DNA of 64,000 nt from a virus, in IMG/VR virus record IMGVR_UViG_3300037333_000056, positions 1 to 64,000 of that record; one strand, 5' to 3'. The translations under genes were made by a program, and so were the position numbers. The notes beneath the pieces were generated by a model. The model was not told where the DNA came from. It was given only the letters and a program-made list of their open reading frames with translations, and ran no database searches. Within the stretch, counting starts at the first letter, position 1. Each line of letters opens with the position of its first letter. This document shows, piece after piece, positions 1 to 64,000 of this stretch.

Positions 1-62
1 ATGCCACTAGAGGAATTACAACAAAACTTTAATGGATTCAAAAAGATAAATGAAGGTATGTG

Positions 63-611
63 ATGGAAGAAACAAAATACGGAGTATTACTATTAAGAGC
101 ACAACCATTTCACAATGGACACAATAGCATTGTGCAACAGATTATCAGAGATGGTAAAATACCAATCTTGATTCTTGGTGGAATGGGTAAAGTTGATGAC
201 AGGCATCCGTTAAACGTATATGAGCGTACTAATCTAATAGAACTTATATACAAAAAATATCAAATCAAAGTAATTGGTATGATGGATTTTGTTAGTTGGG
301 ATAAGTGGTTTAGAGCGTTGACTAATGCAGTATTAGATATCACAAAAGGTAGACATTTTACACTATACGCTCACGAAAAACCTGAGGATGGTAGAGACTT
401 TACTTTTCAAAGCGTAGAGTATAAAAATGAATCTCATAACATTTGCTTTAAAGTTAATAATATTCCTATTAGATATTGTGAAACATACCATGATAGGACA
501 GGAAATGTAGTTTCTGCTACTAAAATTAGGGAAGACAAAAGCTATGCATCAACACATTTAGATGCTAGAATTTATAAACAATTAAAAGAATGGGAGTTTT
601 GGAAATGTTAA
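63..611 (+). CDS. Nicotinamide-nucleotide adenylyltransferase (NMNAT, NadM-like)
   Basis: RAQPFHNGH (HxGH) motif at the N-terminus and SATKIR at the C-terminus; clustered with NAMPT. Confidence 0.85.
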   Translation: MEETKYGVLLLRAQPFHNGHNSIVQQIIRDGKIPILILGGMGKVDDRHPLNVYERTNLIELIYKKYQIKVIGMMDFVSWDKWFRALTNAVLDITKGRHFTLYAHEKPEDGRDFTFQSVEYKNESHNICFKVNNIPIRYCETYHDRTGNVVSATKIREDKSYASTHLDARIYKQLKEWEFWKC

Positions 612-847
612 TAATGCTTAACATATTGTTACTGTTAGTATTTGTGCTAGCTACGGTTGAATCTGTAACAGAAGGAACATTAGGGGTATTTATTTTTTGT
701 GTGACAGGAATATTGGTCTCTATGTCTATATTGGAAGTGGTGAAAAAACGTAATTACATACACTTTAGGGATAATAGCTACACAAATTATTCTAATAACA
801 TAGATTATAAACATTGGCTATTGGACAATCCAAAGGATGATGAATGA
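605..847 (+). CDS. Small membrane protein (2 predicted TM helices)
   Basis: Two hydrophobic stretches; overlaps both neighbours. Confidence 0.55.
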   Translation: MLIMLNILLLLVFVLATVESVTEGTLGVFIFCVTGILVSMSILEVVKKRNYIHFRDNSYTNYSNNIDYKHWLLDNPKDDE

Positions 848-1035
848 TAGAAGATAAATTACTACAAGGGTTGTTTGTGGTCATAGCAATTACTATTGCA
901 TTCACTATAATAGTATTATGGGTTATTGGAGTCAGCTACTTCTCAACAATCTTTACTAATCTTGATTTTGGTTGGGCATTTTCATTATTGATACCTACGT
1001 TAATTATAGGATTTGTAATAGGAGTAGTCGCGTAA
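844..1035 (+). CDS. Small membrane protein (2 predicted TM helices)
   Basis: Almost entirely hydrophobic; ATGA overlap with the upstream gene. Confidence 0.6.
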   Translation: MIEDKLLQGLFVVIAITIAFTIIVLWVIGVSYFSTIFTNLDFGWAFSLLIPTLIIGFVIGVVA

Positions 1036-1056
1036 AAATATCTAGAAGGAAATTAA

Positions 1057-1482
1057 ATGATAGAAGCTTCAAAATATTGGGACACACATAAAGATAGTAT
1101 AGAATATTCATACTTTGAAATGGGATTTGAGAAAGCATTACTGGTAATAGAAGATAAAGTAGAGAAAGAAATAATAGCAACATCAAAAACAAATAACGCA
1201 AACTTAGTAAGAACATCACTAATAAAACTACTAAAAAGAGTTAAGTTGAAAATATTAGGAATGCTAGCAGTGCTACTTCGTCCGACAATGGATATTTCAA
1301 ATTTAGCAAGATACAAATCCATTACACACAATAGTAACTGGTACTTTATTGATACGATTAATATACAGAGAACATTTGATAGTGGTAGCATTAACTATAA
1401 ACCAATAGACTTAATTGAGAAAATGTTTTATAAGTATGATACTTATTTATTGAGATTGAGATATAAGAAGGAAACTAAATGA
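1057..1482 (+). CDS. Hypothetical protein
   Basis: AAGGA RBS; ATGA overlap with the Nudix gene. Confidence 0.6.
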   Translation: MIEASKYWDTHKDSIEYSYFEMGFEKALLVIEDKVEKEIIATSKTNNANLVRTSLIKLLKRVKLKILGMLAVLLRPTMDISNLARYKSITHNSNWYFIDTINIQRTFDSGSINYKPIDLIEKMFYKYDTYLLRLRYKKETK

Positions 1483-2069
1483 AACAAGTTAAAATTAAAA
1501 AGATTAAACCTTTAACAGAACCAAGATTTATAAAGACTCGAGAAGTTACATATAAACGCAAAGGTCACAAGAAGGCAAAATGGGAGATGGTAGTAGCAAA
1601 TGATTCTGTACATGCATTGGTTCTTAATACGGATACCAACAAGTTACTATTGGTGAACCAAACTCGTATACCTGTAATGGTGAATCAAGATACTGATGGT
1701 GTAACATTAGAATGTTGTGCAGGTATTATTGATAAATATGACTATTGGGATGATGACTACAAAGCACAACTTACAGCCATCGATGAGGTTCAAGAAGAAT
1801 TAGGTTATCAATCTGAAAGGGATAGCGACATGATTCAAATTGACAAGATTATCGGCTCAACTGGAATGACAGGTTCTTCTCAATATCTATTCTATTGTGA
1901 AGTTGATAATTCAAATTATGTCGGTCAACAATTAGAACCAGAAGAAGATATTAAAGTAGTAGAAATTGATGCCACACAAGAATGCATTAAAAACCTACTA
2001 CAAAATACACACAACACAGATGCAGTAACTAAATACTTATTGTCTTGGTTCTGTATGAATAAACTATAA
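1479..2069 (+). CDS. Nudix hydrolase (ADP-ribose/NDP-sugar pyrophosphatase, NudF/NudK-like)
   Basis: Nudix box CAGIID...AIDEVQEELGY; DSVHALV, QTRIP and EDIKVVE motifs. Confidence 0.85.
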   Translation: MKQVKIKKIKPLTEPRFIKTREVTYKRKGHKKAKWEMVVANDSVHALVLNTDTNKLLLVNQTRIPVMVNQDTDGVTLECCAGIIDKYDYWDDDYKAQLTAIDEVQEELGYQSERDSDMIQIDKIIGSTGMTGSSQYLFYCEVDNSNYVGQQLEPEEDIKVVEIDATQECIKNLLQNTHNTDAVTKYLLSWFCMNKL

Positions 2070-2230
2070 TAAGAGCCCGTGTGGTAGAAATAAGCTATAG
2101 AACATATTGTATGTGGGGAGCAATGAGTAATACCTCACTAAGTAAAAGTACATACCCTAATGGACAAGCTAGATACTGGTTCAGAGAAGGTGGACAAAAT
2201 TACAAAACACTAACATAAAAGGAAAACAAG

Positions 2231-2428
2231 ATGAGCAATAATATAGATGATTTTTGGAATGAAGTAGCAGTACTTCAGACTATTGCAGGTACAGGAATAT
2301 CTGTAAAAACAAAAGAGTACAAAGAATACGAAAATGACGAAAGAACTCTAGGCTCTCTAGTAGAGAATAAGTCCTCGTCAAATCGTACTAAAAAAGAAAA
2401 AAACAAGTGCAATTCTAAGACGCAATAG
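2231..2428 (+). CDS. Hypothetical protein
   Basis: AAGGA RBS, 65 aa. Confidence 0.45.
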   Translation: MSNNIDDFWNEVAVLQTIAGTGISVKTKEYKEYENDERTLGSLVENKSSSNRTKKEKNKCNSKTQ

Positions 2429-2763
2429 AATAGTACGACTATGATAGGCATATCAATAGACACAGGACCACCTAAAATACATAGTAAAAAATGAAATGAA
2501 GTAATGAAAAGAAGTGACACAAGATAAACAAGACGAGAAGCATGAATATATGAAAGAGCATTCGCCAGAGTATACTAAATGAAAGATTGAGGTTGGCAAT
2601 AACAAAAAGAAAATGCGAACGGCAGAAAACAACAAGATATACACTGAAGTCTTAAAAATAATGTTAGATAAAGACAACATGTCTTGTGGCTGACATATGT
2701 GGCTAAATGGAATATCAGCAGTTACAGACTATATAGAGAAGAATTATACAAGAAAGAGTAATA

Positions 2764-4206
2764 ATGAAAAACAGAACACTACTGTCAGGTGACAGCTATA
2801 AATATGGACATCCGTTCTTATTAAAAAAAGATGCAATGTACCAATATAACTATATGGAGGCAAGACATTCAAGCTCATCACATATTATATTTACAGGTAT
2901 GCAGTACTACATTAAAGAATTCTTGATGAAAGTACCAAGCAAGAAGCTAATTAAAAGAGTAGCACGTATGGCTAAAAATCACGGTGTACTATTTGACAAA
3001 AATATGTGGAAGCATATTAATAAACTAGGGTACTATCCTGTAGAGATTAAAGCTATTCCAGAAGGAACTAAAGTGCCAGTTGGTGTACCTGTAGCTACGT
3101 TTACAAATACTGACCCTAGATGTATTGGATTAGTAGGCTTTCTTGAGACTTTATTTATGAAGGTATGGATGCCTACAGCAGTTGCTACGCAGAGTAACGA
3201 AGTTAAACAGATGCTATTAAAATATGGTTCGCCAGAATGGGCTGAGTATGCTTATCACAACTTTGGTTCTCGTAGCACCACATCGTTAGAACATGATATG
3301 ATTGCCGGGTACGCCCACTTGACACAGTTTAAAGGAACTGATAGTTTTTCATCTTTATTCTTTTGTGAAGATTATTATGGACAACCAGACGATTTAGCTG
3401 CAGGGCATTCAGTATTAGCTACAGAGCATTCAATTACGACGATGAATGGTATTGAAGGAGAAGAAGAGTTTGTTTACACAACTCTACTTAATAATCCTAA
3501 AAGTAATATTATTTCATTTGTAGGTGACTCTTATGATATTTACAAGTTTACACAATTTGTAACAAAACCAGAAGGACGTATCCGTAAGTTACTTGAGTCT
3601 AGGGACAATCAAAAGCTAGTTATTAGACCTGATAGTGGAGAACCAATTGAAGTGCTTACTAAAGTTATTACTATTATGAAAGATAATAATTGTTTTGATT
3701 CTGAACTTGGTGGAAAAGCATTATCTACAAGGTATGGACTACTTTGGGGGGATGGAATAACAATTGAAACAATTGAACATATTATGCAATACTTTACTAA
3801 TATTGAATATCAGCAATTTATGTTTAATAGTGCCACAGGTACATTAAAAACTAAGTTCAGAAATATGCTACTACTGGCTGCTGAAAACTTTGTATTTGGT
3901 TCTGGAACAGATCTAATCAACAGTAAAAATAGGGATACACATGGATTTGCAATTAAGTGTTCAGAGATTACGCTAAAAGACGGATCTACTATAGATGTAT
4001 TTAAAGATCCAGTTACGGATAATGGCAAAGCTTCACGTAAAGGTAAAGTTACTACATACTTAGATAGAAACTACAAAGATTATAGGGTAGGACTTGCGAA
4101 TGAGTGCCGGATCGCAGAAGGCGAACATGTAGCACTAGTTAAACTTTTCAAAAATGGAAAACTTTATAACAAAGCAACATTAAACGAGGCAAGAGGAAGA
4201 AGCTAG
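2764..4206 (+). CDS. nadV: Nicotinamide phosphoribosyltransferase (NAMPT)
   Basis: DSYKYGH, NFGSR, F.GTD, ATEHS, DSYD, IRPDSG, WGDGI, FGSG and FKDPVTD motifs. Confidence 0.95.
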   Translation: MKNRTLLSGDSYKYGHPFLLKKDAMYQYNYMEARHSSSSHIIFTGMQYYIKEFLMKVPSKKLIKRVARMAKNHGVLFDKNMWKHINKLGYYPVEIKAIPEGTKVPVGVPVATFTNTDPRCIGLVGFLETLFMKVWMPTAVATQSNEVKQMLLKYGSPEWAEYAYHNFGSRSTTSLEHDMIAGYAHLTQFKGTDSFSSLFFCEDYYGQPDDLAAGHSVLATEHSITTMNGIEGEEEFVYTTLLNNPKSNIISFVGDSYDIYKFTQFVTKPEGRIRKLLESRDNQKLVIRPDSGEPIEVLTKVITIMKDNNCFDSELGGKALSTRYGLLWGDGITIETIEHIMQYFTNIEYQQFMFNSATGTLKTKFRNMLLLAAENFVFGSGTDLINSKNRDTHGFAIKCSEITLKDGSTIDVFKDPVTDNGKASRKGKVTTYLDRNYKDYRVGLANECRIAEGEHVALVKLFKNGKLYNKATLNEARGRS

Positions 4207-4229
4207 TTTTTAGCAGCGAGGATTAAAAG

Positions 4230-4445
4230 ATGACAAAACAGTTTAGAATGTTAATTGACTATATAGAAATATCAAAAACAATAAGAGACGAAGACACATC
4301 TCCGTTTGTTACTTCATTGCGAACATCTCCGAAAGAACATAAATGTTTACTCTATACAGAAGATATGTACATAAATCTATATACAAACGACATATATATA
4401 AATACAGCACTTGATGAAGTAGTTTTTTGGACAAAGTATAAATAA
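4230..4445 (+). CDS. Small MxKQ-family protein
   Basis: MTKQFRMLI...VFWTKYK; GAGGA RBS. Confidence 0.7.
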   Translation: MTKQFRMLIDYIEISKTIRDEDTSPFVTSLRTSPKEHKCLLYTEDMYINLYTNDIYINTALDEVVFWTKYK

Positions 4446-4678
4446 ATAGAGTATAATACATAAACTTATGAAAGGAGATTATCACAATGAACAAAGTTGA
4501 AAATATGATCATGGAAACGAAAATTAATGAGTGGGGCGATATTTAGTTTATTTGGATGGCATGGCTTAATTATTAGTAGCAGCCCTACATGACTTTAAGG
4601 TGTAACTGGAAGGGAATTTGATAGTATCATCCGCAGCCAGTATAAATAAAGAGCAAGGGAAACTATAACTACACATAT

Positions 4679-4759
4679 CATCGTATAGCTCAGTGCATTA
4701 AGAAACGGCAGACTATTAATCTGTTAGTGGCGAAACGTTGCGAACTTCTACGATAGCAA
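4679..4759 (+). pseudogene. Degenerate tRNA-Asn-like element (anticodon ATT)
   Basis: Acceptor ATCGTA/TACGAT, D-arm start TAGCTCAGT, anticodon arm GCAGA-CTATTAA-TCTGT; T-arm broken; ends GCAA rather than NCCA. Confidence 0.5.
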
Positions 4760-4996
4760 ATATGTGTAGCTTTAAATATATTCACGATGCAAGTTGGAAA
4801 TATTCAGCTATACTTCATTAACAAATACTAAACAGAAATATCCTACAGATAGTATAATCAGCATATATATCACGCAATACAATAATAATATAATAGATTG
4901 TACTTTCTATAGGGTATTATTCCCTAATAATTAACGGTTGAGTATACCGAATAAATACTCGTGGATTTTAATTGACTAGCAGGAAAGACTGCTTAA

Positions 4997-5083
4997 AGAA
5001 CCAGCTTACACTTAGCTATCTGAGTCGGATAATAAACTGGTTCTAATTATCTATGTGCATATTTATGTGGATATAGATAATTA
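4997..5083. repeat. Tandem hairpins (AGAACCAG/CTGGTTCT family member followed by a long AT-rich stem-loop)
   Basis: AGAACCAG 4997-5004 / CTGGTTCT 5037-5044; AATTATCTAT...ATAGATAATT immediately after. Confidence 0.6.
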
Positions 5084-5107
5084 ATAGTAAATAAAAAGGA
5101 TACTACA

Positions 5108-5311
5108 ATGTATAAGAATTTAAGTTTAACACATGATAATAGAAAAATATTTTTTTTAAAAGTAACAAGACCAATTTATCTTTGTCATAAATATTTAAGT
5201 ATATGCTGCGACTTTGACAGGAGGATGTATTGTATTCTAAGGGAAGAAACACAAAACGTTATGAAAGAGTGTACAGACGAGATAAAATTATGGACAAAAG
5301 ACGCACAATGA
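5108..5311 (+). CDS. Small MxKQ-like protein (divergent, MYKNL)
   Basis: AAGGA RBS; ends LWTKDAQ; ATGA overlap with the next gene. Confidence 0.6.
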   Translation: MYKNLSLTHDNRKIFFLKVTRPIYLCHKYLSICCDFDRRMYCILREETQNVMKECTDEIKLWTKDAQ

Positions 5312-5532
5312 CAAAACAAATAAATATTAACAATCGTTTAAAAGAGAGGAATAAAAGCAGACTAGGAATATATTATGGAACTGTTAACAAAATATTACAA
5401 ACATATATGTACGACACAATACAAGTACGAATAATGGGAATGTATATTGGGTTTATTAATAGAAAAACAGGTGTTATCTATCGTATTGGAGACAACAATA
5501 ATTTTGACAAAGAAGGAGGATACAATGCATAA
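5308..5532 (+). CDS. Small MxKQ-family protein
   Basis: MTKQININ; start taken at the ATGA overlap rather than the track start 5230. Confidence 0.65.
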   Translation: MTKQININNRLKERNKSRLGIYYGTVNKILQTYMYDTIQVRIMGMYIGFINRKTGVIYRIGDNNNFDKEGGYNA

Positions 5533-5776
5533 CAATAAATATAAAAATTATAAATTCTTTATGAACAATTTTAAGGAAAAAGATACATCAGTAATAACAA
5601 ATATATTTTCTATTCATTTTATTAATAGGAAATGCATAGGTCTGTATGACTATATTACAAATAAAAATAGGATATATAGGTGTCCATATTGTCTAGAACA
5701 GTTATCAGAATATGAGTACGATAGCAATCCAATATATACATACGGATGCTATATGTGTGCAGATAGAAGAAATTAA
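5525..5776 (+). CDS. Zinc-ribbon protein
   Basis: GGAGG RBS; CPYC...CYMC. Confidence 0.55.
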   Translation: MHNNKYKNYKFFMNNFKEKDTSVITNIFSIHFINRKCIGLYDYITNKNRIYRCPYCLEQLSEYEYDSNPIYTYGCYMCADRRN

Positions 5777-5779
5777 TAC

Positions 5780-5968
5780 ATGAAGAAGCAACTATCACTT
5801 AAGTCAAGAACTTATATAGTAGGTGATTCTATACATATTAGGACAACAAAAGTACCATTAAATATGTATAGATCAATTAGAACTGAATTATGCAAATATA
5901 ATTTTTATTTAGCTTCAGAAATTATGTTCACTAAAAATATTAGATTACAACATGTTATAACATTGTGA
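5780..5968 (+). CDS. Small MxKQ-family protein
   Basis: MKKQLSLK. Confidence 0.6.
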   Translation: MKKQLSLKSRTYIVGDSIHIRTTKVPLNMYRSIRTELCKYNFYLASEIMFTKNIRLQHVITL

Positions 5969-6006
5969 TATACTATCGTAAAATATTTACATAAGGACGA
6001 TAACAA

Positions 6007-6198
6007 ATGAGACAATTTAGCTTACTAATAGGAGAGAATAATGACATATACTACATAAAAGATAGAGAAAACAAGATAGTAGATATATTCTACTCAAAAA
6101 ATGAATGCACAAATAAAATACAACAATTAAATAAATCAAAGGAAAACAGTGAAATTAATAAGCAAAGATGGAAGATTCGCCGCAGTAGTGAACAGTAG
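6007..6198 (+). CDS. Small MxKQ-like protein
   Basis: MRQFSLLI; AAGGA RBS; W near the C-terminus. Confidence 0.6.
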   Translation: MRQFSLLIGENNDIYYIKDRENKIVDIFYSKNECTNKIQQLNKSKENSEINKQRWKIRRSSEQ

Positions 6199-6592
6199 AA
6201 AAGGAAAAATTATTGTAAAAAATGGCTTTGTGTCATTTACAAAAGGAAACATTTCTGGTGCAGAAAAAGTAAGACCAGATATTTTAGAGAACTATTTTAA
6301 TGTTCCAGAGAAAGTAGCATCTTGGTAAGATGACGCACTCTGAAATTAAAAATGCAGTATACATGTCAATGTTTGCATATACAACGCACAGGAAGAATAA
6401 ACTATCACTAGATAATTGGTTATATAATAACGAAGTTAGAAGAACCAACAAAATAGCAAAAGAAATTATGATTGCATATAATAAGATGGAATCTGAAAGA
6501 CGATAAAAGGAGAAAGATGGAATACACAATTACAATTACAGCTGACGGTGCTACATTTGTACCGACAAGAAAAAAGTAAATAAGGAATATAT

Positions 6593-7204
6593 ATGAACAT
6601 GCAAGTATTATTATTGTCGATAGGATATATAGTTGCGTCATATTATATATTTAAGAGATACATATTATACGTTAGAGAAGAAGAAAGCTGCGAAGCAGAG
6701 AAGCTTATAGAAAAAGTTAACAAAATAAATAGAGCAAAAAGCGAAATAGAATTCAATAATAATTATGACAAAATAATGGACAAACTTACAGATGGGAATC
6801 ATTCAAGAAATAGCAAATCACAAGATATAGCACAACAAAATGATACAAGAGGCGATACAAAAAAGAAGCAAAAAGAAAGCAAAAAGAAAGCACATAACAA
6901 GAAGAATATAAAGCAACATAGAAAAGTTATACGAAACAGAGATAGACTTAAGCGTAAGCATAGCGAAAAAGCTACTGTATCTAAAGAGCTTAGAGATGCT
7001 ACACTAAGTAGGGATAATTATATGTGCGTGCTTTGCTTTAGCTCCACAAGACTAAACATACATCACAAAACATACAAGAATGTTCCAAACGAAGAGCCTG
7101 AAGACGTAGTAACTCTATGCGAAGAATGCCACACTAACTTGCATAATGATATAGGGTTTCCGCAAAACTATAAAGATAAAGAGAATATATTATATTGGAG
7201 ATAG
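6593..7204 (+). CDS. HNH endonuclease with N-terminal hydrophobic anchor
   Basis: RDNYMCVLC...IHHKTY...TLCEECHTNLH. Confidence 0.8.
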   Translation: MNMQVLLLSIGYIVASYYIFKRYILYVREEESCEAEKLIEKVNKINRAKSEIEFNNNYDKIMDKLTDGNHSRNSKSQDIAQQNDTRGDTKKKQKESKKKAHNKKNIKQHRKVIRNRDRLKRKHSEKATVSKELRDATLSRDNYMCVLCFSSTRLNIHHKTYKNVPNEEPEDVVTLCEECHTNLHNDIGFPQNYKDKENILYWR

Positions 7205-7208
7205 AATG

Positions 7209-7892
7209 TTACCATTCTACTCCGTAGCCATCTAAGCTTTTATCGAGATCCATAATGTTTGAAGCATTAATATTCTTAGATGAATTTATTCCTACTCGCT
7301 TTATTGGTGATGGATTAACTTTCTGAACAGGCATTGTTCTAGTTTTAGCTATATTTGTTTTTTTTACACTAACTTTCGAGCTAAATAGTGTGCCAGCATC
7401 AGATGCTGACTGAACAAGTCTACCTGTATTTCCTGAGATAATACTGTTAACAACAGGCGTATCTCCAATATTAGGAATAATGAGTTTTCCGCCTAGACCA
7501 GTATTTGATCTTGGTCCATATTTTGAATAATCAATATGTTTGTCACTAGACTGTCTACTATTAAGTGGAAGACTCATTCCGTCATTACTGGATAGATATC
7601 CGTCTACAGAACCAGGTGAGACGTAACTATAGTTTCTATTTGCGAATGGCAATGACAGCCCATCTTCTTTAGTTAGATATGTCTGATTATGAACAGTAGG
7701 TTGCTCTATATCAATTAAATCTTCTGGCTTGGCATTAAGATAGCTTGATGAATCTTTTGCATAACTAGATGATGGTGCGTTGTTGCTTGATATGTATTTA
7801 TTGTTTCCAGTCTTTGGATACGAATCTGTAAATATATCATTGATACCTACAGACCTAAATAAGTTAATAACTGATTGATTTGGTTTGTACAT
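7209..7892 (-). CDS. Putative virion/ejection protein
   Basis: Cys-free, S/N-rich; co-oriented with the lysozyme-like gene, opposite to the flanking genes. Confidence 0.5.
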   Translation of the reverse strand: MYKPNQSVINLFRSVGINDIFTDSYPKTGNNKYISSNNAPSSSYAKDSSSYLNAKPEDLIDIEQPTVHNQTYLTKEDGLSLPFANRNYSYVSPGSVDGYLSSNDGMSLPLNSRQSSDKHIDYSKYGPRSNTGLGGKLIIPNIGDTPVVNSIISGNTGRLVQSASDAGTLFSSKVSVKKTNIAKTRTMPVQKVNPSPIKRVGINSSKNINASNIMDLDKSLDGYGVEW

Positions 7893-7923
7893 TTATTTGT
7901 TTCCTTATATTATTATGGTTTAA

Positions 7924-8673
7924 TTAGTTTCCGAATACATACTTAACATTCATTGGCCTGCCTTTGTATCCTTCCCATCTAGCACGAGTCTCCATAAATA
8001 TTTTTTTCTGAGATTGGGACAAATCATTATATCTTAGTTTATCTACATCTATACCTTTTCTTCTGTATTCAGACAATATACTGTCATACATTTTAGTATC
8101 AGTTTGGTATTGCCTGAAAGCTGAAGATATTGGAGTAGAATTATATCTCTTACTTGACATTAAAGAATCCATTGCTTTCCATCCATCATCAGGAGTAGCA
8201 AAATACAATTGAGCTCTATCGCCTTTGTCTCCAGTATTGCTCTTAACAATTGCAGCAGCATTATATAATAGTTTTCCAGACATTCCTGTAATATTTCCAG
8301 GGTTGTTATTATCTGTTGATTTGTTTATTTTACTTCTTTCTCTAATGATTGTTGGTGTACCATTAATAACATGAATTGAACCATTAGATGGTAAATATTC
8401 AATACTGCTATCTACATTATAAAATGAATCGCCACCTAATCCAGGTCCTGTAGATAAAGACATTCTATCTTGAGGTAAAACATCTCTTGCGTGAGCAGGA
8501 ATATCTTGATATGGTATAGTCTCATTTGAATGTATAAGATTTAAATGAGACTTTGGAACAGAGATGCTTGGAACAGTATGTAGGTTGTATCCTCCAAGGC
8601 CAGAAGGATTATCTTTTCTGGAAACATTTCTAGATAAATCAAATCCAGATGTACCTGTAATCTTCAATGGCAT
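7924..8673 (-). CDS. Putative virion-associated lysozyme-like peptidoglycan hydrolase
   Basis: NNNPGNI...FATPDDGWKAM...WEG motif set; GGAG RBS; own TGGTATAAT promoter. Confidence 0.6.
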   Translation of the reverse strand: MPLKITGTSGFDLSRNVSRKDNPSGLGGYNLHTVPSISVPKSHLNLIHSNETIPYQDIPAHARDVLPQDRMSLSTGPGLGGDSFYNVDSSIEYLPSNGSIHVINGTPTIIRERSKINKSTDNNNPGNITGMSGKLLYNAAAIVKSNTGDKGDRAQLYFATPDDGWKAMDSLMSSKRYNSTPISSAFRQYQTDTKMYDSILSEYRRKGIDVDKLRYNDLSQSQKKIFMETRARWEGYKGRPMNVKYVFGN

Positions 8674-8709
8674 ACTTAAATCTCCTATATTATGTGATTT
8701 TATTATGCT

Positions 8710-8718
8710 ATTATACCA
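8710..8718 (-). promoter_or_regulatory. Extended -10 host sigma70-type promoter (TGGTATAAT)
   Basis: Reverse complement of ATTATACCA upstream of the 8673 start. Confidence 0.5.
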
Positions 8719-8740
8719 AACTTAAACAAAAAGGACACAC

Positions 8741-9550
8741 ATGAACAACACAAAAGAAGCATGCAGAGACTATGAGCTAATGCTACTGAATGCAGCAAGA
8801 TATTCAGGAAACAAGAAAAAAGAACAGAAAATATTTTCAGCGTCTATGGTAGGAAACGACTTGCTGCAAAATTATTATAAATATATGTACGGATCTTCTG
8901 ACCAGCAGAAATTCGGAGCAAACACATTTGGTTCAATATATCAACTAGGTGTGGACAAAGCTATTGAGGACTCAGAACTATTCTCAGAAAGATACACTAG
9001 TGCCTTCAGACATCAAGTTACACTATCTAATGGATGGATTATATCTGGAGAGATGGACCAAATAGATAATAAACTAAAGGTAATATTTGATAACAAAGTA
9101 ACAACTGGTTCCAAAATTAAGACACTAAAGAAAGAGGGAAAACATAGTCAATATGCACTACAAATGGCAACGTATCAGTACTTGCTATACGACTACCAAA
9201 AGAATATATTAAACATAGAAGAACCTGATGTCTACTCTGCAGTACTTGCAATTATAGACAAAAAACATACTCTTTTTACAAAGAAAGTTGAATTCGAACA
9301 ACTTACATTTATGGAAATGGATACTTTTGAAATAGATGAAATGAAAACTATACTATTAGATAAAACTAATGAGTTGCAACAATATATTGATTTAGGTCAA
9401 GAACCGGCTCAATGTGATAATCTATTTTTCTTTGGACAAACAGGATCTAGGAAACCATATAGATGCTTACATTTTTGTGACTTCTCATCAAACTGTAAAT
9501 ATTTTGACAAAAGTGGGAAAATGAAAATGAATACGTTAATGGGGCTATAG
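8741..9550 (+). CDS. PD-(D/E)XK Cas4-like exonuclease
   Basis: GEMD...FDNKVT, YALQMATY, C-terminal C...CxxxCxxxxxC. Confidence 0.8.
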   Translation: MNNTKEACRDYELMLLNAARYSGNKKKEQKIFSASMVGNDLLQNYYKYMYGSSDQQKFGANTFGSIYQLGVDKAIEDSELFSERYTSAFRHQVTLSNGWIISGEMDQIDNKLKVIFDNKVTTGSKIKTLKKEGKHSQYALQMATYQYLLYDYQKNILNIEEPDVYSAVLAIIDKKHTLFTKKVEFEQLTFMEMDTFEIDEMKTILLDKTNELQQYIDLGQEPAQCDNLFFFGQTGSRKPYRCLHFCDFSSNCKYFDKSGKMKMNTLMGL

Positions 9551-9582
9551 TTAGATACACAAAAATTATAAGGAGAAAATAC

Positions 9583-9849
9583 ATGCTAAAGCAATTACTT
9601 ATTTTTGAAAAAAGTAAATATGATCTACGTGAGTTCCCACATGCAATTAGCTGTAGTAATGGTCACGAACTACAAATAGAAATATCTGATTATCACAATA
9701 TGTTGCCAGGTGGAGATTATGTGCTATCTAAAAATAAATATCTAAATACAGAAGGAGGATATAGCATTGGGGAAACATATACAATAGATGATGAACTACT
9801 TGCATGTGACTATCAATATTCTGAATTTGAAATATATTGGAGTGAATAA
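9583..9849 (+). CDS. Small MxKQ-family protein
   Basis: MLKQLLIF...CDYQYSEFEIYWSE; AAGGAG RBS. Confidence 0.7.
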   Translation: MLKQLLIFEKSKYDLREFPHAISCSNGHELQIEISDYHNMLPGGDYVLSKNKYLNTEGGYSIGETYTIDDELLACDYQYSEFEIYWSE

Positions 9850-10109
9850 TGAATAAACAGATTAGACTGAATATTAATACACAGTACTCTGCCTATATTT
9901 CGTCTACAAACGGTAACGAAAAGCAATATATTGACAAGTATAAAAATGAATTTAATCTTATTCATGAAAAATTTATAGGACTAGAATATGAGTGGTATGA
10001 ATCAGAAAATACAACAACACGTATAAAAACATTACTTAACTGCTCATATCAACACTCAGAATTTATATTTTATTGGAGAAAAGATGAAAAAGCAATCATG
10101 TTTGACTAA
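9849..10109 (+). CDS. Small MxKQ-family protein
   Basis: MNKQIRLN...CSYQHSEFIFYWRK; paralogue of 9583. Confidence 0.7.
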   Translation: MNKQIRLNINTQYSAYISSTNGNEKQYIDKYKNEFNLIHEKFIGLEYEWYESENTTTRIKTLLNCSYQHSEFIFYWRKDEKAIMFD

Positions 10110-10281
10110 AGAATTTATTGATATAAATAACTATATGGATGGGTTTGAAAATATGGATAATGAACATTATGTTAATCATAAAGCATGTAGATACTGTAGC
10201 GATGAGAAAGACAAGACAATTACGATGATACAAAATAATATTACACCATACAAGAAGGACGATTGGATTAAAAATGGTTAA
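10084..10281 (+). CDS. Small MxKQ-family protein
   Basis: MKKQSCL...ITPYKKDDWIKNG. Confidence 0.7.
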   Translation: MKKQSCLTKEFIDINNYMDGFENMDNEHYVNHKACRYCSDEKDKTITMIQNNITPYKKDDWIKNG

Positions 10282-10461
10282 ACAGTTATCAACATCAAAA
10301 GATGCAGTTGAAATAAGTACTTTTGGAGTAGACAATGAAATGTCAAGAAACACAAGACATAAGGCAGTATATTATATTGGTGATAAAGAAGGTAAATTAT
10401 TAACAATGACAAAACCATTAATTACACCATACAAGAAGGACGATTGGATTAAAAATGGTTA
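10240..10461 (+). repeat. Perfect 41-bp direct repeat at consecutive gene junctions
   Basis: ATTACACCATACAAGAAGGACGATTGGATTAAAAATGGTTA at 10240-10280 and 10421-10461. Confidence 0.95.
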
Positions 10462-10462
10462 G
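10274..10462 (+). CDS. Small MxKQ-family protein
   Basis: MVKQLSTS...ITPYKKDDWIKNG. Confidence 0.7.
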   Translation: MVKQLSTSKDAVEISTFGVDNEMSRNTRHKAVYYIGDKEGKLLTMTKPLITPYKKDDWIKNG

Positions 10463-10658
10463 GCAATTAAATGTAAGCAATAAACATCTAGTAGTTAATA
10501 TAGAACTAGAAGATAGTGGACATATCTACTCAAAGCACAAATACTTAAGCTCTATATTTGAAAAACAAACACTTATGGAATTTGTTTTATGTATCAGTAA
10601 CAAGCTATGCTCTAATAAATATTGGAAAAAAGATATGGAACAAACGCAGAAGCACTAA
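10455..10658 (+). CDS. Small MxKQ-family protein
   Basis: MVRQLNVS...KYWKKD. Confidence 0.7.
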   Translation: MVRQLNVSNKHLVVNIELEDSGHIYSKHKYLSSIFEKQTLMEFVLCISNKLCSNKYWKKDMEQTQKH

Positions 10659-10705
10659 CAACTACATATTATAATATTGTAGCAAACACAATAAAGGAGC
10701 AACGT

Positions 10706-12676
10706 ATGGATTTTAAATTAAGGCAGTATCAAGTAGAAGCTATTGATGCTATAGAGGGGAACATATTGTTCGGAGAAAAGAATATTATACTAAAGGCAAC
10801 TACTTCATTTGGAAAGTCGTCAGTAATAGCAGGACTATGTGAACGCTTCAACGACAAAAGTATTTCTATTATTGTTAATATTGAGCCTCTAATAGACCAA
10901 ATAGCTGTTTTCTTGAAACTACTTAATATAGACTATTCAATACTAAAGGCAGGGCGAGAATCTGAATTTAGAGCGTCATCAAGAGTTCATCTTATCATGT
11001 CTCAAACATTATATGCAAGACTTGATAAGCTAGATATAAAATCTGATATATGTATCATAGATGAACGTCATATAGAGTATGATACAAAAAGAACCGGAGA
11101 TGTGCTTAAACACATAACTCCTGACGTAATCATAGGAATGACTGCTACACCGTATAATCAAGCTGGTTTTGCACTAGCAAATGCAGAAATAGTTGAGACA
11201 GCAGATACTAACTGGTTAACAGAACAAGGGTATTTGTCTAAAGTAAACTACTATGTACCAAGATGGGCAGAAAAAGTTGACTATTCATCTGTTAGCAAGT
11301 CTGGCGTAGACTACAATCTATCATCACTAGACTCAATCATCAATTCAAAATCAAACATTAGCAAAATTGTAAAAGCAATGAACGATATGAAATGCAAAGA
11401 TAAGAAAACGCTAGTGTTTTGTACGACAATAGACCAATGCAACTTAATTGCAGAAGCACTTAGTAAGGACGGATATAGTGCGAAGGCTTATCATTCAGAT
11501 AATTCAAAAAATGAAAATGAATATATACTTGATTCATTCAAGAACAATACTAAATTATTTGCTAATACAAGCGAAAATAAGACACTTTTTGATGAAAACG
11601 AACTATCTGTAGATAAAGACGCAGTTAAGTGCTTAATATCCGTTTCTAAGCTAACTACAGGGTTCTCTGTAAACGATATTGATATTGGAGTATCGCTTAG
11701 ACCTAGTAAGGTGCGTTCGCTTGTAGAGCAGATTATAGGTAGAGTTAGAAGAACGTCAAATTCTTTAGATGAGCTACTATCTAAGTATTCAAATGTTAAA
11801 GGCAAAAAAATTGCATTTGTATGCTCTGCGTACAATGAGAAAACAAAAATTAAAACTCAACTAAAGCAACTTAAAGCATCACATATAGATGTATTTGAAT
11901 ACAAATCAGAACCAGATGAATACGATATAGTAGAGTGCAATGTTAGACCAAATAAGGAATATGGTGAATATTTAGATCTAGCACAAAATATTAACACGCA
12001 TGGTTTTCCTGAAGAAACTTACTATGCACCTGAATTTACTGGCTTTCACACTCAAGATAAGCAAAACCTTGAGGAAGCAACTAAAGACCTAAAAATGGAC
12101 CATCTAATGGCTACAATAGGGTCAGATAAACCAGAGTGCATAACGAGAGATGGATACAATATAAAAATAGAGCAGATAAAGAAAGATTCAACAAAATTAA
12201 CTAATCTAACGATTAGACAACTATCAAACAAACTTGAAGTTGAGATGGATCCTACTACGATTATATCTGTAACTTGTGTGCTGTTTGACAAGATGCATTG
12301 CTCTGGAGACTATGTAGATAAATTTGGGAAACAAGTACGTGGATATACTACTAATAAAGGAAAAGACGTAGTTAATTTTCTTAATCCTAGAAGCATTGGC
12401 TGGATAGCTGAAGACTGGGTAAAACAATTAGAACTAGAAAATGCATTCTATAAGCGAAAATATATTAAGGCACTAAGAACCAGATGCAAAACTCTATTGC
12501 TGCAGAAAGGTTCAATATATGCAATAAAGTATTTCTTACAATTTCTACTAGAAGGAGATGCAGAAGAAAAGAACAGGAACAATAGTGAGGAAGAAGAGGC
12601 TTCATATTCTGTTCAAATAGAAGACAGCAGTGGAAACATAGAAGTACATATAGACGATTGTGATATTCCATTTTAA
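10706..12676 (+). CDS. Superfamily 2 (DExH, ResIII/RadD-like) helicase
   Basis: LRQYQ Q-motif, TSFGKS, IDERH, GMTATP, LTTGFS, QIIGRVRR; AAGGAG RBS before 10706. Confidence 0.9.
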   Translation: MDFKLRQYQVEAIDAIEGNILFGEKNIILKATTSFGKSSVIAGLCERFNDKSISIIVNIEPLIDQIAVFLKLLNIDYSILKAGRESEFRASSRVHLIMSQTLYARLDKLDIKSDICIIDERHIEYDTKRTGDVLKHITPDVIIGMTATPYNQAGFALANAEIVETADTNWLTEQGYLSKVNYYVPRWAEKVDYSSVSKSGVDYNLSSLDSIINSKSNISKIVKAMNDMKCKDKKTLVFCTTIDQCNLIAEALSKDGYSAKAYHSDNSKNENEYILDSFKNNTKLFANTSENKTLFDENELSVDKDAVKCLISVSKLTTGFSVNDIDIGVSLRPSKVRSLVEQIIGRVRRTSNSLDELLSKYSNVKGKKIAFVCSAYNEKTKIKTQLKQLKASHIDVFEYKSEPDEYDIVECNVRPNKEYGEYLDLAQNINTHGFPEETYYAPEFTGFHTQDKQNLEEATKDLKMDHLMATIGSDKPECITRDGYNIKIEQIKKDSTKLTNLTIRQLSNKLEVEMDPTTIISVTCVLFDKMHCSGDYVDKFGKQVRGYTTNKGKDVVNFLNPRSIGWIAEDWVKQLELENAFYKRKYIKALRTRCKTLLLQKGSIYAIKYFLQFLLEGDAEEKNRNNSEEEEASYSVQIEDSSGNIEVHIDDCDIPF

Positions 12677-12695
12677 TATACAAAGGAAAGATACT

Positions 12696-12893
12696 ATGGT
12701 AAAACAATTTAGAGTTGTAGGCGATAGAACAAAAATGGGATACTACAATCCAGCACAGATTATGTCTTATCTGCCTATAAAATACACATTCAGCACGGTA
12801 TTGAATAGTGGCTCAAGTTCAAGAAAAATACTGTATATGGATAACAATAATGCTGATGAAAAAACTTTCTGGGAAAAGACGAAATATGTTTAA
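12696..12893 (+). CDS. Small MxKQ-family protein
   Basis: MVKQFRVV..KMGYY...ILYM...DEKTFWEK. Confidence 0.7.
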   Translation: MVKQFRVVGDRTKMGYYNPAQIMSYLPIKYTFSTVLNSGSSSRKILYMDNNNADEKTFWEKTKYV

Positions 12894-13140
12894 GCAATCT
12901 AAAATGATAAGTAATGGAGCTAAAATGGGATACTACTATCCATCTATCGATCCATTTTGTGATTCATCTACTGCTGTAGACTATATGAACATAAAATTTA
13001 TATACAATAAAGGTATAAGATTTGAAGATGGAGGAATATTATATATGGAAAGTGAATGCATATCGTCTACTCACCGTACTGACGAAAAAGCTTTTTGGAT
13101 AAAGAGTAGGAAACACACTATCAATAAAGAATATGTGTAG
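12886..13140 (+). CDS. Small MxKQ-family protein
   Basis: MFKQSKMI..KMGYY...ILYM...DEKAFWIK; paralogue of 12696. Confidence 0.7.
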   Translation: MFKQSKMISNGAKMGYYYPSIDPFCDSSTAVDYMNIKFIYNKGIRFEDGGILYMESECISSTHRTDEKAFWIKSRKHTINKEYV

Positions 13141-13335
13141 CATAGACCGTATTATTTAAGCTAAAACAGTTAAATTAATATGCGTATGAAAACATAAACT
13201 GCTTCTGCGGTTGTGGAGGAGTAGACGTGACACGCATTTTCGAGCAAGCCGAAGGCTGTCGCAGAAAAGCGTATTGCGAAAGCTACGATAGCCACATAAC
13301 GGAGAAGAACAATTGAGCACCAAGAAAGGAATAAT

Positions 13336-13545
13336 ATGTTTAAGCAAATATCTCTAGGGAATGACAAAACAACAATGGGATCCATTTTTAAACGTAAATA
13401 TATATCAATACAATTCAACAATCAGGATAGGCATATTTATGAAGAAAAATTTAGATTAATAGACTTATTCCATACAACAATTGTAAGTTATGGAACAATA
13501 AGTTATTTATTCGATATAAACATATTCCAGAAAGAGATAGCATGA
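13336..13545 (+). CDS. Small MxKQ-family protein
   Basis: MFKQISLG; AAGGA RBS. Confidence 0.65.
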   Translation: MFKQISLGNDKTTMGSIFKRKYISIQFNNQDRHIYEEKFRLIDLFHTTIVSYGTISYLFDINIFQKEIA

Positions 13546-13736
13546 GAAAACAACTAATGATTATTGATGGGTATTGCAACATTGAAGGAATGAATCCTAA
13601 GACTTTAGTATCTACTTTCTCTCAAAGGAGAACGCCAATAAAACTCGATAATCTGCTGTACATGTACAGGCTTATGATAATTCAAGAAAAGATGGTTATG
13701 ATAGGGAAACTTACTATATTTAATAAAGATCAATAG
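13542..13736 (+). CDS. Small MxKQ-family protein
   Basis: MRKQLMII; ATGA overlap. Confidence 0.65.
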   Translation: MRKQLMIIDGYCNIEGMNPKTLVSTFSQRRTPIKLDNLLYMYRLMIIQEKMVMIGKLTIFNKDQ

Positions 13737-13757
13737 TTTCTGGTTCTCATTTGTTAT

Positions 13758-14095
13758 GTAACTATTTGCAGTATCCTTCGGTAGCTGCTGTTTCTCGTTT
13801 TTGAGCTATGGCTATCGCCATACCCTCTGGGCACGCTCTTCAACTGCGATACAGGTCAACCTTGAATACTACAATAGTTACGGACTAATTTTTATAGTAT
13901 TATCTATATAATATATATAGCTCTATATAGAGAAAGTTATAAAAAATAGTACCTAAAATGCTCATAAAGCACGGTGTACTGGGAGTTTGATAAGTTTTAA
14001 ATAATACTCACAGTATGAATATAGAAGTTGAGTAATATATGCAGACTGTGAGTACTTTTATAGCTACAAATTGTATTCAGTATTGAGTATAATTT
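13758..14095. promoter_or_regulatory. Candidate replication origin/operator region
   Basis: Branched structure closed by GTAACTATT/AATAGTTAC; (AT)n tract; 17-bp inverted repeats at 14005-14021 and 14038-14054; third related site 14074-14089 overlapping TATAAT. Confidence 0.5.
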
Positions 14096-14232
14096 TAAGC
14101 TATATGTAATATTAAATTGTATATAATTAGGGATATTAAAAGACACACCATGGTTTTTAGGTTGGCTCCTACCATAGTGCGAAGAAAGTTTTTAATTATG
14201 AACACATCATACAAACACAATGGGAACATAAC

Positions 14233-15111
14233 ATGACTGAATTATACAATGAACACAATGAAATAGAGCTTATCTCAGAGACAACTTTAACATCAGATAG
14301 CGGACTTGCTATAGCAAAAATAGAATCAACAACTTTACAAAGAATAAAAAAAGGAAAAAGAGCAATGATGACACCAATGATAGCAAAATACGCAGTTAAA
14401 GGAGTAATAAATAGCAACAAATTTATAGGAGAAAAAGGGCTTAAAGAAATAATGAATAAGTATGATAGCTCCGCATTTAACGTTTTTATAGAGGAAACTA
14501 TATGTGGACTAATGAATGATTACGGATGTATAATTTCTGATAGTTCAGTTACGAAACTCATATATAGTAAAGCTAAAGTATCTAAAAGCTCTTTTGATAG
14601 ATACATGAAGCTATTACGGGACAATAATGTGATTCGTAAGGTGAATAATAAGCTTATAGTGATTAACCCATATCAGCTATACAAAAATTGTACGATTTCA
14701 GGAGAACATCTATGGCAACTTCAGGCTAACTGGGAACTAGAGAAGGTAATGACACACTGGTTCGAGATAGATGACGAAGCAAGACTTGATGTGCTACGAT
14801 CTAAAGCAGAGCTTGATAAGGCTTGGGCAGAAGAAAAGCTAGAAAAGATTAAGAAGAGTAATGCAGAGGTTGCATCTATCTATGAAGAACCGGAGAAGTA
14901 TGCTACAGCTATAGAGGCTTTTACAGATTATAATGTAGAGAAAGGATTAATAGTTACAACTTTTGCAGACTATCTTAGTGATGACACTGGTTCTAGACAC
15001 TTTAGATCGTGGTATTTAAGCGAAAAAAATACTACTCATAGGCCAAAGCTACAATATGACTATAAAGACCGTAGAGCGTATGCTGATGCGTTTATAGAGA
15101 TATCGAAATGA
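14233..15111 (+). CDS. wHTH DNA-binding protein, plasmid RepL-like
   Basis: VSKSSFDRYMKLLRDNNVIRK...IVINPY pattern typical of RepL-type wHTH. Confidence 0.5.
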   Translation: MTELYNEHNEIELISETTLTSDSGLAIAKIESTTLQRIKKGKRAMMTPMIAKYAVKGVINSNKFIGEKGLKEIMNKYDSSAFNVFIEETICGLMNDYGCIISDSSVTKLIYSKAKVSKSSFDRYMKLLRDNNVIRKVNNKLIVINPYQLYKNCTISGEHLWQLQANWELEKVMTHWFEIDDEARLDVLRSKAELDKAWAEEKLEKIKKSNAEVASIYEEPEKYATAIEAFTDYNVEKGLIVTTFADYLSDDTGSRHFRSWYLSEKNTTHRPKLQYDYKDRRAYADAFIEISK

Positions 15112-15305
15112 TAAAGCAACTAATTATATTAGCAGAAAGAAAAAAAAGAATAAAAGGAATATATAGCTTCAATATAAAATATATTGATAGAAATAGCATA
15201 AATAGCTTAGGTGCAATATTAACTATGTATGACGACATACACACATCAGATGGTGAATATGAATACCTTGGACAAAAAGGATTTTTTGATAAAAAAAATG
15301 GATAA
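15108..15305 (+). CDS. Small MxKQ-family protein
   Basis: MIKQLIIL..RIKG. Confidence 0.7.
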   Translation: MIKQLIILAERKKRIKGIYSFNIKYIDRNSINSLGAILTMYDDIHTSDGEYEYLGQKGFFDKKNG

Positions 15306-15311
15306 ATTATA

Positions 15312-15497
15312 ATGATAAAGCAACTAAAGATTATAAACATAAATAGTGAAGTGCATAGAATAAAAGGAATGCTTGGTGATATAAATATGAAAATTACACG
15401 AAAAAAGAATGTATTGCCAGCATTAATTGGATCATGCAGCAGTATTGTTACAGCAAACAAGATGTATTGGAACAGAAAATACTGGAATAAAAGGTAA
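15312..15497 (+). CDS. Small MxKQ-family protein
   Basis: MIKQLKII..RIKG...YWNRKYWNKR. Confidence 0.7.
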   Translation: MIKQLKIININSEVHRIKGMLGDINMKITRKKNVLPALIGSCSSIVTANKMYWNRKYWNKR

Positions 15498-15508
15498 AGG
15501 AATAATTT

Positions 15509-15988
15509 ATGAAAAAAAACAACACAACAGAATGGAATAAGGCAATTGAACTATTATCTAATGTAGCAGAATACGAAGCATCAAGCATTGAATATGAGGT
15601 AGCTGACACAACAACAAATTCATGGGAAGAGTTTAAAGAAAAATGTAAAAAAGATGGATATATTACTGTATCTAAAGATGAATGTGATAACTCTATATAC
15701 GATAGCCCTATAGTTAACAGAATGGCACGTGTATGGCACGATAAGTTACATTTGAATCATAACCTTAGTTTTTCATTAGAAGACGAAATAAAGGTAGCTA
15801 AATATCAACAATTAGATATTGATAATTATAGAATGATGCACTTTAGTGAATACTCTCAATCTGTAGTAGATTTAGCAAAAAAAATCATATATATTGATGT
15901 AGCAGAACAACTAAAATACTATTATGAGAATAATGAATATGTTGAGAACCAAAAGGCATTCGTACTTAATATTATATACAATAAGTAG
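15509..15988 (+). CDS. Hypothetical protein
   Basis: AAGGA RBS, 159 aa. Confidence 0.6.
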   Translation: MKKNNTTEWNKAIELLSNVAEYEASSIEYEVADTTTNSWEEFKEKCKKDGYITVSKDECDNSIYDSPIVNRMARVWHDKLHLNHNLSFSLEDEIKVAKYQQLDIDNYRMMHFSEYSQSVVDLAKKIIYIDVAEQLKYYYENNEYVENQKAFVLNIIYNK

Positions 15989-15993
15989 ATACC

Positions 15994-16215
15994 GTGTTAA
16001 AGCAATTCAAGATGGCTGTAGAAAATAATAGCAGAGTATTAGCCGAAGAATTCAGTAGTAACTACTTGGAAAGAAAGTATATATATAGTCCAGTTGTATA
16101 CAAAGAGACAAAGGAGTGCAATAATGTAATTGGGCAATCATTCATAATGCATTCATGCCACGAGTACAATGACTATTCTTCATCTAAATCAGCATGGATA
16201 AAAGGAAATAATTAA
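15994..16215 (+). CDS. Small MxKQ-family protein (GTG start)
   Basis: MLKQFKMA...AWIKGNN. Confidence 0.65.
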   Translation: MLKQFKMAVENNSRVLAEEFSSNYLERKYIYSPVVYKETKECNNVIGQSFIMHSCHEYNDYSSSKSAWIKGNN

Positions 16216-16277
16216 TGACTAAGCAATTAACATTAGTGAAGGATAATAAATACACTAATAATAAAATTGAAAAATAA
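16215..16277 (+). pseudogene. Truncated MxKQ-family ORF (20 aa)
   Basis: MTKQLTLVKDNKYTNNKIEK*; TAATG overlap, AAGGA RBS. Confidence 0.5.
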
Positions 16278-16311
16278 GTTACAAAAAAGCTTTTAAAACA
16301 AGGAGACTAAA

Positions 16312-16629
16312 ATGGAATTAACAGAAAAACAATACGGTAATCTAAATAGAAGATTTATGGAGGCAAAGATGGAATTAGACAAAGCTACAGAAGCATTTAA
16401 TGCAATTAAGGATGAAGTAAAAGATGCAGCATCTGGTTCTGAACTTGAAATGGAAAACGTTACAGTATTCTATTCAAGTAGAACTACAGTGAATTATAAA
16501 AAATTCATTGAGGAAAATAAGCTTAATATTCCAGACGAATATGTAACTATAAAAGATGTTGAGACTGTACGATATGTTAGTCCACAAGAAGAACCTGTTG
16601 GGATGATTAGCATAAATGGAGATGAATAA
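16312..16629 (+). CDS. Hypothetical phage protein
   Basis: AAGGAG RBS; coiled-coil N-terminus. Confidence 0.65.
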   Translation: MELTEKQYGNLNRRFMEAKMELDKATEAFNAIKDEVKDAASGSELEMENVTVFYSSRTTVNYKKFIEENKLNIPDEYVTIKDVETVRYVSPQEEPVGMISINGDE

Positions 16630-16850
16630 TGAGTGATAAAAAAACATTCTCAGTAAAGCTTGAATTTGACAAGGTGCTTACTATGCTTCTAGATGTAGAA
16701 GTTAAAGCAAGCACAAGAGAGAAAGCAATTAGAATTGCAATAGAAAATTACAAGAATAATATGTATGCAGATTCAGACATGTATGAAGCAGATGATGCAT
16801 TTGTTACAATGAATATAAACAGCAGCGACTGGATTGTTGATGAAGAATAG
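16629..16850 (+). CDS. Hypothetical protein
   Basis: TAATG overlap; V(E)VKAS.REKA motif common in small phage proteins. Confidence 0.6.
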   Translation: MSDKKTFSVKLEFDKVLTMLLDVEVKASTREKAIRIAIENYKNNMYADSDMYEADDAFVTMNINSSDWIVDEE

Positions 16851-16852
16851 AT

Positions 16853-17053
16853 ATGTTTACATATAGAGACAGAACTTGGTGCAATGAAAAAACATGTACT
16901 AATACGAAATGCAATAGATTACTTACAGATAAAGAAAAAGCGAAAGCAACAAGAGAATGGACAGGATCGCCTATATATTCTCTTGGAGAGCTTAGAGACA
17001 CAGAACTATGTATTGGATACACAACAAAGGAATACAATGAAAACAATAAATAA
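16853..17053 (+). CDS. Small Cys-rich hypothetical protein
   Basis: YRDRTWC...C...C.R motif. Confidence 0.55.
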   Translation: MFTYRDRTWCNEKTCTNTKCNRLLTDKEKAKATREWTGSPIYSLGELRDTELCIGYTTKEYNENNK

Positions 17054-17927
17054 GAATGGAATAGAATACGAGTTACCAAGCGTTACACTATTGAATGTTG
17101 CTGGATTAGGAATATCTGAATTTGCTGGGAGAACAGCATACAATAGCTTTGACAAATCAGAAAACAGTGCAATAAAAGACCTAGATGTACTATTGACAGA
17201 AAACGAAATTAAAGGCGTAGATTTAGATGTTTCTATTAAGAAAGTAAATGCAGTTGAACATTCAAACTTGCTAGATAGTTTAGCATGGGTGCATCATCAT
17301 CATAGCGTGCTAGAGCAATGTGAGCTCTGGTTCTCAGTAAAAGGTACAAGCAGAGGAGTACTGCAGGAGCATAGCAGGCACAGACATCAGGAGCTTACAG
17401 TCCAATCGACAAGATATACAATGTCATCTGTAATCAATGCGTTTATTGCATCGTACACAAGATACAATAGCACTAGCACAATAACAGCAAAAGGAATGTT
17501 TAATAAACTTGTAATTGAATTAAATATGTTTGTTATTGCAGATAAATATATGATTGAAATAGAGTCAAACTCAATGTATGACAAATTATTGTATCAGCTG
17601 AGAGTATTAGGAGAAGATAAATTTATTGAACTTGCAACATCAAAAAACATGAGGGAAAACGGAAGTCTAGATCTTGAAACTACGATTGATATATTTGATG
17701 CACTTGAGCAATCAAAACAGGTTAGAAATATTGGAGACAACTTCAAACATATAGTAACAGACAACTGGAAGGTTGATATGGTATTTAAGATGAATCTTAG
17801 GTCACTAAAAAACTACTTGACATTACGAGACTCAGGATCAGCTTATTTCCTAATGAAAGAATTAGCTATTGCAATCAAAGAAGCTACTCCTAAAAACTAC
17901 TTAGATTTAATTATTAAACAAAAGTAG
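17037..17927 (+). CDS. thyX: Flavin-dependent thymidylate synthase
   Basis: HHSVLE and SRGVLQEHSRHR...VQSTRY signature, NLRSLKNY; AAGGA RBS before 17037. Confidence 0.92.
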   Translation: MKTINKNGIEYELPSVTLLNVAGLGISEFAGRTAYNSFDKSENSAIKDLDVLLTENEIKGVDLDVSIKKVNAVEHSNLLDSLAWVHHHHSVLEQCELWFSVKGTSRGVLQEHSRHRHQELTVQSTRYTMSSVINAFIASYTRYNSTSTITAKGMFNKLVIELNMFVIADKYMIEIESNSMYDKLLYQLRVLGEDKFIELATSKNMRENGSLDLETTIDIFDALEQSKQVRNIGDNFKHIVTDNWKVDMVFKMNLRSLKNYLTLRDSGSAYFLMKELAIAIKEATPKNYLDLIIKQK

Positions 17928-17936
17928 AAAAATGTT

Positions 17937-18437
17937 ATGTCGTATAATTACATAAGAACAATTAATGAATACTTAGAACAAAAGAAGAAGAAAGGAACTA
18001 CAGCAGGAGGAAGAATGTCGTTCAGCAATGATGTTCTATATTCGTATGACTCAGTACTAGCTATAATTGATAAGAAAAACAATATATTGCTTATTGACAA
18101 CAGTATAAGCAATATATCGAACACATCAAGAAAACACGCAAGGATATTGCTAAGTGAAAATATGGGGCACGAATACTCAGTACTAGCAATAGCGTACATA
18201 AATAACTATAGAGAATCAGCACGTATATTGGGTGATAACATAGAGCACTGCATACAAAAAGCAAATAGAGCAAGAACAATGCATACTAAAGAGAAATGGA
18301 AAGAAAAATCTATTAGCAAATATATGATGTTGAAACTATTATCAAATACTTATTTAGATAAAAGAACAAAAGAGTATAGACTTAAAGATAAAGCATTTAA
18401 ATTGCTATTTGAAAACAATATGCTTACAGTACAATAA
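17937..18437 (+). CDS. Hypothetical protein
   Basis: 166-aa ORF in the operon. Confidence 0.6.
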   Translation: MSYNYIRTINEYLEQKKKKGTTAGGRMSFSNDVLYSYDSVLAIIDKKNNILLIDNSISNISNTSRKHARILLSENMGHEYSVLAIAYINNYRESARILGDNIEHCIQKANRARTMHTKEKWKEKSISKYMMLKLLSNTYLDKRTKEYRLKDKAFKLLFENNMLTVQ

Positions 18438-18449
18438 TAAAGGACAAAT

Positions 18450-19625
18450 ATGAACAAAACTGAAATTGCAATTATAAAAAACAACATTAATGCACAACTA
18501 GAAAACAAAGAAATTGCACCATTATTTATTAGTGGTGCACCTGGAATAGCAAAAACAACAACAATTAAGCTTATAGCAGAAGAGTTAGATATGAATGTAT
18601 CATCAATTTCTGCACCAACACTTTCAAGCGAGGTGCTAACTGGATTACCAGACGACTATTTGGAACCAAAACTTGACAAATATACTGTTGACGGGTCAAA
18701 GGCTATTGCAACAAGATGGTCAATACCAGAATTAATTGCTGACGCAAATAGACTAGCAGAGAGCAAACCAACAATTCTATTGCTAGATGATTTTCATATG
18801 ATAGGTTCTCACTTACAGTCTTACTTTTTTAAGTTACTACTAGAACGTTCAATTGGAAACTATAAGCTTTCGGATAACGTAGTAATCTTGGGAACAATGA
18901 ATAGCTCGGAGGAAGCAGGATTTTCAAACATTAACTCAGCAGTACGCAATAGAATGTCTATTCTTGAAGTAGAATTAAATTTTGAACACTGGTTCGAGAG
19001 CTATGGGAAAAGATTGCATTATCTTGTAGCGTCATATCTTAAGGCTAAGCCTAGCAAGATAACAGAACCAGAGTCAGTAGACATAGAAGGATATTCTACA
19101 GCAAGATCATGGTCTGCACTGTCTCATGAATTAAACTATATTGATAATGACTTCATAGTTAATAATGCAGAAAAGTTATGTGCAATGCAACATTCAAAAT
19201 CTGCAGCTAAATCATTTGCATCTCACGTTGCAAAGGTGAATGCAATTAACTTTGAAAATATAGTTTCTGTGAGAAGCATCATAAATATTAGAAACTTGTC
19301 AGACCCTATTGCATCTATTTTGTATTCATATATAGTTAACTTTATTTATACAGTTGAAGACGGAATATATCTAATGGAACTGATTGATGAAAATATTAAA
19401 GATAGGACTTTTATTGGATTTCTAATGGGTGAACTATACACATTGTACACACAGGAAGACAAAAATACTGATGGAATAAGACTTGTTATTGACAAGGTTC
19501 TTGGTACAGATGCAGACAAAAAACTATACACAAATACATCTGATGCAAAATTTAAAAAAGCAGAAAAATATGTATTTAAAAATAAGGACGAAGTGATGGA
19601 TATTGCATCACAATATTTAATTTAA
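18450..19625 (+). CDS. MoxR-like AAA+ ATPase (N4 gp24-like)
   Basis: GAPGIAKT Walker A, LLLDDF Walker B, NRM arginine finger, TARSW. Confidence 0.85.
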   Translation: MNKTEIAIIKNNINAQLENKEIAPLFISGAPGIAKTTTIKLIAEELDMNVSSISAPTLSSEVLTGLPDDYLEPKLDKYTVDGSKAIATRWSIPELIADANRLAESKPTILLLDDFHMIGSHLQSYFFKLLLERSIGNYKLSDNVVILGTMNSSEEAGFSNINSAVRNRMSILEVELNFEHWFESYGKRLHYLVASYLKAKPSKITEPESVDIEGYSTARSWSALSHELNYIDNDFIVNNAEKLCAMQHSKSAAKSFASHVAKVNAINFENIVSVRSIINIRNLSDPIASILYSYIVNFIYTVEDGIYLMELIDENIKDRTFIGFLMGELYTLYTQEDKNTDGIRLVIDKVLGTDADKKLYTNTSDAKFKKAEKYVFKNKDEVMDIASQYLI

Positions 19626-19635
19626 AGGCAAGATA

Positions 19636-21039
19636 ATGAGTACAGAAGAAATAAAAAAACAATTCGAACAAGATACTGAGAGACTATTATATACAGAACT
19701 AGCAAAGAATTTAAATTTGCTAGTTGGGACAAACAAAACATCAGCAGCCTCTCTAGGATTATTTCTTAGTCTACCAATTAAAGTAGAACTTAGAAAGATG
19801 CAAGATGAGGTTCTTGTGTCGGCAAAAAGAAAGAAAATACACAACAGTGTGACTAGCTACATCAAGCATGACGACACAACAAAGGTTATTATAGTATTTT
19901 ACTACTCAAAAGACTCGCAGATCAAGAAGTTCAATAAGATGCTTGAAAAAGAGTATTCTTTTGTGTATTTAACATACTTGTATGCAAGAGAAATGATGAG
20001 AATCAGTATGAACCACAACACTAAAGCTCACTATGATTTTATGTCTAGACATATTTCTTACGTACAATCGAATTTAAAACTTTTTGCAGTAAATACATGC
20101 TCATATTATATTGTAAATAAATTCATCTACAAACTTATGTCGACTAGCTTCACATCAAAAGATGTAACTAATGTTTTCGCGAACCAACTATTCACTACTG
20201 CATATGACAATCTGACAGATATAGAAATACTAAAAGAAGTAGAGCAAAATATCTTACACAATACTGTAGTGCTAGATGAAAACTTATTTCAACTTGTTCT
20301 TGAGGAGGAAAACATATTACTCACAAATCATGAACTAGTGAATGATGAATACGACGAACATATTGTAGACCTAGGTGAATCACTTAAACAAACGATAAAG
20401 CAATACGGAAGAGGAACTGCATCTGCTGAGATTTTCGGAGAAGCATTCACTGCAAAAAAAGTAAAGGCAGGATGGTTTAAAAAGTTAAAAAATACATTTA
20501 GTAGACAAGTATACTATGCGACAAATGATTATTTTACATCGTGGTCATCAATCAATTCAACATACAGAAAAAAGTTTAAGTCTCCAAAGCATAAATTTGA
20601 AGAGCATAAACTAAATGTAATACTTTCAATTGATCATTCTGGTTCCGTGCTTACTGAGGAACTACAAAGGTTATACGGACTTATTGAATCAAAAGCAAAG
20701 CATATCGGAAAACTTACTGTACTAATCCACGATACTGAAATCATTAAAGAGTTTGTTTTATCTGGTTCTAGCATTAAGACTGACCAACAATTCAAGGCAG
20801 CACTTGCAACTAGATATGGAGCAGGAGGAACATCTCATTATAATGTATTTAAGCGAGTGGATGAGATTGTTACAGAACCAGAAAAGACAATTTATATGTC
20901 ATTTAGCGATAATTACTCAGACATTCCACAATCACTAGATAAGTATCAAGTTATTAAAAAACTATCTCCAATATGGATATGTTCTATAGATAATCATCTA
21001 AATGCATCATGTGGTGGAACAAATATAACACTGAAGTAG
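19636..21039 (+). CDS. vWA-domain protein (N4 gp25-like partner of the AAA ATPase)
   Basis: IDHSGS MIDAS motif, GGT, FSD; directly follows the ATPase. Confidence 0.8.
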   Translation: MSTEEIKKQFEQDTERLLYTELAKNLNLLVGTNKTSAASLGLFLSLPIKVELRKMQDEVLVSAKRKKIHNSVTSYIKHDDTTKVIIVFYYSKDSQIKKFNKMLEKEYSFVYLTYLYAREMMRISMNHNTKAHYDFMSRHISYVQSNLKLFAVNTCSYYIVNKFIYKLMSTSFTSKDVTNVFANQLFTTAYDNLTDIEILKEVEQNILHNTVVLDENLFQLVLEEENILLTNHELVNDEYDEHIVDLGESLKQTIKQYGRGTASAEIFGEAFTAKKVKAGWFKKLKNTFSRQVYYATNDYFTSWSSINSTYRKKFKSPKHKFEEHKLNVILSIDHSGSVLTEELQRLYGLIESKAKHIGKLTVLIHDTEIIKEFVLSGSSIKTDQQFKAALATRYGAGGTSHYNVFKRVDEIVTEPEKTIYMSFSDNYSDIPQSLDKYQVIKKLSPIWICSIDNHLNASCGGTNITLK

Positions 21040-21060
21040 AGAATTTAAAAAAGGAAAAAA

Positions 21061-22056
21061 ATGATTGTACACGGGATAAATATCGATGAAGTTGTAAAGC
21101 TTATACCTAAGTCAGGAAGCAAGACATCACCTAAAGACGACAAATACAATATGACATATAGACTTGCTTTGCTATCAGAAATGAACAGAGTATATACGTT
21201 AAGAAAATTTACTGGATACAATATAGATATTGCAGAGGCGAGAAATGACGCAGTGAAGTATTGGATGATAGATGGCGGAGTGCAGTACAAGAACGATGCG
21301 AAAGATAACAGATGGAGGTTTAGATTTAAAAACAGCACAGAACAAAAACTTAAAGAAGTGGAAGATGCAATAGCATCAAAATGCTTAGACTCACAGCTTA
21401 AATACTTGCCAAACTCAATTACATACAGTAAAATACACAAAATAAACAGAAAAAAAAGCAAGGAACTAGATATTTCTCTAAATAACTTCTCACTTAGTAT
21501 GTTTAAAAGCAAAACAAAAAATAAAAATTTTTCATCTACAGAAGTAATGACATATATAGAAAAGCTAATAGTGGAAAATAACGAAGTAGATGCACATGGT
21601 AAAGAAGTAGAGATTCTTGAAGAATATATTAATTATATGCTTGACAATACAAAAACTGTATCATATGAGCTAATAAATGTTCTGTCAAAATTAACATATA
21701 AATATAAAGATACTATAAAAATAAATATTGGAGTGTTATCAATTGGAGCGATAAATAGATACACTCGTAAAGACAATAATAAATTTTTAACTCAAAATAA
21801 AATATTAAACATAACATCGTCAACTCCTATATCAACAAGATCTTCAAAGCCAAAAGAAAAGAAATATCATGGAGAAGAATATTATATTTACGCATTATTT
21901 CTTGAAATGTATCCAGAGTATCCAAAGTGTAAAGAGTTAAAAGACTGGTTGTATAAAAACATAAACTTATCGGAACATAAATATAAACGAATGGACAATG
22001 CAATAGCTGAAGTAAATAAAAGAATAGATAGCACACAAAGAAGGAAACAAAAATGA
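21061..22056 (+). CDS. Hypothetical protein
   Basis: 331-aa ORF, AAGGA RBS. Confidence 0.65.
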   Translation: MIVHGINIDEVVKLIPKSGSKTSPKDDKYNMTYRLALLSEMNRVYTLRKFTGYNIDIAEARNDAVKYWMIDGGVQYKNDAKDNRWRFRFKNSTEQKLKEVEDAIASKCLDSQLKYLPNSITYSKIHKINRKKSKELDISLNNFSLSMFKSKTKNKNFSSTEVMTYIEKLIVENNEVDAHGKEVEILEEYINYMLDNTKTVSYELINVLSKLTYKYKDTIKINIGVLSIGAINRYTRKDNNKFLTQNKILNITSSTPISTRSSKPKEKKYHGEEYYIYALFLEMYPEYPKCKELKDWLYKNINLSEHKYKRMDNAIAEVNKRIDSTQRRKQK

Positions 22057-22886
22057 TACATGCAGATTTAAGAGATGACATAGTAAATATTGACAAGTTT
22101 AAGTATATGTCATACATAAAAAAAATAAACAACATGAAAACGAAAAAAGAAAGAACAGAATTCATTACAATGTTGTCATGGGTAATATATAAAACTGATA
22201 AAGCTGAATCATTTTCAGAGTACACAAGGATTACGTCACTATGTTTAAGCAGTAAAGATTTAAATAAATTTATAATGAGATACAAACTATTTAAACTACT
22301 GTATTCAAAAAGCAGACTTGCTACAGAGCCACGTGTTGTAGATAAACTAGCACACAGAATAGATAAGGTATTTACATGTGGACTATTGACTCACGATATA
22401 GATATTAGCCCAAAAGAATTTATGTCTATATTTGAATTTGGAGGAACTATAGATATTGGGAGAAAGGAAATAGGTGTTGACGTAATGTGTGAATTCATAC
22501 ATAAGATTGAAAATGTATATGACGAAAACAAACTTATTGAGAATTTCATATTAGGCACTATAATTAGTGAATTTGATGGAGGAAGCGGAATAAGATATGG
22601 AAGAGTAGAACAGAACAGTAGGTATAAAGAAATAGATATTCTAAGGAAAATAGGATACGTAAAACAATATTCATCTAACAACATAGCTAAAAATGGTAAA
22701 AAGTACATAGAGATACTACTAAAGAGTCTTGAGCAAAAGTTAAGTAGCATTGATACAAAAGAAGATATTACATGTGAAAACATAAAGGAACTAAAAATTT
22801 CACTATCGATGTATAATAAACATATAGTTGATGAGTTAAGAAGAGTAAGAGAATATGATAAATTATTTGGAGATATATATGCATAA
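22053..22886 (+). CDS. Hypothetical protein
   Basis: 277-aa ORF, ATGA overlap. Confidence 0.65.
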   Translation: MIHADLRDDIVNIDKFKYMSYIKKINNMKTKKERTEFITMLSWVIYKTDKAESFSEYTRITSLCLSSKDLNKFIMRYKLFKLLYSKSRLATEPRVVDKLAHRIDKVFTCGLLTHDIDISPKEFMSIFEFGGTIDIGRKEIGVDVMCEFIHKIENVYDENKLIENFILGTIISEFDGGSGIRYGRVEQNSRYKEIDILRKIGYVKQYSSNNIAKNGKKYIEILLKSLEQKLSSIDTKEDITCENIKELKISLSMYNKHIVDELRRVREYDKLFGDIYA

Positions 22887-23325
22887 TATTAAAGAAATTA
22901 AGTTAAAAAATTCTGAAGGAACAGAGCTTGTAACTAAAAAGCAGACACTATATGGATACAAAAAATTTTTTGTTAATACAGGAAACAAGATAAACATATA
23001 CAAGCAAATGATATTGCACACAAAGAGGTCAAATACAAAAATATGGAAATTTTTAACTGAGACTGCAAATCTAGAGGACGATGTTATTTTAATAGTTGAT
23101 GAATTTGAGGAATTAAAAAGAAAAGCATTAAAAGAAAAGGAGAGTATTATAGAAAAAAAGCTAAAATCAGCTCTCGACATTAAAGACTTTATTTTATTCC
23201 TTAATTACAAAGGAGCTGATGTAACAAATATGTATTATGAATATATAGGCAGAATTCAGAGTGATGATGTTCCACACAGAAACACTAATAATCAACACGT
23301 AGAAACAGCAATAGAGGAATTATAG
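22879..23325 (+). CDS. Hypothetical protein
   Basis: GGAG RBS before MHNIK. Confidence 0.6.
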   Translation: MHNIKEIKLKNSEGTELVTKKQTLYGYKKFFVNTGNKINIYKQMILHTKRSNTKIWKFLTETANLEDDVILIVDEFEELKRKALKEKESIIEKKLKSALDIKDFILFLNYKGADVTNMYYEYIGRIQSDDVPHRNTNNQHVETAIEEL

Positions 23326-23717
23326 TGACAAAGAAAGAACTAGAAGATAGAGTATCAGAACTAGAGACTGAACTAATCTTCGAAAGAAAGAAAATATCAA
23401 GAATGTCTGACACAATAATTAGTGTAACAGAGCATATGAAAGAGCTATCGAAAAAAAATATAAAATCTTCGTTATCAACTAACAATGCAGAACCAGAAAA
23501 GAAAAGAAATTGTAAGCACGGGTTCTTCGTAAAAGAAGGAAATGAAACAGATACATCGAATATGCTATTCATAGAAGTGCTTGGAGATCTTGATATGTTA
23601 AAAGATTCAGAACAAAAGTGTAAGACACTATTTACATTCAAGCCAGAGGACCTACAGAACTGGTTCGCACAGATAAGTAAAATAATGAAGGAGAAGCAAG
23701 CAAAATGCAAAACATAA
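23325..23717 (+). CDS. Hypothetical protein
   Basis: GTG start with GAGG RBS. Confidence 0.6.
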   Translation: MTKKELEDRVSELETELIFERKKISRMSDTIISVTEHMKELSKKNIKSSLSTNNAEPEKKRNCKHGFFVKEGNETDTSNMLFIEVLGDLDMLKDSEQKCKTLFTFKPEDLQNWFAQISKIMKEKQAKCKT

Positions 23718-25810
23718 AAGTAAAGAAGAGGGATGGGACACTAGAGCAGTTAGACATCTCAAACATTAGAAAACAAACTATTCCTGCATGTGAAGGCCTT
23801 AACGCATCATATGAATCACTAGAATTAGAAGCAGGAATTTCATTTAAAGACGGGATGAAAACATCAGAGATTGCTGACCTGCTAGAGTTTTCTGCATTAC
23901 GAAAATGTGATGTTGACACTCCAGATTGGACATTCGTAGCAGCAAGGCTAAAACTATATAGAATATACCATTCAGTAAAGCATACGTACTTACCAAAAAA
24001 AGAAAAAGGAGATGTTTACAGCATAGTTACATTTAAAAACTATCTTGATATGGTGAGTGATAGATTATCATTCGACTATAAAGATATTAACGTCAATGTA
24101 GAGAAATTAAATAACAGTATAAAAAGCGAAAGAGACTTGCTATTTACAGCACAAGCAGTAGATATGTTGTCAGGACGGTATTTAATTAAAGAAAATAAAA
24201 CTGTAATTGAATTGCCACAGCACTTCTTTATGTGCCTAGCATTATTTTTAGCACAAAACGAAGAAGATGTTACGTCGAAAGCAATTGAATTTTATAATGA
24301 TATGTCGACACTTAAGTTTCTGCCTGCTACACCAACACTTGCAAACGGAAGACTAAAAAATGGAAACTGCTTTAGTTGTGCAACAGGATCAACTGAAGAT
24401 AATATAGAGTCTATCTTTGATACATATAAAACACAAGCACTTGGCTCTAAATCAGGAACTGGATGGGGATGGGATTGGACAAGAGTACGTGCACTTGGTG
24501 GAACAATTCAAAACATTTCTGGAGCAGCTGGAGGACTTGTACCTTGGATGAAGCTAGAAAATGATGTAGCTATTGCAGTTGACCAACTAGGGAATAGACT
24601 TGGAGCAATAAATTGTTCAGTAGAGTCATGGCACTTAGATATTGAAGATTTCATCGACTTAAAAAAGAATGGTGGAGAGGATAGACGCAGAGCAAAAGAA
24701 TTGTTCATAACTATTTCATGTTCAGATTTATTTATGTCCAGAGTTGAAAACAATCAAGACTGGACGCTATTTGATCCAGCAGATGTGCCTATTCTAGCAG
24801 AGACATATGGAGAAGAATTTGAACGTGAATATCTAGCAGCGGAGGATCTTGCACATAACGCAGCTGAGAAGTTTTCAAATGAGCCTAAAAATATAAACGC
24901 TAAAATATTATGGAAGAAAATGCAAACAATGTTCTCAGAAACTGGAATGCCATTTATATTCTTTAAAGATAATGTAAATAACGCAGCGGACCTAACTCTG
25001 GTTGATGGGATTATTAGATCAGCAAATCTATGCATGGAATATTTTACACCAGTAAAAAACGACGAAGTAGTATTGTGCAACTTAGGATCAATAAACCTAA
25101 GTAAAGTAAATATAGATGACAAAGATGAGATGAAGCGTGTTATAGATTCAGCAATAAGAATGCTTGACAACGTAATAGACTTAACAGAGTATCCTATTCC
25201 AAATTCAGAATATACACAAAGAACCAGAAGAAGCATAGGACTAGGAGTTGCTGGAGAAGCAGAATACATTGCAGGTCTAAAGATTACATATGGATCAGAA
25301 GAGCATAAGTCAAAAGTAGTTGAGTTGTACTCACACTTTCAAGAGTGTGTAGATAACGCATCAGTAAAACTTGCTAATGAGCGAGGACCATGGAATAAAG
25401 ATAGTGTATATAGAAACTATGTTAGGAGTTGTGTAGCACCAACAACTTCAGTTGCAGTTATAATGGGGACAACTGCAAGCATTGAGTCTGCGTACGATAA
25501 AGTATGGACAGAAGAAATTAAGCTTGGAACATACAAAGTTACAGCACCAAACATTAACGTAGACAACTATAATTATTATATTCCAGCATACAAGGTTGAT
25601 GCAAGAACATCTGTAGAGCTTACAGCACTTCGACAACCTTGGTTCTGTATGGGAATATCGCACAATATGAATTTCGATCCTAAGACAGCGACAGGAAAAG
25701 AAGTATTTGATGCATACATGCTTGCATGGAAACTTAAAATGAAAACAGTATATTATTACAGAAGCAAATCTTTAAGAGTAGAAGATGCATGCATAATGTG
25801 TGCTGGGTAA
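23705..25810 (+). CDS. nrdA: Ribonucleotide reductase class Ia alpha subunit with ATP cone
   Basis: VKKRDG ATP cone, ATPTLAN, FSC, NLCME, CNLGSINL, APT, KTVYYYRS, C-terminal CxxC. Confidence 0.96.
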   Translation: MQNIKVKKRDGTLEQLDISNIRKQTIPACEGLNASYESLELEAGISFKDGMKTSEIADLLEFSALRKCDVDTPDWTFVAARLKLYRIYHSVKHTYLPKKEKGDVYSIVTFKNYLDMVSDRLSFDYKDINVNVEKLNNSIKSERDLLFTAQAVDMLSGRYLIKENKTVIELPQHFFMCLALFLAQNEEDVTSKAIEFYNDMSTLKFLPATPTLANGRLKNGNCFSCATGSTEDNIESIFDTYKTQALGSKSGTGWGWDWTRVRALGGTIQNISGAAGGLVPWMKLENDVAIAVDQLGNRLGAINCSVESWHLDIEDFIDLKKNGGEDRRRAKELFITISCSDLFMSRVENNQDWTLFDPADVPILAETYGEEFEREYLAAEDLAHNAAEKFSNEPKNINAKILWKKMQTMFSETGMPFIFFKDNVNNAADLTLVDGIIRSANLCMEYFTPVKNDEVVLCNLGSINLSKVNIDDKDEMKRVIDSAIRMLDNVIDLTEYPIPNSEYTQRTRRSIGLGVAGEAEYIAGLKITYGSEEHKSKVVELYSHFQECVDNASVKLANERGPWNKDSVYRNYVRSCVAPTTSVAVIMGTTASIESAYDKVWTEEIKLGTYKVTAPNINVDNYNYYIPAYKVDARTSVELTALRQPWFCMGISHNMNFDPKTATGKEVFDAYMLAWKLKMKTVYYYRSKSLRVEDACIMCAG

Positions 25811-25821
25811 GAGAGGAAAAC

Positions 25822-26835
25822 ATGAAAAAATACTATAATCCAGATTCTAACGAAAAATTCAACGACGCAAAAATTGTAGGTGGAAACCCTACTGGAATTA
25901 TAAACTCATCAATTAGCCCACATAAGTGGGCATTGCCATTATATAGGCTTATGGAGTCATACACATGGTATCCAGAAGAATGTAATTTGTCTGACGACAA
26001 GACATTGTATATGGAGCTTCCTGCAGAAATGAGACGATCATATGACATGGCATTGGCACAATTAATACAGAATGATTCTGTTCAGGCTAAACAGTTACCT
26101 GAGGGAATTGCCCCATATGTAACTTCGCCAGTTGTATCAATGTGTCTAACAAGACAAGCATACGAGGAAACAAACCATGCAAGAACTTATGCACTTGGAG
26201 CAGAAGAAATATGTGACGATGTAAACAGAATCTATACAATGGATAAGCAAGAACCAGCACTGATGAAGAAAAACTTAGCAGTATCAAGAATGTATGAATC
26301 TATAACATCTGACTCAGAGCCGACTCATCAAGACTTACTTAAAATAGCTACAGCAAATCAAATTTTAGAAGAGTTAGTTTTCCCTGGTGGATTTTGTGTG
26401 TTGTGGTCATTTAAATTTCCAGGAACAAGTAAAGCAATCGGGTTCATCCAAAGAGATGAGCAGGGAACACATGTACCACTCTTCCATAATATCTATAGGG
26501 AAATGAAGAATATTGAAGCACCAACTGAGCAGACATTAAAAGAAATAAAAAAAATGATAACTGATATGGTGGATGAAGAGAAGATGTGGACAAAAGAAAT
26601 TTCTAAACCGTTAATGGGGTTCAGTGACAAGGCAATAGATATGTTCATTGAGAACCAAGGCAACTCAGTATGTAAAAACCTAGGTTTGTCAGATTTATTT
26701 GAGCGTACAGACGGTGGACCACTATTAGAGTTCATGAATCTAAATTCAATGATATCTGGAACTTCAAAAAAAACAAACTTTTTTGAAGTGGCAGTTGGCG
26801 ACTATGCAGTAAACTCACTAGACGAGGACTATTAG
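25822..26835 (+). CDS. nrdB: Ribonucleotide reductase class Ia beta subunit
   Basis: W.PEE, DSVQ, EETNHARTY, LEE..F..GF, RDE...H, NFFE. Confidence 0.94.
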   Translation: MKKYYNPDSNEKFNDAKIVGGNPTGIINSSISPHKWALPLYRLMESYTWYPEECNLSDDKTLYMELPAEMRRSYDMALAQLIQNDSVQAKQLPEGIAPYVTSPVVSMCLTRQAYEETNHARTYALGAEEICDDVNRIYTMDKQEPALMKKNLAVSRMYESITSDSEPTHQDLLKIATANQILEELVFPGGFCVLWSFKFPGTSKAIGFIQRDEQGTHVPLFHNIYREMKNIEAPTEQTLKEIKKMITDMVDEEKMWTKEISKPLMGFSDKAIDMFIENQGNSVCKNLGLSDLFERTDGGPLLEFMNLNSMISGTSKKTNFFEVAVGDYAVNSLDEDY

Positions 26836-26946
26836 TATGACGCATAGTAACTATGTAGATATGGCAATCATATGGAACTCAGTTCTTCAATCAGGATGGT
26901 TCATATGGAGCTATTCAATACACAAGAGAAAACATAAGGAAGATAG

Positions 26947-27147
26947 ATGATTATTGCACATTTACAGGTTGGCGACACAATTTTCAGAAAGAAGAACAAG
27001 AAAGAGTTTACTGTAACAAAGATAACAAACGCTTATAATGCAACATTCATTACTGTAGAAGATGTGGAGTCAGATGAAAAGAAAACATTAACATATGGAA
27101 ACAAGGCACTGTTAGACATTTATGACTCAAAAGGATCAAAAATCTAA
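26947..27147 (+). CDS. Small SH3/KOW-like hypothetical protein
   Basis: LQVGD start; AAGGA RBS. Confidence 0.55.
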   Translation: MIIAHLQVGDTIFRKKNKKEFTVTKITNAYNATFITVEDVESDEKKTLTYGNKALLDIYDSKGSKI

Positions 27148-27159
27148 GAAAGGATTAAC

Positions 27160-29262
27160 ATGGACATAGATGAAATATTAGACTCTCTTGAGACTTGTGG
27201 TAGACGCAAGACTCCTCGCATTATTTGGGAATCAGTATTGTATTATTATGGCTCAATATTGCTAAACAAATATAGATTCAAAAAAACAGTTGGAACTGAT
27301 AGGCACATAAAATATTACAGTATAGTGTTTGCAAAAAGTGGACAAGGAAAAACATTCAGCTCTGGCGTTGTTGAAAAGCTATGCAGGCTAGAGAAATATC
27401 CAGATTCAATGATGTCGTATTACATGAAGTATCTTGAATCGCTTCCTGTTGACATAGCAGAAGAGTCAAACGATGTAATAAAGTATATGCCAAAATCTGT
27501 AACAATAAGCGTAGAAGGTACAGCAGAAGGTCTATTTGACATGATTAAGTCTCAAGTAGAATCAAATTTTGGAAGTACAAATTTATTTACAGATGAATTT
27601 GGTGAAGTAATTGCATCGTCATCTGGACTACTTAGTAAGTTAAAAGAAGCATATGATGGAACAATTAAAGCTAAAGTGATACGTGGTTCTGAAGATCAAT
27701 CAGTACGGAATGATATTACTAATATAACATGTAATTTTCTAGGACTAGGGTCAAGAAAAGGAGTATCAACAGAGTCTGAAAAAGAATTAAAACGTATTGC
27801 ATCATCTGGAATGTATAGACGTACATTTATTATTGAAAACAAAGATTTAGTTGAAAAGAATACAACAGAAAGCGACATATCAAAACTAGAAGTGTACTTT
27901 GAAGAAATAAACAAAAAGCATACTAACGCTCTATCAACATTATCAGCCTCAGTTGGAACAGTATTTATAGATAGATTCATGAAATACTCAAATGACTATA
28001 ATGAAAGAATTGAAACTATAGATGACGAATTAATAGCTTCTGCACATTCAGACCAATTAAATGAATTTGCACAATACAACACAGGTTCTTTAGAGATTGT
28101 AATTGATTTATCGCATATTATAGCATTTTTAGAGGATGATGACGAGCTTAAACTTAAACATATAGAAAAAGCATATGATTTTATGGTAAGAACAAGAGAG
28201 AGCGTAGAAGATACATTTAAATCAGTACACCCATATAAGCTTATGTATGACCTATTAAAGATGAAGTCTAACATGACTATATCTGAAATGACAGAATTTG
28301 AAGATCAGATACCAGTACAAAAAACTAAAATTCAAGATAATTTAGATTTACTGGAAGAGTTATGTTATAGACGTGATGAAATATTAGTTAAAAACAAAGG
28401 AAAAGTAACAAGATACAGTATTGAATCACTGCCTAAAACGAATCTGAAGAAACTTATATTATCAATGTCTACAGATAACAAAGGAAAGTTTGCTATAAAC
28501 TTTAAGCCAGGAGAACTTGCATGGGAAAACTTTGAAAAACTAGTGACATCAAAGAATGTAGATAGCTTCACAACTTGTCATTACGAACCTACATCAAAAG
28601 CACCAGAAGGTCACAGAGAAGCAAAAAGTGCAATAGAGGGGCAAAATATGATTGCCTTTGATATAGATGAGAATATGACGATTGAGGAGGCACAAGAAGC
28701 ACTAAAAGAGTACACATACATAATGTACACAACAAAGTCGCATCAAAAAGATAAAAATGGTGAAATATGTGATAGGTTTAGGATAATACTACCTACTGAG
28801 ACTATGTTCTATGTTACTCCTGAACAACACAAGCTTATGTATGAGAACATTGAAAAAGTGCTAGGCATACACTCAAACGATCCACAGACAAGAAATGTAT
28901 CAAGATTATTTTATACAAATCCAGATGCAGATGTGTTTCATAACGATGGAGAACGTTTAGTAGATGTGTCATGCTGTATACCATCAACAGATAAATCTGA
29001 CAAGATTATGCCTATAATGGAAAATATAGCAGAACAAGAAGAGTCTGGAGAAATGGATAGGCGTGAAGCTGGAATAATAAAATGGGTTCTAATGAACACA
29101 ACTACAGGAAATAGAAACGGAAACCTATTCAGAGCAGGAATGTTCTTCAAAGACAACGGACAAGATTTTGCATACAAATTGCAATACATAAACAATATGC
29201 TACTAGAGCCAGTTGATGATAGAGAGTTAAAAGCTATAGTATCTAGTGTAGCTAGAAAATAA
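27160..29262 (+). CDS. Helicase-primase (N-terminal P-loop/DUF3987-like domain, C-terminal AEP primase and PriCT)
   Basis: AKSGQGKT, FTDE; FDIDE, YTTKSH, RFRIILP; GNRNGNLF...EPVDDRE. Confidence 0.8.
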   Translation: MDIDEILDSLETCGRRKTPRIIWESVLYYYGSILLNKYRFKKTVGTDRHIKYYSIVFAKSGQGKTFSSGVVEKLCRLEKYPDSMMSYYMKYLESLPVDIAEESNDVIKYMPKSVTISVEGTAEGLFDMIKSQVESNFGSTNLFTDEFGEVIASSSGLLSKLKEAYDGTIKAKVIRGSEDQSVRNDITNITCNFLGLGSRKGVSTESEKELKRIASSGMYRRTFIIENKDLVEKNTTESDISKLEVYFEEINKKHTNALSTLSASVGTVFIDRFMKYSNDYNERIETIDDELIASAHSDQLNEFAQYNTGSLEIVIDLSHIIAFLEDDDELKLKHIEKAYDFMVRTRESVEDTFKSVHPYKLMYDLLKMKSNMTISEMTEFEDQIPVQKTKIQDNLDLLEELCYRRDEILVKNKGKVTRYSIESLPKTNLKKLILSMSTDNKGKFAINFKPGELAWENFEKLVTSKNVDSFTTCHYEPTSKAPEGHREAKSAIEGQNMIAFDIDENMTIEEAQEALKEYTYIMYTTKSHQKDKNGEICDRFRIILPTETMFYVTPEQHKLMYENIEKVLGIHSNDPQTRNVSRLFYTNPDADVFHNDGERLVDVSCCIPSTDKSDKIMPIMENIAEQEESGEMDRREAGIIKWVLMNTTTGNRNGNLFRAGMFFKDNGQDFAYKLQYINNMLLEPVDDRELKAIVSSVARK

Positions 29263-29272
29263 AAGGAGAACT

Positions 29273-29500
29273 ATGAACAACAAAACACAAGTTGGTGGCG
29301 ATCATTATGACAAGATGGTAATATCACCTATAGATTATATAGAAGCAAACGAAATGAAGTTTGCAGAAGGAAATGTTATAAAATACATTAGTAGATTCGA
29401 ATCTAAAAATGGAGTAGAAGACCTCTATAAGGCGAGGCAGTACTTATCGTTTGTAATAGAAAGAGAAGAAGCAAAACTTGGAGAAAAAGAAAATGACTAG
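29273..29500 (+). CDS. DUF3310 / T7 gp1.7-like nucleotide kinase
   Basis: QVGGDHY, GNVIKYISR..KNGVEDL.KA. Confidence 0.85.
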   Translation: MNNKTQVGGDHYDKMVISPIDYIEANEMKFAEGNVIKYISRFESKNGVEDLYKARQYLSFVIEREEAKLGEKEND

Positions 29501-30020
29501 AGAAACAAGGACATACTTAGATAAAATGGAAGATGAAAAAGATGAAAAATACAAAGAGAGACATATGAGGAAGCAAGATCCACTAGAAGAGATGATGAGA
29601 TTTCAAACAGACAGGGGGTTAAATTTACAAGAGTATGATGCGATGAATGAAGCTACATCTATTTTTGAAGAAATATTAGAGTCACTTGGATTTGATGTGC
29701 CAAAAGAGAACAGAAAGAGACTAAGAGGGCACATATCGACATTCATAGAATCACTTAATATGTTAAATATTGCTATGCCAGCAATAGATGGAAAACCTAC
29801 TGGGTCAGACAGAGTTGATCCACATGCAGATATGATTGAACTTAATATAGGTGCAATAATGAAGCTAGGACACAATGTTCCAGAATCTCTACTAGAAATG
29901 GCTAGAGAAATTAACGGACGCAAAGGTGAAATTGTAAACGGAAAGTTTGAAAAATATAAACCTAATCATCCAAAATATGAAGAGCCATACAAGGCAAATT
30001 ACAACAACACAAAATTATAA
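29493..30020 (+). CDS. MazG-like NTP pyrophosphohydrolase
   Basis: IFEEILE...VD..AD, EIN.RKG...GKFEK. Confidence 0.6.
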   Translation: MTRETRTYLDKMEDEKDEKYKERHMRKQDPLEEMMRFQTDRGLNLQEYDAMNEATSIFEEILESLGFDVPKENRKRLRGHISTFIESLNMLNIAMPAIDGKPTGSDRVDPHADMIELNIGAIMKLGHNVPESLLEMAREINGRKGEIVNGKFEKYKPNHPKYEEPYKANYNNTKL

Positions 30021-30033
30021 AAAAGGACAAGGT

Positions 30034-30327
30034 ATGATGCTTATTGAGAGATTAACAGAAGAATTAAAGAAAAACAACGGTAAGATACCTAAGTCGTTCG
30101 TGGAAAGTATCTTGAACCATAAGGATACAAAAGTGTCACATGCTAAGTTGACACCGAACACGAGAGTGTGCGTTATTACAACAGTGTATGGGCATGACTT
30201 AGTTGGCTATGCACAGGTTCTAGATGCGTCAAATGACGTTGAACTAACTGGGCAATCAATTGCATACAAAAATGCTGCTGATCAACTATGGTCAGTACTT
30301 GGCTCAGTTGCAAAAATATTACAGTAA
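30034..30327 (+). CDS. N4 Gp49/Sf6 gp66-family protein (candidate Acb4-like nucleotide sponge)
   Basis: VCVITT..G..LVG.A...D..N.....G..IA..NA..QLW..LG pattern. Confidence 0.7.
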   Translation: MMLIERLTEELKKNNGKIPKSFVESILNHKDTKVSHAKLTPNTRVCVITTVYGHDLVGYAQVLDASNDVELTGQSIAYKNAADQLWSVLGSVAKILQ

Positions 30328-30344
30328 ATAATTAAGGAGAAAAC

Positions 30345-30395
30345 ATGGCATGCAAAACCAAAAAGAAAAAAAGAACAACAAAGAAGAAAAAGTAA
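30345..30395 (+). CDS. 16-aa lysine-rich micropeptide
   Basis: AAGGAG RBS; MACKTKKKKRTTKKKK. Confidence 0.45.
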   Translation: MACKTKKKKRTTKKKK

Positions 30396-30408
30396 AGAAA
30401 GGAAAAGT

Positions 30409-30642
30409 ATGAAAAAAATTGAAATCGGAGACACTGTCTATTTTATGAATCAAGACGACTTCATGATTGTAAACGATATTATTGTCGAGATAACACAAAC
30501 AGCAGACGGATACGAGTATTTTACTGCTAACGGAAATAGATTTGTTAATCCAGAACTATTTTACACATCAAAAGAGTCATTTGCAAAAGCATGGCTAGAT
30601 GCTAATGGATTAGCTATTGAAGCTACATTAACGAACATTTAA
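30409..30642 (+). CDS. Hypothetical protein
   Basis: IEIGDTVYF; AAGGA RBS. Confidence 0.6.
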   Translation: MKKIEIGDTVYFMNQDDFMIVNDIIVEITQTADGYEYFTANGNRFVNPELFYTSKESFAKAWLDANGLAIEATLTNI

Positions 30643-30665
30643 AATTATAACACAAAGGAAACACA

Positions 30666-30845
30666 ATGGAAGCATTAACAGAAATTAAAGAGCAATTAGT
30701 AGACACATTAGAACTTATTGAGAAGCAAGAAGCAGGTTCTACATGGAACAAAGCAAACTCTGCAAGAATAAGAGTAGCACTTGGCAACATCAAACACGCT
30801 GTAACTCCAACTAGAAAAGAACTTCTAGCTGAAGATAAAAAGTAG
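30666..30845 (+). CDS. Histone H1-like (Hc1-type) small helical protein
   Basis: 59 aa, below the track cut-off; NKANSARIR...RKELL; AAGGA RBS. Confidence 0.6.
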   Translation: MEALTEIKEQLVDTLELIEKQEAGSTWNKANSARIRVALGNIKHAVTPTRKELLAEDKK

Positions 30846-30851
30846 TAACGT

Positions 30852-31082
30852 ATGAAAGAGCTTACAGTTATAAAGGAAGAGCTCACTGCTGCTTTAGATA
30901 GGGCAGATACACTAATTGATTTAATAGCAAATGACGATTGGGACTTTACTGAGTCGCTAAGACTAAGAACTGAACTTGAAACGCTAAAAAAGAATGTATC
31001 TCCAACAAAAGTAGCATTAGTATATTATGACGATGCAATACTAGCTGCTGAAGAAGCAGAGGCTGAAGAAGAAGCTGAATAA
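30852..31082 (+). CDS. Acidic paralogue of the 30666 protein
   Basis: Shares LT.IKE.L, W..S.R.R..L...K..V.PT; poly-E/A tail. Confidence 0.6.
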   Translation: MKELTVIKEELTAALDRADTLIDLIANDDWDFTESLRLRTELETLKKNVSPTKVALVYYDDAILAAEEAEAEEEAE

Positions 31083-31099
31083 TAAACATACACTACACA

Positions 31100-31128
31100 T
31101 AGAACCAGTGCGTCTTTTGCTGGTTCTA
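31100..31128. terminator. AGAACCAG-family hairpin
   Basis: TAGAACCAG...CTGGTTCTA downstream of the gene. Confidence 0.65.
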
Positions 31129-31349
31129 CATCAAAGTGCATTTTAGGCAAAACATGCCAAAGAAATACAATCATAACTTTTTAAAGATAGGCAATATAAT
31201 ATCTGTATCAATATTTTATTTAAATAAAGAATACGGTATCTATATAACTATCAAAAATAAACAATCAAACATGTCATCATTAAGGAAACTTGTTGAGTTG
31301 AAACATGACATGATAAAACAATTAAACACAATATAAAAAAAGGATTAAT

Positions 31350-32021
31350 ATGGCAGAACCAATATTAGTATTGGCAAAATCAGGATCTGGAAAAACTACT
31401 TCGCTTAGGAATTTAAACCCTAAAGACGTAATGGTTATCCAACCAAGGAAAAAGAGGCTTCCTTTCCCAAATAATGGATGGAACAAATGGGATAAAGACA
31501 CCTCAGAAGGGTCAATATTTCAAGTAAATACATTCTCTGGAGTTAAAGCAGTGCTTGCTAAAATGCAAGAAGTAGGGAAGAAAGTTGTAGTTATAGACGA
31601 CTTTGTCTATATCATGGCTCAAAGAGTAATGGACGATATAGACGACAAAGGATACGACAAATGGACTCAGCTGGCTGCAGACTTTAACAGTATGATGACA
31701 TTTATTGACGACATGGACGAAAATATGAGAGTGTATATTTTAACACATACAGATAGCGATGAGATGGGTAATGTAAAAATGAAAACAGCAGGAAAGCTTA
31801 TTGATAACCTATTGACTCCAGAAGGAATGTTCAATATAGTATTTGGTATGGCGAAAACTGATTCAGATTCATTCTTTCTAACTAAGGGATCTACAATGGA
31901 TCCATATAAAACTCCAATGGGAATGTTTAAAGACAAACAGATTCCTAACGATTTAAAAATGGTGGATAATACTATTTGCGATTTCTATGGCATAGACAAT
32001 AAATTAACACCTGTTTCTTAG
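31350..32021 (+). CDS. AAA_24 / Sak4-like ATPase (N4 gp44-like)
   Basis: AKSGSGKTTSLRNL, VVIDD, KGYDKW, KTAGK, KTPMGMF..IPNDL. Confidence 0.88.
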   Translation: MAEPILVLAKSGSGKTTSLRNLNPKDVMVIQPRKKRLPFPNNGWNKWDKDTSEGSIFQVNTFSGVKAVLAKMQEVGKKVVVIDDFVYIMAQRVMDDIDDKGYDKWTQLAADFNSMMTFIDDMDENMRVYILTHTDSDEMGNVKMKTAGKLIDNLLTPEGMFNIVFGMAKTDSDSFFLTKGSTMDPYKTPMGMFKDKQIPNDLKMVDNTICDFYGIDNKLTPVS

Positions 32022-32103
32022 TGTTTAGGACGCAAAATTAGAGCTTATCTAGACTACAGATGATACCTAGTATTGTTTGGTCTAATTAACCAGTACAGAA
32101 CCA

Positions 32104-32424
32104 GTGAATGGAAAGGATTATATTGTGAACAATGGAAAAGATTTCAATTATGCACTTCAGATGATAAAAGAAAATAGATCAGTTAGAAGACGAGGAAATA
32201 AAGATAGAACAATTTCAATAAGTTACATACGAAACAGCTTTGCAAAAGCACAAGGGTATTCAGGAGGATTTAAAACAACCAATGAATTACTTAGTAATGG
32301 AAAAGATGTAGATATAAAAGCATATATAATGGAATATGGCAACGACGGAAAGAAAAGTATATTTGTTCCAACTAGCGATGACATGTTTTCAGAAGACTGG
32401 GAAGTTGTTAAAGACACTGAATAA
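32104..32424 (+). CDS. DUF2829 protein (Tad2-like anti-Thoeris sponge candidate)
   Basis: F..AL..IK....VRR.G at the N-terminus and FVPTSDDMFSEDWEVV at the C-terminus. Confidence 0.75.
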   Translation: MNGKDYIVNNGKDFNYALQMIKENRSVRRRGNKDRTISISYIRNSFAKAQGYSGGFKTTNELLSNGKDVDIKAYIMEYGNDGKKSIFVPTSDDMFSEDWEVVKDTE

Positions 32425-32913
32425 CCAAATGCAGAACCAGTAACTAAGAGTATTAAATAAAAAGTATACTTGCCTCTGGTATGAAGATGTTATTGAAGAT
32501 ACGCATCGTATTTCGAAGATATAATGGCTTGCCTTTACAGCTTTTGCTGTAAAGGTTTCGTGCGTAGCCGAAATCATTATTCAAGAAAGCGAAGCGTAAT
32601 CTGATATGGCATCTGTAATACCAGAATGATTTAGATAATAATGATAGAGGAGTATAGTTTACTGGTTCTTTTTGAATCTTAATCTATATCTCATACCTCT
32701 ACAATTTGATATTTCACCAAACTTCCGTTCCTCAACAAATTATGATTTCTTCTGCCGTTCTTCGAACAGCATCAGAACCACTCACGTTATCAAATTATGT
32801 TTGCGGTACGGTTTTGCCTCATATCATTGTAGAGTACGGGGTAGGTAATTTGGGATTATAAGTATAAGTTATATTTACCGTATTAATTGATACGAATTAC
32901 ATAAATATGAAAG

Positions 32914-33052
32914 TGTTCACGTGTGAACAGTCGAGAATTATTCAAGAATCCTGTGCCGTATAGATAAATAGTATGTTTAGTGTAAACTTTTATGCATTAT
33001 TCGATCGAATAATGTGTTATTCTAATAAAGATAGGCTTATTCGATCGAATAA
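32914..33052. repeat. Operator/parS-like palindromes
   Basis: TGTTCAC-GT-GTGAACA 32914-32929; CATTATTCGATCGAATAATG 32995-33014; TTATTCGATCGAATAA 33037-33052. Confidence 0.85.
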
Positions 33053-33067
33053 AGAATGCTCTCTGGC

Positions 33068-33096
33068 TTGACTTAATTCAGGAAAAGTAGTATAAT
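33068..33096 (+). promoter_or_regulatory. Near-consensus sigma70 promoter
   Basis: TTGACT-17 nt-TATAAT upstream of the ParB-like gene. Confidence 0.8.
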
Positions 33097-33118
33097 ACAT
33101 TAACATTTCGGAATAGAA

Positions 33119-34000
33119 ATGAATCACACGAAGGATTTCCTAATGGAAAAAGACAAAAAAATCAGGAATGAAGAGATATTCGCAAAGAGGATTGAAGAGG
33201 TTGAAATTCATACAATGGCTGAAATCAACCCTATGCAGAGCAAGGATGATTTTGTTGCTCTAAAATATAGTATAGAGCAGATAGGACAACAAGAACCAGT
33301 AGTTATGTTTAAAGGCAAACTGGTAGACGGGAGGAATAGACTTAAAGCAATTAAAGAGCTATATAATGAAGTTGCAGAAGAAGAAAAATTCAAATATAGA
33401 ATGGTCAAATATAAAAAGCTACCGACAACCTTAAGTATATCAGAACTTGAAGAGATCATTATAGGTAAAGAGACAAGAAGACATAAGACTTCTACTCAAA
33501 AAGCTGTTCAAGCAATGAACTACTATATCAAAAAAACAGAAGAAGGCATTGATATAAACATGACAAAAGTAGGGAAAATATTTGGAGCTTCACAAGCACA
33601 GTTGTCTAGAGCAATAACTTGCAGGAAGGCTGCAGGAGAGCTAGTGATTCAAAGACTTTTTAATGGTGAAAAGATAACGATCAGTAAATCAAAAAAAGAT
33701 GGAACTATCTATAAAACTCAAACAGACAGCTTAGATGCAATTACTAAGTATTATAATGCAATAAATAAAAGTAACGCCTTAGGAAGATCTTCAGAACAGA
33801 CTATTAGCTCAATAGAATTAAGCTATTCACAGATACTAGCAACAGAAATAATAGACGACATGTCATACGATGGGATAAATTACTTAATAAATATATTAGA
33901 GTCAAATAAAGACACACTAAAAGTAAATTATAACGTAACAAAAATGAAAACAGTAACAGGATTAGAAACAGTCTCGACAATAAATAAAGATAGTCAATAA
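33119..34000 (+). CDS. ParB/Srx N-terminal domain protein with HTH
   Basis: LKYSIEQIGQQEPVV...LVDGRNRLKA; RRH.T..QKA; HTH. Confidence 0.8.
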   Translation: MNHTKDFLMEKDKKIRNEEIFAKRIEEVEIHTMAEINPMQSKDDFVALKYSIEQIGQQEPVVMFKGKLVDGRNRLKAIKELYNEVAEEEKFKYRMVKYKKLPTTLSISELEEIIIGKETRRHKTSTQKAVQAMNYYIKKTEEGIDINMTKVGKIFGASQAQLSRAITCRKAAGELVIQRLFNGEKITISKSKKDGTIYKTQTDSLDAITKYYNAINKSNALGRSSEQTISSIELSYSQILATEIIDDMSYDGINYLINILESNKDTLKVNYNVTKMKTVTGLETVSTINKDSQ

Positions 34001-34821
34001 TGGATATTACTTATTTCTCAAGATTTAAGAAGCAAATTGAAAATGAAAATACTAAGATAACAGCAATCAACCTTATAAAAGAAGATGATGCAGGCGGATT
34101 ATACAGCGTCAGCTTTATAAGGTCTTCAGTGATCTATCGAGTAAAGTTCATTGATAATAGAATTTACATAGGCCAGACAGCAAATTTTAACAACAGGATG
34201 GAACAACATAATTTACGCTTTGGTAGTATTAACATAGATAATGTAAAAATAATTAAATATTATGCAGAACAAGATGATGAGATAAATTACATAAGAAAGT
34301 ATAGAAAACGATATGGCTGGGACAATGTAGTAAATGTCGATAGAGGTTCTGTGGTTCCAGCGATGACAACAGATATTATCTCAAGGTGGTTCAATAGAAC
34401 ACCTAGCCAACTAGCAATAAAGTCTTGGTATTATTATTGCAATAAAGAGAACAAGTGCACATTGGCTGAAGCTGCTGCGAAAACTGGTGCTTCTGTTGCT
34501 AACGTAAAAAGAGCAAACAAGATAGGTGGAGTCAAGCAGAACCAGTTTAAACGTCCAGATATACTTGATCTATTGTATAATGGCGAAAAGTTTCCATTAG
34601 ATAATTTTATGGAAACAGATTCTCTTGCAGCAATTGAAAACTTCCTAAGAAAGCAAGAATTATCAAGAAAAGAAAAACTAACTGGGATAGCTGTTAACAA
34701 AGAAGAGCTATCAGAAGCAGAGAATGACATAGTAGATTCAATACTAATTAAGATAGACGGCGAAGCAAACAGAGTAAAAAAGGCTATAGCGAGCAAAATA
34801 TATGCACAGGTAATGCAATAA
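34000..34821 (+). CDS. GIY-YIG domain protein with a ParB-like C-terminal HTH
   Basis: VIY...IYIGQT.N...R..QH; C-terminal half aligns with the upstream ParB-like protein. Confidence 0.7.
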   Translation: MDITYFSRFKKQIENENTKITAINLIKEDDAGGLYSVSFIRSSVIYRVKFIDNRIYIGQTANFNNRMEQHNLRFGSINIDNVKIIKYYAEQDDEINYIRKYRKRYGWDNVVNVDRGSVVPAMTTDIISRWFNRTPSQLAIKSWYYYCNKENKCTLAEAAAKTGASVANVKRANKIGGVKQNQFKRPDILDLLYNGEKFPLDNFMETDSLAAIENFLRKQELSRKEKLTGIAVNKEELSEAENDIVDSILIKIDGEANRVKKAIASKIYAQVMQ

Positions 34822-34924
34822 AATAACAACTATAGCAAACAAAGAATACCTGAGACGGTAAGTTGATCACAAAAATGAATGTGAGAAAGATAAATAAAAA
34901 CAAAATAAATAAAAGGAAATAAAC

Positions 34925-35551
34925 ATGAGTAACATTTTTGACGAATTAGGATTAGACGCAGCAGCATACACAGAGGCAGAAGCACAAGAGGTATCATCAG
35001 GATTTGAGGTATTACCATCTGGTTCTTACGTAGCTGAAGTAAAACTACTTGCAACATTTACAACTGAAAAAGGTGCTGGTATGATGCTAGCAGACATAGA
35101 AGTGACAAATGGAGATGATAAACGCACAATTACAGTGTACCAAAACGTTAAGAAAAAGAATGGTGAGGCAAACCCTATTGGAACTGCTACATTCAAGCAT
35201 ATCATCGAAGCAACTGGTTCTGAGATGGCAGCACTGACAACAAAGAAAGAAACAATTAAAGCATATGGTAAAGACGTAGAAGGTACTGTTGTTAATGGTA
35301 TTGCTGGAAAGAAATTATTGGCTCTAGTAAGACACGTATTTGCTGAGGGTGAAGACTACGAAAACTTCAATGAGATTGAAGGATATGTAAAGACAGACGG
35401 TACAAACTCAAAAGGCGAAAACCAGCTTGATGCATTTAAGGAAAAGATTGAAAAGAATCCTATTCTAAAAAGAAAACCGAAAGCAGGGGCTAAACAACAG
35501 TCCACTACAGATGCAGGAACAACTGCAGCCGACGTAGCCAGCATGCTATAG
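34925..35551 (+). CDS. Single-stranded DNA-binding protein (N4 gp45/DUF669-like)
   Basis: FEVLPSGSY.A.V, ENFNEI; synteny with the gp44-like ATPase. Confidence 0.7.
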   Translation: MSNIFDELGLDAAAYTEAEAQEVSSGFEVLPSGSYVAEVKLLATFTTEKGAGMMLADIEVTNGDDKRTITVYQNVKKKNGEANPIGTATFKHIIEATGSEMAALTTKKETIKAYGKDVEGTVVNGIAGKKLLALVRHVFAEGEDYENFNEIEGYVKTDGTNSKGENQLDAFKEKIEKNPILKRKPKAGAKQQSTTDAGTTAADVASML

Positions 35552-35870
35552 CAGAGTATATACAATTATATATTTATGTATTAGTATCCATGATCTTGTA
35601 TCTGGGTACTAACTAAGCTAGAGTTGGTTTTGCTGTGGTATAATTATGATGTTGCTGAAACATAATAGATATTAACAAACCATAATATCCTATGCATAGA
35701 CTAACAATATGCACAGACTTTTTTAATTTTCTATTTTTCCTTCCTTTTTTGATTTAAAATTATTTATCTATAATATCATTATGAGTAGGCAACACAAAAT
35801 ATACTACACCTGAACCAACTTTACTCTACACTGCAATACACAGCACAAACATATAACAATAGGATAATGT

Positions 35871-36293
35871 ATGGAAAATACAATACTTCATAGACGCATA
35901 CCTTTGCCAAAAAAAAAGACAAGATCTAAAAGTACAAACAAAGTAACTGAGACAATATGCACACTAAACAACATATCCTCATGGATTAGATTTAGCAAAA
36001 CAAAGATAAAGAATGACTATAAAAATCTACTTCAAGACTTGTTTATTCCAGAACCAGACAAGGAGTATAAGAGTATAGTAATTGAGTATAGGATACTTAG
36101 AGACTCAAATAGGCAGATCGACAAGGATAACGTCGTGTTTTCACTAAAATGGCTCTCTGATCTTTTGGAGGAACTAGGATACATAAAAAATGATAATGTA
36201 GTTAATTTCAGAAGCTTCGACACGAAGCATGATTTAACACTAGATGAGACTATGCTAGAGATAAGAATAGTAGACAAGGATGAAAAATGGTAG
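35871..36293 (+). CDS. RusA-like Holliday junction resolvase
   Basis: DKDN...K...D.L...GYIKNDN. Confidence 0.8.
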   Translation: MENTILHRRIPLPKKKTRSKSTNKVTETICTLNNISSWIRFSKTKIKNDYKNLLQDLFIPEPDKEYKSIVIEYRILRDSNRQIDKDNVVFSLKWLSDLLEELGYIKNDNVVNFRSFDTKHDLTLDETMLEIRIVDKDEKW

Positions 36294-36300
36294 TGAAACA

Positions 36301-36441
36301 ATGTTTGTTAGATTTTTAATATTTACTGCTACAGCAGCAATTAAAGGTCTAGCTACAAGAGAAAACGCAGAGAAAGCATATAAATTGTACAAAAAGAAAA
36401 AGAAAGCAAAATCAAAAAAGAAAAGAAAAGGGAGAAAATGA
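36301..36441 (+). CDS. Small basic peptide (46 aa)
   Basis: MFVRFLIF...KKKKKAKSKKKRKGRK; ATGA overlap with the helicase. Confidence 0.45.
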   Translation: MFVRFLIFTATAAIKGLATRENAEKAYKLYKKKKKAKSKKKRKGRK

Positions 36442-37868
36442 CAGATGAACAACAAATAGCTGTACAAAAAATAAAAGAACCAACATGTAACCTTCTAAAG
36501 ATAGCAGCGAAGAGTGGATCAGGCAAAACATATCTACTTATTAAATTGGCAGAAGAGCTTAACGTAAAAAGTGGAATGTACCTTGCATACAATAAGTCAA
36601 TTGCGTTAGAAGCAGCAGAAAAGTTTAGTGCAAATGTAGAATGTATGACTACCCACTCATTGGCATACAAGTCAGTAGTAAGGCAGTTAAAATTAAAGGT
36701 AGGTTTTTTTGGGTACAAATCAATACAAGAAAAAATGAGATACGAGCATAAGCTAATGACAATAGACACAATAACAGACTTTTGCCTATCAAAACACACT
36801 ACTTTTGACAACTATAATAACTCAGATACAAGAAGAACTGAAAGCTTAAACAACATAAATCCAAAGATTCTGTATCTGGCAAAATCATATCTACAGAAAA
36901 TGTTTACTGGGTCAATACCTTTGTTCCATCAACATTACTTAAAGCTGTACCACATGATGCTTGCATCTGGAAAAATAAATCAAAGTGAGCTAGACTATTT
37001 AGCAATGGATGAGTGTGGAGACATAAATAGTGTAACACTTGAAATATTCAAACTACTTAATGCAAAAAAAAAAGTTATGGTAGGAGACCCAGAGCAAAAC
37101 ATATACACATTTAACAAAACAGTTAATGGGTTTAAAGAGCTTAGTGGAATAGGAGAAGAGGTATATCTAACTAGATCATTTAGATGTAGTACGGATATTG
37201 CAAAAAGAGTTGAGTTATTTATGAACATACACATTGATCCATATGCACGTTTTGCTGGGACAGATACTCCGGAACCAGATATTAAAGATGAAGTATACAT
37301 ATCAAGAACAAACTCAGCAATGATTGGAACCATGATAGAGCTAATAAAAGAAAATAAAAAGTTCAATATGGCAAGAAATCCAAAAGACGTGTTTGAACTG
37401 GTTCTTATACTGTTGCATCTAAAACCAGGAGGAGAGGTATTGTCTCAGGAATGGAATCACATGCAAACAGACGCAGACACATGGGGAGTATCAGAGTCTT
37501 TACAGAAAGAGCATGGAAGTGTTTTGTCATATATACTTAGTAAATATGGAGAAGATATATCAATTAAGACAGCATTCAACATGATAAAAAAATATGGATA
37601 TGACGATATAATGATGGCATATACATATGCAAAAAAGCATAAAGACGACGATTGCAAGCATACAATAACACTAAGCTCATCACACTCTGTGAAGGGTCTA
37701 GAATTCTATAAAGTATATATAAACGATGATCTTAATGCATCAGTATCTGCAGTTATTGAAAAAAAAGAACCTAATGAATATGACGATAAAGAACTTGAAC
37801 TAATGAGGTTGTATTATGTTGCATGCACAAGAGCTAGCCACGTATTACTTAATGCTGAACATTTATAA
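36438..37868 (+). CDS. UvrD/Rep-like SF1 helicase
   Basis: AKSGSGKT, AYNKS, DECGD, VGDPEQ.IY.F, LTRSFR, HSVKGLEF, YVACTRA. Confidence 0.92.
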   Translation: MTDEQQIAVQKIKEPTCNLLKIAAKSGSGKTYLLIKLAEELNVKSGMYLAYNKSIALEAAEKFSANVECMTTHSLAYKSVVRQLKLKVGFFGYKSIQEKMRYEHKLMTIDTITDFCLSKHTTFDNYNNSDTRRTESLNNINPKILYLAKSYLQKMFTGSIPLFHQHYLKLYHMMLASGKINQSELDYLAMDECGDINSVTLEIFKLLNAKKKVMVGDPEQNIYTFNKTVNGFKELSGIGEEVYLTRSFRCSTDIAKRVELFMNIHIDPYARFAGTDTPEPDIKDEVYISRTNSAMIGTMIELIKENKKFNMARNPKDVFELVLILLHLKPGGEVLSQEWNHMQTDADTWGVSESLQKEHGSVLSYILSKYGEDISIKTAFNMIKKYGYDDIMMAYTYAKKHKDDDCKHTITLSSSHSVKGLEFYKVYINDDLNASVSAVIEKKEPNEYDDKELELMRLYYVACTRASHVLLNAEHL

Positions 37869-37881
37869 AAAAAGGAAAAAC

Positions 37882-38016
37882 ATGAATGAATATTTAAACA
37901 TAAGTGGAGGAATTATTTTTGGGCTAGCAGTAGTCACGCTGATAGCGTTCCCACTATTCTTCTTTTTATCAATAGCTGGATATTTTATATTTAAAGAACT
38001 TAACGAGAACCAGTAA
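37882..38016 (+). CDS. Small membrane protein
   Basis: AAGGA RBS; hydrophobic 44 aa. Confidence 0.5.
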   Translation: MNEYLNISGGIIFGLAVVTLIAFPLFFFLSIAGYFIFKELNENQ

Positions 38017-38030
38017 AACAAACTGGTTCT
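38006..38030. terminator. AGAACCAG-family hairpin at the convergence of the early/middle and late transcription units
   Basis: AGAACCAGT-N7-ACTGGTTCT. Confidence 0.7.
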
Positions 38031-38038
38031 TTGCTACA

Positions 38039-41000
38039 TTATCCTACTATCTGAGGGAAAAATGCATCGCTACTTAGTAGTGGGGCATTTATAAAATCTA
38101 ACCCATTTCCATCAAAATGCTTTCCAAACATCTTAACAATTATGTTGCTATCAATTATTGTATCTGGATGGATATCAATAAACTGTTGAATACTTGTACC
38201 AAATGCAACTCCAGCTGGATTAGCCTTTACAGTAGCAAGTATTACTTTCTGAATCCTCATCCAGAATGATGGGAATAGCAGAACACCATAATCACTTAGT
38301 GCTTTTACTTCTTTAGGCATATTTATTTTGTAATCAACAAATGATTCAAGAGTAATTTTTATTGCATCATGCTCGCTTTTGCCTTGAGCAATAAGAGTGT
38401 CTAGTAATATTTTCCTTGACACTATATCTATCGATTGCACAGCAAACGATCCAAATCTTACCATTGCACTATCTGGCGAGGCAATAAACTCTGATATGTA
38501 TTTTGCCATATCTCCAGTCTTCTTGTTGTGCTCTATTCTATCTCCAGACTCAATTAGATTATCACCAAAAGATTGCAATGCTTTAAAGTTTTTAGCACTT
38601 TTGCCAGCAAACTGCAACAGCGTCTCTACGTTCATGCTTTGGTGACCACTTTGAGATAGGGCTTTAATAGCTTTTGCAAGACCGTTATTTTTACCATTGC
38701 TGTCTTTCAAGAACTTATTTAATAATGATTCTATGTCGTTTTGTAGACCAGAAATAACAGACTCATCTTTATTCATTACTTCAACTGATATTGATTGCAT
38801 CATTCCAGTATTTAACATTATTGCCATAGGATGTGTTTTTATTGACTCTTTGACGCGTTTAAGTTTGTTATCAACATCTTCACCAGAATACTTTTTTATC
38901 TCAAGCTCTAGTTGTTTTAGTCTTAGCTTTTCAAGTGATTTCATATCTACTATAGACTCTTTTATTAGCCTTGGAATTTCTTGAACTGGAACACCATACG
39001 CTAGTAATATTGCAACGTTTGATGTTGTGTCTCCAAATATTTTTGGAATATTTGTGATTACCCAATGTATTTTGGTTAACTTTACTGCTTGTCTTATAGC
39101 AAATGCTGCCTTTTTGAGCGAATCATTATTGCTAAACAACACAGGATCGTTAAACCCTATAGCAATGTCTGAAAAATCCTTTCTTACTAGATGAAGATGC
39201 TCGTTAATACCACCTACGGTTGTGACATTTGATACTACTTTATATCTGTCTCCTATTAGTTTATGTGTCTCAAGAACCTCTTTTGCAGTTGAAGAATCTG
39301 GCAAGCTTAAAAACAATGGAATATCTTTTGTATCAATATCTGCAAGGTCTTCTTCAAGCTTATCTATTGACGAACTTGTCTTTAGATATTTTGTCATAGT
39401 TTGACTAAGCAATTCATCTCTTGCAGCTTGAGTATTATGTATTTCAATTGACCTACCATACGACCTTACAATAGCATCAGCAGGGTTCTTGTTTAGTCCG
39501 AGAAGATCTAATTGATCAGGCGTAAGAACTATTTTTTGAAATGAGCCTTTTAAAGTTTTGATGCTGTATACATTATTCATGCCTTTCAGCTCTTTATCTT
39601 TTGGAACAATTATGTCTTGGTTGAGGTAGTGGACACTTGTTCCTGCTCCTTCTTGGCTTGTTTGTTCGACTCTGTCTCTGTATACTATTCCGTAGTCTTT
39701 TGATGTAGGCTTTTGAAGTATTCTCCATCCAGATTCTTTTGTGTAATCATTATGGTTAAGATCTTTCTTTGTTACAATAGCAAATTCTTTTGGAACAGTA
39801 AATGATTCATATAACAGGTTCTCTTTTCCAAGCATTTTATCTTTAGTTGTAGCATACATCTTATTGTGTGAGCCAAACATTCCAGCGGATAGTGTCATTA
39901 ATTCTGATGCAAATTTTTTATTCTTTCTTAATAGCTTAAATGCATTCTCGTACTCTCTTACAGTATTTCCTTCTTTATTTATACGTGTATTCTCTTTTAT
40001 GCTATATAGTGCAAGAAGTGCTCCTAGATTTAGACGCTCTGCACTATCTTGTGGATGCATTTGTGCAATATTGTATGCGTCAGTGGTTCTTGATGGAGTT
40101 CTTTTGCCAGCGTATATCTGTGCCATTGCTCTTATTCTGTGTATCTTGCTTGTATTACCTATTTTAGACTCATATTCTTTTATGTATTCATCAATTGCTA
40201 TTGTTATATCTCCTGCACGCTTATTTATAAGATTACTCATTATCTCGTTAGAACCAATAAGGTAGAAAATTGGAGATCTTGCAAAGGTATAGTATATGTT
40301 ATCCTTGTCTCTGTCTGACATATGCTCCATAAGTTTATTTAGTTTAGATATTTTATTATCTTCGAATTGCTTACGTTTTTGTGCACTTGTCATTGTGAGC
40401 GTAATTGCACTGTTTAAGCTATCAAATGTTCCTAGCCTACCCCAAGTATCAAGATATCCTTTTAGTGACTGTAGCCAGTCAGCTGAACCCCAATAGTCTT
40501 CTGCTCTATCAAATTGCATTTTATATACGTCAAAATTTTGATACATAAACTCATGAGCTTTTGCAACTCCAGATTCAGTCTTTGGACCTATAGTGCTTGT
40601 ATATATATCTCCAAGGCCATTTGATATACTCTTGTTTAACATAAATAGAGATTTATCAAGGATTGAATCAATATCAACCTTATGTTCTTTACCTTTATAT
40701 ACATAGCTCATTGTTTCTTTTAGAGATTCTTCAGCTTTCTGTTTTGTATCTTTTGGCTGAGAATCAGTACTAGAACCAGCGTGCACGGTATTTGTTATGT
40801 CGTCTTCTTTTTTGTTTTTATCTTGTTTTTTTGCCTTGCCACTACTAGATGAACTCTTGTCATACTTTTCATTATATGTTCCGTACACTACATCAACAGT
40901 AGCGTCAAGTGTGTATTCTTTCCCGTCTAAATGAGTTATTTTATTATAGTTTTCTCTTGCATGCTTTCCTGTCATAAAAGGTTTTATTCCATTGTCTTTA

Positions 41001-44000
41001 TTGACATAATCTGTTATATGAAGAGGCGTTCCATCAGGTTGCCTAGAATACACTGTTCCATTTGCCTCAACAAGAACAGTTCTGTATTCCATATCATCAT
41101 TCTTAAAGTGCCCGATAACAGTTACTTTAGCATTATCACCTTCCTTGCCAGGAATTTCTGGGCCATAACTATACTCGCCCTCAGGATTAAAATTAAATGT
41201 TATATGCTTTCCATCACTAAGCTTGAACTGACTAAATAATTTAATCTTGTCTCCATTTATAAACAGTGCATTAAATTTATTGCTGATCTTTTTGCGGATA
41301 TTTACACCTTTACCTGCGTTGTTAAATCTTACTCCGGATGCCATAACTCCATGTATTGCAAGCTTAAGTATGTCTGCATCTACAATTTCTTTTGAACTAA
41401 TCTCGTTGAATTGCTTATTCGTTACTTTTGATATTCTACCTTTTATATTGTTCCATAGTTTGATAACATTATTTTTAAGAGTTGTAGATGTAATGTTTCC
41501 ACTCTGCTTATTTATATGTTTTATTGCAGCATATGTCAATTTTGCCGTAGAGTCCTCTGCTACCATTACTGCTTCAAATTCAGCAGTCCTATGCAGTTCG
41601 TCTTCTATCTTAAGCACGTCCTGTATACGTTTAGGAAGCTTATTTATTACTTTTTCGTCAAGTCTTGAAAGTATCTCTAGTGTCTTTTTTATATATTTTG
41701 CATTTTGATCAGATTTTCCACTCGCAGAATATAAGTACCCAACAGTAGAATAGTGAACTATCTCGTGTGCTATTGCAGTTTCAATATCTAGGCCAGAACC
41801 AGACAGTGATTCTTTTGTACCTATAGTAATTCCATGTACGCTAGGGTCATACGAGAATTCAGAACCAGATGTGAGAGACTTAACATTTTCACTTTTTATG
41901 AATTCAGATATTATTTGATTATCTTTATACTTATTTATGTCAAGTGTTTTGTTCTCTGCTCTTTTTACTAATTCTCCTATAATATTAGATAGGACTTCAA
42001 CATCGTGCGATGCATCATGTGCCTTACCATCTTTTTTTACACCTAATAGACTTTCTACTGCAGATTGCGTCCTATCAAACTTTGTTCTGTTGTTACCTTT
42101 GTTGTCTACAAATTCAACGTCATCTTCATTTGAGTCTCTTAGCTCGCTAACAGCAAGCAATTTTGCATCAAATATTTCAAATTTGTTTGATAGAAGTTCA
42201 TCTACGCCAGAATATGATGACAATATATCGAAGTCAGACTTTATACCATTGTATGCAATTATTGGAGTCTTTCCTCCATCAACGCTTAATGATTCAAGAG
42301 CGTCTCGTATTGATTTTGCAACACTATCCTCGTTGTATTCTTTTGCTGAGTCAGGTATGTCTCGCTTATATTCACTGTACTCTTTCATATCAAGTATAGC
42401 ATCGAAGTCATTGCTTGACGGCTTATATTCGAACGTTACAGGATCTCCATCTTGTACAATTGTGCCATTTTCATATTTATATTTTCTTGCGTACAGCTGT
42501 AGTAGTTCTTTTGATTTTCCGCCTTTAGCATGGTCATATCGTCTTTCGTCGCTAGGGTCAAATGTATTTTCAATATCTATTACAACAACAGGTTCTCCAC
42601 TAGAGACAATATCAATTATCTTGTTAGCGTGATCTGTTACAAACTCTGATATTTTATCTCCATCTATAAATGGTCTATCTTTATGTCCAGTAGGAGTTAT
42701 TGCATATGTATCAAGATATTCACTGCTTATTTCGTCTTTCCATGACGATGTATCTGCATCATTGTTGTTGCCGTTGTTATTATTATCATTTTCTGTAACG
42801 TCTATATAAGTGTCTTTTTTATCTGATTCTATATCATTATTATCCAACCTATAGTTTTCTTTGCCTGCAATATTGTTTCCATTAAACCCAAACAATAAGT
42901 GGTTCTCAGACATACCAGCATTATATACATACTTCTTGATGAACTTTCTTTTTTTATCTATTTTTTCACTGACAGAATCAAGATTGTTTGTGTTGTCTAT
43001 AAATATTGACTTCTTTATTTGCTCTGCAGAAATAATATTTTCATCATGTCCAACATCTGCTATCTGATCCTGAAATGAATCATATAGCAGAACCAGTTGC
43101 TCGGATATATCATATTCATAGTTTATTTCAGATGTAAGTTTTTGATACTCAACATCATATATGTCACCATACACTGGTACACTATGTATAGCATCATATA
43201 TTCCAGCTGTACCATTCTGAAGTACATTTAGCAGGTCATCACGATCATTCTCAAGTGACCTGATGTACTCATTGTCAGATCCATCAATCCTGTTTAGTTC
43301 ACGTACCTCTAGGTTTATATCAAGTATCTTTTGCTTAATTATGCGTCTTGTGTTTCTGTGTGCTAACTTTTCTAGTCCTGAATCTATGCTATGTATACCA
43401 GATACTGCTGGAATTAATCCATTTGATAGCTCCTTCTTTATAGGAACATATCCAGCTCTGTCAGATTCTACAAGAACCTGTCGCTTAGAAGTTATTGGCA
43501 TTCCGTACTGCTTAATCATTTTCATGTACCATGCTCTATACTCAGGAGTACCTTTTGCAGTAATCTTTAAGTTATCTTCACTATGTGTTTTGCCATATAA
43601 GATATGGTCAGGATTACGTTCTACTCCATTGTCATCAGTATTACTTTCTGTTATTATCATCCATGTTCCTGCAGGAATTATCATCCTAGGGAACCTGTCG
43701 GCAGCATCATGATAGTGTTTACTTGCGTCAGAATAGAATGTGTCTATATTTCTGTAATATGAGCTTAGATCATTCTTGTATGCAGTAGTAGCTTGACCAA
43801 GCGTGCTATCAAGTAGCCCAGCTAGCCTATCAACTAACCCAACACCTTCCTGTGCAAAGTATGCTTGAATTGCAAGATAAACTCCAGGTATAGCAGCAAA
43901 ATCTAATTCAGTATGCTTAGATAGATCTAAAACATTTTCGTACTTATGAAGTTCTGCAGATTTATACAGATCTTCGTCAACTTCTTTTATTGATGAAACA

Positions 44001-46441
44001 AGTAAGTTTAGTGCTGAAACCCTATCGTTAGTGCTTCCACTTGTTGCGGCAGTATCTAAGTACTCAAATACATCATTAGTCATGTCTCTTGATGCAGACG
44101 CTCTTGTCCCAGCAGCCCCTGCTTGATAGTTTTTAACCATAGTAACTGGCTTAAGCATGTCGCGTATAGATCCAAATATTCCAAGACTTGTAAACTTAGA
44201 CATTACAGTAAAAGTTGATTCATCGGTATCTTCTTCTTGAGAGTTTGCATGTTCATCGTCTACTGCTTTTCTTAGTATTGCATATGCATCTGCAAGATAT
44301 TCATCTTCACTAAGATCTTTTCCAGAATCCTTTGCAATCTTCATTTTGATAAGTAAATCTTTTATCATCTCATCAGCCACATCATTAGAGCCTAGTGCTT
44401 GATATAATGTCAATATTACACCAGAAGCAGTTGCATCAGACTTGGTTCTGTAATGAGTGGTTATTTTGTCAGATCCTGATTCTTTTGCACTTCTAATATC
44501 AGATATTGCAGATAAAGAGTCTATTGCTGACCAAACGCTCTTGGTTTTGAATTTAAACTTAGTTGCTTTTCCGGAAACCATTATTTCATTTTTAGCAAGT
44601 ATCTTCATTAGCGTTGACATTGCTGACACTCTTTGATCACTAGTTAACTCTTTATTCTGAGTCTTTCTAAATAGCTTAACAAGATTATCTAATGGCTTAT
44701 TTATTCCTTCGTTTTCTATAGCTTGATACCGCTTTATCTCTTCTTGTATTTCACTTGATCCTATGAATTCGTCGACTATAGAACCGAACACCTTGTAATA
44801 TGCAGATGTTCCAACTTTAAAGCTTGACTCTCCGCCAGAAACTATTGACCTAGACATTTTGTCTGATATTTCATTAAGTACATTTGATGTTGGCATTGAA
44901 CGACTATTTCTTACTATCTTATGCTTCTTTACATATTTTTTCCCATCTTTGAACCTGTCGAATGTAATAAGTAGATTTGCTAGTGGAGTCTCTTTAGAGA
45001 TTGACATGCCGACCTCATTATCTACTCTTTCCTGCGTCAACGCACCATCATATGAACCAAAAATCTTATTCTTAAGTGCTACATCTTTTATTCCAATAGA
45101 TTCATACACTTTATTTAGAGAGACCTTATCATCTATTCCAGAATCATTATTAAACACATTGCTCATACTTGATAAAAGGTCGTTGAATATTGGGTTAATC
45201 ATATTTTCTGTTTTTGAAAGACCAACCTTGTCTTCAGTAAATATTTTTGCATACTCATCTGGAACTCCAAGATTTTGCTTTCCATCATTGCCAGATCCTT
45301 GCTCTACAGTAAATAATTGATTTTTTAATTCAGTAGGAACTCTATATTTTTCATTTGGAGGGATTGTATCGTCTGCGGCATCAAGTTCTTCTTTTTTTAT
45401 TAGCTTCTCAATATAGCTATTGTTTGTTGGTGCTTCCATATTTTGAGTTGTTGTCATCTTATTTATTGCTTGTGATGCGTTATACGTTGCCTGCAAAACT
45501 GGATATGCAGTTATTTTTTTAGTATTAAAAGAACCAGTGTTTAGAATCTCTGCAACAGTATTCTTGTCTTCAGGTTTTGTTGATTTTCCTAATAGCTTTG
45601 TTGTGTTTATATATATAGCATCTGCACCGTCAATAATTGGTTCTACACTTATATTGCCTCCAAACATATCTTTAAAGTTATTATTTAGTGTTTGTCCATT
45701 CTCTATTACTTTAACTAACCCATTACCGTATTCATCTACTGCAACCTCTGTTAGTGCATTAACTGCAGATTTTCCTATTGATATATACGCTTCATTAGCA
45801 GATATTGTGTCTGTCTCAAACTTGATTCCAGATGCTATTGCTATCTGCCTACCTATTGCTCCATACAGATTAATTGAACTAAGAATTGTTGTTCCATACT
45901 CAGATTTTAGAGTATCTTTTACAGACAACTTATCTTCTGGAGACAAGTTGAGATTCTGTAATATATGATTTTCTGCTTTTCCAGCATTTGCTATTGCATT
46001 AAATGCTATACCTACAGCACGCATAGTTGAACCTATAGTTCTTATCTCCTTATTTAGGAGCTCTTCATTTTCATCTTTTGATAACTTATCATTATACTTA
46101 TATCCTACTGGATCTACTCCATCTATATCTAGTATTCCGTCGAATAATATATTTGCTGAGGTGTTTCCTATCTTTGTTCTTGACTTGTTTATTGCACTAT
46201 GTATAGCAGATTTTATTTTTGGAATCTTTACTTCGCTATCAAGCTTAGACATAATCTCTTCTTTAATTGAAGCATCAATATTTGACATCATGTATACATA
46301 GTCTTCTGCTTTAATAGACTGAATATTCCAAGCAATAGGAGTGCTGCTTCCTGAACTATTATCCAATACTGCAGATTTCATTCTTATTTTGCCAGTCTTA
46401 GTATTTAATAATATCTTTGCATACTCTTTACATTTTCTCAT
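38039..46441 (-). CDS. Virion-encapsidated RNA polymerase (N4 gp50-like) with accessory domains
   Basis: 2800 aa, nearly Cys-free; motif A DATASG, motif B RDMLK...NYQAG, motif C IYDAI; N4 late-module position. Confidence 0.88.
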   Translation of the reverse strand: MRKCKEYAKILLNTKTGKIRMKSAVLDNSSGSSTPIAWNIQSIKAEDYVYMMSNIDASIKEEIMSKLDSEVKIPKIKSAIHSAINKSRTKIGNTSANILFDGILDIDGVDPVGYKYNDKLSKDENEELLNKEIRTIGSTMRAVGIAFNAIANAGKAENHILQNLNLSPEDKLSVKDTLKSEYGTTILSSINLYGAIGRQIAIASGIKFETDTISANEAYISIGKSAVNALTEVAVDEYGNGLVKVIENGQTLNNNFKDMFGGNISVEPIIDGADAIYINTTKLLGKSTKPEDKNTVAEILNTGSFNTKKITAYPVLQATYNASQAINKMTTTQNMEAPTNNSYIEKLIKKEELDAADDTIPPNEKYRVPTELKNQLFTVEQGSGNDGKQNLGVPDEYAKIFTEDKVGLSKTENMINPIFNDLLSSMSNVFNNDSGIDDKVSLNKVYESIGIKDVALKNKIFGSYDGALTQERVDNEVGMSISKETPLANLLITFDRFKDGKKYVKKHKIVRNSRSMPTSNVLNEISDKMSRSIVSGGESSFKVGTSAYYKVFGSIVDEFIGSSEIQEEIKRYQAIENEGINKPLDNLVKLFRKTQNKELTSDQRVSAMSTLMKILAKNEIMVSGKATKFKFKTKSVWSAIDSLSAISDIRSAKESGSDKITTHYRTKSDATASGVILTLYQALGSNDVADEMIKDLLIKMKIAKDSGKDLSEDEYLADAYAILRKAVDDEHANSQEEDTDESTFTVMSKFTSLGIFGSIRDMLKPVTMVKNYQAGAAGTRASASRDMTNDVFEYLDTAATSGSTNDRVSALNLLVSSIKEVDEDLYKSAELHKYENVLDLSKHTELDFAAIPGVYLAIQAYFAQEGVGLVDRLAGLLDSTLGQATTAYKNDLSSYYRNIDTFYSDASKHYHDAADRFPRMIIPAGTWMIITESNTDDNGVERNPDHILYGKTHSEDNLKITAKGTPEYRAWYMKMIKQYGMPITSKRQVLVESDRAGYVPIKKELSNGLIPAVSGIHSIDSGLEKLAHRNTRRIIKQKILDINLEVRELNRIDGSDNEYIRSLENDRDDLLNVLQNGTAGIYDAIHSVPVYGDIYDVEYQKLTSEINYEYDISEQLVLLYDSFQDQIADVGHDENIISAEQIKKSIFIDNTNNLDSVSEKIDKKRKFIKKYVYNAGMSENHLLFGFNGNNIAGKENYRLDNNDIESDKKDTYIDVTENDNNNNGNNNDADTSSWKDEISSEYLDTYAITPTGHKDRPFIDGDKISEFVTDHANKIIDIVSSGEPVVVIDIENTFDPSDERRYDHAKGGKSKELLQLYARKYKYENGTIVQDGDPVTFEYKPSSNDFDAILDMKEYSEYKRDIPDSAKEYNEDSVAKSIRDALESLSVDGGKTPIIAYNGIKSDFDILSSYSGVDELLSNKFEIFDAKLLAVSELRDSNEDDVEFVDNKGNNRTKFDRTQSAVESLLGVKKDGKAHDASHDVEVLSNIIGELVKRAENKTLDINKYKDNQIISEFIKSENVKSLTSGSEFSYDPSVHGITIGTKESLSGSGLDIETAIAHEIVHYSTVGYLYSASGKSDQNAKYIKKTLEILSRLDEKVINKLPKRIQDVLKIEDELHRTAEFEAVMVAEDSTAKLTYAAIKHINKQSGNITSTTLKNNVIKLWNNIKGRISKVTNKQFNEISSKEIVDADILKLAIHGVMASGVRFNNAGKGVNIRKKISNKFNALFINGDKIKLFSQFKLSDGKHITFNFNPEGEYSYGPEIPGKEGDNAKVTVIGHFKNDDMEYRTVLVEANGTVYSRQPDGTPLHITDYVNKDNGIKPFMTGKHARENYNKITHLDGKEYTLDATVDVVYGTYNEKYDKSSSSSGKAKKQDKNKKEDDITNTVHAGSSTDSQPKDTKQKAEESLKETMSYVYKGKEHKVDIDSILDKSLFMLNKSISNGLGDIYTSTIGPKTESGVAKAHEFMYQNFDVYKMQFDRAEDYWGSADWLQSLKGYLDTWGRLGTFDSLNSAITLTMTSAQKRKQFEDNKISKLNKLMEHMSDRDKDNIYYTFARSPIFYLIGSNEIMSNLINKRAGDITIAIDEYIKEYESKIGNTSKIHRIRAMAQIYAGKRTPSRTTDAYNIAQMHPQDSAERLNLGALLALYSIKENTRINKEGNTVREYENAFKLLRKNKKFASELMTLSAGMFGSHNKMYATTKDKMLGKENLLYESFTVPKEFAIVTKKDLNHNDYTKESGWRILQKPTSKDYGIVYRDRVEQTSQEGAGTSVHYLNQDIIVPKDKELKGMNNVYSIKTLKGSFQKIVLTPDQLDLLGLNKNPADAIVRSYGRSIEIHNTQAARDELLSQTMTKYLKTSSSIDKLEEDLADIDTKDIPLFLSLPDSSTAKEVLETHKLIGDRYKVVSNVTTVGGINEHLHLVRKDFSDIAIGFNDPVLFSNNDSLKKAAFAIRQAVKLTKIHWVITNIPKIFGDTTSNVAILLAYGVPVQEIPRLIKESIVDMKSLEKLRLKQLELEIKKYSGEDVDNKLKRVKESIKTHPMAIMLNTGMMQSISVEVMNKDESVISGLQNDIESLLNKFLKDSNGKNNGLAKAIKALSQSGHQSMNVETLLQFAGKSAKNFKALQSFGDNLIESGDRIEHNKKTGDMAKYISEFIASPDSAMVRFGSFAVQSIDIVSRKILLDTLIAQGKSEHDAIKITLESFVDYKINMPKEVKALSDYGVLLFPSFWMRIQKVILATVKANPAGVAFGTSIQQFIDIHPDTIIDSNIIVKMFGKHFDGNGLDFINAPLLSSDAFFPQIVG

Positions 46442-46452
46442 TATATTCCTTA

Positions 46453-49400
46453 TTATCTTTTAATACAGAAGGTAAATTCTTCTTCAATCAATGCCTGTTT
46501 TTCACTATCTACAAGCTCTTCATCTGATATTATATCGTACAACTCTTCAATCTCGTATTCATTTTCAATCTTCTCATTGTGTGATAAATATACTATTTCA
46601 TCTTTGTTCTTTTTTATATTTTTAATCTCTTCTTTTAACTCACTCTTCCTTCTTATCTGTTCTATGTCTGCGTTTCCAGAGTTTATTTCCTGTTCGATTC
46701 CAAGCAACTCACTTTCAATTTTGTATTGCTTCTTATCTAGCTTTTTCATCTCTTTATCTATCTGTTTTGAGCTCTTGATTAGTTTAGTGTTTCTATATAT
46801 CTTTTTTTGCTTACTTGTTAGCTCAGTGTCTGTTGCATTAACGCCTCTAGCATTAATTACTCTTCTAAATATCTCAGCCTCTTTGCTTGTTATATTCTTT
46901 GCATCTTCTGCTACATTTATAAGATTATGAACAAATTCAACCTCTTGCTTTGATCTGATACTGCTCTTTTTTGCATACTTCAGTATAGTATTATATGCAT
47001 CAATATTATGGTTGTCCATAAGATTTGCATCTATGATTTCATCGTTTTTTGCAGATTTTAGTCCAGTTGCAGCTTCGCCTATTATTGCAACAAGTGTTTT
47101 GTTATATTCTTTTGGACTAGAGTTTTCATCTGAGTCAAAAACTATATTTAGACTGTTTATCGCAGACTTTAGGTTCTCAGCTTTCTTTTTGTCTAAACCA
47201 GAGCTGTTGTATAGTTTTTCGGCTACATCCTGCAGGAGACGCATTCCTTCATCTTGAGATGTTATTGCAAGGCTATATGAACGCATTATTCCCTGTATTT
47301 GGTCAATAACTTCGTTTGAATACTTATATGTACTCTTTTTTGCAACCTCTGATGATATATTTTTAAGAACGTCTCTCGTGTGTATATTCTTTGATGAGTT
47401 TATCCTAGTAGCAAAGTCTTCACCATCCTGCTCCTCAACTTTTGCTATTTCTATTCTAGCAGCATTTCTTGTTTTAAATACTGATTCTATTGCAGCTTTC
47501 ATTGCCTTACTTGCAGACGGATCATTAAAGGCTTCCTTTAGCGACTCATCTGAATATGTTCTTATATTCTTTTCTATCTTGCTTTTTGTCCCAAATGATC
47601 TCAATTTATGCATGAATGTTTTAGGGTCACTTTTGTACTCGTTTACATCTATCTTGTCATTACTAAACTCATTTACAGCAGAACCTGACGACAATGCTTC
47701 TTGTCTCTTTATCTTGTGTCCATCTAACCTATCAAGCCTTGCTTGAATTGTTTTTGCTAGAGTATCAGCTTTATTGTTTATAGCGTTTACTTGTTCATGA
47801 ATAATACCATTGTCTTTATCAAATACACTCTTTTCTACTGTGTATAGTGGACTATACTTGCTGTTTCCTACAGTATGTAATCTATCCATTGAATATATAT
47901 TTGTTCCAGGAAGAAATATTTCTCTACTAGTGCCACTGGTTCTTGTATTGTTGTCAATTTTATGCATATCTCTTTTTTGCTCTGGAGTAGCATTAAGATA
48001 CAGTTCCTTCATGTATGCCTGACGCTCATCTGTATCCATAAGACTTATTTTCTTCATAACTTCTTCATCAACAGCACCAGAATCACCAAGAATTTTGTCT
48101 TTAACACCTAAAGCGTTAAGAGTTTCAGTGGTTATAAAACTTGATTTTGAAAACTCTTCAGCAGCTTTTTCGTTATACTCATCATTATTGTCGAACACTG
48201 ACAGCATAGATTGCTCTCTTATTGCATTACCTAAGTCTCTTACTTCAGGTATTGCTGAGTCTGTTAGCTCTGATATGTCTTTTGCTTTTTTTGTTGCTTC
48301 TACTGCGTCTTTCATTATATGCCAGTTATCTTGCATAACTTCAATATCTTTAGACTCATTTGCAGCATAAAAATCAAAATCAGTTTGATCCATATTGTTA
48401 ACCATCGTATCGATGTTTGCTTTAGCTCTTTTTTCTGCAATTTTTGTATTAACAGATTTTGCAAAACTTTTAGCAAAAGACAAAGAGCTTGAAGGAGCTT
48501 TTGGCACCATATGCATCAATCCACCTGCTCCAGCACCAGCTATTGCAGCTTGAAACGCTTGGCTTCTATTCTTTTCGTCACGCAGAATGTCTTCGACATC
48601 CTTTTCGCTTATTCCATATTGTTGTCCAATTATCTCTCCCCATGTCTGAGTATACTCTTGAAATCCTTCCTCAGTCATACTTGCTAATGCAGAACCAGTT
48701 TTATTCAATAGCTTGTTTGTAAAAAATGGCTTTAGAGTATCTGGCATTTTGTTATATGACGACTTTAATATTGACGTTGTTGGCTTTGTTGCTTTTGACA
48801 ACTTACTTATTCCAGATACGTGATCAAAGGATAGCTTATCAAGAAGTGTAAAAGGCATCTCGAATGCATACAGTGCTGTAGCTTCTCCAACACTAACTGA
48901 TGGATCTTCTCCTGCTTCAAGCTTTGCCTTTATTCTCTCATCAAGTATTCTGTTTGTGTTTACTAAGTTTATTGTCTCGACTCCAGCACCTTTAGCAAGC
49001 AAGTTTAAGCCTTTAAGCATCTGCTCAGAGTCTTTGTATTTATTGTATACGCTCAACTCTCTAGGCTTAAACGATGCCTTTCCTACATCAACTATTTTCT
49101 TTATATCAGATGCTGATGCCCCAGCAGCCTTTGCTTTATTTACGTTTGCAACCAATCTTAGTGCTCCAGCTGTACCTGATACTTCACTTACGCCTATAGA
49201 CATACCAGCCATGTACGGTAACGACTCAGCTACGAATGACGGTGCAGACTGTGCAACACTCCATAGTCCAGATGCTATATCGCCACGATTAAACGCAGCT
49301 TCAGCTTCTACAACTTTACTTTGAGCGTAATGCCTATCATATCCAACAAATTTATCTGCCCATTCTTGCTGATAATCATTAAGAAGCGTGTTGTCATCAC

Positions 49401-50418
49401 CAGGAAGCAGGTCAAGCAATGCGTCTGCTGTTCCAGTTACGAGACCAAGTGCACCAGCCTGAAACGCGTCAACGAAGTTACTATCCCATGGACGACTCCT
49501 ACTGTGCTGATACATAAATTTTGATCGTTCAAGGTTTCTAGCATAATCTTCACTTGTTCCAGTATCTAATCCTAGAAGATCTTGATCATATAGTTCTGTT
49601 TTCCCTGCACCAAAATTTATACCTGATGCTTCATCTCTAGACTTTAGCCCATCAGGAGTCATAACCTTGTCAGATGACATTACTCTATGGTCAAGGTTCT
49701 CGTCAAGTGCATGCCATTTGTTTTCCCAATCGAGTGCTCCAGCAAATTTCTTTTCACCAATAAGTTCCCATCCGTCTTGAGTATATTGGTCTTTGTATCT
49801 TCCGTATGCACCATCATGTGCATATCCAAGCTTATAGATATATTTTGTGCTTCCATCGTCATTATATCCATCAAATTTCCTAAGGTTATATACTCCACCT
49901 TCAGCATCAGGATTATCTTCTGCATTATTATATTGATCTATTAAGTCTTGCCTTGTTAACCCTTTAGCTCCAATAAAGTCTTTATTCTGCATATTATACT
50001 TGCGACCATTTCGTTCAGCCTGAAATCCATCTCTATGGGTTATCCAGTCCCCTTGACCATAATCGAGTACATTTTCTGTTGCTTCTAAGAACCAGTCTAC
50101 GGCGTGTATCCCAGCATTAGCAACTTCTTTTGCTCTGAGCATTGAGTCGCTGTCATTAATGAGTGTTCCATCTTGCTCATACTTGAGATCAGCTTTTCTA
50201 TATATTGACTTACGCTTTAACTCTGCAGCTCTAGCAAGCTTTGTTCTCCTGTCAAATTGTGCATCTAATTGTTCTATGTCATATTCAGATTGAGCTATTG
50301 CTTGCTGTAAATATGGGTCAATTGAAACATCAGGCTCTTTGTCGTACGGAGTATACTCTCCAGTAGTATCATCTATATATCCTTGTGGTTCATCGTCGTA
50401 TATGTAGTCTTCTGCCAT
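46453..50418 (-). CDS. Large ejection protein, probably the split N-terminal part of vRNAP; contains a GIY-YIG-like segment
   Basis: 1321 aa, nearly Cys-free, hydrophobic Gly/Ala helices, directly upstream of vRNAP. Confidence 0.65.
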   Translation of the reverse strand: MAEDYIYDDEPQGYIDDTTGEYTPYDKEPDVSIDPYLQQAIAQSEYDIEQLDAQFDRRTKLARAAELKRKSIYRKADLKYEQDGTLINDSDSMLRAKEVANAGIHAVDWFLEATENVLDYGQGDWITHRDGFQAERNGRKYNMQNKDFIGAKGLTRQDLIDQYNNAEDNPDAEGGVYNLRKFDGYNDDGSTKYIYKLGYAHDGAYGRYKDQYTQDGWELIGEKKFAGALDWENKWHALDENLDHRVMSSDKVMTPDGLKSRDEASGINFGAGKTELYDQDLLGLDTGTSEDYARNLERSKFMYQHSRSRPWDSNFVDAFQAGALGLVTGTADALLDLLPGDDNTLLNDYQQEWADKFVGYDRHYAQSKVVEAEAAFNRGDIASGLWSVAQSAPSFVAESLPYMAGMSIGVSEVSGTAGALRLVANVNKAKAAGASASDIKKIVDVGKASFKPRELSVYNKYKDSEQMLKGLNLLAKGAGVETINLVNTNRILDERIKAKLEAGEDPSVSVGEATALYAFEMPFTLLDKLSFDHVSGISKLSKATKPTTSILKSSYNKMPDTLKPFFTNKLLNKTGSALASMTEEGFQEYTQTWGEIIGQQYGISEKDVEDILRDEKNRSQAFQAAIAGAGAGGLMHMVPKAPSSSLSFAKSFAKSVNTKIAEKRAKANIDTMVNNMDQTDFDFYAANESKDIEVMQDNWHIMKDAVEATKKAKDISELTDSAIPEVRDLGNAIREQSMLSVFDNNDEYNEKAAEEFSKSSFITTETLNALGVKDKILGDSGAVDEEVMKKISLMDTDERQAYMKELYLNATPEQKRDMHKIDNNTRTSGTSREIFLPGTNIYSMDRLHTVGNSKYSPLYTVEKSVFDKDNGIIHEQVNAINNKADTLAKTIQARLDRLDGHKIKRQEALSSGSAVNEFSNDKIDVNEYKSDPKTFMHKLRSFGTKSKIEKNIRTYSDESLKEAFNDPSASKAMKAAIESVFKTRNAARIEIAKVEEQDGEDFATRINSSKNIHTRDVLKNISSEVAKKSTYKYSNEVIDQIQGIMRSYSLAITSQDEGMRLLQDVAEKLYNSSGLDKKKAENLKSAINSLNIVFDSDENSSPKEYNKTLVAIIGEAATGLKSAKNDEIIDANLMDNHNIDAYNTILKYAKKSSIRSKQEVEFVHNLINVAEDAKNITSKEAEIFRRVINARGVNATDTELTSKQKKIYRNTKLIKSSKQIDKEMKKLDKKQYKIESELLGIEQEINSGNADIEQIRRKSELKEEIKNIKKNKDEIVYLSHNEKIENEYEIEELYDIISDEELVDSEKQALIEEEFTFCIKR

Positions 50419-50500
50419 GCATAAGCCTTTTTTATTTTTAATATATTATTGAGGTTATTATATCGTAGTATTGATTTTGTAGAGGTATGACTATGCTACA

Positions 50501-50530
50501 TAAAGAACCAGTTGCGTCACTGGTTCTTTA
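50501..50530. terminator. AGAACCAG-family hairpin
   Basis: TAAAGAACCAGT-TGCGTC-ACTGGTTCTTTA, perfect 12-bp stem. Confidence 0.75.
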
Positions 50531-50536
50531 GTTACG

Positions 50537-51976
50537 TTATGGCTTATATGTTCCAGCCTCTTTCTCTGCTTTTATTCTATCTGCTTTTGTTTTCTTGTAT
50601 TGTTCTCTTTTTATCTTTAGCTCAAGTAGTTGTTTTTCTGTAGGATTTTTTAATCCCTCAAGCTCGATGACTCTTTTATTTAACGCAATCTCTTTTTCTT
50701 TTTTTATTGCAAGGTTATTTTCAAACACCTTGTGCCCAACGTATGTCTTTTCTTTTCTTGCAGCTTCTCGTCTTTTTTTTGCTTCTGCTGCCTTTACATT
50801 TGCTCTTGCTACGTGCCCAGCCATATCAGAGTTCTTTTGCTCTCTCAGTACTTTAACCTTAGCTAGCTTTTGCTGCTGAGTTAAGCCTGGGTCAGATATG
50901 ACTCCATTAATTCTATCTGTATACACATTATACAGTTTGTTCTCATACTGTCTTGTGCTCATTGTTGCAGGAACAGTTTCAGTCTTTTTTGCATATACTG
51001 GAGTAGAATATTTTTTAGCAATAGCTGCTTGCTTCCCATAGAATGCATCATACTCTTTACGCGTTTTGTCGTTTTCTTCTTTTTGCTTTTGCAATGCAAG
51101 TATACGTTTTCTTGTAGCAGAATACAGATCTGAATTATCCTTTTTTTCTATCCTATGCTTATCTTCCCATTCAGCTTTTTCGAGATCCGTTGAGAACATT
51201 CCAGGTTTATCCCACCATCTGTTTATCGATGGCATAATTTTAGACTCAGCGTATCCTATAGCTCCACCAGCAAGACCACCGGCAATACCACCAGTGGCAG
51301 TACCGGCAAGTGCACCAGCAGACATTCTGCTAGCTGTATATGGATCAGGTAATATTGAATCTGCTGTAGTCTTTCTGTTAGTGTCTGTTCCAAAAAACAT
51401 TGACTTTTGTTCAAGAAACTTAAGCTCTTCTACTTTTCTTTTTGCAGGATCTTTTATTGAATTTATTTTGTTCCAGCCTGAAAGTATATCTTTTTGTACG
51501 CCAGTTATCTTTTTATCAGAAGCAACATCTTTCGGTGCATATGTTCCATTTTTTGTTAATATGCTTAATTCACTATCTATTGAGTCAGTGTCGTACTCTT
51601 CTCCAGTAATATTATCTTTATCATCAACAGTTCTAGTAACGTCAGTAATATCACTAACAGGCTTAGATATGTTTGCTAACGCATCAAGTAATGCAGCATT
51701 TTTGCTTTCCTTCTCTTTTCTATTGGCACTTGCTCTAGCTTCTTCTCTAACATTTGCATCTTTTCTCATTTGAAGTTCATCTAGTTTTAATTGATAGTTT
51801 CTATCAAGTTCTGCTTGTCTTGCTGCCTGCTCAGCGTCATATCTATCGTTCTTTAGCTTCTCATCCTCATGCCTCTTTAATGCTCCTCCAAGATTTTGCA
51901 GCGACTGATAGAAGCCATTTCCCAAGTTATAACTTATTGCATCTGGAAGTTTTACTACTCTATCAAATCCAGGCAT
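50537..51976 (-). CDS. Virion ejection protein (N4 gp51 position)
   Basis: Cys-free, glycine zipper, coiled coils; synteny. Confidence 0.6.
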   Translation of the reverse strand: MPGFDRVVKLPDAISYNLGNGFYQSLQNLGGALKRHEDEKLKNDRYDAEQAARQAELDRNYQLKLDELQMRKDANVREEARASANRKEKESKNAALLDALANISKPVSDITDVTRTVDDKDNITGEEYDTDSIDSELSILTKNGTYAPKDVASDKKITGVQKDILSGWNKINSIKDPAKRKVEELKFLEQKSMFFGTDTNRKTTADSILPDPYTASRMSAGALAGTATGGIAGGLAGGAIGYAESKIMPSINRWWDKPGMFSTDLEKAEWEDKHRIEKKDNSDLYSATRKRILALQKQKEENDKTRKEYDAFYGKQAAIAKKYSTPVYAKKTETVPATMSTRQYENKLYNVYTDRINGVISDPGLTQQQKLAKVKVLREQKNSDMAGHVARANVKAAEAKKRREAARKEKTYVGHKVFENNLAIKKEKEIALNKRVIELEGLKNPTEKQLLELKIKREQYKKTKADRIKAEKEAGTYKP

Positions 51977-52491
51977 TATACGTAATCCGCTCTATTTTTT
52001 TCTCTAACGTCTTTACCAGTTCCTTTATATTCACTTTTAGCTAGATTTTTTTTTGCCGTATTGTTGTCATTATATGCTTTTGCTTGATTATTAAAAGATG
52101 TCTTTTGTAGTTTAAAATTTTTATCTGCAATATCTTTTTGCATATACATTCCGTATATATTTGCACCAGCATTCAATAGTTCTCCACCACTTAGCCCTCC
52201 TAGACCACCATTTGATCCAATATCTATAGGCTTATCCATCCCAGCAGAGAATGTTTGTTTCACTCCATTTCCTGATAAATCTCCTGTGACTCCAGTAATT
52301 CCATTAGGCTTAAATGCTCCAGTATCAAATGAAGACCCAACAGTTCCATCCTTTAGTGTTCCTGTGTACTCTGTCTTGCCAAGACTATCGCCTCCCAATC
52401 CAGATATCGAATTACTGATTCCAGCACCAATGTTTCCTATGCCTGAGAATATATCGCTACCAATATTTGATAACCCATCAAAAAAGCCCAT
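51976..52491 (-). CDS. Small Gly-rich virion protein (N4 gp52 position)
   Basis: Gly-rich, Cys-free; synteny. Confidence 0.6.
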   Translation of the reverse strand: MGFFDGLSNIGSDIFSGIGNIGAGISNSISGLGGDSLGKTEYTGTLKDGTVGSSFDTGAFKPNGITGVTGDLSGNGVKQTFSAGMDKPIDIGSNGGLGGLSGGELLNAGANIYGMYMQKDIADKNFKLQKTSFNNQAKAYNDNNTAKKNLAKSEYKGTGKDVREKNRADYV

Positions 52492-52528
52492 GTTGTATCC
52501 TTATATGTTTTATACAATTATAGCAGAA

Positions 52529-54829
52529 CTAACCTGCCACAATATTTACTCTTGTGTTTAGTTCTGTTGATGAATCAAATAGTGACTCATAATTGTATGG
52601 GCCATCATACATTGTTGAATATAATGCGTCAGGAGACTGAGAGTCTACAGCGGATACAGTTGACGACAAATCAGCCTTCAAGACATGAGTATCAGAGTTC
52701 TCACTATTTCTTCTTGCTGACTCAAGAAGACTATTTCTTTCTTCTTCATCTTTCATGTCTTGAGCTTTAAACGAGTTAACAATATCCATAGCTGATGATG
52801 CAAATGATGTTATTTCTGAAGCAAGCTTCAAGAATGCCTCAGATGTAAACTTTGTTAAGTCTTGTATCATATTTTGAAAATTTCCTAGTCCTGTAACTAT
52901 AAATGATAATATTGATCTAAGTAATGGACTTTTTATAAGTTCAAGTGCTTTTGATATTATGAAAGAGATTACTGTATTTACAACAAAATTTGTAATTGTG
53001 ACTACAAGACTTGCTCCACCAGTAAGTATTGCTATGAATAAAGATATTATTAGGCCAAGAAACTTGTCATACCAGTGAGTCTTAACTACTTTTATAGCAT
53101 ATGCAAGAAAAAAAGTACCATATTCTTTTACAACTGAGTATGTTGTGAAGTCTGCACTATTCATTATATCAAGAGGTATGAGGAGCCTTGGTTCTGTGCT
53201 CTTTATTTTTGAATATTCTGATGTATCAGTGTTTGATATATCTGTAGTTCTTATGAATTTGTGACCAGATATTGATGTTATTTGCTCACAAGAAGCTATG
53301 TGTATATCTCTATACTGTGTTGCATTTAACTGCGTCTTTAGGGATATGTATCTAGATTTTACTGTAAGAGTTTCGCCTTCATCAAGTGAGATTAAATCAC
53401 TTAAAGTATAATAATATTCGTATGCGTTTCCTTTGTCAAAAGATTCCTTATGTGATCCTTCAATTGAATAGTATGATTGATCAATATACTGCATCCTTCC
53501 AAGAAACCATGCTAGGTCATGTTCCTCTGTTGTGTACACAGTAGTTATGTCAGATGCACCAACACGAATAGAACCATCTTTTTTTTCAGAACCAGAAACT
53601 GCACCATCTACTATCTCTGATTCATAATTTAATGTTGTTGTAATTGTTAGTGTATGTGTAGAAAACGATGTTGTGCCAGGATCTTGTGACTCTATTATAT
53701 CTCCAACAAATTTTAGATACTTTGATCTCTTTATTCTGTTCTTTTTTAGCCACCAATCAGACAACTCCTGACTAATTGTAACCTCTGTTTCGTCATCATT
53801 GTACTCAGCTTTTCTTAATATATCAACTGGAAACGATTCTGCTTCAGTAGATGTGTATGTTCTAGGATAGATGAAATAGATATCTCTGATTCTTACTCCA
53901 GACATTAAATACATATTGTCAAGGTCTGGGTTGTCAAGCGTTTCAATTAAATTGTCTGGTGATAGTGCGTATTTTCTTAAAAGCTTTCTTGTTGTTTTCT
54001 TCTCAGTTGACACAACATTGTCTTCTTTTAATGGTATAATTGGAAGCATCTCGGTTCCGGATCCATCAATAACAACAGAGTCATTATCATATAAGTCTAT
54101 TATGTAATAGTATAAGTCATCGCTATCTTCTCGTCTATATTGTACATACACTGATACATTTTTATAGTCATTATCAAAAGTATGCACAATTGGTTCTATA
54201 TCATCATTCAACGATGATGCTAGAGTAACCTCTATAGTATCATAATCATCATCAGTAAGTGGATCATCGTCTAGATTAGGAAATGCATACGATACTCTAT
54301 CATATATAGCCTTACATGTTTTCTGATTATCTTCATCATCACAATCTTCATTGTCGCAGTCGTCATTGTCCTCACAACACTTACACTCTACGATACCATC
54401 AGCACCACTACAACACAAGTCGTCACTATTTGACCCATCATATTTTGTAATTATGCTAAAAAACTTATGATCGAATTCGTCATTATATTTATCTTGCAGA
54501 AACTTTAACGACAGTATCGATAGATTATTTACAGATACGGATGTAGTGTATATTGAATACGCTAAAGAGTCATACTCTTGTATTTCTTGTAGCAGTTTAT
54601 CATTGTCTATACTTGATGTGTCGATATCACTCTTATATTCTATGTTGTACTTATCAAGATATCTTTTTGAGAATCTTCCTCTATAGCTTCTTTTAAATTC
54701 AAAATAACTATCAGAGAATTCTTTAAAACTGCTAGAATCTGCATATGATGACAACTTTGCATCTCTAACAGTTTTATCTTTATCATATAAATCTACAAAC
54801 GAAAGAGATGTGAATGTCTTATGCCCCAT
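52529..54829 (-). CDS. Structural protein (N4 gp53-like)
   Basis: PIIPLK, LLIPL, KVVKTHWY followed by a hydrophobic segment; synteny. Confidence 0.6.
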   Translation of the reverse strand: MGHKTFTSLSFVDLYDKDKTVRDAKLSSYADSSSFKEFSDSYFEFKRSYRGRFSKRYLDKYNIEYKSDIDTSSIDNDKLLQEIQEYDSLAYSIYTTSVSVNNLSILSLKFLQDKYNDEFDHKFFSIITKYDGSNSDDLCCSGADGIVECKCCEDNDDCDNEDCDDEDNQKTCKAIYDRVSYAFPNLDDDPLTDDDYDTIEVTLASSLNDDIEPIVHTFDNDYKNVSVYVQYRREDSDDLYYYIIDLYDNDSVVIDGSGTEMLPIIPLKEDNVVSTEKKTTRKLLRKYALSPDNLIETLDNPDLDNMYLMSGVRIRDIYFIYPRTYTSTEAESFPVDILRKAEYNDDETEVTISQELSDWWLKKNRIKRSKYLKFVGDIIESQDPGTTSFSTHTLTITTTLNYESEIVDGAVSGSEKKDGSIRVGASDITTVYTTEEHDLAWFLGRMQYIDQSYYSIEGSHKESFDKGNAYEYYYTLSDLISLDEGETLTVKSRYISLKTQLNATQYRDIHIASCEQITSISGHKFIRTTDISNTDTSEYSKIKSTEPRLLIPLDIMNSADFTTYSVVKEYGTFFLAYAIKVVKTHWYDKFLGLIISLFIAILTGGASLVVTITNFVVNTVISFIISKALELIKSPLLRSILSFIVTGLGNFQNMIQDLTKFTSEAFLKLASEITSFASSAMDIVNSFKAQDMKDEEERNSLLESARRNSENSDTHVLKADLSSTVSAVDSQSPDALYSTMYDGPYNYESLFDSSTELNTRVNIVAG

Positions 54830-55298
54830 ATTTAAATACCTTTTTAACTCTGTCTACAAATGATTTCTTAAAAGAATATACATTTGATCCTTTAATTGCA
54901 ACATTATCGACATACCTATAGAATGATTTATTGTTTTCATGATATATCAATATTTTATCAACGTCATAGTTTGAAAACAAATGGTTTAACAAATACAATG
55001 ATATTTTTGTATGCCTATAGTCAATTGAAGTATAATAGTCTTCAACAATAATGTAGTCTCCTGATTCTACTATCTGTATATGTCCAGCATAGTTGCCGTA
55101 TAAAAATAAACACATTGAGCTTTTGTCTTTAGATAGAACTGTTCGTATTTTTATTTTAACATCATGCCTTTCGTTTATATTAGAATACATATTGCCAATT
55201 ATAGTTCTAAACATTGATATTCTGTCTCTCTTCCATAATTTTTTTGCATTAAATATTTTTAAACCATTATGTGAAACTATAACCTTACTGTTTACCAC
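54819..55298 (-). CDS. Possible GNAT-fold protein
   Basis: AGHIQ...IVEDYYTSIDYRHTKIS resembles GNAT motif A. Confidence 0.4.
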   Translation of the reverse strand: MVNSKVIVSHNGLKIFNAKKLWKRDRISMFRTIIGNMYSNINERHDVKIKIRTVLSKDKSSMCLFLYGNYAGHIQIVESGDYIIVEDYYTSIDYRHTKISLYLLNHLFSNYDVDKILIYHENNKSFYRYVDNVAIKGSNVYSFKKSFVDRVKKVFKYGA

Positions 55299-55855
55299 AA
55301 TATGTTTCCTTCCTCCATATCTTTTACTATGTCTGTCATAAGTATTTTCCCTGCAGATATTAATAGCCTAGAATCTTCTACTGAATCAAGTGTTGCGATG
55401 CTATTTGTTCCAATAATTACATCATCGCTATCACTTGTGTTTGCGATAGATCTAGTTTTTTTATCAATTATAGCATACAGTGCATACATTGACTCAGAAT
55501 ATAAATTACTATGAGGAGAAAAAACAAAGTTTCCTGTGGGGATAGAAAACTCTATAACTGTAGTGTCTGATATAATAATCTGCTTGCCAATCACTTCAAT
55601 CTTTTCTATTCCAGTAAAATTTCTATTTCCTGACACAAGAATAAGAACAAATGAATCTGCAATGTTTCCACCACTCACACCATTTATTTTTACGTCAAAC
55701 ACTATCTTAGCTATATTCTCAGCCTTGTCAATAAAAAAGTTGAAGTTATTTGAGTTTACATTGTATTGCTCAAACTCATTGTCGTTAGCGTACTCATCAT
55801 TGTTCATTATATTAGCAGATAGTATGTCTCTCAATTCTACGGTTGATTCTTTCAT
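55292..55855 (-). CDS. Hypothetical virion-module protein
   Basis: GGAG RBS, 187 aa. Confidence 0.55.
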   Translation of the reverse strand: MKESTVELRDILSANIMNNDEYANDNEFEQYNVNSNNFNFFIDKAENIAKIVFDVKINGVSGGNIADSFVLILVSGNRNFTGIEKIEVIGKQIIISDTTVIEFSIPTGNFVFSPHSNLYSESMYALYAIIDKKTRSIANTSDSDDVIIGTNSIATLDSVEDSRLLISAGKILMTDIVKDMEEGNILW

Positions 55856-55894
55856 TGATTATTCTCCAATTATGGTTATGTTGTTCTCAAGCAT

Positions 55895-57412
55895 TTATCT
55901 TGTATATTTTATTGAGTATTCTTTAAATAGACATTCGATATCTATATACACTAGCGACTCCATATCACCTATCTCAACAGATATACCAAGTATGGCTCCA
56001 TTGGATGACAGGTTCTTGCCGAAAGAAGAAAATGACTCATCTCCTATAGTGCTGAAGTCTATTGCTATAAGAAAAATTAAATTTATCTTATCACTGCTCT
56101 CGTATTTAGATACATAATAAAAATATACACGTCCATATTTATCTGTTCCAAGCAACTCACTATTAAGTGATGACACAACCAAAATATTTCCTATAAACAT
56201 TGATGAATATCCATATGAGCCTGGGATGCTGGTCCCGTCGTCATTTGTTAGTGACAGCGGCATATTAATAAAACCGTCATTATCTTTTGTTCCGGTATAT
56301 GTAGTTATATCTGATAGTTTATGAAAGTCTATACCTCTTCTGGTCTTATCTGTTCCATCGATAGTGGTGTATGTGATAGATGACGTATTCACTACAGACA
56401 AAAATTCTCCAGAATTATGAAAACTACATGCTCTTGAACCAAGATATGAGTCGTTCTCTCTGTTTATTGCAGTGTTGTACCATGTATCTATATTCTGTGC
56501 ACACACTTTAAAGTGGCCATCCGACACATTGTATATTACTACACACGATGTCGAATGTTTATAAGCACCGGAACCAGGTACACCGATAAGCTCAAAAATA
56601 ACATCTCCAATTCCTATTGATATATTGTCGTAAGACACAGAGATTACAGCTCCATACATGTTAAACCTTACTATGTTGTCATCATCGTCTCTATACACAT
56701 CTTCATGTGATATAAAGCTAGATGGAGTGTATTTTTTTGTAAACACATTGCTTACTGTTTTTTCATTGTCATCGAATGTTAGCCTACAGTACTCAACGCA
56801 CTCATTTTCAGTGTAATTGTTTTTTGATGGAAAACCTACAGCAGCAGCAACTTTAATTATGCTGTCAGATACGTCAACAAATAATGCCAATGTTTGGCCA
56901 GTATCACATAGTCCAACAAGATTCCTTTGCTCAGTTCTTATATCATGAATGGCAGTATACTTTTCAGTTTCGTCATCGAATGCATACAATATTGCAACAA
57001 CATCATTTATTGTACTGTTAACTATTGTAGTAGGCCTAACGGCAATTAATAAAAATTTGTCTCTAGCTATTGCATTCGTAATCAGGTATGGGTTGTCTTC
57101 ATTCTTCATAACTCCGTACGGATACAAATGCTGATATGCATTACCATTGTTTCTGTTGTCTCCATATACAGCAACAAAGCTAGAATAATAACATCCAGTA
57201 GAATAGTCAATGTATGGATCAGCTATGTCTTCAACTTCACCAATGCATCCATAATGTATATTATCAATAATAAATGAGTGGTTACGTTTTTTGGTTAGAG
57301 ATAAATCAGCAATCTTGAAAAAATCATTACATCCAACCACATCGTCACTGGTTCTTGCAGAGACATCAAATGGTTTGATTATTCTATTTATGGTGAGATT
57401 ATTTGTCAACAT
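55895..57412 (-). CDS. Putative tail/receptor-binding protein (beta-propeller-like)
   Basis: FG-GAP-like repeats (YGYSS...LVVSS...GRVYFY; FGKNLS). Confidence 0.45.
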   Translation of the reverse strand: MLTNNLTINRIIKPFDVSARTSDDVVGCNDFFKIADLSLTKKRNHSFIIDNIHYGCIGEVEDIADPYIDYSTGCYYSSFVAVYGDNRNNGNAYQHLYPYGVMKNEDNPYLITNAIARDKFLLIAVRPTTIVNSTINDVVAILYAFDDETEKYTAIHDIRTEQRNLVGLCDTGQTLALFVDVSDSIIKVAAAVGFPSKNNYTENECVEYCRLTFDDNEKTVSNVFTKKYTPSSFISHEDVYRDDDDNIVRFNMYGAVISVSYDNISIGIGDVIFELIGVPGSGAYKHSTSCVVIYNVSDGHFKVCAQNIDTWYNTAINRENDSYLGSRACSFHNSGEFLSVVNTSSITYTTIDGTDKTRRGIDFHKLSDITTYTGTKDNDGFINMPLSLTNDDGTSIPGSYGYSSMFIGNILVVSSLNSELLGTDKYGRVYFYYVSKYESSDKINLIFLIAIDFSTIGDESFSSFGKNLSSNGAILGISVEIGDMESLVYIDIECLFKEYSIKYTR

Positions 57413-57413
57413 G

Positions 57414-58352
57414 TTAGGACTCTATTACTCTATTTTTTATCTCATCAAACATATTGTTTAGCGATACCTCGTTAAAACAATCAGCTACAGTTTCAAGATC
57501 AGCAGCTTCAAATACCATTGCGTATGCTTGAGCTTGAACTTCAAATATTTTCTGTCTTGCATTATCTCTAAATCCTTCAGCCTGAATACCATAAAGGTCT
57601 GCTTGTGCACCCATTAGATCTTGAGAGTTTTTACAATCACATTCCCATTTTGCTATTTGAGAATCATCAATACGAATCTTCTCGTCATTCATTCTCTCTT
57701 GCTCAATAATATCACTAGATATCTTTTCAATTTGCTTATCCTCTAGCTCCATATCTTTGTATGTTTTTTCTATCTGCTTTGAATCTACAAGAATCTTACT
57801 ATCAGTTTGTTTTGTTGCGTTGTCACAATCACATTCCATTTTAGCAATCTTTGCAGTATTCATTCTGTTCTCTTCACTTATCTGAGCATCATCAACACGA
57901 ATCTTCTCAACTAATGTTCTCTCACTTATGTCACAATCACATTCCATTTTAGCAATTTGAGCATCATCGACACGTGTTCTTTCTGCTAGGTCTGCATTAT
58001 CAAGTAGCATCTTGTGATACTGATACTTAACTTGAGCGTCAACATTTGCTATTTCTTTTTGTGCCTTACCGTGACTTAGCTCGAACATTACAGCTTGTTG
58101 CATAGCCGCTGTAAGTGCTTGAGCAAATACTTCACCTGCTGCAGAACCAGTTAAGTGACCTTTTGCTTTTGCGTCGGCTATATGAACAGATGACAACGAT
58201 AACAGTTGTCCAAAATATCCACCGTTTTCAAGCGTTCCATTGCCAACAATATCAGAGAATGATATATTTTCGCATTTAGTGTATGAATCACACTCACCAA
58301 TTGTTGTTTTCTCTGAGATTATCTTTATATATGATTCTTCTAGCTCTGTCAT
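57414..58352 (-). CDS. Structural protein (N4 gp54-like) with ECDC repeats
   Basis: G.FGQL...H.....G.LTG; QA.GF..NA; synteny. Confidence 0.7.
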   Translation of the reverse strand: MTELEESYIKIISEKTTIGECDSYTKCENISFSDIVGNGTLENGGYFGQLLSLSSVHIADAKAKGHLTGSAAGEVFAQALTAAMQQAVMFELSHGKAQKEIANVDAQVKYQYHKMLLDNADLAERTRVDDAQIAKMECDCDISERTLVEKIRVDDAQISEENRMNTAKIAKMECDCDNATKQTDSKILVDSKQIEKTYKDMELEDKQIEKISSDIIEQERMNDEKIRIDDSQIAKWECDCKNSQDLMGAQADLYGIQAEGFRDNARQKIFEVQAQAYAMVFEAADLETVADCFNEVSLNNMFDEIKNRVIES

Positions 58353-58385
58353 TTATTTTTGTCCTTACATAATTATATATCACAC

Positions 58386-58413
58386 TAGAACCAGTGTGCT
58401 GCTACTGGCTCTA
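58386..58413. terminator. AGAACCAG-family hairpin
   Basis: TAGAACCAGT...ACTGGCTCTA. Confidence 0.65.
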
Positions 58414-58422
58414 TCTAATATA

Positions 58423-59091
58423 TTAATCTAAGTCTCTAGTAGAGTTCTCTCTAATTATTTGTCTCTTTGCAATTATGGCAAGTTCTTCTTTTGTTGGAAG
58501 TGGAAGCTCTTGTATAATATATGCAGGTATTGTCTCCTGCTTTACAACTACACCTTCATCGTTTGTTATTGACTTTATAATTTTCTTATTCTTTAGATTA
58601 TTAAGTGCACCTTTACGTATCATCCATGGTTTACCAACAACAAAGATGTCCGTATAATGGCCTGTACTATTACCCCACGTAACGTACTCTGCCTGAGTTG
58701 ATAATCTATTTTGATTTGGGTCGTTTGAGTTTATTATTACACGAACTTTAAATTGGTTCTCTCTTTTTTTCTTCAATCTTGATCTTGCCTTGTCTTTTCT
58801 CTTTTGCTCTTCAATTTCTTCAGGTGTAAGATTTATAATTGCAGGCGTTGTAACGTTATCTGTTGCACTTGGAATTATTCCTGCCTCAAGCTCCATCTTT
58901 GCAATCTCTGCATCTATTTCATCGTCTGTGGCTACAGATGTTTTTGGGATAGCTGCTTCATACTCAGATATAGCAAGTAAAAGCTCTGCCTTTGTTGGTT
59001 TACTTACATTCTTTGACTCAACATTGATTCCCATAAGAGTACAATACTCAGTTAATTCTTTATTTGTCATACTGCTTGTGTCTTTTTGCAT
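58423..59091 (-). CDS. N4 gp55-like protein
   Basis: VRVII...DPN, GN, Y.IQELP.PT.EEL..IA..Q. Confidence 0.75.
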   Translation of the reverse strand: MQKDTSSMTNKELTEYCTLMGINVESKNVSKPTKAELLLAISEYEAAIPKTSVATDDEIDAEIAKMELEAGIIPSATDNVTTPAIINLTPEEIEEQKRKDKARSRLKKKRENQFKVRVIINSNDPNQNRLSTQAEYVTWGNSTGHYTDIFVVGKPWMIRKGALNNLKNKKIIKSITNDEGVVVKQETIPAYIIQELPLPTKEELAIIAKRQIIRENSTRDLD

Positions 59092-59268
59092 TGCTGTGTG
59101 TTCCTTTGTTTTATTGTATATGTATAGTCATAAAGTACAATATATGTAACGTATACGTATATGTAGATGTATTATATCACAAGTTGTTGAAGTTGCGGAA
59201 TGCGTGTCAATGATTTTATTAAGTATATGTAGCGAAATTGTATAGATAGAGACTAGACAATGAATCGT

Positions 59269-60775
59269 CTAGCTTGCGTATCTCCACTGATAACCTCTAT
59301 GGGTTTTTATTTTTCCATTACAGCAATTTGATATTTGGTTAGCTAAACTGTTCGTAGATTCAGCAGCTTCTTTTATGCTATTAAATACCTTTAATACAGA
59401 ACCAGAGTCTAACTGTTCTACGCGTCTATTTCTTACTGAGTTACACAATATAGATGTTGGAATTATTTCTATGTTGTCATTATTTACTGTTATGCTAAGT
59501 TTAATATCCCCATATTTTTTTACTGCAGATGTCCATAAAGGAGCAATCACTGAATCAAACTTTTCAGTTGTATTTATTACTGATGGCATATTCTTTGCTC
59601 CACCAAGCTTACTTCTTAAGGCTATTTGAGCTTTTCTAAGATAATCAGGTCTAGTGTTTTTCTTACGCTTAATTGAAACTTTTTTTTACATCAATATCAT
59701 ATTGACTCTTCTGCACTGGTTCTTTATGAACAAGTTTTGAGCTTTTAGGTGTTGTATGTTTTATGGTTGTTGGAAATATCTTGGATGATGGGTATAACCA
59801 TTTTTTTCCATCAAGCGTACATTCCACAATATCCATAGCATTTTTAAGTTCGTTGTCGGTTAAATTAAACCATTCGTAGTGAATGTTTACGCTTTTGAAG
59901 GTCGCATGTAAGTATTTCTCAACATCTATTGCGTTGTCAATTTCATAATAAGTTATAAGAGAGTAGCTGTGAATAGAGCTTGCTCTTAAAGTCTGTAGTC
60001 TGGCTTCGATATTGCTAGTAATCCCTATCTTAATGGCACCCTGATGCTCGATAAAATACAACTTGTTGCTTGAAATTTTATTTGTACTCATCACTATATG
60101 CTTTAATGCATTATACTGACTTTTTGTGAGAATAATGCTTTTTGTTTTTTTGTTTCTAATTGTGGGATGAGTTACGTCTAGAATATTTGAAATATCAATT
60201 CTGTCGGAAATATCAGTTCGTAAATTATACTTCCTAACTGCAGTCTTTATAACACCAATAGATTTGCCTGTAAGCACTGATAGTGCATTTGTATCATATA
60301 TATTATTCTCGATTCTTCTCTCTGCATTATTTTTTGATATCAAACTAATGGCTTCGCTTTGAGTTATTGCAACAAATGATGACAAAGAATTACTGCCATC
60401 TTTTGACATTATTGTAGCCGATGGGTGTGATATTCGTATATTTGAGTATTGGTCAGATATATGATTATAAAATTCTTTGAGGGTAAAAGCTTTTGTGGCA
60501 ATTGCCTCATATTTTTTTCTTATTACATCATAGAATGGTTCTGAGGAGATAGATGCTTTATTTTTGTGTTTATTGCCTACTGAATTTTTATTTAAAGCAA
60601 ATACTTCGCGTCTGCACTCTCTCGACCCACAAGATTTTGCAGAGTACCCTTTAACTAATCTTTTTTCAGTATGTATTTTACAGACTGGACATTCAAACAA
60701 TCCAAACGTAGCAGACTGTTTTTTGCCAGCATTGCTACGCCACGTTTTTATACCTAAATTTTTTATTAATTTCAT
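59269..60775 (-). mobile_element. Free-standing homing endonuclease (T5orf172/GIY-YIG plus NUMOD1), split by an A8 frameshift
   Basis: LYFI...IKIGIT.N...RL..L...E..LH...EWF in 59669-60775; NUMOD1 FNSIKEAA...ISNCC.GK...GYQWRY in 59269-59589; removing one A joins the frames. Confidence 0.75.
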
Positions 60776-60829
60776 GTTAATACTTATTTTTTTATTAATA
60801 AGATTATAACGTGAACTATATATATTTAA

Positions 60830-60853
60830 CCTGAAACCCTAGTGGATTTCAGG
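60830..60853 (-). terminator. Hairpin downstream of the major capsid gene
   Basis: CCTGAAA...TTTCAGG. Confidence 0.55.
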
Positions 60854-60858
60854 AATAA

Positions 60859-62151
60859 TTACACCATTTTCATAGAACATGCAATTTGACGAATCCATTC
60901 TGGACGTAAATAAAGCATACCAAAGTAGTGAGAGATTGACACTGCACCTTTTTTACCAAACACATCATTGTACGCATCAGCTTTAGGCATTACAGTTGTA
61001 ACTCTAGCAACATCTCCTTGGAATCCAACAGATGCAAATGATGTCGAACCTACAAATAAGATAGGGAATACATCATATCTTTCTTTCCCATCTGCACCGA
61101 TTGATGTGTATCTATTTGCTACATCTTCATCATCAACGTCATCTGTTGTGTCTGCACCTTGACCAGAGTAATTTGGCATCTCTGCAACTTCAATAAATCT
61201 AAATGCTCCAATTCTACCAATTTCACCTTCAGCTGTATTTGTGCCATCTGCATAGTTTTCAACAGGGTCCCAGATGTTAACGCCATTATGCTCCATATCT
61301 TCAAGAGTAGGAAGTGCCTCTTCTCCAACATATACATATCTTGCTTTCCCAATTGGGGTTGTTCCATATTTCTTAGAACCGTCATTCAACGCAGTATCTT
61401 TAGGACATCTTGCATCCTTAAGAGACTTGTCCATCATTCTTAAGTCACCATAAGTAAGTGTGTCTCCAGAACCAATCTCATCAATAGCTGTTGCGTCTCC
61501 AGAGTACACTCTGTTTTGCTCAGATGCACCAATCAGCCCGTTACGAATCATAGCTTCACGTTGGTCTCCTTGGAGAACACCAAGTTCTTTTGCATAGCGA
61601 GTCAATAGACCTTTCTCTGTATCCATATCTAGAGATCTCTTTGTAAATGTCATGTGGATACCGTACTCGGCAACCTGTGCTTCAACCATAAGACGTTTCA
61701 TACCAACACCGTTGACAACTCCACCTTCTTCTGTTAGTGGAGCAAATGCACCATTCTGCACAGAAATATCTTTTGATCCACCGAACAAATTACCGTTACC
61801 ACTTAAGATAGAACCAGTGTCACCAGCTGCTGCTTTTGCCTCGTGCTGTGTATCGTACTCACCAAGTTGTGCACCAGATGCATCATATGCGTACCACTTT
61901 CCTGCAATAAGCTTTGCACCATTTGCATCAATACCTTGATCATTAATGTTTCTCTCATCAAGAATTGGAATCTCTACATATTTCTTGATTGTGTCTCCAT
62001 AATGCTTTGGCTGAACCTCAGCACTACCTAGTTGCGAGAATGTTTTAATCTTTCTAGCCTCTGTTACTGCTACTTTTGACCAGAAATGATCATTAAACTG
62101 AATACCAATAGAAGAGCCTGTTGCTCCACCAGTTCCAAAACTTTGTGCCAT
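60859..62151 (-). CDS. Major capsid protein, N4-gp56 family
   Basis: PKHYG.TIK, P.LD.RNINDQGIDANG, GNLFG.SKD, LTEEGG.VN.VG, EIG.IG.FRF, DVFP.L.VG, LRPE. Confidence 0.95.
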   Translation of the reverse strand: MAQSFGTGGATGSSIGIQFNDHFWSKVAVTEARKIKTFSQLGSAEVQPKHYGDTIKKYVEIPILDERNINDQGIDANGAKLIAGKWYAYDASGAQLGEYDTQHEAKAAAGDTGSILSGNGNLFGGSKDISVQNGAFAPLTEEGGVVNGVGMKRLMVEAQVAEYGIHMTFTKRSLDMDTEKGLLTRYAKELGVLQGDQREAMIRNGLIGASEQNRVYSGDATAIDEIGSGDTLTYGDLRMMDKSLKDARCPKDTALNDGSKKYGTTPIGKARYVYVGEEALPTLEDMEHNGVNIWDPVENYADGTNTAEGEIGRIGAFRFIEVAEMPNYSGQGADTTDDVDDEDVANRYTSIGADGKERYDVFPILFVGSTSFASVGFQGDVARVTTVMPKADAYNDVFGKKGAVSISHYFGMLYLRPEWIRQIACSMKMV

Positions 62152-62181
62152 ATTTTATTCCTTAAATATTATACTTGTATA

Positions 62182-63507
62182 CTAACTATACATGAGCGAG
62201 TTATAGAACTCTTCAAACTTTTCATCATCCAACTTCATTGGATCGAATTTAGTACTCTTTTTTCTAGTAGTAGTCTTTTTCTTACTTACTGATGCCGCTT
62301 TCTTGCGTGCATGTTCTGCTGCCTCATTTTTTTCTTTAACCTTAAAAGAATACTCTCTTTCGGCTTTAATCTTAGCAATTTCTGCTTGCACTGCAGCTTC
62401 ATCAAAACTTTGTCTTGTGTTTACTGCATTCTGGCTTCTATTAATCTCAGCAGCTCTTTGAGCCTGAACAACCTCATTCTCTAATTCGATTACAGCTTCC
62501 TTGTACTGATCTATTGACTTTTTGTTTGAAAAAGTACCAAGAACATCTGTCATCTTCTTTTGTGCTATTCTTTCCTGAACCATATCATATACGCCATTAC
62601 TCATGTGAGACACAAGATCTGATGTGCTATGAGGGTCCTCTAACAACTCCAAAACGCTTTCGTTGTCCCAGTCCTTGCTTATTACAGAGTTAACTCTATC
62701 TTGAACACCAAATTGTGATGCATTATCCATAAGATCTTCAACTGCAATATTTAGTGGTGAAGCTACTACATTTGTTGGTTTATAGTTAACTTCTTCCATA
62801 TCTAGTTCAAGTGGGTCAATATCTGACTGCTTAAGAAATGCTTTTACTGCCTCTTTATCCCCACTCATAGCATTCATCATTAGGTTAAATTTATCTGGAT
62901 TATCTAGAATGCCATGTTCTTTTAGTGGGTTTATAAACGGTCTATACTCCTTAAACGCCCTCATCTTCTCACTATACCCAGCTGCCATTTGTTGTGCTTG
63001 GATTATCTTGTCTGGATCCTTAAATCCTTTCATTGTTTTACCATTTGCAACAAACTCCGACGTAGCCTTATCATAGAACGCTTTGTATTCTTTCATTCTA
63101 TTTAGCTCTTCAATTGTTCTTTCGTATTCTGCCTTGTAATTAACTTCGTCTTGACTTGTATTGTCAGCGGACTTATCCTCTACTTCATCATTGCTAGAAC
63201 CATCATCTTGAGTGTTTTCTCCATCTTCAGAGTCATCATCATCGTAAATATCATCTTCTGTATCATCAGTATCGTCGTCACCATACTCATTCGTTTCAGA
63301 ATCAGATTCTTCATTTAGATCATAATCGTCGTGGTCAGTGTCCTCAATATTCTTGTCATCTACACTCTCTTCTGAAGAGTAATCATTTTCAATTGAGCTA
63401 TCTTCTTTTAAGCTATCGTCATCATATTTTCCGCTCTGTACATCATCCACAAGAGATTCAAAATCCTCATCGCTCATACCGTCAAAATCTATTGTTGAAT
63501 CACTCAT
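62182..63507 (-). CDS. N4 gp57-like protein (scaffold/tape-measure-like)
   Basis: Acidic N-terminus, F.ANGK, Q....Y..KM, C-terminal DP..LDDE.F. Confidence 0.8.
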   Translation of the reverse strand: MSDSTIDFDGMSDEDFESLVDDVQSGKYDDDSLKEDSSIENDYSSEESVDDKNIEDTDHDDYDLNEESDSETNEYGDDDTDDTEDDIYDDDDSEDGENTQDDGSSNDEVEDKSADNTSQDEVNYKAEYERTIEELNRMKEYKAFYDKATSEFVANGKTMKGFKDPDKIIQAQQMAAGYSEKMRAFKEYRPFINPLKEHGILDNPDKFNLMMNAMSGDKEAVKAFLKQSDIDPLELDMEEVNYKPTNVVASPLNIAVEDLMDNASQFGVQDRVNSVISKDWDNESVLELLEDPHSTSDLVSHMSNGVYDMVQERIAQKKMTDVLGTFSNKKSIDQYKEAVIELENEVVQAQRAAEINRSQNAVNTRQSFDEAAVQAEIAKIKAEREYSFKVKEKNEAAEHARKKAASVSKKKTTTRKKSTKFDPMKLDDEKFEEFYNSLMYS

Positions 63508-63890
63508 TCTTCTTCTCCAGTATTAGACAATAGGCTATCTCTTTCATTTTCTAATGCACCAAGATTTTCAGCAGCAAGAAACACATCATTCTGTATTTTA
63601 CCCATAAATGTTTTAAAGTGTCTAATGGCTGCCATCTTCTCAACACAAGAGTCTAGCTGATCTCTCTTAAGAAAATTTGGTGATAGTAGCGTGTTTGACA
63701 ATCTTTTGCCTTCGTCCTCAAAATATGCTTGTTCAACTACAGCTTTATACGAATCGTTTTCAACAAGACTTTTTAGATTATCAAATAGCTTTACAAGCCC
63801 CTTTGTATGCTCTATCTCTTTGTCTATCTCTTTAATTCGCTCATCAATGTACTGTGTATCTAGTGTAGAATTATCTTCCAGTGCTTGCAT
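63504..63890 (-). CDS. N4 gp58-like protein
   Basis: L..L..N..YK.VV...YF.DE..RL; synteny. Confidence 0.7.
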   Translation of the reverse strand: MQALEDNSTLDTQYIDERIKEIDKEIEHTKGLVKLFDNLKSLVENDSYKAVVEQAYFEDEGKRLSNTLLSPNFLKRDQLDSCVEKMAAIRHFKTFMGKIQNDVFLAAENLGALENERDSLLSNTGEEE

Positions 63891-64000
63891 ATGTATACCC
63901 TTTTTTATTTTGTTATCGTAAGAAAAGTGGTGCAATAATGCAGAGCACTTGTTCTTATGACAAAAATTATATCATAATTTATTGTTATATAAATAAAAAG

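Follow-up and report, generated by a model that had tools for sequence, protein, structure and literature searches.

Small M-x-K-Q genes in chains between the conserved genes of an uncultured N4-like phage: two conserved termini, diverged cores, and gene turnover at a conserved junction

In the jumbo phages G and 121Q, similar genes stand in tandem arrays (Hua et al. 2017, PMC5646251). As in the M-x-K-Q family described here, a phage genome has been enlarged by repeatedly duplicating one of its own genes, with the copies arranged head to tail. Our family differs in having 17 copies in a 74-kb N4-like genome, in four chains between core genes, and in copies so diverged that just the two termini align. 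In the hyperplastic regions of T4-type phages (PMC2839356, PMC4122927), promoter-early stem-loop (PeSL) cassettes likewise combine small variable ORFs in fixed slots with gain and loss of whole ORFs at a short conserved flank. Unlike the PeSL flank, that of the M-x-K-Q genes is coding and made up of terminal and initial codons; the ORFs form one family, and no intergenic space separates them. PeSLs are reportedly non-coding promoter-plus-stem-loop motifs flanking unrelated ORFs. We found no such conserved non-coding promoter and stem-loop between the M-x-K-Q ORFs, where junctions range from 26-nt overlaps to 6-nt gaps.

Poxvirus gene "accordions", exemplified by K3L amplification, also change the copy number of an accessory gene by recombination and accumulate variants among the copies (PMC6115191, PMC9973261). 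The poxvirus arrays are recent, near-identical, and experimentally tied to a host defence, whereas the M-x-K-Q copies are old and diverged. The internal proteins of phage T4 are small, otherwise unrelated proteins that share a short N-terminal capsid-targeting peptide. The M-x-K-Q proteins resemble them in this general plan. However, they lack a conserved cleavage site, no prohead protease was identified, and their genes belong to a different type of phage and lie outside the virion module.

The M-x-K-Q gene family and its conserved termini

IMGVR_UViG_3300037333_000056 is the genome of an uncultured N4-like phage from a hydrothermal-vent metagenome. The full IMG/VR record is 73,659 bp long (CheckV completeness, 88%), and the window analyzed here is its first 64,000 nt. 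A giant virion RNA polymerase, a size of ~70–75 kb, and two opposed gene arms place it among the N4-like phages (Schitoviridae). The polymerase is a 2800-aa ORF matching PHROG 2206 "virion RNA polymerase" (5e-23) in its C-terminal part only, and the coding strand flips at ~38 kb. Other landmarks are a major head protein (PHROG 1357), a primase, an RNR, a helicase, and an exonuclease. The M-x-K-Q genes occupy the + strand replication (early/middle) arm; virion genes are on the opposite strand. As originally predicted, they fill slots between core genes, forming four tightly chained runs between the genes for NAMPT, a PD-(D/E)XK exonuclease, and an SF2 helicase, a 292-aa gene, and a PHROG 7806 gene. 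The slots around the helicase are accessory-gene hot spots in this group of vent phages. With 17 genes and ~3.6 kb, the family takes up ~5% of the 74-kb genome, an unusual share for one undescribed small-protein family in a phage of comparable size class. It offers a compact case of phages making and discarding small ORFan genes. Bases 1–20,000 are free of tRNAs and of Rfam matches at E ≤ 0.1. Neither sigma-70-like promoter sites (88 vs. 102 expected) nor intrinsic terminator-like sites (3 vs. 4.9 expected) are enriched, and none of the public runs listed as holding this phage DNA is recorded as RNA.

The family comprises 15 canonical members, two divergent ones, and one decayed copy; it is paralogous and lineage restricted. 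All 15 ORFs named in the original prediction are present on the + strand, encode 61–88 aa, and start with M-x-[K/R]-Q-[L/F/I/S]. A 71-aa member (4230..4445, MTKQF... FWTKYK) stands isolated 3' of the NAMPT gene. Further on, a divergent 67-aa member (5108..5311, MYKNL... LWTKDAQ; 62 bits against the family profile) overlaps, via ATGA, a 74-aa member (5308..5532, MTKQI... NFDK). These are followed by a 62-aa member (5780..5968, MKKQL... MFTK) and by the weakest one, a divergent 63-aa protein (6007..6198, MRQF... RWKI; 20.5 bits), which leave-one-out tests did not distinguish. The next chain holds the tandem paralogues 9583..9849 (88 aa) and 9849..10109 (86 aa), a second tandem pair, 10084..10281 (65 aa) and 10274..10462 (62 aa), and, as its final gene before the helicase, 10455..10658 (67 aa, MVRQL... 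YWKK). Downstream lie the tandem paralogues 12696..12893 (65 aa) and 12886..13140 (84 aa), then 13336..13545 (69 aa, ...IFQK), 13542..13736 (64 aa, ...IFNK), 15108..15305 (65 aa, ...FFDK), 15312..15497 (61 aa, ...YWNK), and the GTG-initiated 15994..16215 (73 aa, ...AWIK). The decayed copy (16215..16311, +, repeat family D2) retains 20 codons (MTKQLTL...) before a stop, followed in another frame by a C-terminal-like remnant (KKAFKTR) that bears the AAGGAG site of gene 16312. One proposed relic needs correcting: MIKQLNTI at 31310 forms, in frame, the C-terminus of a 66-aa ORF (31136–31336) and is therefore not clearly a remnant.

The N-terminal motif far exceeds the frequency expected in random small ORFs, with 15 M-x-[K/R]-Q-hydrophobic starts against ~0.1 by chance. 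Given a per-ORF chance of x-[KR]-Q of ~0.0034, computed from the genome's own codon usage, the probability of at least 15 among 40 small genes is ~4e-27. An unbiased tally of residues 3 and 4 over 453 candidate starts also ranked KQ first (15 occurrences), and the family profile run against the whole 73.7-kb genome retrieved the 17 members and no others. Codon 3 is AAA in 6 cases, AAG in 9, and AGG in 1, and codon 4 is CAA in 13 and CAG in 3; since the wobble bases vary, the motif is conserved at the protein level. Beyond these two codons, the sole other strong signal is T as the middle base of codons 5 and 7, and nothing upstream of the starts is conserved apart from a purine-rich ribosome-binding region.

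A second motif lies at the other end. W-x-[KE] occurs within the last 16 residues of 11 of the 17 members (0 of 119 decoy ORFs), and [FW]-x-K near the C-terminus of 15 (3 of 119 decoys). Phe replaces Trp, a two-base change, in five members. W-x-K is retained in 4230, 12886, and 10455 despite there being no close downstream gene. The N-terminal M-x-K-Q-hydrophobic-x-hydrophobic and the C-terminal aromatic-x-K are thus both kept at the protein level. The 45–70 residues between them have diverged almost past alignment, except in the three tandem pairs. Leave-one-out profiles scored 12 of 17 full-length members above every decoy (Fisher p vs. shuffles, 5e-13), 5 of 17 once the first 6 residues were removed (p = 2e-3), and 2 of 17 with the core alone (p = 0.04); outside the two termini, the HMM signal common to the members is weak. 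Member pI ranges from 4.5 to 10.6, which we read as diversified surfaces. Cys, Ser, and Thr are not abundant in the cores, with 0–5 Cys each.

Gene junctions and the turnover of members

The ATGA/TAATG overlaps originally described as joining the genes exist at five junctions, ATGA at 5308, 13542, and 15108 and TAATG at 9849 and 16215. The remainder are 8-nt overlaps (10274, 10455, and 12886), a 26-nt overlap (10084), or gaps of 3–6 nt. Overlap of stop and start codons by 1–8 nt points to translational coupling. An A directly follows the Trp codon in 10 of 11 cases (TGGA..AAA; P ~4e-4), or in 20 of 21 with the sister family described below, whose orthologues are not independent, and at four junctions this codon lies exactly 10–11 nt upstream of the next ATG. 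TGGA..AAA supplies a ribosome-binding core, GGA(G), together with an A-rich spacer 10–20 nt ahead of the next start; the five Phe members lack this GGA because the Trp codon is replaced. In member 9849, for instance, the GGAG ribosome-binding site of 10084 sits in the W-R-K codons (TGGAGAAAA). This base-level pattern shows the junction doubling as a putative nucleic-acid element (ribosome binding, start context). Non-family genes have a mild excess of Trp near the C-terminus (12 of 73 vs. 6.2 expected).

The resemblance noted between neighbors is borne out: the three best-scoring member pairs are all adjacent (10084/10274, E = 3e-16; 12696/12886, E = 2e-8; 9583/9849, E = 1e-7), the nearest relative being the neighbor. 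Two successive junctions share a perfect 41-bp repeat (10240..10280 and 10421–10461, +) beside 47 bp at ~55% identity. It spans the 13 terminal codons, ...ITPYKKDDWIKNG, and the ATG that follows. In run X2, from a different study, a single 534-nt contig (depth 5.7) represents a related strain without exactly one member, 10084. Position 10079 is joined to 10255, with ~99% identity over 396 bases. The joint is in frame and falls inside the C-terminal motif, so that 9849 then ends ...YWRKDDWIKNG. The family thus gains or loses whole genes at conserved gene junctions. The tandem paralogue pairs, the junction repeat, the decayed copy, and the strain variant one member short agree with the proposal of a single family that is expanding and diversifying. 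Members turn over through tandem duplication and through recombination, unequal or at microhomology, within the conserved junction. One conserved junction combines the protein ends, the next gene's ribosome-binding site, and the recombination point.

Most other read joints were rejected as spurious, their sides being just 20–24 letters long at 80% likeness. A backward joint in run X3, from 10384 to 10225, hints at an alternative arrangement, at a depth (2.8) too thin to use.

Distribution and a sister family

No named family was recognized in the original prediction, and none emerged here: across the members, no PHROG family matched at E ≤ 0.01, and Pfam-A gave scattered single-member matches only (E 0.006–0.1). 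A word-indexed search of 5.8 billion proteins retrieved just the members of this genome, as did a full HMMER profile search covering 1.84 billion representatives. Member 15108 had no tblastn match at E ≤ 1 in 50,697 phage records, 4 kb of the genome had no blastn match in phage records, and a single-protein locus search found no relatives. As short, fast-evolving proteins are hard to detect, these searches show restriction and are not proof of uniqueness. Literature searches on N4-like phages yielded no described equivalent.

The closest metagenomic relatives (L002, L004, and L008) encode a different family of small proteins, M-I-N-I... W-x-K. In the two closest, it occupies slots matching those of the M-x-K-Q family, after the helicase and between the exonuclease and the helicase. 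Like the M-x-K-Q proteins, its members are small (52–68 aa) and have a uniform N-terminus and a C-terminal W-x-K encoded as TGGA..AAA ahead of the next start; their N-terminal motif is another one. Homology between the two families was not detected by hhalign (probability 0.6%), and three of the four cross-profile settings gave a null result, the fourth (p = 0.004) being driven by W-x-K. The one relative in IMG/VR, a 112-kb record, carries neither family. M-I-N-I orthologues have a dN/dS of 0.18–0.38, compared with 0.06–0.10 in neighboring core genes. These values come from the sister family only; by analogy, the M-x-K-Q genes are probably also under selection.

Possible roles of the conserved termini

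The reading that we favor, and hold to be about evenly balanced between right and wrong, is that of an accessory gene family that evolves by birth and death, keeps a conserved junction, and encodes co-expressed small proteins with variable host-binding middles. The two termini would provide a small scaffold or contact common to the members, and the middles may bind different host molecules for host takeover or counter-defence, copy number and content shifting as hosts shift. It is in this form that we infer the "effector library" of the original prediction. AlphaFold2 gave low pLDDT values of 50.3 for the 17-row M-x-K-Q alignment and 54.3 for the 11-row sister alignment. ESM Atlas offered no usable feature match (own model pLDDT, 0.35), and a homodimer prediction for member 4230 scored 0.00, with an uncertain fold. 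If the members turn out to bind host molecules or to counter defences, their 17 diverged cores, all on one frame, would make a natural library to screen, and the different N-terminus of the sister lineage would let structural and signal termini be compared directly.

It is rather unlikely that selection acts primarily on junction RNA or DNA (ribosome-binding site, A-rich spacer, start context, and/or recombination handle), the terminal peptide motifs being largely its translation and the ORF bodies weakly selected, fast-turnover filler. The A after the Trp codon, the spacing of that codon at four junctions, the W-x-K ending common to two families without detectable homology, the indel breakpoints within the junction, and the milder Trp excess in non-family genes all argue for such a primacy. 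However, at the K and Q codons the wobble bases are about as variable as elsewhere in the genome, K is changed to R in one member through two base changes, and hydrophobicity is preserved at positions 5 and 7. Phe stands for Trp in five members, the C-terminal motif persists without a nearby downstream gene, 61–88 codons are kept open at 32% G+C, and the dN/dS of sister-family orthologues is below 0.4.

The accessory-protein reading also has to be set against an N-terminal pentapeptide, perhaps with the C-terminal motif, that serves as an address read by a phage or host machine handling all members, the variable remainder being cargo. Candidate readers are a chaperone, a protease (degron), and a loading step that brings the members into the capsid to be co-injected with the virion RNA polymerase. 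K and Q are invariant at positions 3 and 4 across otherwise unrelated sequences, and the equally uniform M-I-N-I in matching slots of the sister lineage is as expected if such a tag co-evolves with its reader. For a purely structural role, a pair of conserved polar residues at the extreme N-terminus is unusual and leaves room for a recognition function. Nevertheless, we consider such an address unlikely. No position is conserved in residues 8–20, hence no processing site; a Glu falls within residues 9–19 in ~10 of 15 members, about as often as chance would place it there. The genes around the family serve replication, the virion genes being on the other strand, and the proteins scanned included no protease or other candidate for a reader. 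Five residues are short for a known targeting peptide, and founder effects in two independent expansions account more simply for lineage-specific N-termini. The capsid-targeting or docking tag originally suggested is unsupported on the same grounds: the residues behind the pentapeptide show no conserved cleavage motif, the analysis turned up no partner, and the genes are in the replication arm. Its extension, a lineage-specific label (M-x-K-Q-hydrophobic here, M-I-N-I-hydrophobic in the sisters) that a phage factor co-evolving with it would read, delivering an exchangeable group of small effectors together, for example, packed in the capsid and injected alongside the virion RNA polymerase, is quite improbable.

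RiPP-like precursor peptides, with a conserved leader, a hypervariable core, and one processing enzyme for many tandem copies, would match the numerous small ORFs in tandem whose ends are conserved and whose middles vary. We judge them highly improbable, as the conserved part is 5 residues long against a leader of 20 or more, the cores, not being Cys/Ser/Thr-rich, are a poor match, and the proteins scanned included no modifying enzyme, protease, or exporter. That unrelated AT-rich ORFs have coincidentally similar starts would fit the nearly unalignable cores but is scarcely credible given the probability of ~4e-27 from the N-terminal motif alone, the independent C-terminal motif, the location of all members on one strand, where they tile the gaps between genes, and the presence of paralogue pairs.

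The M-x-K-Q protein family

All the M-x-K-Q ORFs listed in the original prediction were found with their starts. Among 453 candidate starts of ORFs of 40–120 codons, an unbiased count ranked KQ first of the pairs at residues 3 and 4, with 15 cases. Codon usage in this genome predicts x-[KR]-Q with a probability of 0.0034 per ORF, and its occurrence in 15 of about 40 small genes has a probability of 4e-27. When the entire genome was searched, reading through stop codons, a profile built from 17 sequences (the 15 canonical members and the divergent 5108 and 6007, members being named by their start) retrieved exactly these 17. The predicted truncated copy at 16215 is indeed decayed: 20 codons are followed by a stop and a C-terminal-like remnant in another frame, which retains the AAGGAG site of gene 16312. 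Conversely, the string MIKQLNTI at 31310, taken for a further remnant, belongs in frame to a 66-aa ORF (31136–31336), of which it forms the C-terminus, and was therefore left out of the family count. The pI of the members ranges from 4.5 to 10.6, and they share no common Cys pattern.

Base counts were tabulated around 16 member starts. Past the ATG, information is found at bases +7, +8, +10, and +11, as well as in codons 5 and 7, where the second base is T, which specifies a hydrophobic residue. Codon 3 is AAA in 6 cases, AAG in 9, and AGG in 1 (64% AAA genome-wide), and codon 4 is CAA in 13 and CAG in 3 (67% CAA genome-wide). Upstream of the starts, a purine-rich ribosome-binding region is the only signal. 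Together, these counts, with their wobble variation at the K and Q codons, show that the N-terminal motif, M-x-K-Q-hydrophobic-x-hydrophobic, is under selection as protein.

We compared leave-one-out profiles, from which the close paralogue was also removed, with 119 decoy ORFs and 100 shuffles each. With full-length sequences, 12 of the 17 members scored above every decoy (Fisher P against shuffles, 5e-13). This number fell to 5 after removal of the first 6 residues (P = 2e-3) and to 2 when the last 8 were also removed (P = 0.04). Owing to a C-terminal motif, the profile signal thus extends past the first five residues, but this additional part is small. These results indicate that, at the sequence level, the cores are nearly unrelated, except in three adjacent pairs that can still be aligned: 10084/10274 (3e-16), 12696/12886 (2e-8), and 9583/9849 (1e-7). 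Fold predictions were of low confidence (pLDDT 50 and 54), and the ESM Atlas gave no usable match for the family. The M-x-K-Q proteins form one family with termini conserved at the protein level.

Gene junctions: translation signals and turnover

The members are tightly chained, with overlapping stops and starts. An aromatic-x-K motif is present in the last 16 residues of 15 of the 17 members, against 3 of 119 decoy ORFs. Its aromatic residue is Trp in 11 members, an amino acid that makes up 0.7% of residues genome-wide, and the base directly after the Trp codon is A in 10 of these 11 cases (P ~4e-4). The resulting TGGA..AAA provides a GGA(G) core and an A-rich spacer. At four junctions, the Trp codon stands 10–11 nt upstream of the following ATG, and at four others 16–27 nt upstream, and the junction provides the ribosome-binding site of the next gene. 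Two observations speak against a motif that acts only as nucleic acid: five members have Phe in place of Trp and hence no GGA, and W-x-K is kept in 4230, 12886, and 10455 although no gene lies close downstream. In our reading, aromatic-x-K is therefore a feature of the protein whose coding sequence also serves the next gene as a ribosome-binding site. In the whole genome, 12 of 73 non-family genes also have a Trp in their last 12 residues, against 6.2 expected. The use of TGGA or TGGAG as a downstream ribosome-binding site may be the reason for this mild, about 2-fold, excess.

Duplication, decay, and strain-level loss occur at this junction. Members 10084 and 10274 share 41 identical base pairs, corresponding to their last 13 codons and the next ATG, whereas the 47 bp directly upstream are only ~55% identical. 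This contrast fits a recent recombination or conversion event at the junction. In public sequencing run X2, which comes from another study, a contig of 534 nt matches positions 9684–10079 with five differences and then resumes at 10255. The absence of these 175 bases takes out exactly gene 10084. In this contig, 9849 reads in frame to ...YWRKDDWIKNG, because 9849 and 10084 overlap in different frames, and it still overlaps the beginning of 10274. The breakpoints, which have 2 bp of microhomology in common, fall in the K-D codons right behind the Trp motif. This one contig is direct evidence that whole members are gained or lost at the conserved junction. In a second run, X3, a backward joint from 10384 to 10225 (depth 2.8, with 21 letters in between) hints that the 10084/10274 pair may be arranged differently, or have gained a copy, in some strain.

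A sister family in related phages and known gene arrays

No Pfam or PHROG family fits the M-x-K-Q proteins, and when profiles were run against 5.8 billion and 1.84 billion proteins, only the members of this genome were returned. We identified relatives of its SF2 helicase at 53–61% identity and examined five of the contigs that carry them. The closest, L002 and L004 (57–61% helicase identity), contain no M-x-K-Q ORFs. Their corresponding slots around the helicase (L002:9254–10759 and L004:3508–7680) hold ORFs of 52–68 aa that start with M-I-N-I-hydrophobic and end with W-x-K, written TGGA..AAA ahead of the next start. Further M-I-N-I members, P0142 and P0144, lie on the short contig L008. The dN/dS of M-I-N-I orthologues between L002 and L004 is 0.18–0.38, against 0.06–0.10 for neighboring core genes; the M-I-N-I ORFs are real genes under relaxed constraint.

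Like the M-x-K-Q family, the M-I-N-I family is confined to its own lineage. No homology is detectable between the two, and neither is present in L001, a distant complete relative of 112 kb. The simplest account is that each lineage underwent an independent expansion, either from different founders or from one fast-evolving founder. The W-x-K ending common to both families could be inherited or imposed by the role of the junction in translation.

The L004 helicase (L004:3677–6637) has 986 aa, against ~660 in the others, and looks like it carries an inserted intein; P0016, a similar helicase relative of 984 aa, contains the intein Pfam domain PF14890. In L001, a 379-aa ORF (L001:12053–13192) starts like a signal peptide, ends in Phe, and looks, by eye, like an outer-membrane beta-barrel protein.

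The M-x-K-Q proteins are a previously undescribed family, but arrays of this kind are known. Phages G and 121Q have tandem arrays that arose by duplication (PMC5646251). In T4-type hyperplastic regions, small ORFs are reported to be gained and lost in a comparable, cassette-like manner (PMC2839356, PMC4122927), and poxvirus gene accordions are of the same general kind (PMC6115191). We rejected the PeSL system, since the M-x-K-Q flank is coding and has neither promoter nor stem-loop.

Genomic setting and possible function

The genome, a single virus record of 73,659 bp whose first 64 kb make up the window, is that of an N4-like phage. Its G+C content in the window is 31–34%, and the coding strand is + until ~38 kb and − thereafter. 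The − arm contains an ORF of 2800 aa that matches PHROG 2206, "virion RNA polymerase", in its C-terminal part (5e-23), a major head protein (PHROG 1357, 5e-83), and further virion genes. The + arm encodes an HNH endonuclease, a PD-(D/E)XK exonuclease, the SF2 helicase, a putative ThyX named by reading the sequence, an AAA ATPase, a ribonucleotide reductase, and a primase. It also carries an NMNAT-like (cytidylyltransferase-like) gene (60–611) and a NAMPT (nicotinamide phosphoribosyltransferase) gene (2764–4206), which suggest a phage NAD salvage pair. The sole run containing the whole stretch is a hydrothermal-vent metagenome, probably the source of the phage.

The members might be accessory proteins of the replication-phase arm, in which the two termini would form a common mini-scaffold, and the variable middles displayed on it would bind a range of host molecules. 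We propose this function tentatively and consider it rather doubtful, while the evolutionary part of our interpretation, one family with turnover at its junctions, is very likely correct; the chances of both holding together appear evenly balanced. The original prediction also offered a capsid-targeting or docking tag at the N-terminus. A co-evolving reader of such a tag would be consistent with the polar residues conserved at the very start of the proteins and with N-termini that are specific to each lineage, but we found neither a conserved processing site nor a candidate reader, and the genes are sited away from the virion genes. We thus found no positive evidence for this proposal and consider it unlikely.

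Two ORF-free gaps, 4446–5107 (~660 bp) and 13737–14232 (~500 bp), each lie ahead of a gene chain. In the first chain, a small non-family gene (5525–5776), whose first 8 nt overlap the 3' end of member 5308, encodes a zinc-ribbon-like CPYC...CYMC pattern. Folded as single-stranded DNA, each gap contains a strong hairpin (5044–5083, z = −4.1, and 14005–14054, z = −3.8), and in an N4-like phage these hairpins may have a regulatory or promoter role.

Follow-up and report, generated by a model that had tools for sequence, protein, structure and literature searches.

In the genome of an N4-like phage of the lytic type, the GIY-YIG protein P0002 combines, as judged from its sequence, an I-TevI-type nuclease head that is complete in all catalytic residues with a C-terminal DNA-binding module of the ParB type. 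On balance P0002 is probably a free-standing homing or competitor-exclusion nuclease, which owes its targeting to a captured ParB module. That GIY-YIG homing enzymes are modular is already known; the targeting of such an enzyme by a ParB-type half is most likely new. A selfish element or a competitor-exclusion device had been among the proposals of the sequence-only reading of this DNA, and the coupled genes, the host-type promoter, the insertion as an island and the module swaps described below make it the best reading.

The window, by which we mean the whole stretch of 64,000 nucleotides that was analysed, belongs to a record of 73.7 kb (88% complete). The two genes are part of an accessory island of 2.9 kb (32022..34924, plus strand), which consists of a Tad2-like gene, a non-coding gap of ~690 nt, a ParB-like gene and the GIY-YIG gene. 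The island is flanked by the genes for a Sak4-like ATPase (31350-32021) and for SSB (34925-35551), which we take to be equivalent to gp44 and gp45 of N4. It is missing between Sak4 and SSB in L006, the closest relative found (Sak4 56% identical), where just one ORF of 72 aa lies between Sak4 (7001-7660) and SSB (7912-8562). The earlier assumption that the pair was inserted between replication genes which are otherwise neighbours is thereby supported, and such a presence/absence pattern is of the homing type. Both ORFs and the peptide strings quoted for them were found as described. The ParB-like protein P0001 is encoded by an ORF of 293 aa at 33119..34000 (plus strand), for which M9 at 33143 is the likely true start; that position agrees with the family alignment and with the called gene P0009, and it is preceded by GAAGGA. 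The ORF of P0002 (273 aa) covers 34000-34821 on the same strand. The two genes share one base within TAATG (stop 33998-34000, ATG 34000-34002), in agreement with the suggested translational coupling. In the INPHARED phage set, searches at the nucleotide level and by tblastn revealed nothing for the locus or P0002 and short ParB N-domain matches only for P0001. PADLOC and NCBIfam gave no defence-system or named-family assignment, and neither Rfam nor a tRNA scan found anything in the region.

P0001 is the resident ParB-like protein of the island. Its ParB/Srx N-domain (~33176-33472, plus strand) contains DGRNR at residues 70-74 and ETRRH at 118-122, and its DNA-binding C-module (33470-33997, plus strand) comprises a HTH (residues ~148-172), a beta-hairpin (186-202) and C-terminal helices. 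Taken singly, the sequences of P0001 and its relatives stay under the Pfam ParB_N cut-off. The family profile matches Spo0J (4umk, E 1.4e-5) and B. subtilis ParB (6sdk, 3e-4), in both cases over the N-domain and the HTH, and the AF2 model (pLDDT 90.4) matches ParB, Noc and KorB in Foldseek at probability 1.0 over ~170-180 columns. Family profile and Foldseek thus agree on a ParB N-terminal (ParB/Srx, CTPase) fold, and the central HTH is contiguous with it, the profile alignment continuing through the ParB HTH. The C-module profile alone reveals only weak generic HTH matches among PDB sequences (MarR 1e-3, P1 ParB 0.8). DGRNR, which is DGRHR in relatives, and ETRRH align with the GERRxR arginine patch and the ENxxR box III, which serve CTP binding in ParB, with several positions being different. 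The P0001 family shares with ParB/Spo0J, Noc and KorB, which are CTP-switch DNA clamps and regulators, the N-domain, a box-III-like ExRRH helix, the central HTH and a similar structure. It differs from them by its short length (~240-290 aa), by DGR(H/N)R in place of GERRxR, by a beta-hairpin inserted in the DNA-binding domain, by the lack of a ParA partner and by its occurrence in phages of the lytic type.

The C-terminal ~145 residues of P0002 are homologous to the C-half of P0001. Pairwise BLASTP, which is modest if taken alone, aligns P0001 122-211 to P0002 132-215 with 25% identity (E 2e-4). The profile evidence is strong: with the C-halves only, hhalign gives 97.3% (E 1.8e-11, 83 columns) for the P0001 family against the P0002 family and 95.5% (E 1.6e-8) for the P0001 family against just two GIY-YIG proteins. 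A profile of 50 ParB-like sequences has two matches only on the 73.7-kb genome, namely P0001 (260 bits) and the C-half of P0002 (34396-34818, 119 bits, E 5.6e-36). The sequence-only reading was hence right in assigning a common C-terminal DNA-binding module to the two proteins, one kind of module being placed under a ParB (CTPase-fold) head in P0001 and under a GIY-YIG head in P0002. The common part amounts to ~85-100 residues and includes the box-III-like helix, the HTH, the next helix, the beta-hairpin and a further helix; the extreme C-terminal helices are unlike. In P0002 the module extends over residues ~128-273 (34381..34821, plus strand) according to profile and structure evidence, and is built from the box-III-like helix, the HTH (TLAEAAAKTG / ASVANVKRANKIG), the RPDILDLLYNGEK helix, a short beta-hairpin, the TDSLAAIENF helix and a long C-terminal helix (239-272).

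By sequence comparison the two modules are not each other's nearest kin. Over 101 aa their identity is 33%, the second HTH helix is SQAQLSRAITCRK in P0001 and SVANVKRANKIGG in P0002, and the P0002 module is 60% identical to ParB-like proteins encoded on other contigs, with P0004 and P0005 as its closest ParB-type relatives. These values speak against a local paralogous pair which acts on one site, as was proposed before. Since neither module is the nearest kin of the other, a local tandem duplication was rejected as the origin of the pair.

Upstream of the pair a sigma70-type promoter, TTGACT-17-TATAAT (33068..33096, plus strand, 11/12 matches), is the best among 24 promoter-like sites in the 5.5 kb scanned, and the pair can be credited with a promoter of its own as claimed earlier. 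Two operator-like perfect palindromes precede it. The first (32995..33014) measures 20 bp and has TTATTCGATCGAATAA as its core (32997-33012); the second (33037..33052) is TTATTCGATCGAATAA again, 40 bp past the first and 16 bp ahead of the -35 box. These are the only two exact copies of TTATTCGATCGAATAA in the 64 kb. The palindrome TGTTCAC-GT-GTGAACA (32914..32929) may be a further operator. Within 3 mismatches the window contains no match to canonical parS, which includes this site and the two perfect 16-bp palindromes. The same architecture recurs in other phages. TTGACx-17-TATAAT/TATATT is located immediately upstream of the ParB-like genes in L003, L005, L010, L014 and L015, and genes that are 58-60% identical have counterpart palindromes in the same place, TGTTTC-GATC-GAAACA twice in L005 and TGTTTC-CACA-GAAACA three times in L003. 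A consensus host promoter together with palindromes is present in the window, L003, L005, L014 and L015; in L010 the promoter is present and the repeats are less clear, and in L002 the palindromes lie ahead of a TGTATAAT -10 only. The palindrome core co-varies with the second HTH helix of the ParB-like protein, GATC occurring with SRAI.CRK and CACA with SKVLSLRK. P0001 would most likely bind the two palindromes upstream of its own host-type promoter and thereby autoregulate the operon. Palindromic 16-bp sites at the own promoter, some with parS-like arms, are a further likeness to the ParB/Spo0J, Noc and KorB proteins and recall KorB-type autoregulation.

With the arms TGTTTC...GAAACA the type-A operators (L003, L005) agree with bacterial parS at 12/16 positions. 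This resemblance favours an alternative in which the nuclease hits non-phage DNA with ParB-type sites, such as the host chromosome, plasmids, prophages or satellites, and serves from a host-type early promoter as a host-takeover or anti-parasite weapon. The consensus sigma70 promoter, which predicts expression immediately on entry, and the many module relatives from short metagenome contigs would fit as well. However, every module relative with a readable context is found on a viral contig beside phage genes, the sites in the window do not match canonical parS, and no link of type B to any cellular ParB was seen, so that we regard this alternative as quite unlikely.

A partition device had also been considered before. 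No ParA (AAA_31) match was found in the 73.7-kb record, the control search being positive in 14/14 genomes. Since ParA is missing from the genome and the phage is of the N4-like lytic type, a partition function is unlikely, and the ParABS reading was rejected for want of ParA. RepL-like initiator genes adjoin the ParB-like genes in L002, L003 and L005. The reading of the locus as a RepL-ParB replicon was dropped because the RepL-like initiator is absent from the genome of the window.

The nuclease head of P0002 (34000..34395, plus strand) consists of an N-terminal extension of ~40 aa and the GIY-YIG core at residues 42-115 (34123-34344). P0002 passes the cut-off of Pfam GIY-YIG (PF01541; 24.6 bits, cut-off 22.6), as it does in the genome scan (23.9 bits), with a match that spans residues 44-72 only. 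Y46, Y56, G58, R66, H70, E94 and N112 are invariant across P0002, P0003 and the homologue in L004, which are 34-43% identical. The GIY...YIG motif is thus present with I-TevI-like spacing (Y56-I57-G58) and together with the catalytic Arg, Glu and Asn; these residues of I-TevI are named in PMC2988022, and their mapping onto P0002 was made in this analysis. The AF2 model (pLDDT 90.7) has the alpha/beta GIY-YIG fold. The entire model has no significant global match in Foldseek, and its structural match list (VIA-align) is taken up by the head, for which the I-TevI catalytic domain is the top match (1ln0; Z 7.0, rmsd 2.7, 70 residues; Foldseek probability 0.97) and UvrC (1ycz) scores Z 5.0. Pfam reveals neither a NUMOD nor a zinc-finger match in P0002, the C-half being the ParB-type module instead. 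From the intact catalytic set an active endonuclease of the homing or marker-exclusion kind is predicted, the targeting half of which would stem from a phage ParB-like protein, namely from its C-half that binds DNA and probably dimerises, and would not be a NUMOD-type domain.

It was also weighed whether P0002 is no working nuclease at all and instead a regulator or dominant-negative partner, which competes with or poisons ParB-like proteins via the shared half. I-TevI also uses its DNA-binding domain for autorepression (PMC2988022), and the short Pfam match could be read in that way. The invariance of the full catalytic set in distant homologues, the confident modelling of the head as an I-TevI-like fold and the occurrence of another, unrelated nuclease head (T5orf172) in fusion with a module of this kind all argue against it, and we consider it highly unlikely.

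An hmmsearch of 1.84 billion representatives yielded about 10 further proteins with a GIY-YIG head and about 40 with a ParB N-domain attached to the module. In metagenomes a single clade of GIY-YIG heads together with a T5orf172 head is found on at least four ParB module subtypes. Three pairs of proteins from different contigs have unrelated heads and nearly the same module, namely P0022/P0026 (97% identity over 152 aa), P0023/P0068 (99% over 146 aa) and the T5orf172 fusion of L014 with P0045 (80% over 138 aa). P0029 bears a P0001-type module and P0033 the module type of the ParB-like protein of L002, and in L004 the final 45 bp of a truncated nuclease gene match the start of the P0001 module with 91% DNA identity. 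The T5orf172 head (PF10544) of the L014 fusion (L014:6722-7525) passes its cut-off of 20 with 22.5 bits, as do the stand-alone copies L011:860-1414 (45.6) and L012:9378-9782 (21.2). In the module tree the 10 nuclease rows require 10 label changes, and a single clade, that is one origin, of the nuclease-borne modules is rejected (dlnL 380, AU p 0.0001). According to these comparisons nuclease and ParB heads have been exchanged on the module many times and in some cases very recently. Single-protein scans of viral contigs with P0001, P0002 and P0022 found nothing. P0065 (1809 aa) was dropped as a module relative, as it is a repetitive protein without meaningful relation.

In all three contexts that are readable (window, L002 and L014) there is an overlap of the nuclease gene with the 3' end of a ParB-like gene, which is of a different subtype each time, L002 being a non-syntenic phage, and the module identity within the adjacent pair is 33% in the window, 28% in L002 and 38% in L014. 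The conserved overlap could equally reflect functional cooperation. In such a two-component system the ParB-like protein would load at the local palindromes and recruit, position or restrain the nuclease via the related C-halves, and a cut or nick would serve the phage's own DNA, e.g. when replication is initiated, in recombination or when the genome is processed. In its favour it can be cited that the genes overlap and are co-transcribed in three phages unrelated to one another, that the C-halves have a common fold and that RepL-like initiator genes lie beside ParB-like genes. However, the adjacent modules differ this strongly in identity, in their C-terminal helices and in the second HTH helices; the ParB-like gene occurs without the nuclease gene in L003, L005, L010 and L015, and the nuclease gene without an adjoining ParB gene in L004. 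Modules with 97-99% identity to those of nucleases are located on other contigs, and the pair is placed outside the core replication machinery because the island is missing altogether from the nearest N4-like relative. Cooperation of this kind is therefore unlikely. The same holds for the clamp-plus-nuclease machine on shared local palindromes that had been envisaged at first, since the modules differ and each gene occurs without the other.

Returning to P0002 as a homing or competitor-exclusion nuclease, its module subtype differs from that of the resident ParB-like protein and matches those of other phages, and it would therefore be expected to spare the resident sites and to cut DNA in which a rival ParB-like allele has its cognate sites, the cutter probably being a dimer bound to a palindrome. 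When the break is repaired by recombination with the genome that bears the cassette, the rival would receive the ParB allele, the nuclease gene and flanking cargo such as the Tad2-like gene; a rival without such repair would simply be destroyed. New specificities could arise via recombination at the boundary of head and module.

A wider version of this model is possible, and we put it forward tentatively. Phage ParB-like genes may be alleles in a running gene-drive contest, in which nuclease heads (GIY-YIG, T5orf172) repeatedly take from a rival's ParB-like protein the half that binds DNA. The stolen half would target the operator or centromere-like sites at the rival's ParB locus, and after the cut a cassette of resistant ParB allele and nuclease would replace the rival allele together with neighbouring cargo, e.g. 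anti-defence genes. If true, this would be a natural and recurrent retargeting of nucleases by theft of the victim's DNA-recognition domain. If the homing or exclusion model holds, phages would re-aim a nuclease in one recombination step with a recognition domain from the protein whose sites are attacked. The matched pairs of ParB version and nuclease version would then offer a ready means for finding the targets, and the short ParB-like proteins driven by host promoters, a widespread family in lytic phages, would be given their first context. The finding may also be of interest in genome engineering, where fusions of the I-TevI head with other DNA-binding domains are already in use.

The GIY-YIG homing enzymes known so far are monomeric and have extended DNA-binding domains, so that a dimeric cutter of palindromes would have more in common with GIY-YIG restriction endonucleases, of which Eco29kI is one example. 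If the ParB-type half dimerises on a palindrome, P0002 would resemble oligomeric enzymes of that kind such as Cfr42I (PMC2241918) in placing two heads on a symmetric site. Unlike these restriction enzymes P0002 has no methyltransferase partner, its DNA-recognition part is unrelated and its gene is phage-encoded. SegA-G of T4-like phages and I-TevI are alike to P0002 in the order of an N-terminal I-TevI-type GIY-YIG and a C-terminal DNA-binding domain (PMC2988022; PMC2330249), in having a gene inserted between conserved genes and missing in relatives, and in modular, exchangeable DNA-binding parts. Free-standing seg and mob genes are described for intronless homing and marker exclusion (PMC2988022), and the DNA-binding domain of I-TevI is an operator-binding repressor as well (PMC2988022; PMC2330249). 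In contrast to them P0002 has a ParB-type HTH module and a probable dimerisation helix in place of a zinc finger, NUMOD or extended monomeric domain, modules of this kind are shared with stand-alone ParB-like proteins at up to 99% identity, and a coupling of the nuclease gene with a ParB-like gene of a different subtype is regular. In the literature no description was found of nucleases with a ParB-type DNA-binding half, nor of a natural pair of nuclease and DNA-binding protein with a 97-99% identical targeting half. A 2025 survey of ParB-CTPase fusions (PMC12704722) mentions neither GIY-YIG nor homing, proteins without the CTPase fold being beyond its reach. HNH-AP2 homing endonucleases likewise join a nuclease head to a DNA-binding domain that is also found in ordinary DNA-binding proteins (PMC1564403). 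Their sharing is ancient and extends across kingdoms, whereas the swaps described here are recent, as judged from the module identities, repeated, and between neighbouring phage gene families.

The ParB-like gene (P0001; 33119-34000) and the GIY-YIG gene (P0002; 34000-34821), both on the plus strand, overlap by one base in TAATG (stop 33998-34000, ATG 34000-34002). Both the called gene P0009 and an alignment of the family indicate M9, position 33143, as the probable real start of P0001. The IMG/VR virus record is 73.7 kb long, and the 64 kb analysed have an N4-like layout that includes a 2800-aa ORF of virion-RNA-polymerase size.

P0001 is a ParB-like protein. A single-sequence Pfam search gave no match above threshold; a profile of 50 relatives matches the solved Spo0J/ParB chains 4umk (E 1.4e-5) and 6sdk (3e-4) in alignments spanning N-domain, box III and HTH. 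Its AlphaFold model (pLDDT 90.4) matches ParB, Noc and KorB structures with Foldseek probability 1.0 over about 170-180 columns. The ParB heads of the family are divergent (DGR(H/N)R and ETRRH). The sequence-only reading had proposed that P0001 and P0002 share a C-terminal HTH module. Pairwise BLASTP is modest by itself (E 2e-4, 25% identity); despite this the homology is secure. The module-only profile comparison gives 97.3% and E 1.8e-11, and when the genome is scanned with the ParB-like family profile, P0001 and the C-half of P0002 (119 bits) are the only two loci to match. In both models a box-III-like helix is followed in turn by the helix-turn-helix, a further helix (RPDILDLLYNG and ELVIQRLFNG in the two), a beta-hairpin and a helix starting with TDSL. 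The observation therefore stands; the final helices of the two models are unlike each other.

The head of P0002 is of the GIY-YIG type (Pfam 24.6 bits, cut-off 22.6). The best VIA-align match of its model (pLDDT 90.7) is the I-TevI catalytic domain (Z 7.0, rmsd 2.7, 70 residues). Because Y46, Y56-I-G58, R66, H70, E94 and N112 are invariant across homologues of just 34-43% identity, the enzyme is probably active, and the alternative of an inactive regulator is less well supported. Residues 1-41 (34000-34122), an N-terminal helix and two long strands, and residues 123-132 (34366-34395), a trailing strand, pack against the GIY-YIG core. This extension is kept in all chimeras and has only middling VirB8/NTF2-like matches (Z ~6) among known structures.

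Searches with P0002 recovered a single full-length homologue, P0003, along with several ParB-N-domain proteins of about 240 aa, whose C-half is 44-54% identical to that of P0002. An exhaustive profile search added about ten GIY-YIG proteins and about 40 ParB-N representatives, all with the module, and the nuclease-borne modules are interspersed among the ParB-borne ones. The modules of the nuclease P0022 and the ParB protein P0026 are 97% identical over 152 residues, those of P0023 and P0068 99% over 146, and those of a T5orf172-headed fusion on contig L014 and P0045 80% over 138; in each pair the heads are unrelated and the members lie on different contigs. The module of P0029 is of the P0001 type, that of P0033 of the type of the ParB on contig L002. 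In a tree of the module core the ten nuclease rows require ten label changes, and a constraint to a single clade lowers the log-likelihood by 380 units (AU p 0.0001; computed without six long-branch rows). The phage fragment L004 stops within a GIY-YIG gene whose final 45 bp are 91% DNA-identical to the start of the P0001 module, while the remainder resembles the P0002 head at the protein level only. The scattered modules, the 80-99% identical modules under unrelated heads, the tree and the L004 chimera thus show frequent and recent exchange of heads and modules, with the junction always directly before a conserved T-x-x-Q-(L/K)-A-I helix. The start of the L004 chimera, which has a P0001-type module and no adjacent ParB-like gene, is overlapped by a 62-aa ribbon-helix-helix gene (5778-5966; CopG-like, weak Pfam matches). 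A limited full-text literature search and a 2025 survey of ParB-CTPase fusions yielded no description of GIY-YIG or T5orf172 heads on a ParB-type module, nor of such swaps. P0002 is probably a ParB-module variant of the modular free-standing homing endonucleases, an already known kind.

The gene pair has, as proposed earlier, its own sigma70-type promoter (TTGACT-17-TATAAT, 33068-33096). Consensus host-type promoters also directly precede ParB-like genes on L003, L005, L010, L014 and L015, with repeated palindromes ahead of them in the window, L003, L005, L014 and L015. In the window the 16-bp palindrome TTATTCGATCGAATAA is present in just two exact copies, at 32997 and 33037, upstream of the promoter and at the 3' end of a gap of about 690 nt (32425-33118), in which scans revealed neither a tRNA or Rfam match nor a convincing ORF. 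Also in the gap are a 10-bp hairpin without mismatch (32532-32555) and, at 32433/32659, an inverted pair of 11 nt. At the three P0001-type loci palindrome position and symmetry are constant, and the sequence changes together with the second HTH helix: TTATTC-GATC-GAATAA (twice) with SQAQLSRAITCRK in the window, TGTTTC-GATC-GAAACA (twice) with SSAQISRAIICRK in L005, and TGTTTC-CACA-GAAACA (three times) with SASQISKVLSLRK in L003. This covariation suggests, but does not prove, binding by the ParB-like protein, for which it is a phylogenetic footprint. The L002 repeats are distinct (GCACAT..ATGTGC). L005 has, besides its two operator-like sites, a 46-bp perfect palindrome (4997-5042) about 290 bp ahead of its ParB-like gene.

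On L002, a 113-kb viral contig without synteny with the window, the P0003 gene overlaps the end of a 259-aa ParB-like gene. On L014 a stretch of 3 kb (5995-8960) holds a ParB-like gene, the T5orf172 fusion (P0049) that overlaps it, an ORF of 126 aa and then a second ParB-like gene, whose subtype differs. In all three readable contexts the nuclease module differs from the adjacent ParB module (33% identity in the window, 28% in L002, 38% in L014). ParB-like genes stand alone on L003, L005, L010 and L015. Stand-alone T5orf172 nuclease-like genes (L011 860-1417, L012/L013 9378-9785) adjoin ParB-like genes or lie less than 3 kb away, and the link of the family with GIY-YIG-clan nucleases therefore extends past fusions. 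RepL-like winged-helix genes adjoin ParB-like genes on L002 (5641-6162), L003 (3344-3868; PF05732, 27.8 bits) and L005 (6175-6507; 20.4 bits, cut-off 20.3), which hints at a replication or maintenance module; the genome of the window has no RepL-like gene. It also has no ParA, which makes a partition system, one option of the sequence-only reading, unlikely.

The nearest N4-like relative found, L006 (Sak4 56% identical), has consecutive genes for Sak4, a 72-aa ORF, SSB, RusA and helicase. As only the 72-aa ORF separates Sak4 from SSB there, 32022-34924 of the window is an inserted island, absent from this relative. Its first gene (32104-32424, plus strand) encodes a 106-aa Tad2-like protein (Thoeris anti-defence 2, PF11195; 38.3 bits, cut-off 25), so that any co-conversion of the nuclease cassette would take an anti-defence gene along. 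Spread of anti-defence loci driven by SegB is on record (PMC13096335).

The best-supported reading is that P0002 would be a free-standing endonuclease, homing-type or competitor-excluding, aimed by a module captured from a ParB-like protein, with P0001 as a resident, autoregulated ParB-like protein of different specificity. This reading jointly explains why the neighbouring genes are of non-matching subtypes, why ParB proteins elsewhere carry nearly identical modules, why the pair lies in an island and why it has its own host-type promoter. It also agrees with what is known of free-standing phage endonucleases, which practise intronless homing and marker exclusion and co-convert their flanks (PMC2988022). 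Of the earlier proposal the selfish or competitor-excluding element is thus retained; the cooperative clamp-plus-nuclease machine, which the overlapping genes might suggest, is less well supported given adjacent modules of 28-38% identity. A role in attacking the DNA of the host or of plasmids is likewise less well supported than the captured-module endonuclease. Since the module probably dimerises on palindromes, P0002 may cut more like oligomeric GIY-YIG restriction enzymes than like the monomeric I-TevI. At the right island edge a 19-nt direct repeat (34784-34802/34830-34848, 79% identical) spans the nuclease stop codon; it could have arisen by chance or be what is left of a junction.

What the first reader, a model, noticed from the sequence alone, without database searches (positions are those of the whole stretch)
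40890..41230. 2H-phosphoesterase-like domain inside the injected virion RNA polymerase
Two HxT motifs (KHITF at about 41200 and PLHITD at about 41015) lie about 60 aa apart and are followed by GIKPF, the layout of 2H phosphoesterases. Established: phage Acb1 is a 2H enzyme that degrades CBASS cyclic nucleotides, and N4 vRNAP is injected with the DNA. Inference: an anti-signalling or RNA-repair enzyme delivered at time zero as part of the polymerase.
Basis: partly seen in the sequence, partly recalled or inferred. Interest (0 to 1): 0.8.

Follow-up and report, generated by a model that had tools for sequence, protein, structure and literature searches.

The report
Small 2H phosphoesterase inside phage polymerase
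An uncultured N4-like phage has a small, apparently working phosphoesterase of the 2H type inserted into its giant virion RNA polymerase; such enzymes are already known as cargo of injected multi-enzyme phage proteins, and what this one cuts is untested.

Summary
The 2800-aa ORF (38039-46441, minus strand) contains exactly two H-[ILVM]-T motifs, H1746-I-T and H1808-I-T, 62 residues apart.

- **Family:** an exhaustive HMMER search found 24 credible relatives, either stand-alone 103-200 aa phage proteins or modules of giant polyvalent proteins. Across the 33-row alignment (window domain plus relatives) the four catalytic positions are kept in 31-33 of the 32-33 rows that cover them.
- **Fold:** AlphaFold2 with that alignment gives a confident model (pLDDT 94.7). 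It matches CNPase (Z 9.1-9.4), the fungal tRNA-ligase CPD domain (Z 8.7) and RICH (Z 8.5). Fifteen other 2H structures, Acb1 among them, score only Z 2.7-4.6.
- **Sequence:** no Pfam, PHROG or PDB sequence profile detects the domain, so it is an unannotated, unusually small 2H family.
- **Accessory module:** the domain plus a low-complexity linker (aa 1707-1926) is an insertion between the zincin peptidase and the N4-type C-terminal domain. All ten closest full-length orthologues lack it.
- **Partners:** no RNA ligase, RtcB, PNK-like kinase or Tpt1 is encoded in this genome.

Best reading: an active, CNPase-like cyclic phosphodiesterase carried as injected counter-defence cargo. The substrate is unknown, and an Acb1-like role is possible but less supported.

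2H cargo in polyvalent proteins was described by Iyer et al. 2017. This scan has also noted 2H cassettes in other phage RNA polymerases. Interest is moderate.

The parts
38039..46441 (-). 2800-aa ORF plus stop: N4-like virion RNA polymerase / polyvalent protein (P0001)
   Evidence: ORF list and translation. phrog_2206 'virion RNA polymerase' matches the C-terminus. tblastn hits annotated vRNAPs of Alteromonas, Vibrio and Pseudomonas N4-like phages over aa 1935-2799. Ten orthologues of 1831-2576 aa were found.
40856..41263 (-). 2H phosphoesterase domain, aa 1727-1862
   Evidence: Homologue extent and alignments A1/A4. AF2 model pLDDT 94.7, pTM 0.86. Fold matches to CNPase, Trl1-CPD and RICH at Z 8.5-9.4. 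BFVD hits at E 1e-6 and 1e-5, TM 0.68-0.70.
41198..41206 (-). First catalytic motif, H1746-I-T1748, at the start of model strand 22-27; followed by F1749 and F1751
   Evidence: H kept in 32/32 and T in 31/32 rows covering it; the +5 aromatic is F or Y in 31/32 rows.
41012..41020 (-). Second catalytic motif, H1808-I-T1810, at the start of model strand 84-89
   Evidence: H kept in 33/33 and T in 33/33 rows.
40976..40990 (-). GIKPF (aa 1818-1822), leading into the only long helix of the domain (model residues 97-106)
   Evidence: G1818 29/33, P1821 28/33, G1825 33/33, A1828 31/33; secondary structure.
40664..40855 (-). Low-complexity Ser/Lys/Asp/Glu-rich linker, aa 1863-1926, between the 2H domain and the C-terminal domain
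   Evidence: Sequence. pLDDT falls below 50 where it begins. It has no counterpart in orthologues.
40664..41323 (-). Insertion relative to orthologous vRNAPs (aa 1707-1926): 2H domain plus linker
   Evidence: BLASTP of P0001 against P0038 aligns 1498-1706 and then 1927-2773, with only 51 aa between the blocks in P0038. P0036 (55% identical C-terminal domain) also lacks it. The domain HMM finds it in 0 of 10 orthologues.
41753..41767 (-). HEIVH zincin (MPTase) motif, aa 1559-1563, upstream neighbour of the 2H module
   Evidence: HExxH is present in all 11 family members. H1559, E1560 and H1563 are near-invariant in A6. Iyer et al. [quoted passage not shown]
42002..42589 (-). DEDDh-type 3'-5' exonuclease motifs (ExoI VVVIDIE 1285-1291, ExoII 1397-1405, ExoIII 1475-1480); a second accessory insertion
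   Evidence: Motif positions. Weak phrog_192 'DNA polymerase exonuclease subunit' hit, E 8e-4. The region aligns in P0036 but is missing in P0038.
43181..44440 (-). T7-like RNAP motifs A (SDATASG, 668-674), B (R760...K764...Y772.AG) and C (IYDA, 1081-1084)
   Evidence: D669, S673, G674, R760, K764, Y772 and D1083 are invariant in the 10-sequence family alignment A6. These were read as motifs by eye. Profile comparison with N4 mini-vRNAP was not significant.
38042..40663 (-). C-terminal domain (aa 1927-2800), homologous to the C-terminal domain of N4-like vRNAPs
   Evidence: phrog_2206; tblastn; orthologues 26-55% identical.

Best explanation
Residues 1727-1862 form a catalytically intact, unusually small 2H phosphoesterase of the CNPase / RICH / tRNA-ligase-CPD branch. 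Together with a disordered linker it was inserted as an accessory module between the zincin peptidase domain and the C-terminal virion domain of an N4-like virion RNA polymerase. By analogy with N4 gp50 and with other polyvalent phage proteins, the module is packaged in the capsid and enters the cell with the polymerase. It may then be freed by cleavage in the linker. There the two His-x-Thr motifs would carry out metal-independent acid-base catalysis on a phosphodiester next to a ribose 2'-OH. The most likely reaction is hydrolysis of a 2',3'-cyclic phosphate, on RNA ends left by host metal-independent RNases or on cyclic-phosphate nucleotides. This would blunt an RNA- or nucleotide-based host defence before any phage gene is expressed. 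Shown here: the motifs, their conservation, the predicted fold, and the insertion's accessory status. Inferred: enzymatic activity, packaging and injection, release from the polymerase, substrate, and biological role.
For: Motifs and conservation. Confident AF2 model. Fold: VIA-align against 48,161 chains gives CNPase 2xmi Z 9.1 (rmsd 3.2, 120 of 145 residues, 19% identity), with the next unrelated hit at Z 5.3. The second look gives about 38 mouse CNPase entries at Z 8.5-9.4, human CNPase 1woj 9.1, fungal Trl1 kinase-CPD 6u05 8.7 (chain 639-832) and RICH 2i3e 8.5. Foldseek gives probability 1.00 for the same proteins. BFVD gives two small viral proteins at E 1e-6 and 1e-5, plus giant-virus RNA-ligase-type proteins. 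Language-model features point to clusters carrying tRNA_lig_CPD, and one member has a marginal tRNA_lig_CPD hit at E 0.073. Cargo context: the same domain sits directly upstream of a vRNAP C-terminal domain in P0004, P0007 and the L001 ORF, and shares a protein with NADAR and an SF1 helicase in P0005 and P0007. Accessory status: 0 of 10 orthologues carry it and the insertion boundaries are clean. One stand-alone relative overlaps a P-loop AAA_33 kinase gene, the kinase+CPD pairing of CNPase and Trl1. Literature: 2H domains occur in polyvalent proteins, never with RNA ligases, and were proposed to act as RNases or degraders of defence nucleotides; MPTase domains may release modules (PMC5512222).
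Against: No biochemical data exist. No sequence profile (Pfam, PHROG, PDB) recognises the domain, so the 2H assignment rests on a predicted structure plus the motifs. A cyclic phosphodiesterase normally works with a kinase and a ligase, yet this 88%-complete genome has no PF09414 ligase, RtcB, AAA_33 kinase or Tpt1, and the 95%-complete L001 genome has no PF09414 ligase or AAA_33 kinase. The kinase pairing occurs in one contig only and is absent from its near-identical relative L007. Fold similarity does not fix substrate in this superfamily. Packaging and injection are inferred from N4, not shown for this phage.
Confidence: 0.55

Rival explanations
1. Acb1-like anti-signalling nuclease (one of the two roles the first reader proposed). 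The module cleaves 3'-5' or 2'-5' bonds of host immune nucleotides (CBASS cyclic di- and trinucleotides, type III CRISPR cyclic oligoadenylates, 2-5A-like signals) as soon as the polymerase is injected.
For: It has the same HxT/HxT tetrad and a compact 2H fold, as Acb1 does (PMC9117128). Acb1 and other viral signal-degrading 2H enzymes do appear among the fold hits: 7t27 Z 3.7, VP3 4.1-4.6, MHV ns2 3.1, penguinpox cGAMP PDE 3.0, and several BFVD Acb1 models at E 0.03-0.16. No RNA-repair partners were found. Its sporadic, accessory distribution and its co-occurrence with the counter-defence-type NADAR domain fit an arms-race effector. Iyer et al. proposed this role for polyvalent-protein 2H domains.
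Against: It is structurally much closer to cyclic phosphodiesterases (Z 8.5-9.4) than to any signal-degrading 2H enzyme (Z 4.6 or less). hhalign of the family against T4 Acb1 gives 0.45% probability. I did not test whether Acb1's C-terminal lid and base-stacking residues are present.
Confidence: 0.2
2. Offensive RNase. The module acts like Usb1/Mpn1, trimming or cutting host RNAs and leaving 2',3'-cyclic phosphate ends. It would be a host shut-off or anti-CRISPR-RNA effector, possibly working with the neighbouring DEDDh exonuclease.
For: Iyer et al. favoured this for polyvalent-protein 2H domains because their architectures parallel those of PBECR RNases. Usb1 is among the fold hits: 5uqj Z 3.3 and 6pfq Z 2.9. 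A DEDDh 3'-5' exonuclease lies in the same protein.
Against: Usb1 similarity is weak compared with CNPase and Trl1-CPD. No RNA-binding domain is evident next to the module. The DEDDh and 2H insertions occur independently in relatives: P0036 has DEDDh but no 2H.
Confidence: 0.12
3. Chance motifs in a non-catalytic structural or spacer domain of the polymerase.
For: H[ILVM]T is a short motif. 17% of shuffles of this protein contain two or more of them. No sequence family model recognises the domain.
Against: Both motifs are kept in 31-33 of the 32-33 rows that cover them, at 26-57% identity to the window domain. Only 1.1% of shuffles give a pair at this spacing. The fold match is to enzymes whose catalytic residues are exactly such motifs. 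The domain also exists as a free-standing 103-137 aa protein.
Confidence: 0.03
4. A BECR-fold RNase toxin related to Ntox28.
For: Pfam Ntox28 is the best Pfam hit: 19.4-19.7 bits, E about 1e-3, over aa 1780-1820.
Against: The hit is below the curated cut-off (25 bits), covers about 40 residues, and is seen in only 2 of 20 family members. The confident model has the 2H fold and no BECR or barnase-like structure appears among the fold hits.
Confidence: 0.02

Closest known systems
CNPase / RICH / tRNA-ligase (Trl1) CPD branch of the 2H phosphoesterase superfamily
   Same: The predicted fold matches over about 118 of 130 residues (Z 8.5-9.4, rmsd about 3 A, 15-20% identity). It has two H-x-T motifs. 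An aromatic residue lies five positions after the first His (F1751); CNPase has F235 after H230, going by the numbering in the PDB titles. One stand-alone relative is paired with a P-loop kinase, as in CNPase and Trl1.
   Different: It is about 105-135 aa against about 200-215 aa, and nearly all helices are missing: the model has one helix. There is no detectable sequence-profile similarity. There is no fused kinase or ligase in this protein or genome. It is embedded in a phage virion polymerase. Product regiochemistry is unknown.
2H domains of phage polyvalent proteins (Iyer, Burroughs, Anand, de Souza, Aravind 2017, PMC5512222)
   Same: It is a 2H domain carried as one module of a giant, presumably head-packaged and injected multi-domain phage protein. 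It also occurs as solo phage genes and is not associated with RNA ligases.
   Different: That paper describes 2H fused to MuF or portal domains. For N4-like RNAPs it lists MPTase, lysozyme, PBECR1 and ART fusions, not 2H. I could not test whether their 2H version belongs to the same sequence family.
Acb1 (phage anti-CBASS 2H nuclease; T4 gene 57B, PDB 7T27)
   Same: It is a phage-encoded compact 2H enzyme with an HxT/HxT tetrad, and Acb1 appears among the fold hits.
   Different: The relationship is distant: Z 3.7, hhalign 0.45% probability. Acb1 is a free protein of about 150 aa, whereas this domain is a virion-protein module. Activity on cyclic oligonucleotides is untested.
Phage N4 gp50 virion RNA polymerase
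   Same: The C-terminal domain is homologous (phrog_2206). An MPTase HExxH domain follows the polymerase core. T7-like motifs A, B and C are present, and the genome is of similar size (73.7 kb).
   Different: It is 2800 aa rather than 3500 aa, and the polymerase core lies nearer the N-terminus, with a separate 1321-aa upstream gene. It carries two extra modules, DEDDh and 2H. Profile comparison with N4 mini-vRNAP was not significant.

Membership tests
2H phosphoesterase superfamily | Two H-x-[TS]-x motifs, each preceded and followed by hydrophobic residues | tested here: met
   K-H-I-T-F (1745-1749) and L-H-I-T-D (1807-1811). H and T are kept in 31-33 of the 32-33 alignment rows that cover them.
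2H phosphoesterase superfamily | Bilobed fold in which each lobe contributes one HxT-bearing strand | tested here: met
   AF2 pLDDT 94.7. Each motif begins a strand (22-27 and 84-89). Z 9.1-9.4 to CNPase, 8.7 to Trl1-CPD and 8.5 to RICH; 15 further 2H structures at Z 2.7-4.6. This is a predicted structure, not an experimental one.
2H phosphoesterase superfamily | The two His side chains face each other across one active-site cleft | not testable with these tools
   Model coordinates and residue-level superpositions are not returned by the tools. Juxtaposition is inferred from the full-length fold match only.
2H phosphoesterase superfamily | Recognition by a curated 2H sequence model (LigT_PEase, 2_5_RNA_ligase2, CPDase, CNPase, tRNA_lig_CPD, AKAP7, HVSL, 2H-SAK) | tested here: not met
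   No 2H Pfam family appears at E<=10 for the window domain. One of 20 members hits tRNA_lig_CPD at E 0.073. The PDB profile search returned nothing. This is not a defining feature of the superfamily, whose families are mutually very divergent.
2H phosphoesterase superfamily | Metal-independent phosphoesterase activity dependent on the two His residues | not testable with these tools
   Needs enzyme assays.
CNPase / Trl1-CPD branch | Closest structural similarity to CNPase, RICH and Trl1-CPD rather than to LigT-like enzymes | tested here: met
   Z 8.5-9.4 against 4.6 or less for all other 2H structures.
CNPase / Trl1-CPD branch | Association with a P-loop polynucleotide-kinase-like domain | tested here: not met
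   No AAA_33 match in the window's genome. Only one stand-alone relative (L006) has an overlapping AAA_33 kinase gene, and its near-identical relative L007 lacks it.
Acb1 anti-CBASS nucleases | Sequence homology to Acb1 | tested here: not met
   hhalign of A1 against T4 57B gives probability 0.45%.
Acb1 anti-CBASS nucleases | Structural similarity to Acb1, including the C-terminal lid and base-stacking aromatics | tested here: inconclusive
   7t27 Z 3.7, rmsd 4.5, 95 residues aligned. BFVD Acb1 models at E 0.03-0.16. Lid and aromatic residues were not examined.
Acb1 anti-CBASS nucleases | Cleavage of 3'3'-cGAMP and related CBASS signals | not testable with these tools
   Needs assays.
N4-like virion RNA polymerase (host protein) | C-terminal domain homologous to gp50-type vRNAPs | tested here: met
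   phrog_2206, E 5e-23. tblastn to annotated vRNAPs, best E 4e-41 over aa 1935-2751.
N4-like virion RNA polymerase (host protein) | T7-like single-subunit RNAP catalytic motifs | tested here: inconclusive
   Motif A, B and C residues are invariant in A6. However, phmmer against the PDB found nothing and hhalign against N4 mini-vRNAP gave 3.6% probability.
N4-like virion RNA polymerase (host protein) | Packaged in the virion and injected with the DNA | not testable with these tools
   Established for N4 (literature cited in PMC5512222). Inferred here by homology and synteny.

The most novel reading that the evidence does not exclude
This is the founding example of a new, smallest-known 2H family (about 105-135 aa, nearly all-beta, invisible to current profiles). 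N4-like and other phages would deploy it as time-zero injected counter-defence cargo. After entry it would be released from the polymerase, by the adjacent zincin peptidase cutting the linker or by reduction of the terminal-cysteine links seen in this protein family. It would then destroy a host immune nucleotide or cyclic-phosphate RNA species before any phage gene is transcribed.
Probability: 0.3. Interest if true: 0.7.

Novelty: new variant of a known kind. Interest (0 to 1): 0.5.

Why it matters
If the domain is active, it would show that single-subunit N4-type virion polymerases, like MuF/portal-linked polyvalent proteins, carry pre-made nucleotide- or RNA-processing enzymes into the cell. 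That would be counter-defence that needs no gene expression. It would also add a very small, tractable 2H enzyme, with stand-alone versions of about 105 aa, whose nearest structural relatives are eukaryotic CNPase and the tRNA-ligase CPD domain. This is useful for tracing the history of that branch and for annotating a family that Pfam and PHROGs currently miss. The general idea has been in print since 2017, so the gain is incremental until a substrate is found.

Tried and rejected
- **Single-sequence AF2** of aa 1700-1880 was useless (pLDDT 33).
- **PDB sequence searches:** phmmer with the domain gave only chance hits. The profile search with A1 gave nothing at E<=10.
- **Pfam and PHROGs** on the domain gave only sub-threshold Ntox28, CbiG_mid and phrog_10497. 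I rejected Ntox28 (see rivals).
- **hhalign against T4 Acb1** was not significant.
- **ESM Atlas look-up of stand-alone P0031:** the Atlas model has pLDDT 0.41 and the neighbours are meaningless.
Genomic context of most homologues could therefore not be read.
A2, P0029 and A5 gave 7 loci from 6 contigs.
- **Neighbours of the stand-alone copy in L003** are unannotated small ORFs plus a radical-SAM protein.
- **P0018, P0019 and P0028** from the HMMER search are tandem-repeat proteins whose many weak matches add up. I treated them as spurious and left them out.
- **The PF09511 search** is uninformative because the control genomes were silent.
- **RNAP core checks:** phmmer of the N-terminal 1247 aa and of the DEDDh/MPTase segment against the PDB found nothing. 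hhalign of the vRNAP family against N4 mini-vRNAP was not significant.
- **No paper** was found on the phage BCSR5 phosphodiesterase structures 9q2y/9q2g.
- **Lys-x-Ala motifs:** none flank the module. The only ones in aa 1681-1940 are KLA at 1693 and KHA at 1826, the latter inside the domain. Such motifs border 2H cassettes that this scan noted in jumbo-phage RNAPs.
- **Base composition** of the insertion is not anomalous: 35% GC against 33% for the window.

Full report
**The sequence.** The window belongs to a 73,659-bp IMG/VR virus record estimated 88% complete, with 33% GC. The finding lies inside one 2800-aa ORF on the minus strand, 38039-46441. These are the only two H[ILVM]T triplets in the whole protein, against 0.73 expected. 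A pair 40-100 aa apart arises in 1.1% of shuffles.

**The host protein.**
- *C-terminal domain.* The C-terminal ~870 aa match PHROG 2206 'virion RNA polymerase' and the annotated vRNAPs of Alteromonas, Vibrio and Pseudomonas N4-like phages.
- *Polymerase motifs.* In an alignment with nine orthologues (A6), the residues of T7-like motif A (D669, S673, G674), motif B (R760, K764, Y772) and motif C (D1083) are invariant. So is the HExxH of the zincin peptidase, which Iyer et al. 2017 report in all N4-like RNAPs.
- *Direct comparison with N4.* Profile comparison with N4 mini-vRNAP was not significant, and no PDB sequence hit was found. The polymerase assignment therefore rests on motifs, the C-terminal homology and genome type.
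- *Domain order.* RNAP core (~400-1150), DEDDh exonuclease motifs (1285-1480), zincin (HEIVH at 1559), the domain in question (1727-1862), a Ser/Lys/Asp/Glu-rich linker (1863-1926), then the C-terminal domain (1927-2800).

**A conserved family.** No Pfam, PHROG or PDB sequence model recognises the domain. An exhaustive phmmer search of 1.84 billion representative proteins found 27 other proteins at E<=1e-3. Three of these are repeat proteins that I discarded as spurious.
- *What the relatives are.* They are stand-alone proteins of 103-200 aa or modules of giant proteins. Further searches added seven small proteins and seven loci from six viral contigs.
- *Conservation.* In the 33-row alignment A4, H1746 is kept in 32/32 rows covering it, T1748 in 31/32, H1808 in 33/33 and T1810 in 33/33. 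G1777 and G1825 are invariant, and Q1801, L1807, P1821, A1828 and the aromatic at 1751 are nearly so.
- *Tree.* A maximum-likelihood tree splits the family into a 'module' clade of 12 rows, which holds the window, and a 'stand-alone' clade of 21 rows. Both have 100/98 support.

**The fold.** Without an alignment, AF2 failed (pLDDT 33). With A4 it gave pLDDT 94.7 and pTM 0.86, with all five models above 92. The model has seven strands and one helix, and each HxT motif opens a strand (22-27 and 84-89).
- *Foldseek.* Against the PDB it ranks mouse CNPase, goldfish RICH and the fungal tRNA-ligase kinase-CPD protein at probability 0.97-1.00.
- *Unbiased search.* VIA-align against 48,161 chains gives CNPase 2xmi at Z 9.1 (rmsd 3.2 A, 120 residues, 19% identity). 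This stands well clear of the next, unrelated hit at Z 5.3. Below it come the phage BCSR5 phosphodiesterase, rotavirus VP3, drCPDase, Arabidopsis CPDase, YjcG, Acb1 (Z 3.7), LigT, ThpR, Usb1, AKAP18, MHV ns2, penguinpox cGAMP PDE and ASCC1, at Z 2.7-4.3.
- *Second look.* This gives human CNPase at Z 9.1, Trl1-CPD (6u05, residues 639-832) at 8.7 and RICH at 8.5.
- *Viral models.* BFVD gives two ~153-aa viral proteins at E 1e-6 and 1e-5 (TM 0.68-0.70), plus giant-virus ligase-kinase-CPD-type proteins.
- *Weak supporting hints.* Language-model features point the same way (clusters with tRNA_lig_CPD), as does one marginal Pfam hit.

I conclude that the domain is a 2H phosphoesterase of the CNPase/Trl1-CPD branch, stripped of most helices.

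**Context.** The same domain sits just upstream of a vRNAP-type C-terminal domain in P0004, in P0007 and in the 1868-aa ORF of L001. In P0005 it shares a protein with NADAR and an SF1 helicase, and in P0007 with NADAR.
- *Absent from orthologues.* Among the ten closest full-length relatives of this polymerase (26-55% identical in the C-terminal domain), none has the domain.
- *Insertion boundaries.* Pairwise alignments show that aa 1707-1926 are a clean insertion between the zincin domain and the C-terminal domain. It is therefore swappable accessory cargo, not part of the transcription machinery.
- *Repair partners in this genome.* There is no PF09414 RNA/DNA ligase, RtcB, AAA_33 kinase or Tpt1.
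- *Repair partners in L001.* The 95%-complete L001 genome has no PF09414 ligase or AAA_33 kinase. This agrees with the published remark that polyvalent-protein 2H domains never accompany RNA ligases.
- *One exception.* In L006 a P-loop AAA_33 kinase gene overlaps the start of a stand-alone copy. The near-identical L007 lacks that gene.

**Mechanism and rivals.** I commit to an active, CNPase-like cyclic phosphodiesterase module delivered with the polymerase as counter-defence cargo.

| Step | My estimate |
|---|---|
| 2H fold | ~0.9 |
| Catalytically active | ~0.8 |
| Packaged and injected | ~0.7 |
| 2',3'-cyclic phosphate as the real substrate | ~0.4 |

- The Acb1-like reading (~0.2) is not excluded, because substrate cannot be read from the fold in this superfamily. 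The structural distance to Acb1 and to other signal-degrading 2H enzymes is much greater, though.
- A Usb1-like RNase role (~0.12) is also possible.
- An inert domain (~0.03) or an Ntox28-like RNase (~0.02) is unlikely.

**Novelty.** Iyer et al. 2017 described 2H domains in polyvalent proteins (fused to MuF or portal) and proposed RNase or signal-degrading roles. For N4-like RNAPs they list MPTase, lysozyme, PBECR1 and ART fusions, not 2H. This scan has also reported 2H cassettes inside the multisubunit RNAPs of jumbo phages on other DNA.

New here:
- the family is unannotated and very small;
- it belongs to the CNPase-like branch;
- it sits in a single-subunit N4-type vRNAP;
- it is shown to be a sporadic insertion.

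I rate this a new variant of a known kind, with moderate interest.

**Seen in passing.** Every giant protein in this set has cysteines only at its extreme ends. That extends another first-reader note on this genome and probably deserves its own follow-up.

Noticed in passing
window 46430-46432 (Cys4 of the 2800-aa ORF) and 46465-46467 (Cys1318 of the upstream 1321-aa ORF 46453-50418, minus strand); also L001 and P0004-P0009, P0036-P0045: These giant proteins have cysteines only at their ends. The 2800-aa protein has a single Cys at residue 4, and the upstream 1321-aa protein has a single Cys four residues from its end. L001 ORF1 (2758 aa) has its only Cys as the last residue, and ORF2 (1868 aa) has its only Cys at residue 4. 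P0005, P0008 and P0009 have exactly two, at residue 3 and within the last 3 residues. Nine of ten orthologues have one Cys, at residue 3-7, and C4 is invariant in A6. Proteins with the vRNAP C-terminal domain have only the N-terminal Cys. This suggests head-to-tail covalent joining (disulfide?) of separately encoded modules, possibly reversed in the reducing cytoplasm.
   Followed up: partly
window 42002-42589 (-), aa 1285-1480: The DEDDh-type exonuclease motifs lie in a second accessory insertion. The region aligns in orthologue P0036 but is missing from P0038, which has about 54 aa where P0001 has about 357. There is a weak phrog_192 hit, E 8e-4.
   Followed up: partly
L006:3717-4567 (+): A 146-aa P-loop AAA_33 (PNK-like) kinase gene overlaps, by an ATGA junction, the start of a 137-aa stand-alone 2H homologue. 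This is the kinase+CPD pairing of CNPase and Trl1. The near-identical contig L007 has the 2H gene without the kinase.
   Followed up: partly
P0005 (aa 1080-1189) and P0007 (aa 308-448): NADAR domains (Pfam E 1e-15 and 7e-20) share a polyvalent protein with the 2H module. P0005 also has a Dda-like SF1 helicase, and P0007 has a vRNAP-type C-terminal domain.
   Followed up: no
L001:95-13987 (+), 120.5-kb viral contig: Two adjacent giant ORFs (2758 aa with no family hit, then 1868 aa) are separated by 9 nt. The second carries the 2H module (aa ~541-678) followed by a vRNAP C-terminal domain (phrog_2206, E 4.5e-62). It looks like a split polyvalent/vRNAP system in a phage much larger than N4.
   Followed up: partly
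window ~44840-45020 (-), aa ~474-534: The only stretch that hhalign aligned between this vRNAP family and N4 mini-vRNAP puts the family's conserved 'YRTTR' against N4's 'TRVGR', the T/DxxGR motif region. The match is not significant (probability 3.6%).
   Followed up: no
window 41247-41708 (+): A 153-aa TTG-initiated ORF lies on the opposite strand inside the polymerase gene and touches the start of the 2H domain. It is listed mechanically, I found no evidence that it is a gene, and I did not examine it.
   Followed up: no

Follow-up and report, generated by a model that had tools for sequence, protein, structure and literature searches.

The analysed window comprises 64,000 nucleotides of a viral record (IMG/VR IMGVR_UViG_3300037333_000056, positions 1 to 64,000). 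On its minus strand, which carries all domains and motifs of the protein described below, positions 38039..46441 are occupied by an open reading frame of 2800 aa (P0001), which was assigned as virion RNA polymerase (vRNAP)-like from the list of open reading frames and its translation, a match to PHROG 2206, tblastn and the gene neighbourhood. PHROG 2206 "virion RNA polymerase" was matched with an E-value of 5e-23, and tblastn matched 119 phage records annotated as vRNAP, among them those of Alteromonas, Vibrio and Pseudomonas phages. The gene lies among structural genes in an N4-like neighbourhood of late genes. The Pfam vRNAP families PF21894, PF21769, PF21867 and PF21624, which match N4 gp50 strongly, did not match P0001 at E-values up to 1. 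P0001 is a divergent N4-type virion RNA polymerase and a distant relative of the known members.

The single-subunit RNAP core extends from aa ~480 to 1185 (42887..45004) and was delimited by a 12-sequence alignment (A2), an AF2 model, Foldseek and BLASTP. Motif A is represented by D669 (SDATASG), motif B by R760-x3-K764-x7-Y772 and motif C by D1083 (IYDAIH); D669, R760, K764, Y772 and D1083 are invariant in A2. The AF2 model of the core reached a pLDDT of 79 and a pTM of 0.79. Foldseek found the N4 mini-vRNAP structures 3c2p, 2po4 and 9pnq as best matches (E-value 2e-5, probability 1.0), followed by mitochondrial and T7 RNAPs; furthermore, aa 478-798 matched the RNAP of an Alteromonas phage in BLASTP with an E-value of 8e-8.

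Downstream in the protein, a zincin-like CTD-C1 module was located at aa 1505-1715 (41297..41929) by a local HMM, by the position of its HExxH motif and from publications. The motif, HEIVH, occupies aa 1559-1563 (41753-41767). Exactly one HExxH is present at the equivalent place in all 16 vRNAPs, including HELVH at 2228 in N4 and HEIVH at 1086 in the Alteromonas phage protein. The local HMM detected the module in 14 of 15 vRNAPs, not in P0003 and not significantly in N4; BLASTP aligned it with residues 1041-1225 of the Alteromonas phage RNAP (E-value 2e-4), and residues 2180-2241 of N4 align on HELVH. This module corresponds to the MPTase/C1 domain of N4 gp50 (PMC5512222; PMC13434306), and HEIVH itself adds no novelty: it belongs to the zincin-like CTD-C1 module of every N4-like vRNAP examined and has already been published. 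An insertion of ~180 aa specific to this phage (aa ~1716-1895; 40757..41296) follows and has no BLASTP counterpart in 15 other vRNAPs. The tail of P0001 after HExxH is ~115-245 aa longer than those of its metagenomic relatives and of the Alteromonas phage RNAP. The remaining C-terminal part (38042..40756) is a C2-like domain, the encapsidation region in N4, identified by tblastn and by its homologues: aa 1935-2751 matched the Alteromonas phage RNAP with an E-value of 4e-41, eleven homologues share 26-55% identity, and the C-terminal ~870 aa match annotated vRNAPs. Homology of this domain and the position of the gene suggest that P0001 would be a virion component and reach the host by ejection.

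Between the core and the C1 module lie two further segments. An Asn/Asp-rich linker of low complexity (aa ~1186-1257; 42671..42886), which includes NDNNNNGNNNDAD, was recognized from its sequence and from a pLDDT that is below 50 where the core model ends and again where the model of the following domain starts. This following domain (aa ~1258-1500; 41942..42670) was delimited as a DEDDh 3'-5' exonuclease fold by HMM, AF2, Foldseek, VIA and BFVD, with a local HMM envelope of aa 1259-1506. In the first-pass annotation, a DEDDh exonuclease had been proposed from three legible Exo motifs at 41960-42610 (aa ~1278-1494), a span that falls inside the delimited domain. All three motifs were recovered in frame on the minus strand within the one 2800-aa open reading frame, and the proposed placement between polymerase core and HEIVH agrees with the T7/N4-type fold of the core and with the BLASTP and HMM assignment of the HExxH module. 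In N4, the linker between RNAP and CTD consists of 23 disordered residues (2102-2123), with the domains behaving like beads on a string (PMC13434306). Since HEIVH marks the C1 module common to vRNAPs, the exonuclease occupies the equivalent of this N4 linker.

ExoI consists of D1289-x-E1291 (42569..42577) within VVIDIE (aa 1286-1291; 42569-42586), ExoII of N1398-x4-D1403 (42233..42250) within IIAYNGIKSDFDIL (aa 1394-1407; 42221-42262), and ExoIII of H1475-x4-D1480 (42002..42019) within KAHDASHDV (aa 1473-1481; 41999-42025). The histidine of H-x4-D, the "h" of DEDDh, acts as general base and separates DEDDh from DEDDy enzymes. All six residues are invariant in a five-sequence alignment (A1) that includes four distant homologues with 28-42% identity, in which they form columns D42, E44, N151, D156, H228 and D233. 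ExoII, as annotated earlier, is present, but D1403 (the D of KSD-F) is the aspartate that is conserved; at the second D, that of "FD", homologues have D, N, S, Q or V. The N-x4-D spacing of ExoII is that of E. coli Orn, whereas RNase T and DnaQ have N-x3-D.

An AF2 model of the domain (m32257d90f8ee), built from the five-sequence alignment, is of moderate confidence, with a mean pLDDT of 64.6, core blocks of 80-90 and two long loops of low confidence (P0002 residues 47-63 and 97-117). It has a DnaQ/RNase H-like topology of beta1-3/alpha/beta4/alpha/beta5/alpha, with D1289 and E1291 placed on strand E38-47 and H1475 and D1480 at the start of the last long helix. Foldseek matched the model to RNase T (E-value 1.4e-6), ExoI and TREX1/2, with a probability of 1.0, and also to Pol III epsilon and Orn. 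VIA alignments gave Z values of 13.7 for ExoI (162 residues, rmsd 3.8), 12.9 for epsilon, 12.8 for RNase T, 11.5 for Orn and 11.1 for Cap18. Additionally, dN/dS determined for two sister phages was 0.146 in the exonuclease domain and 0.105 in the RNAP core; the domain is under purifying selection.

Profile searches gave a different result. Pfam yielded no domain match for either the whole protein or the exonuclease domain, with PF00929 (RNase_T) giving none at E-values up to 10; PF00929 likewise did not match the domain in six frames of the whole record, and neither phmmer against the PDB nor a profile search detected it. Hence, of the domain search suggested earlier, the structural part returned the DEDDh fold and the profile part returned nothing, so that motifs, conservation and predicted fold are the basis of the assignment. 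The domain is not assigned to a subfamily, as the family gave no significant hhalign score with E. coli Orn, RNase T or DnaQ. A loose post-hoc ExoI/II/III pattern arose in 9 of 5000 shuffles of the protein, and short motifs by themselves are therefore weak evidence; invariant catalytic residues, predicted fold and purifying selection are stronger. Together, they support a DEDDh-type exonuclease fold at aa ~1258-1500, as predicted by the model, with five catalytic residues conserved.

The domain was found at the linker site in only seven proteins across public databases, among them P0001, P0003/L004, L005, P0004, P0005 and P0006; none of the seven is from a cultured phage or described in a paper, and its position next to the core is kept in all of them. 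It is absent from P0007-P0013, the Alteromonas phage RNAP, N4 gp50 and LUZ7, and from eight closer metagenomic relatives in all. The earlier remark that canonical N4 vRNAP is not known to contain an exonuclease is borne out by these comparisons, and the insertion is not ubiquitous among vRNAPs. Searching 50,697 phage genomes with the domain by tblastn gave no match, a word-indexed search among giant proteins retrieved P0001 itself and nothing beyond it, and a single-sequence scan of IMG/VR returned nothing; alignment-based scans of IMG/VR and of JGI metagenomes both yielded the same two contigs. In a further protein, P0014, this site is taken by a different domain, a canonical RNase_T (PF00929, 25.6 bits vs a cut-off of 24); a search with the exonuclease region of P0014 gave no further giant proteins. 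The C2 tree of vRNAPs needs at least two to three gains or losses of the exonuclease domain, which is a rare and patchily distributed accessory. The RNAP-CTD linker thus appears to have acquired no fewer than two different DEDDh exonucleases.

The data show the identity and position of the domain, the conservation of its catalytic residues, purifying selection on it and its rare, patchy occurrence; from them, we infer packaging and ejection of the protein as well as the catalytic activity, the substrate and the biological role of the domain. We propose a catalytically competent DEDDh module, carried as extra cargo of a polyvalent, ejected vRNAP and likely to clear 3'-OH nucleic acids or oligonucleotides early in infection, and we give this explanation about an even chance of being correct. 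A metal-dependent 3'-5' exonuclease of the DnaQ/RNase T/Orn type would have been inserted as an additional "bead" into the flexible linker between RNAP core and C1. By analogy with N4, the polymerase would be packaged in few copies, ejected ahead of the DNA and refolded in the cytoplasm, still anchored where the DNA enters, so that the nuclease would be delivered at time zero, beside the entering genome and the transcribing polymerase. The domain would then be accessory enzymatic cargo in the class of the ART, lysozyme and PBECR RNase domains on other vRNAPs, and its most likely targets at the start of infection would be nucleic acids with a 3'-OH end or short oligonucleotides, of host, defence or abortive origin. 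For N4, 4 +/- 1 copies of vRNAP were reported, with RNAP and CTD refolding in the cytoplasm (PMC13434306). So few molecules could hardly degrade host nucleic acid in bulk, and a local role in cis is thus favoured over that of a free "effector". Processing of N4 vRNAP by its own zincin module has not been reported (PMC13434306); thus, the nuclease probably stays tethered to the polymerase. In our view, the mechanism of transcription does not require it.

A local role could also be exerted on transcription itself. The nuclease might act in cis with the adjacent RNAP and trim misincorporated or backtracked RNA 3' ends, or clear abortive nanoRNAs that prime or inhibit initiation. A tether of no more than ~70 residues links the domain to the C-terminal end of the core, which it adjoins in all seven carriers; the N-x4-D spacing is that of oligoribonuclease, and the look-alikes in the ESM Atlas are labelled as oligoribonuclease family. 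We nevertheless regard this coupling as unlikely, albeit with an appreciable chance, since we know of no T7-like RNAP that uses an exonuclease, most N4-like vRNAPs including close relatives lack the domain, and its structural neighbours comprise enzymes acting on DNA as well as on RNA. A local substrate would be in keeping with the small number of copies in each cell (PMC13434306), and a patchy distribution can also come from the loss of a non-essential transcription accessory. The stricter version, in which the nuclease acts on the product or template of the RNAP to which it is fused (proofreading, restart or clearing of abortive RNA), would make P0001 the first single-subunit T7/N4-type DNA-dependent RNAP with its own 3'-5' exonuclease; we consider it doubtful. 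Equally doubtful is a function on the DNA ends of the entering phage genome, namely trimming of 3' overhangs or resection of the 3' ends of terminal repeats for annealing. The closest structural neighbours are the single-strand DNA exonuclease I and the DNA proofreading subunit epsilon, the vRNAP is expected at the site of DNA entry (PMC13434306), and the phage encodes a Sak4-like annealase as well as SSB-like and PD-(D/E)XK genes, the recombination genes in the window being AAA_24/Sak4-like (31350-32021), DUF669 (34925-35551) and PDDEXK (8741-9550). Strand polarity argues against it: 3'-5' digestion from the leading end would destroy the strand that serves as template for genes whose transcription leads away from this end, and on this ground resection of the leading end as a means of exposing the template strand was discarded. 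Moreover, the record is linear, 88% complete and has no defined genome ends, and most relatives are devoid of the domain. The first 9 kb revealed nothing convincing as a repeated family of hairpin promoters, and the record may lack the true left end.

The remaining alternatives concern whether there is an active, fused nuclease at all. A degenerate DEDDh fold that does not cleave and serves as a structural spacer or binds nucleic acids would fit the lack of a match to Pfam RNase_T even at an E-value of 10 and an ExoI (D-I-E-N-T-F) without the usual T-G after the glutamate. Invariance of the five catalytic residues over deep divergence and a dN/dS of 0.15 render it improbable. That assembly or gene calling has joined a separate exonuclease gene to the polymerase is conceivable for an uncultured metagenomic contig, but its probability is close to nil: six further proteins of 28-42% identity from independent sources (JGI, ENA and Logan) have this architecture without interruption, and two IMG/VR contigs read as DNA show it without stops.

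The preferred explanation, an exonuclease carried as cargo, would add this nuclease to the activities delivered at the first moment of infection. N4-type vRNAPs are the model for the start of phage transcription by a carried-in protein, and a full-length structure was solved only recently; the disordered RNAP-CTD linker emerges as a site where whole enzymes can be inserted. If the nuclease acts on host or defence nucleic acids, it would represent a new pre-packaged counter-measure; if it works together with the polymerase, it would be a transcription accessory of a kind new to single-subunit RNAPs. With ~245 aa, the domain is small and separable and can be expressed and assayed directly.

Comparison with N4 gp50 (mini-vRNAP PDB 2PO4/3C2P; full-length 9PNQ/9PNT; PMC13434306) shows the same T7-like single-subunit core with motifs A, B and C, an HExxH zincin-like C1 module directly after the core, a large helical C2 and an N4-like late-gene neighbourhood. 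In contrast, the short N4 linker is replaced in P0001 by ~70 aa of low complexity plus the exonuclease, and the N-terminal region of P0001 has only about half the length of that in N4 (motif A at aa 669 vs 1556).

The predicted fold, the D-x-E / D / H-x4-D set and the size of ~200-250 aa are shared with the N-terminal domain of E. coli exonuclease I, Pol III epsilon (DnaQ), RNase T, oligoribonuclease and TREX1/2. However, there is no detectable sequence similarity to these classical DEDDh exonucleases; ExoI of the P0001 domain reads D-x-E-N/W/Y-T/S-F/Y instead of D-x-E-T-x-G, and the classical enzymes are free or bound to DNA polymerases, whereas the P0001 domain lies within a polymerase of 2800 aa. 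Among viral structures (BFVD), standalone phage DEDDh exonucleases such as T4 DexA and an exonuclease-domain protein of Caulobacter phage CcrBL9 were the best matches, and the best look-alikes in the ESM Atlas were likewise standalone proteins of ~230-250 aa. Such phage enzymes are separate early-gene products and no part of a virion protein. ExoIII of T4 DexA (AHDSIHD) resembles AHDASHD of P0001; DexA was rejected as donor family, the likeness being confined to this motif and the BLAST, HMM and hhalign scores not being significant. A gene labelled "exonuclease" near the Alteromonas phage RNAP was also dismissed as a DEDDh enzyme and encodes an AAA_24/Sak4-like protein instead. Coronavirus nsp14 ExoN and the arenavirus NP exonuclease are DEDDh nucleases tied to viral RNA synthesis and provide an analogy for which we claim no homology; both come from RNA viruses with RNA-dependent RNA polymerases, and neither is fused to the polymerase polypeptide.

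Iyer, Burroughs, Anand, de Souza and Aravind (2017, PMC5512222) described N4-like RNAPs as polyvalent proteins whose effector domains vary. With these, P0001 shares the giant size, the putative co-delivery with DNA, the combination of N4-like RNAP and zincin-like metallopeptidase, and patchy extra enzymatic domains. It differs in the kind of extra domain: those named for N4-like RNAPs are ART, lysozyme/transglycosylase and PBECR1 RNase, and in the main text of that paper a DnaQ/DEDD-type 3'-5' exonuclease is not named, the word "exonuclease" occurring only in a reference title. With RNAP core, DEDDh exonuclease domain, zincin-like C1 module and private insertion on one chain, P0001 fits the definition of a polyvalent protein given there.

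All motifs of interest lie in a single open reading frame of 2800 codons on the minus strand (38039-46441), encoding the protein P0001. Its C-terminus matched PHROG 2206 'virion RNA polymerase' (E 5e-23), and amino acids 1935-2751 matched the annotated RNA polymerase of Alteromonas phage vB_AmeP_PT11-V19 (tblastn, E 4e-41); shorter C-terminal tblastn matches were obtained in 119 N4-like phage records. Furthermore, amino acids 478-798 aligned with the N-terminal half of the Alteromonas protein (BLASTP, E 8e-8). Motif A (D669), motif B (R760-x3-K764-x7-Y772) and motif C (D1083) of the polymerase were invariant in a 12-sequence alignment. An AlphaFold2 model of amino acids 480-1215 (pLDDT 79, pTM 0.79) gave N4 mini-vRNAP as best PDB matches (3c2p, 2po4 and 9pnq; E ~2e-5, prob 1.0), followed by mitochondrial and T7 RNA polymerases. 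The Pfam vRNAP families matching N4 gp50 did not match P0001, which is therefore a distant member. P0001 is thus a divergent N4-type virion RNA polymerase (vRNAP).

The first-pass annotation had proposed a DEDDh exonuclease domain fused within this protein. All three motifs, namely VVIDIE (ExoI, amino acids 1286-1291), IIAYNGIKSDFDIL (ExoII, 1394-1407) and KAHDASHDV (ExoIII, 1473-1481), were found on the minus strand where it had placed them, in one reading frame with HEIVH. The ExoII motif was upheld, but the aspartate of its 'FD' varies among homologues; the true ExoII aspartate is D1403. Sequence profiles, including Pfam and PDB searches, did not recognize the domain in amino acids 1248-1514. 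When 1.84 billion cluster representatives were scanned exhaustively with HMMER, only four relatives emerged, all of them giant proteins. Identity to the domain was 42% for P0003, 35% for P0004, 28% for P0005 and 31% for P0006, and alignment with these four homologues revealed D1289, E1291, N1398, D1403, H1475 and D1480, the full DEDDh set, to be invariant.

The domain was modelled with AlphaFold2 from a five-sequence alignment (mean pLDDT 64.6, pTM 0.67, core blocks 80-90), and the order of strands and helices was DnaQ-like. Foldseek retrieved RNase T (E 1.4e-6, prob 1.0), exonuclease I, TREX1/2, Maelstrom and Pop2; VIA-align Z scores were 13.7 for ExoI, 12.9 for Pol III epsilon, 12.8 for RNase T, 11.5 for Orn, 11.2 for TREX1 and 11.1 for Cap18. 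Among the viral predicted structures of BFVD, standalone phage DEDDh exonucleases were the best matches, and look-alikes in the ESM-Atlas were viral 'oligoribonuclease family' clusters of ~230-250 amino acids (score 0.95). A loose ExoI/II/III pattern occurred in 0.2% of shuffles of the protein. The DEDDh assignment is well supported at the level of motifs, conservation and predicted fold, and the exonuclease observation is real.

In P0001, the polymerase core extends to amino acid ~1185 and is followed by an Asn/Asp-rich low-complexity stretch (1186-1257), the exonuclease (1258-1500) and a zincin-like module, C1 (1505-1715), with HEIVH at 1559-1563, all encoded on the minus strand. In N4, this module is subdomain C1 of the C-terminal domain (CTD; residues 2124-2375), which is connected to the RNAP by a disordered linker of 23 residues, 2102-2123 (PMC13434306). 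The layout of P0001 therefore identifies the exonuclease as an insertion into the equivalent of this linker. An occupancy map of a 15-protein alignment showed a block of ~250-300 residues at the linker site only in vRNAPs carrying the exonuclease; motif A and HExxH are 797-906 amino acids apart in carriers versus 504-672 in non-carriers.

The exonuclease was correctly placed between core and HEIVH, but HEIVH itself is already known. Each of the 16 vRNAPs examined, among them those of N4 (HELVH 2228) and of the Alteromonas phage (HEIVH 1086), contains a single HExxH at the corresponding position, and the module was named zincin-like metallopeptidase domain of N4 gp50 by Iyer et al. 2017 (PMC5512222). 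An HMM of ~200 amino acids around HExxH recovered 14 of the 15 vRNAPs then in the set. In P0003, the closest exonuclease-bearing relative, encoded by IMG/VR contig L004, the region after the exonuclease (~1507-1720) lacks a C1 HMM match and HExxH reads PHEYAHHY versus the consensus AHEIVH(F/Y)xTxGYL; judged by sequence, another module may have taken the place of the zincin-like one. Between C1 and the C-terminal domain C2, P0001 contains an insertion of ~180 amino acids (~1716-1895, window 40757-41296) with two H-I-T motifs (KHITF 1746, LHITD 1808) and no counterpart by BLASTP in 15 other vRNAPs.

A local HMM detected the exonuclease domain in P0001, P0003, L005 (a second IMG/VR contig), P0004, P0005 and P0006, and did not match eight closer metagenomic vRNAPs (P0007-P0013, P0014), the Alteromonas RNAP or N4 gp50. 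Pfam searches found no exonuclease family in the vRNAPs of N4, the Alteromonas phage and LUZ7, and tblastn found no copy of the domain in 50,697 phage genomes. The suspected absence from canonical N4 vRNAP was thus confirmed by HMM and Pfam, and the domain is not ubiquitous among annotated N4-like vRNAPs. The linker-site domain of P0014, however, passed Pfam RNase_T (25.6 bits) with canonical motifs (DLETTG, FNNVKYDD, HSALYDA). In its ExoII spacing, N-x3-D, it resembles RNase T and DnaQ, versus N-x4-D in the P0001 family, as in E. coli Orn, and similarity between both types was not significant. The P0014 domain looks either independently acquired at this same hot spot or very deeply diverged. 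In total, an exonuclease at the linker site was found in only seven proteins in the databases searched. A C2-region tree placed carriers in at least 2-3 groups, with a weakly resolved backbone and P0014 on a long branch.

The exonuclease-bearing proteins P0004 (1831 amino acids) and P0005 (1780) start mid-core without motif A, and their exonuclease domains are at amino acids 475 and 390, respectively; this would reflect either a vRNAP divided between two genes in those phages or truncated gene calls. The vRNAPs of L004 and L005, from the same metagenome (3300026521), are 78-98%, mostly ~90%, identical over the first ~1900 amino acids. Their last ~680 amino acids are 97-100% identical with a dS of 0.07 versus 0.33-0.49, which suggests, at sequence level, recent recombination within C2.

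The source record is linear (73,659 bp, 88% complete by CheckV), and the window comprises its first 64 kb, with a GC content of ~33% and a switch of coding strand at ~38 kb. Gene content is N4-like: major head protein, virion structural protein, tape-measure-like protein, primase, helicases, Sak4-like, SSB-like and PD-(D/E)XK proteins, and ribonucleotide reductase. The vRNAP gene is directly preceded by a 1321-codon ORF (46453-50418, minus strand) and, before it, a 479-codon ORF (50537-51976, minus strand). This order (476-480, 1304-1324 and ~2576-2580 amino acids, the last being the vRNAP) is kept in L004 (first two ORFs at 784-6247) and L005 (868-6283). The Alteromonas RNAP is preceded by a 1000-amino-acid ORF, to which the 1321-amino-acid product showed no sequence similarity. 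By its position, the latter would correspond to the ejection protein N4 gp51 rather than a split-off N-terminal domain. Six-frame translation of the whole record gave no match to Pfam DNA_pol_A (PF00476), and no ORF of DNA-polymerase size was recognized in the replication module (14000-23400); ORFs 21061-22056 and 22053-22886 had no Pfam match, the former also no PHROG match. The DNA polymerase is either very divergent, or split, or encoded by the ~12% of the genome that the record lacks. Additionally, this N4-like phage carries an auxiliary gene for NAD salvage, which is nicotinamide phosphoribosyltransferase-like (2764-4206, plus strand; PHROG 448, E 2e-110).

The N4 virion contains 4 +/- 1 vRNAP copies; the N-terminal domain is the inner-membrane anchor at the ejectosome, the cytoplasm is where RNAP and CTD refold into beads joined by flexible linkers, and DNA is pulled in by transcription of early promoters (PMC13434306). 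By homology, the exonuclease would reach the cytoplasm at time zero, tethered and adjoining both polymerase and entering DNA. An artefact is a negligible prospect. A dead domain is highly improbable: dN/dS between the sister contigs L004 and L005 was 0.146 for the exonuclease and 0.105 for the polymerase core, and purifying selection together with conservation of the active site speaks for a functional nuclease.

N4-like RNAPs are polyvalent proteins with variable accessory enzymes, namely ART, lysozyme and PBECR RNase (PMC5512222). A working nuclease, its patchy distribution, a second exonuclease type at the same site and a private insertion after C1 fit this logic; we therefore favor an accessory, pre-packaged predicted 3'-5' exonuclease, which in early infection would target nucleic acids or oligonucleotides with 3'-OH ends, and give this reading an even chance. 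The main rival, an action on RNA in cis with the polymerase, in proofreading/restart or clearance of abortive nanoRNA, agrees with tethering, low copy number and Orn-like hints, and we regard it as a tentative option. A role in processing the ends of the phage genome itself appears rather unlikely, since a nuclease working 3'-5' from the leading end would presumably digest the strand that serves as template for early genes transcribed outward.

In its main text, the survey of polyvalent proteins (PMC5512222) lists no DnaQ/DEDD exonuclease, a survey of N4-like viruses does not mention an exonuclease on vRNAP, and no literature on vRNAP together with exonuclease or DEDD was found. P0001 shares its type of architecture with the polyvalent N4-type vRNAPs but differs in carrying a previously unlisted cargo domain; it is best filed as an N4-type polyvalent vRNAP with the exonuclease as newly listed cargo.
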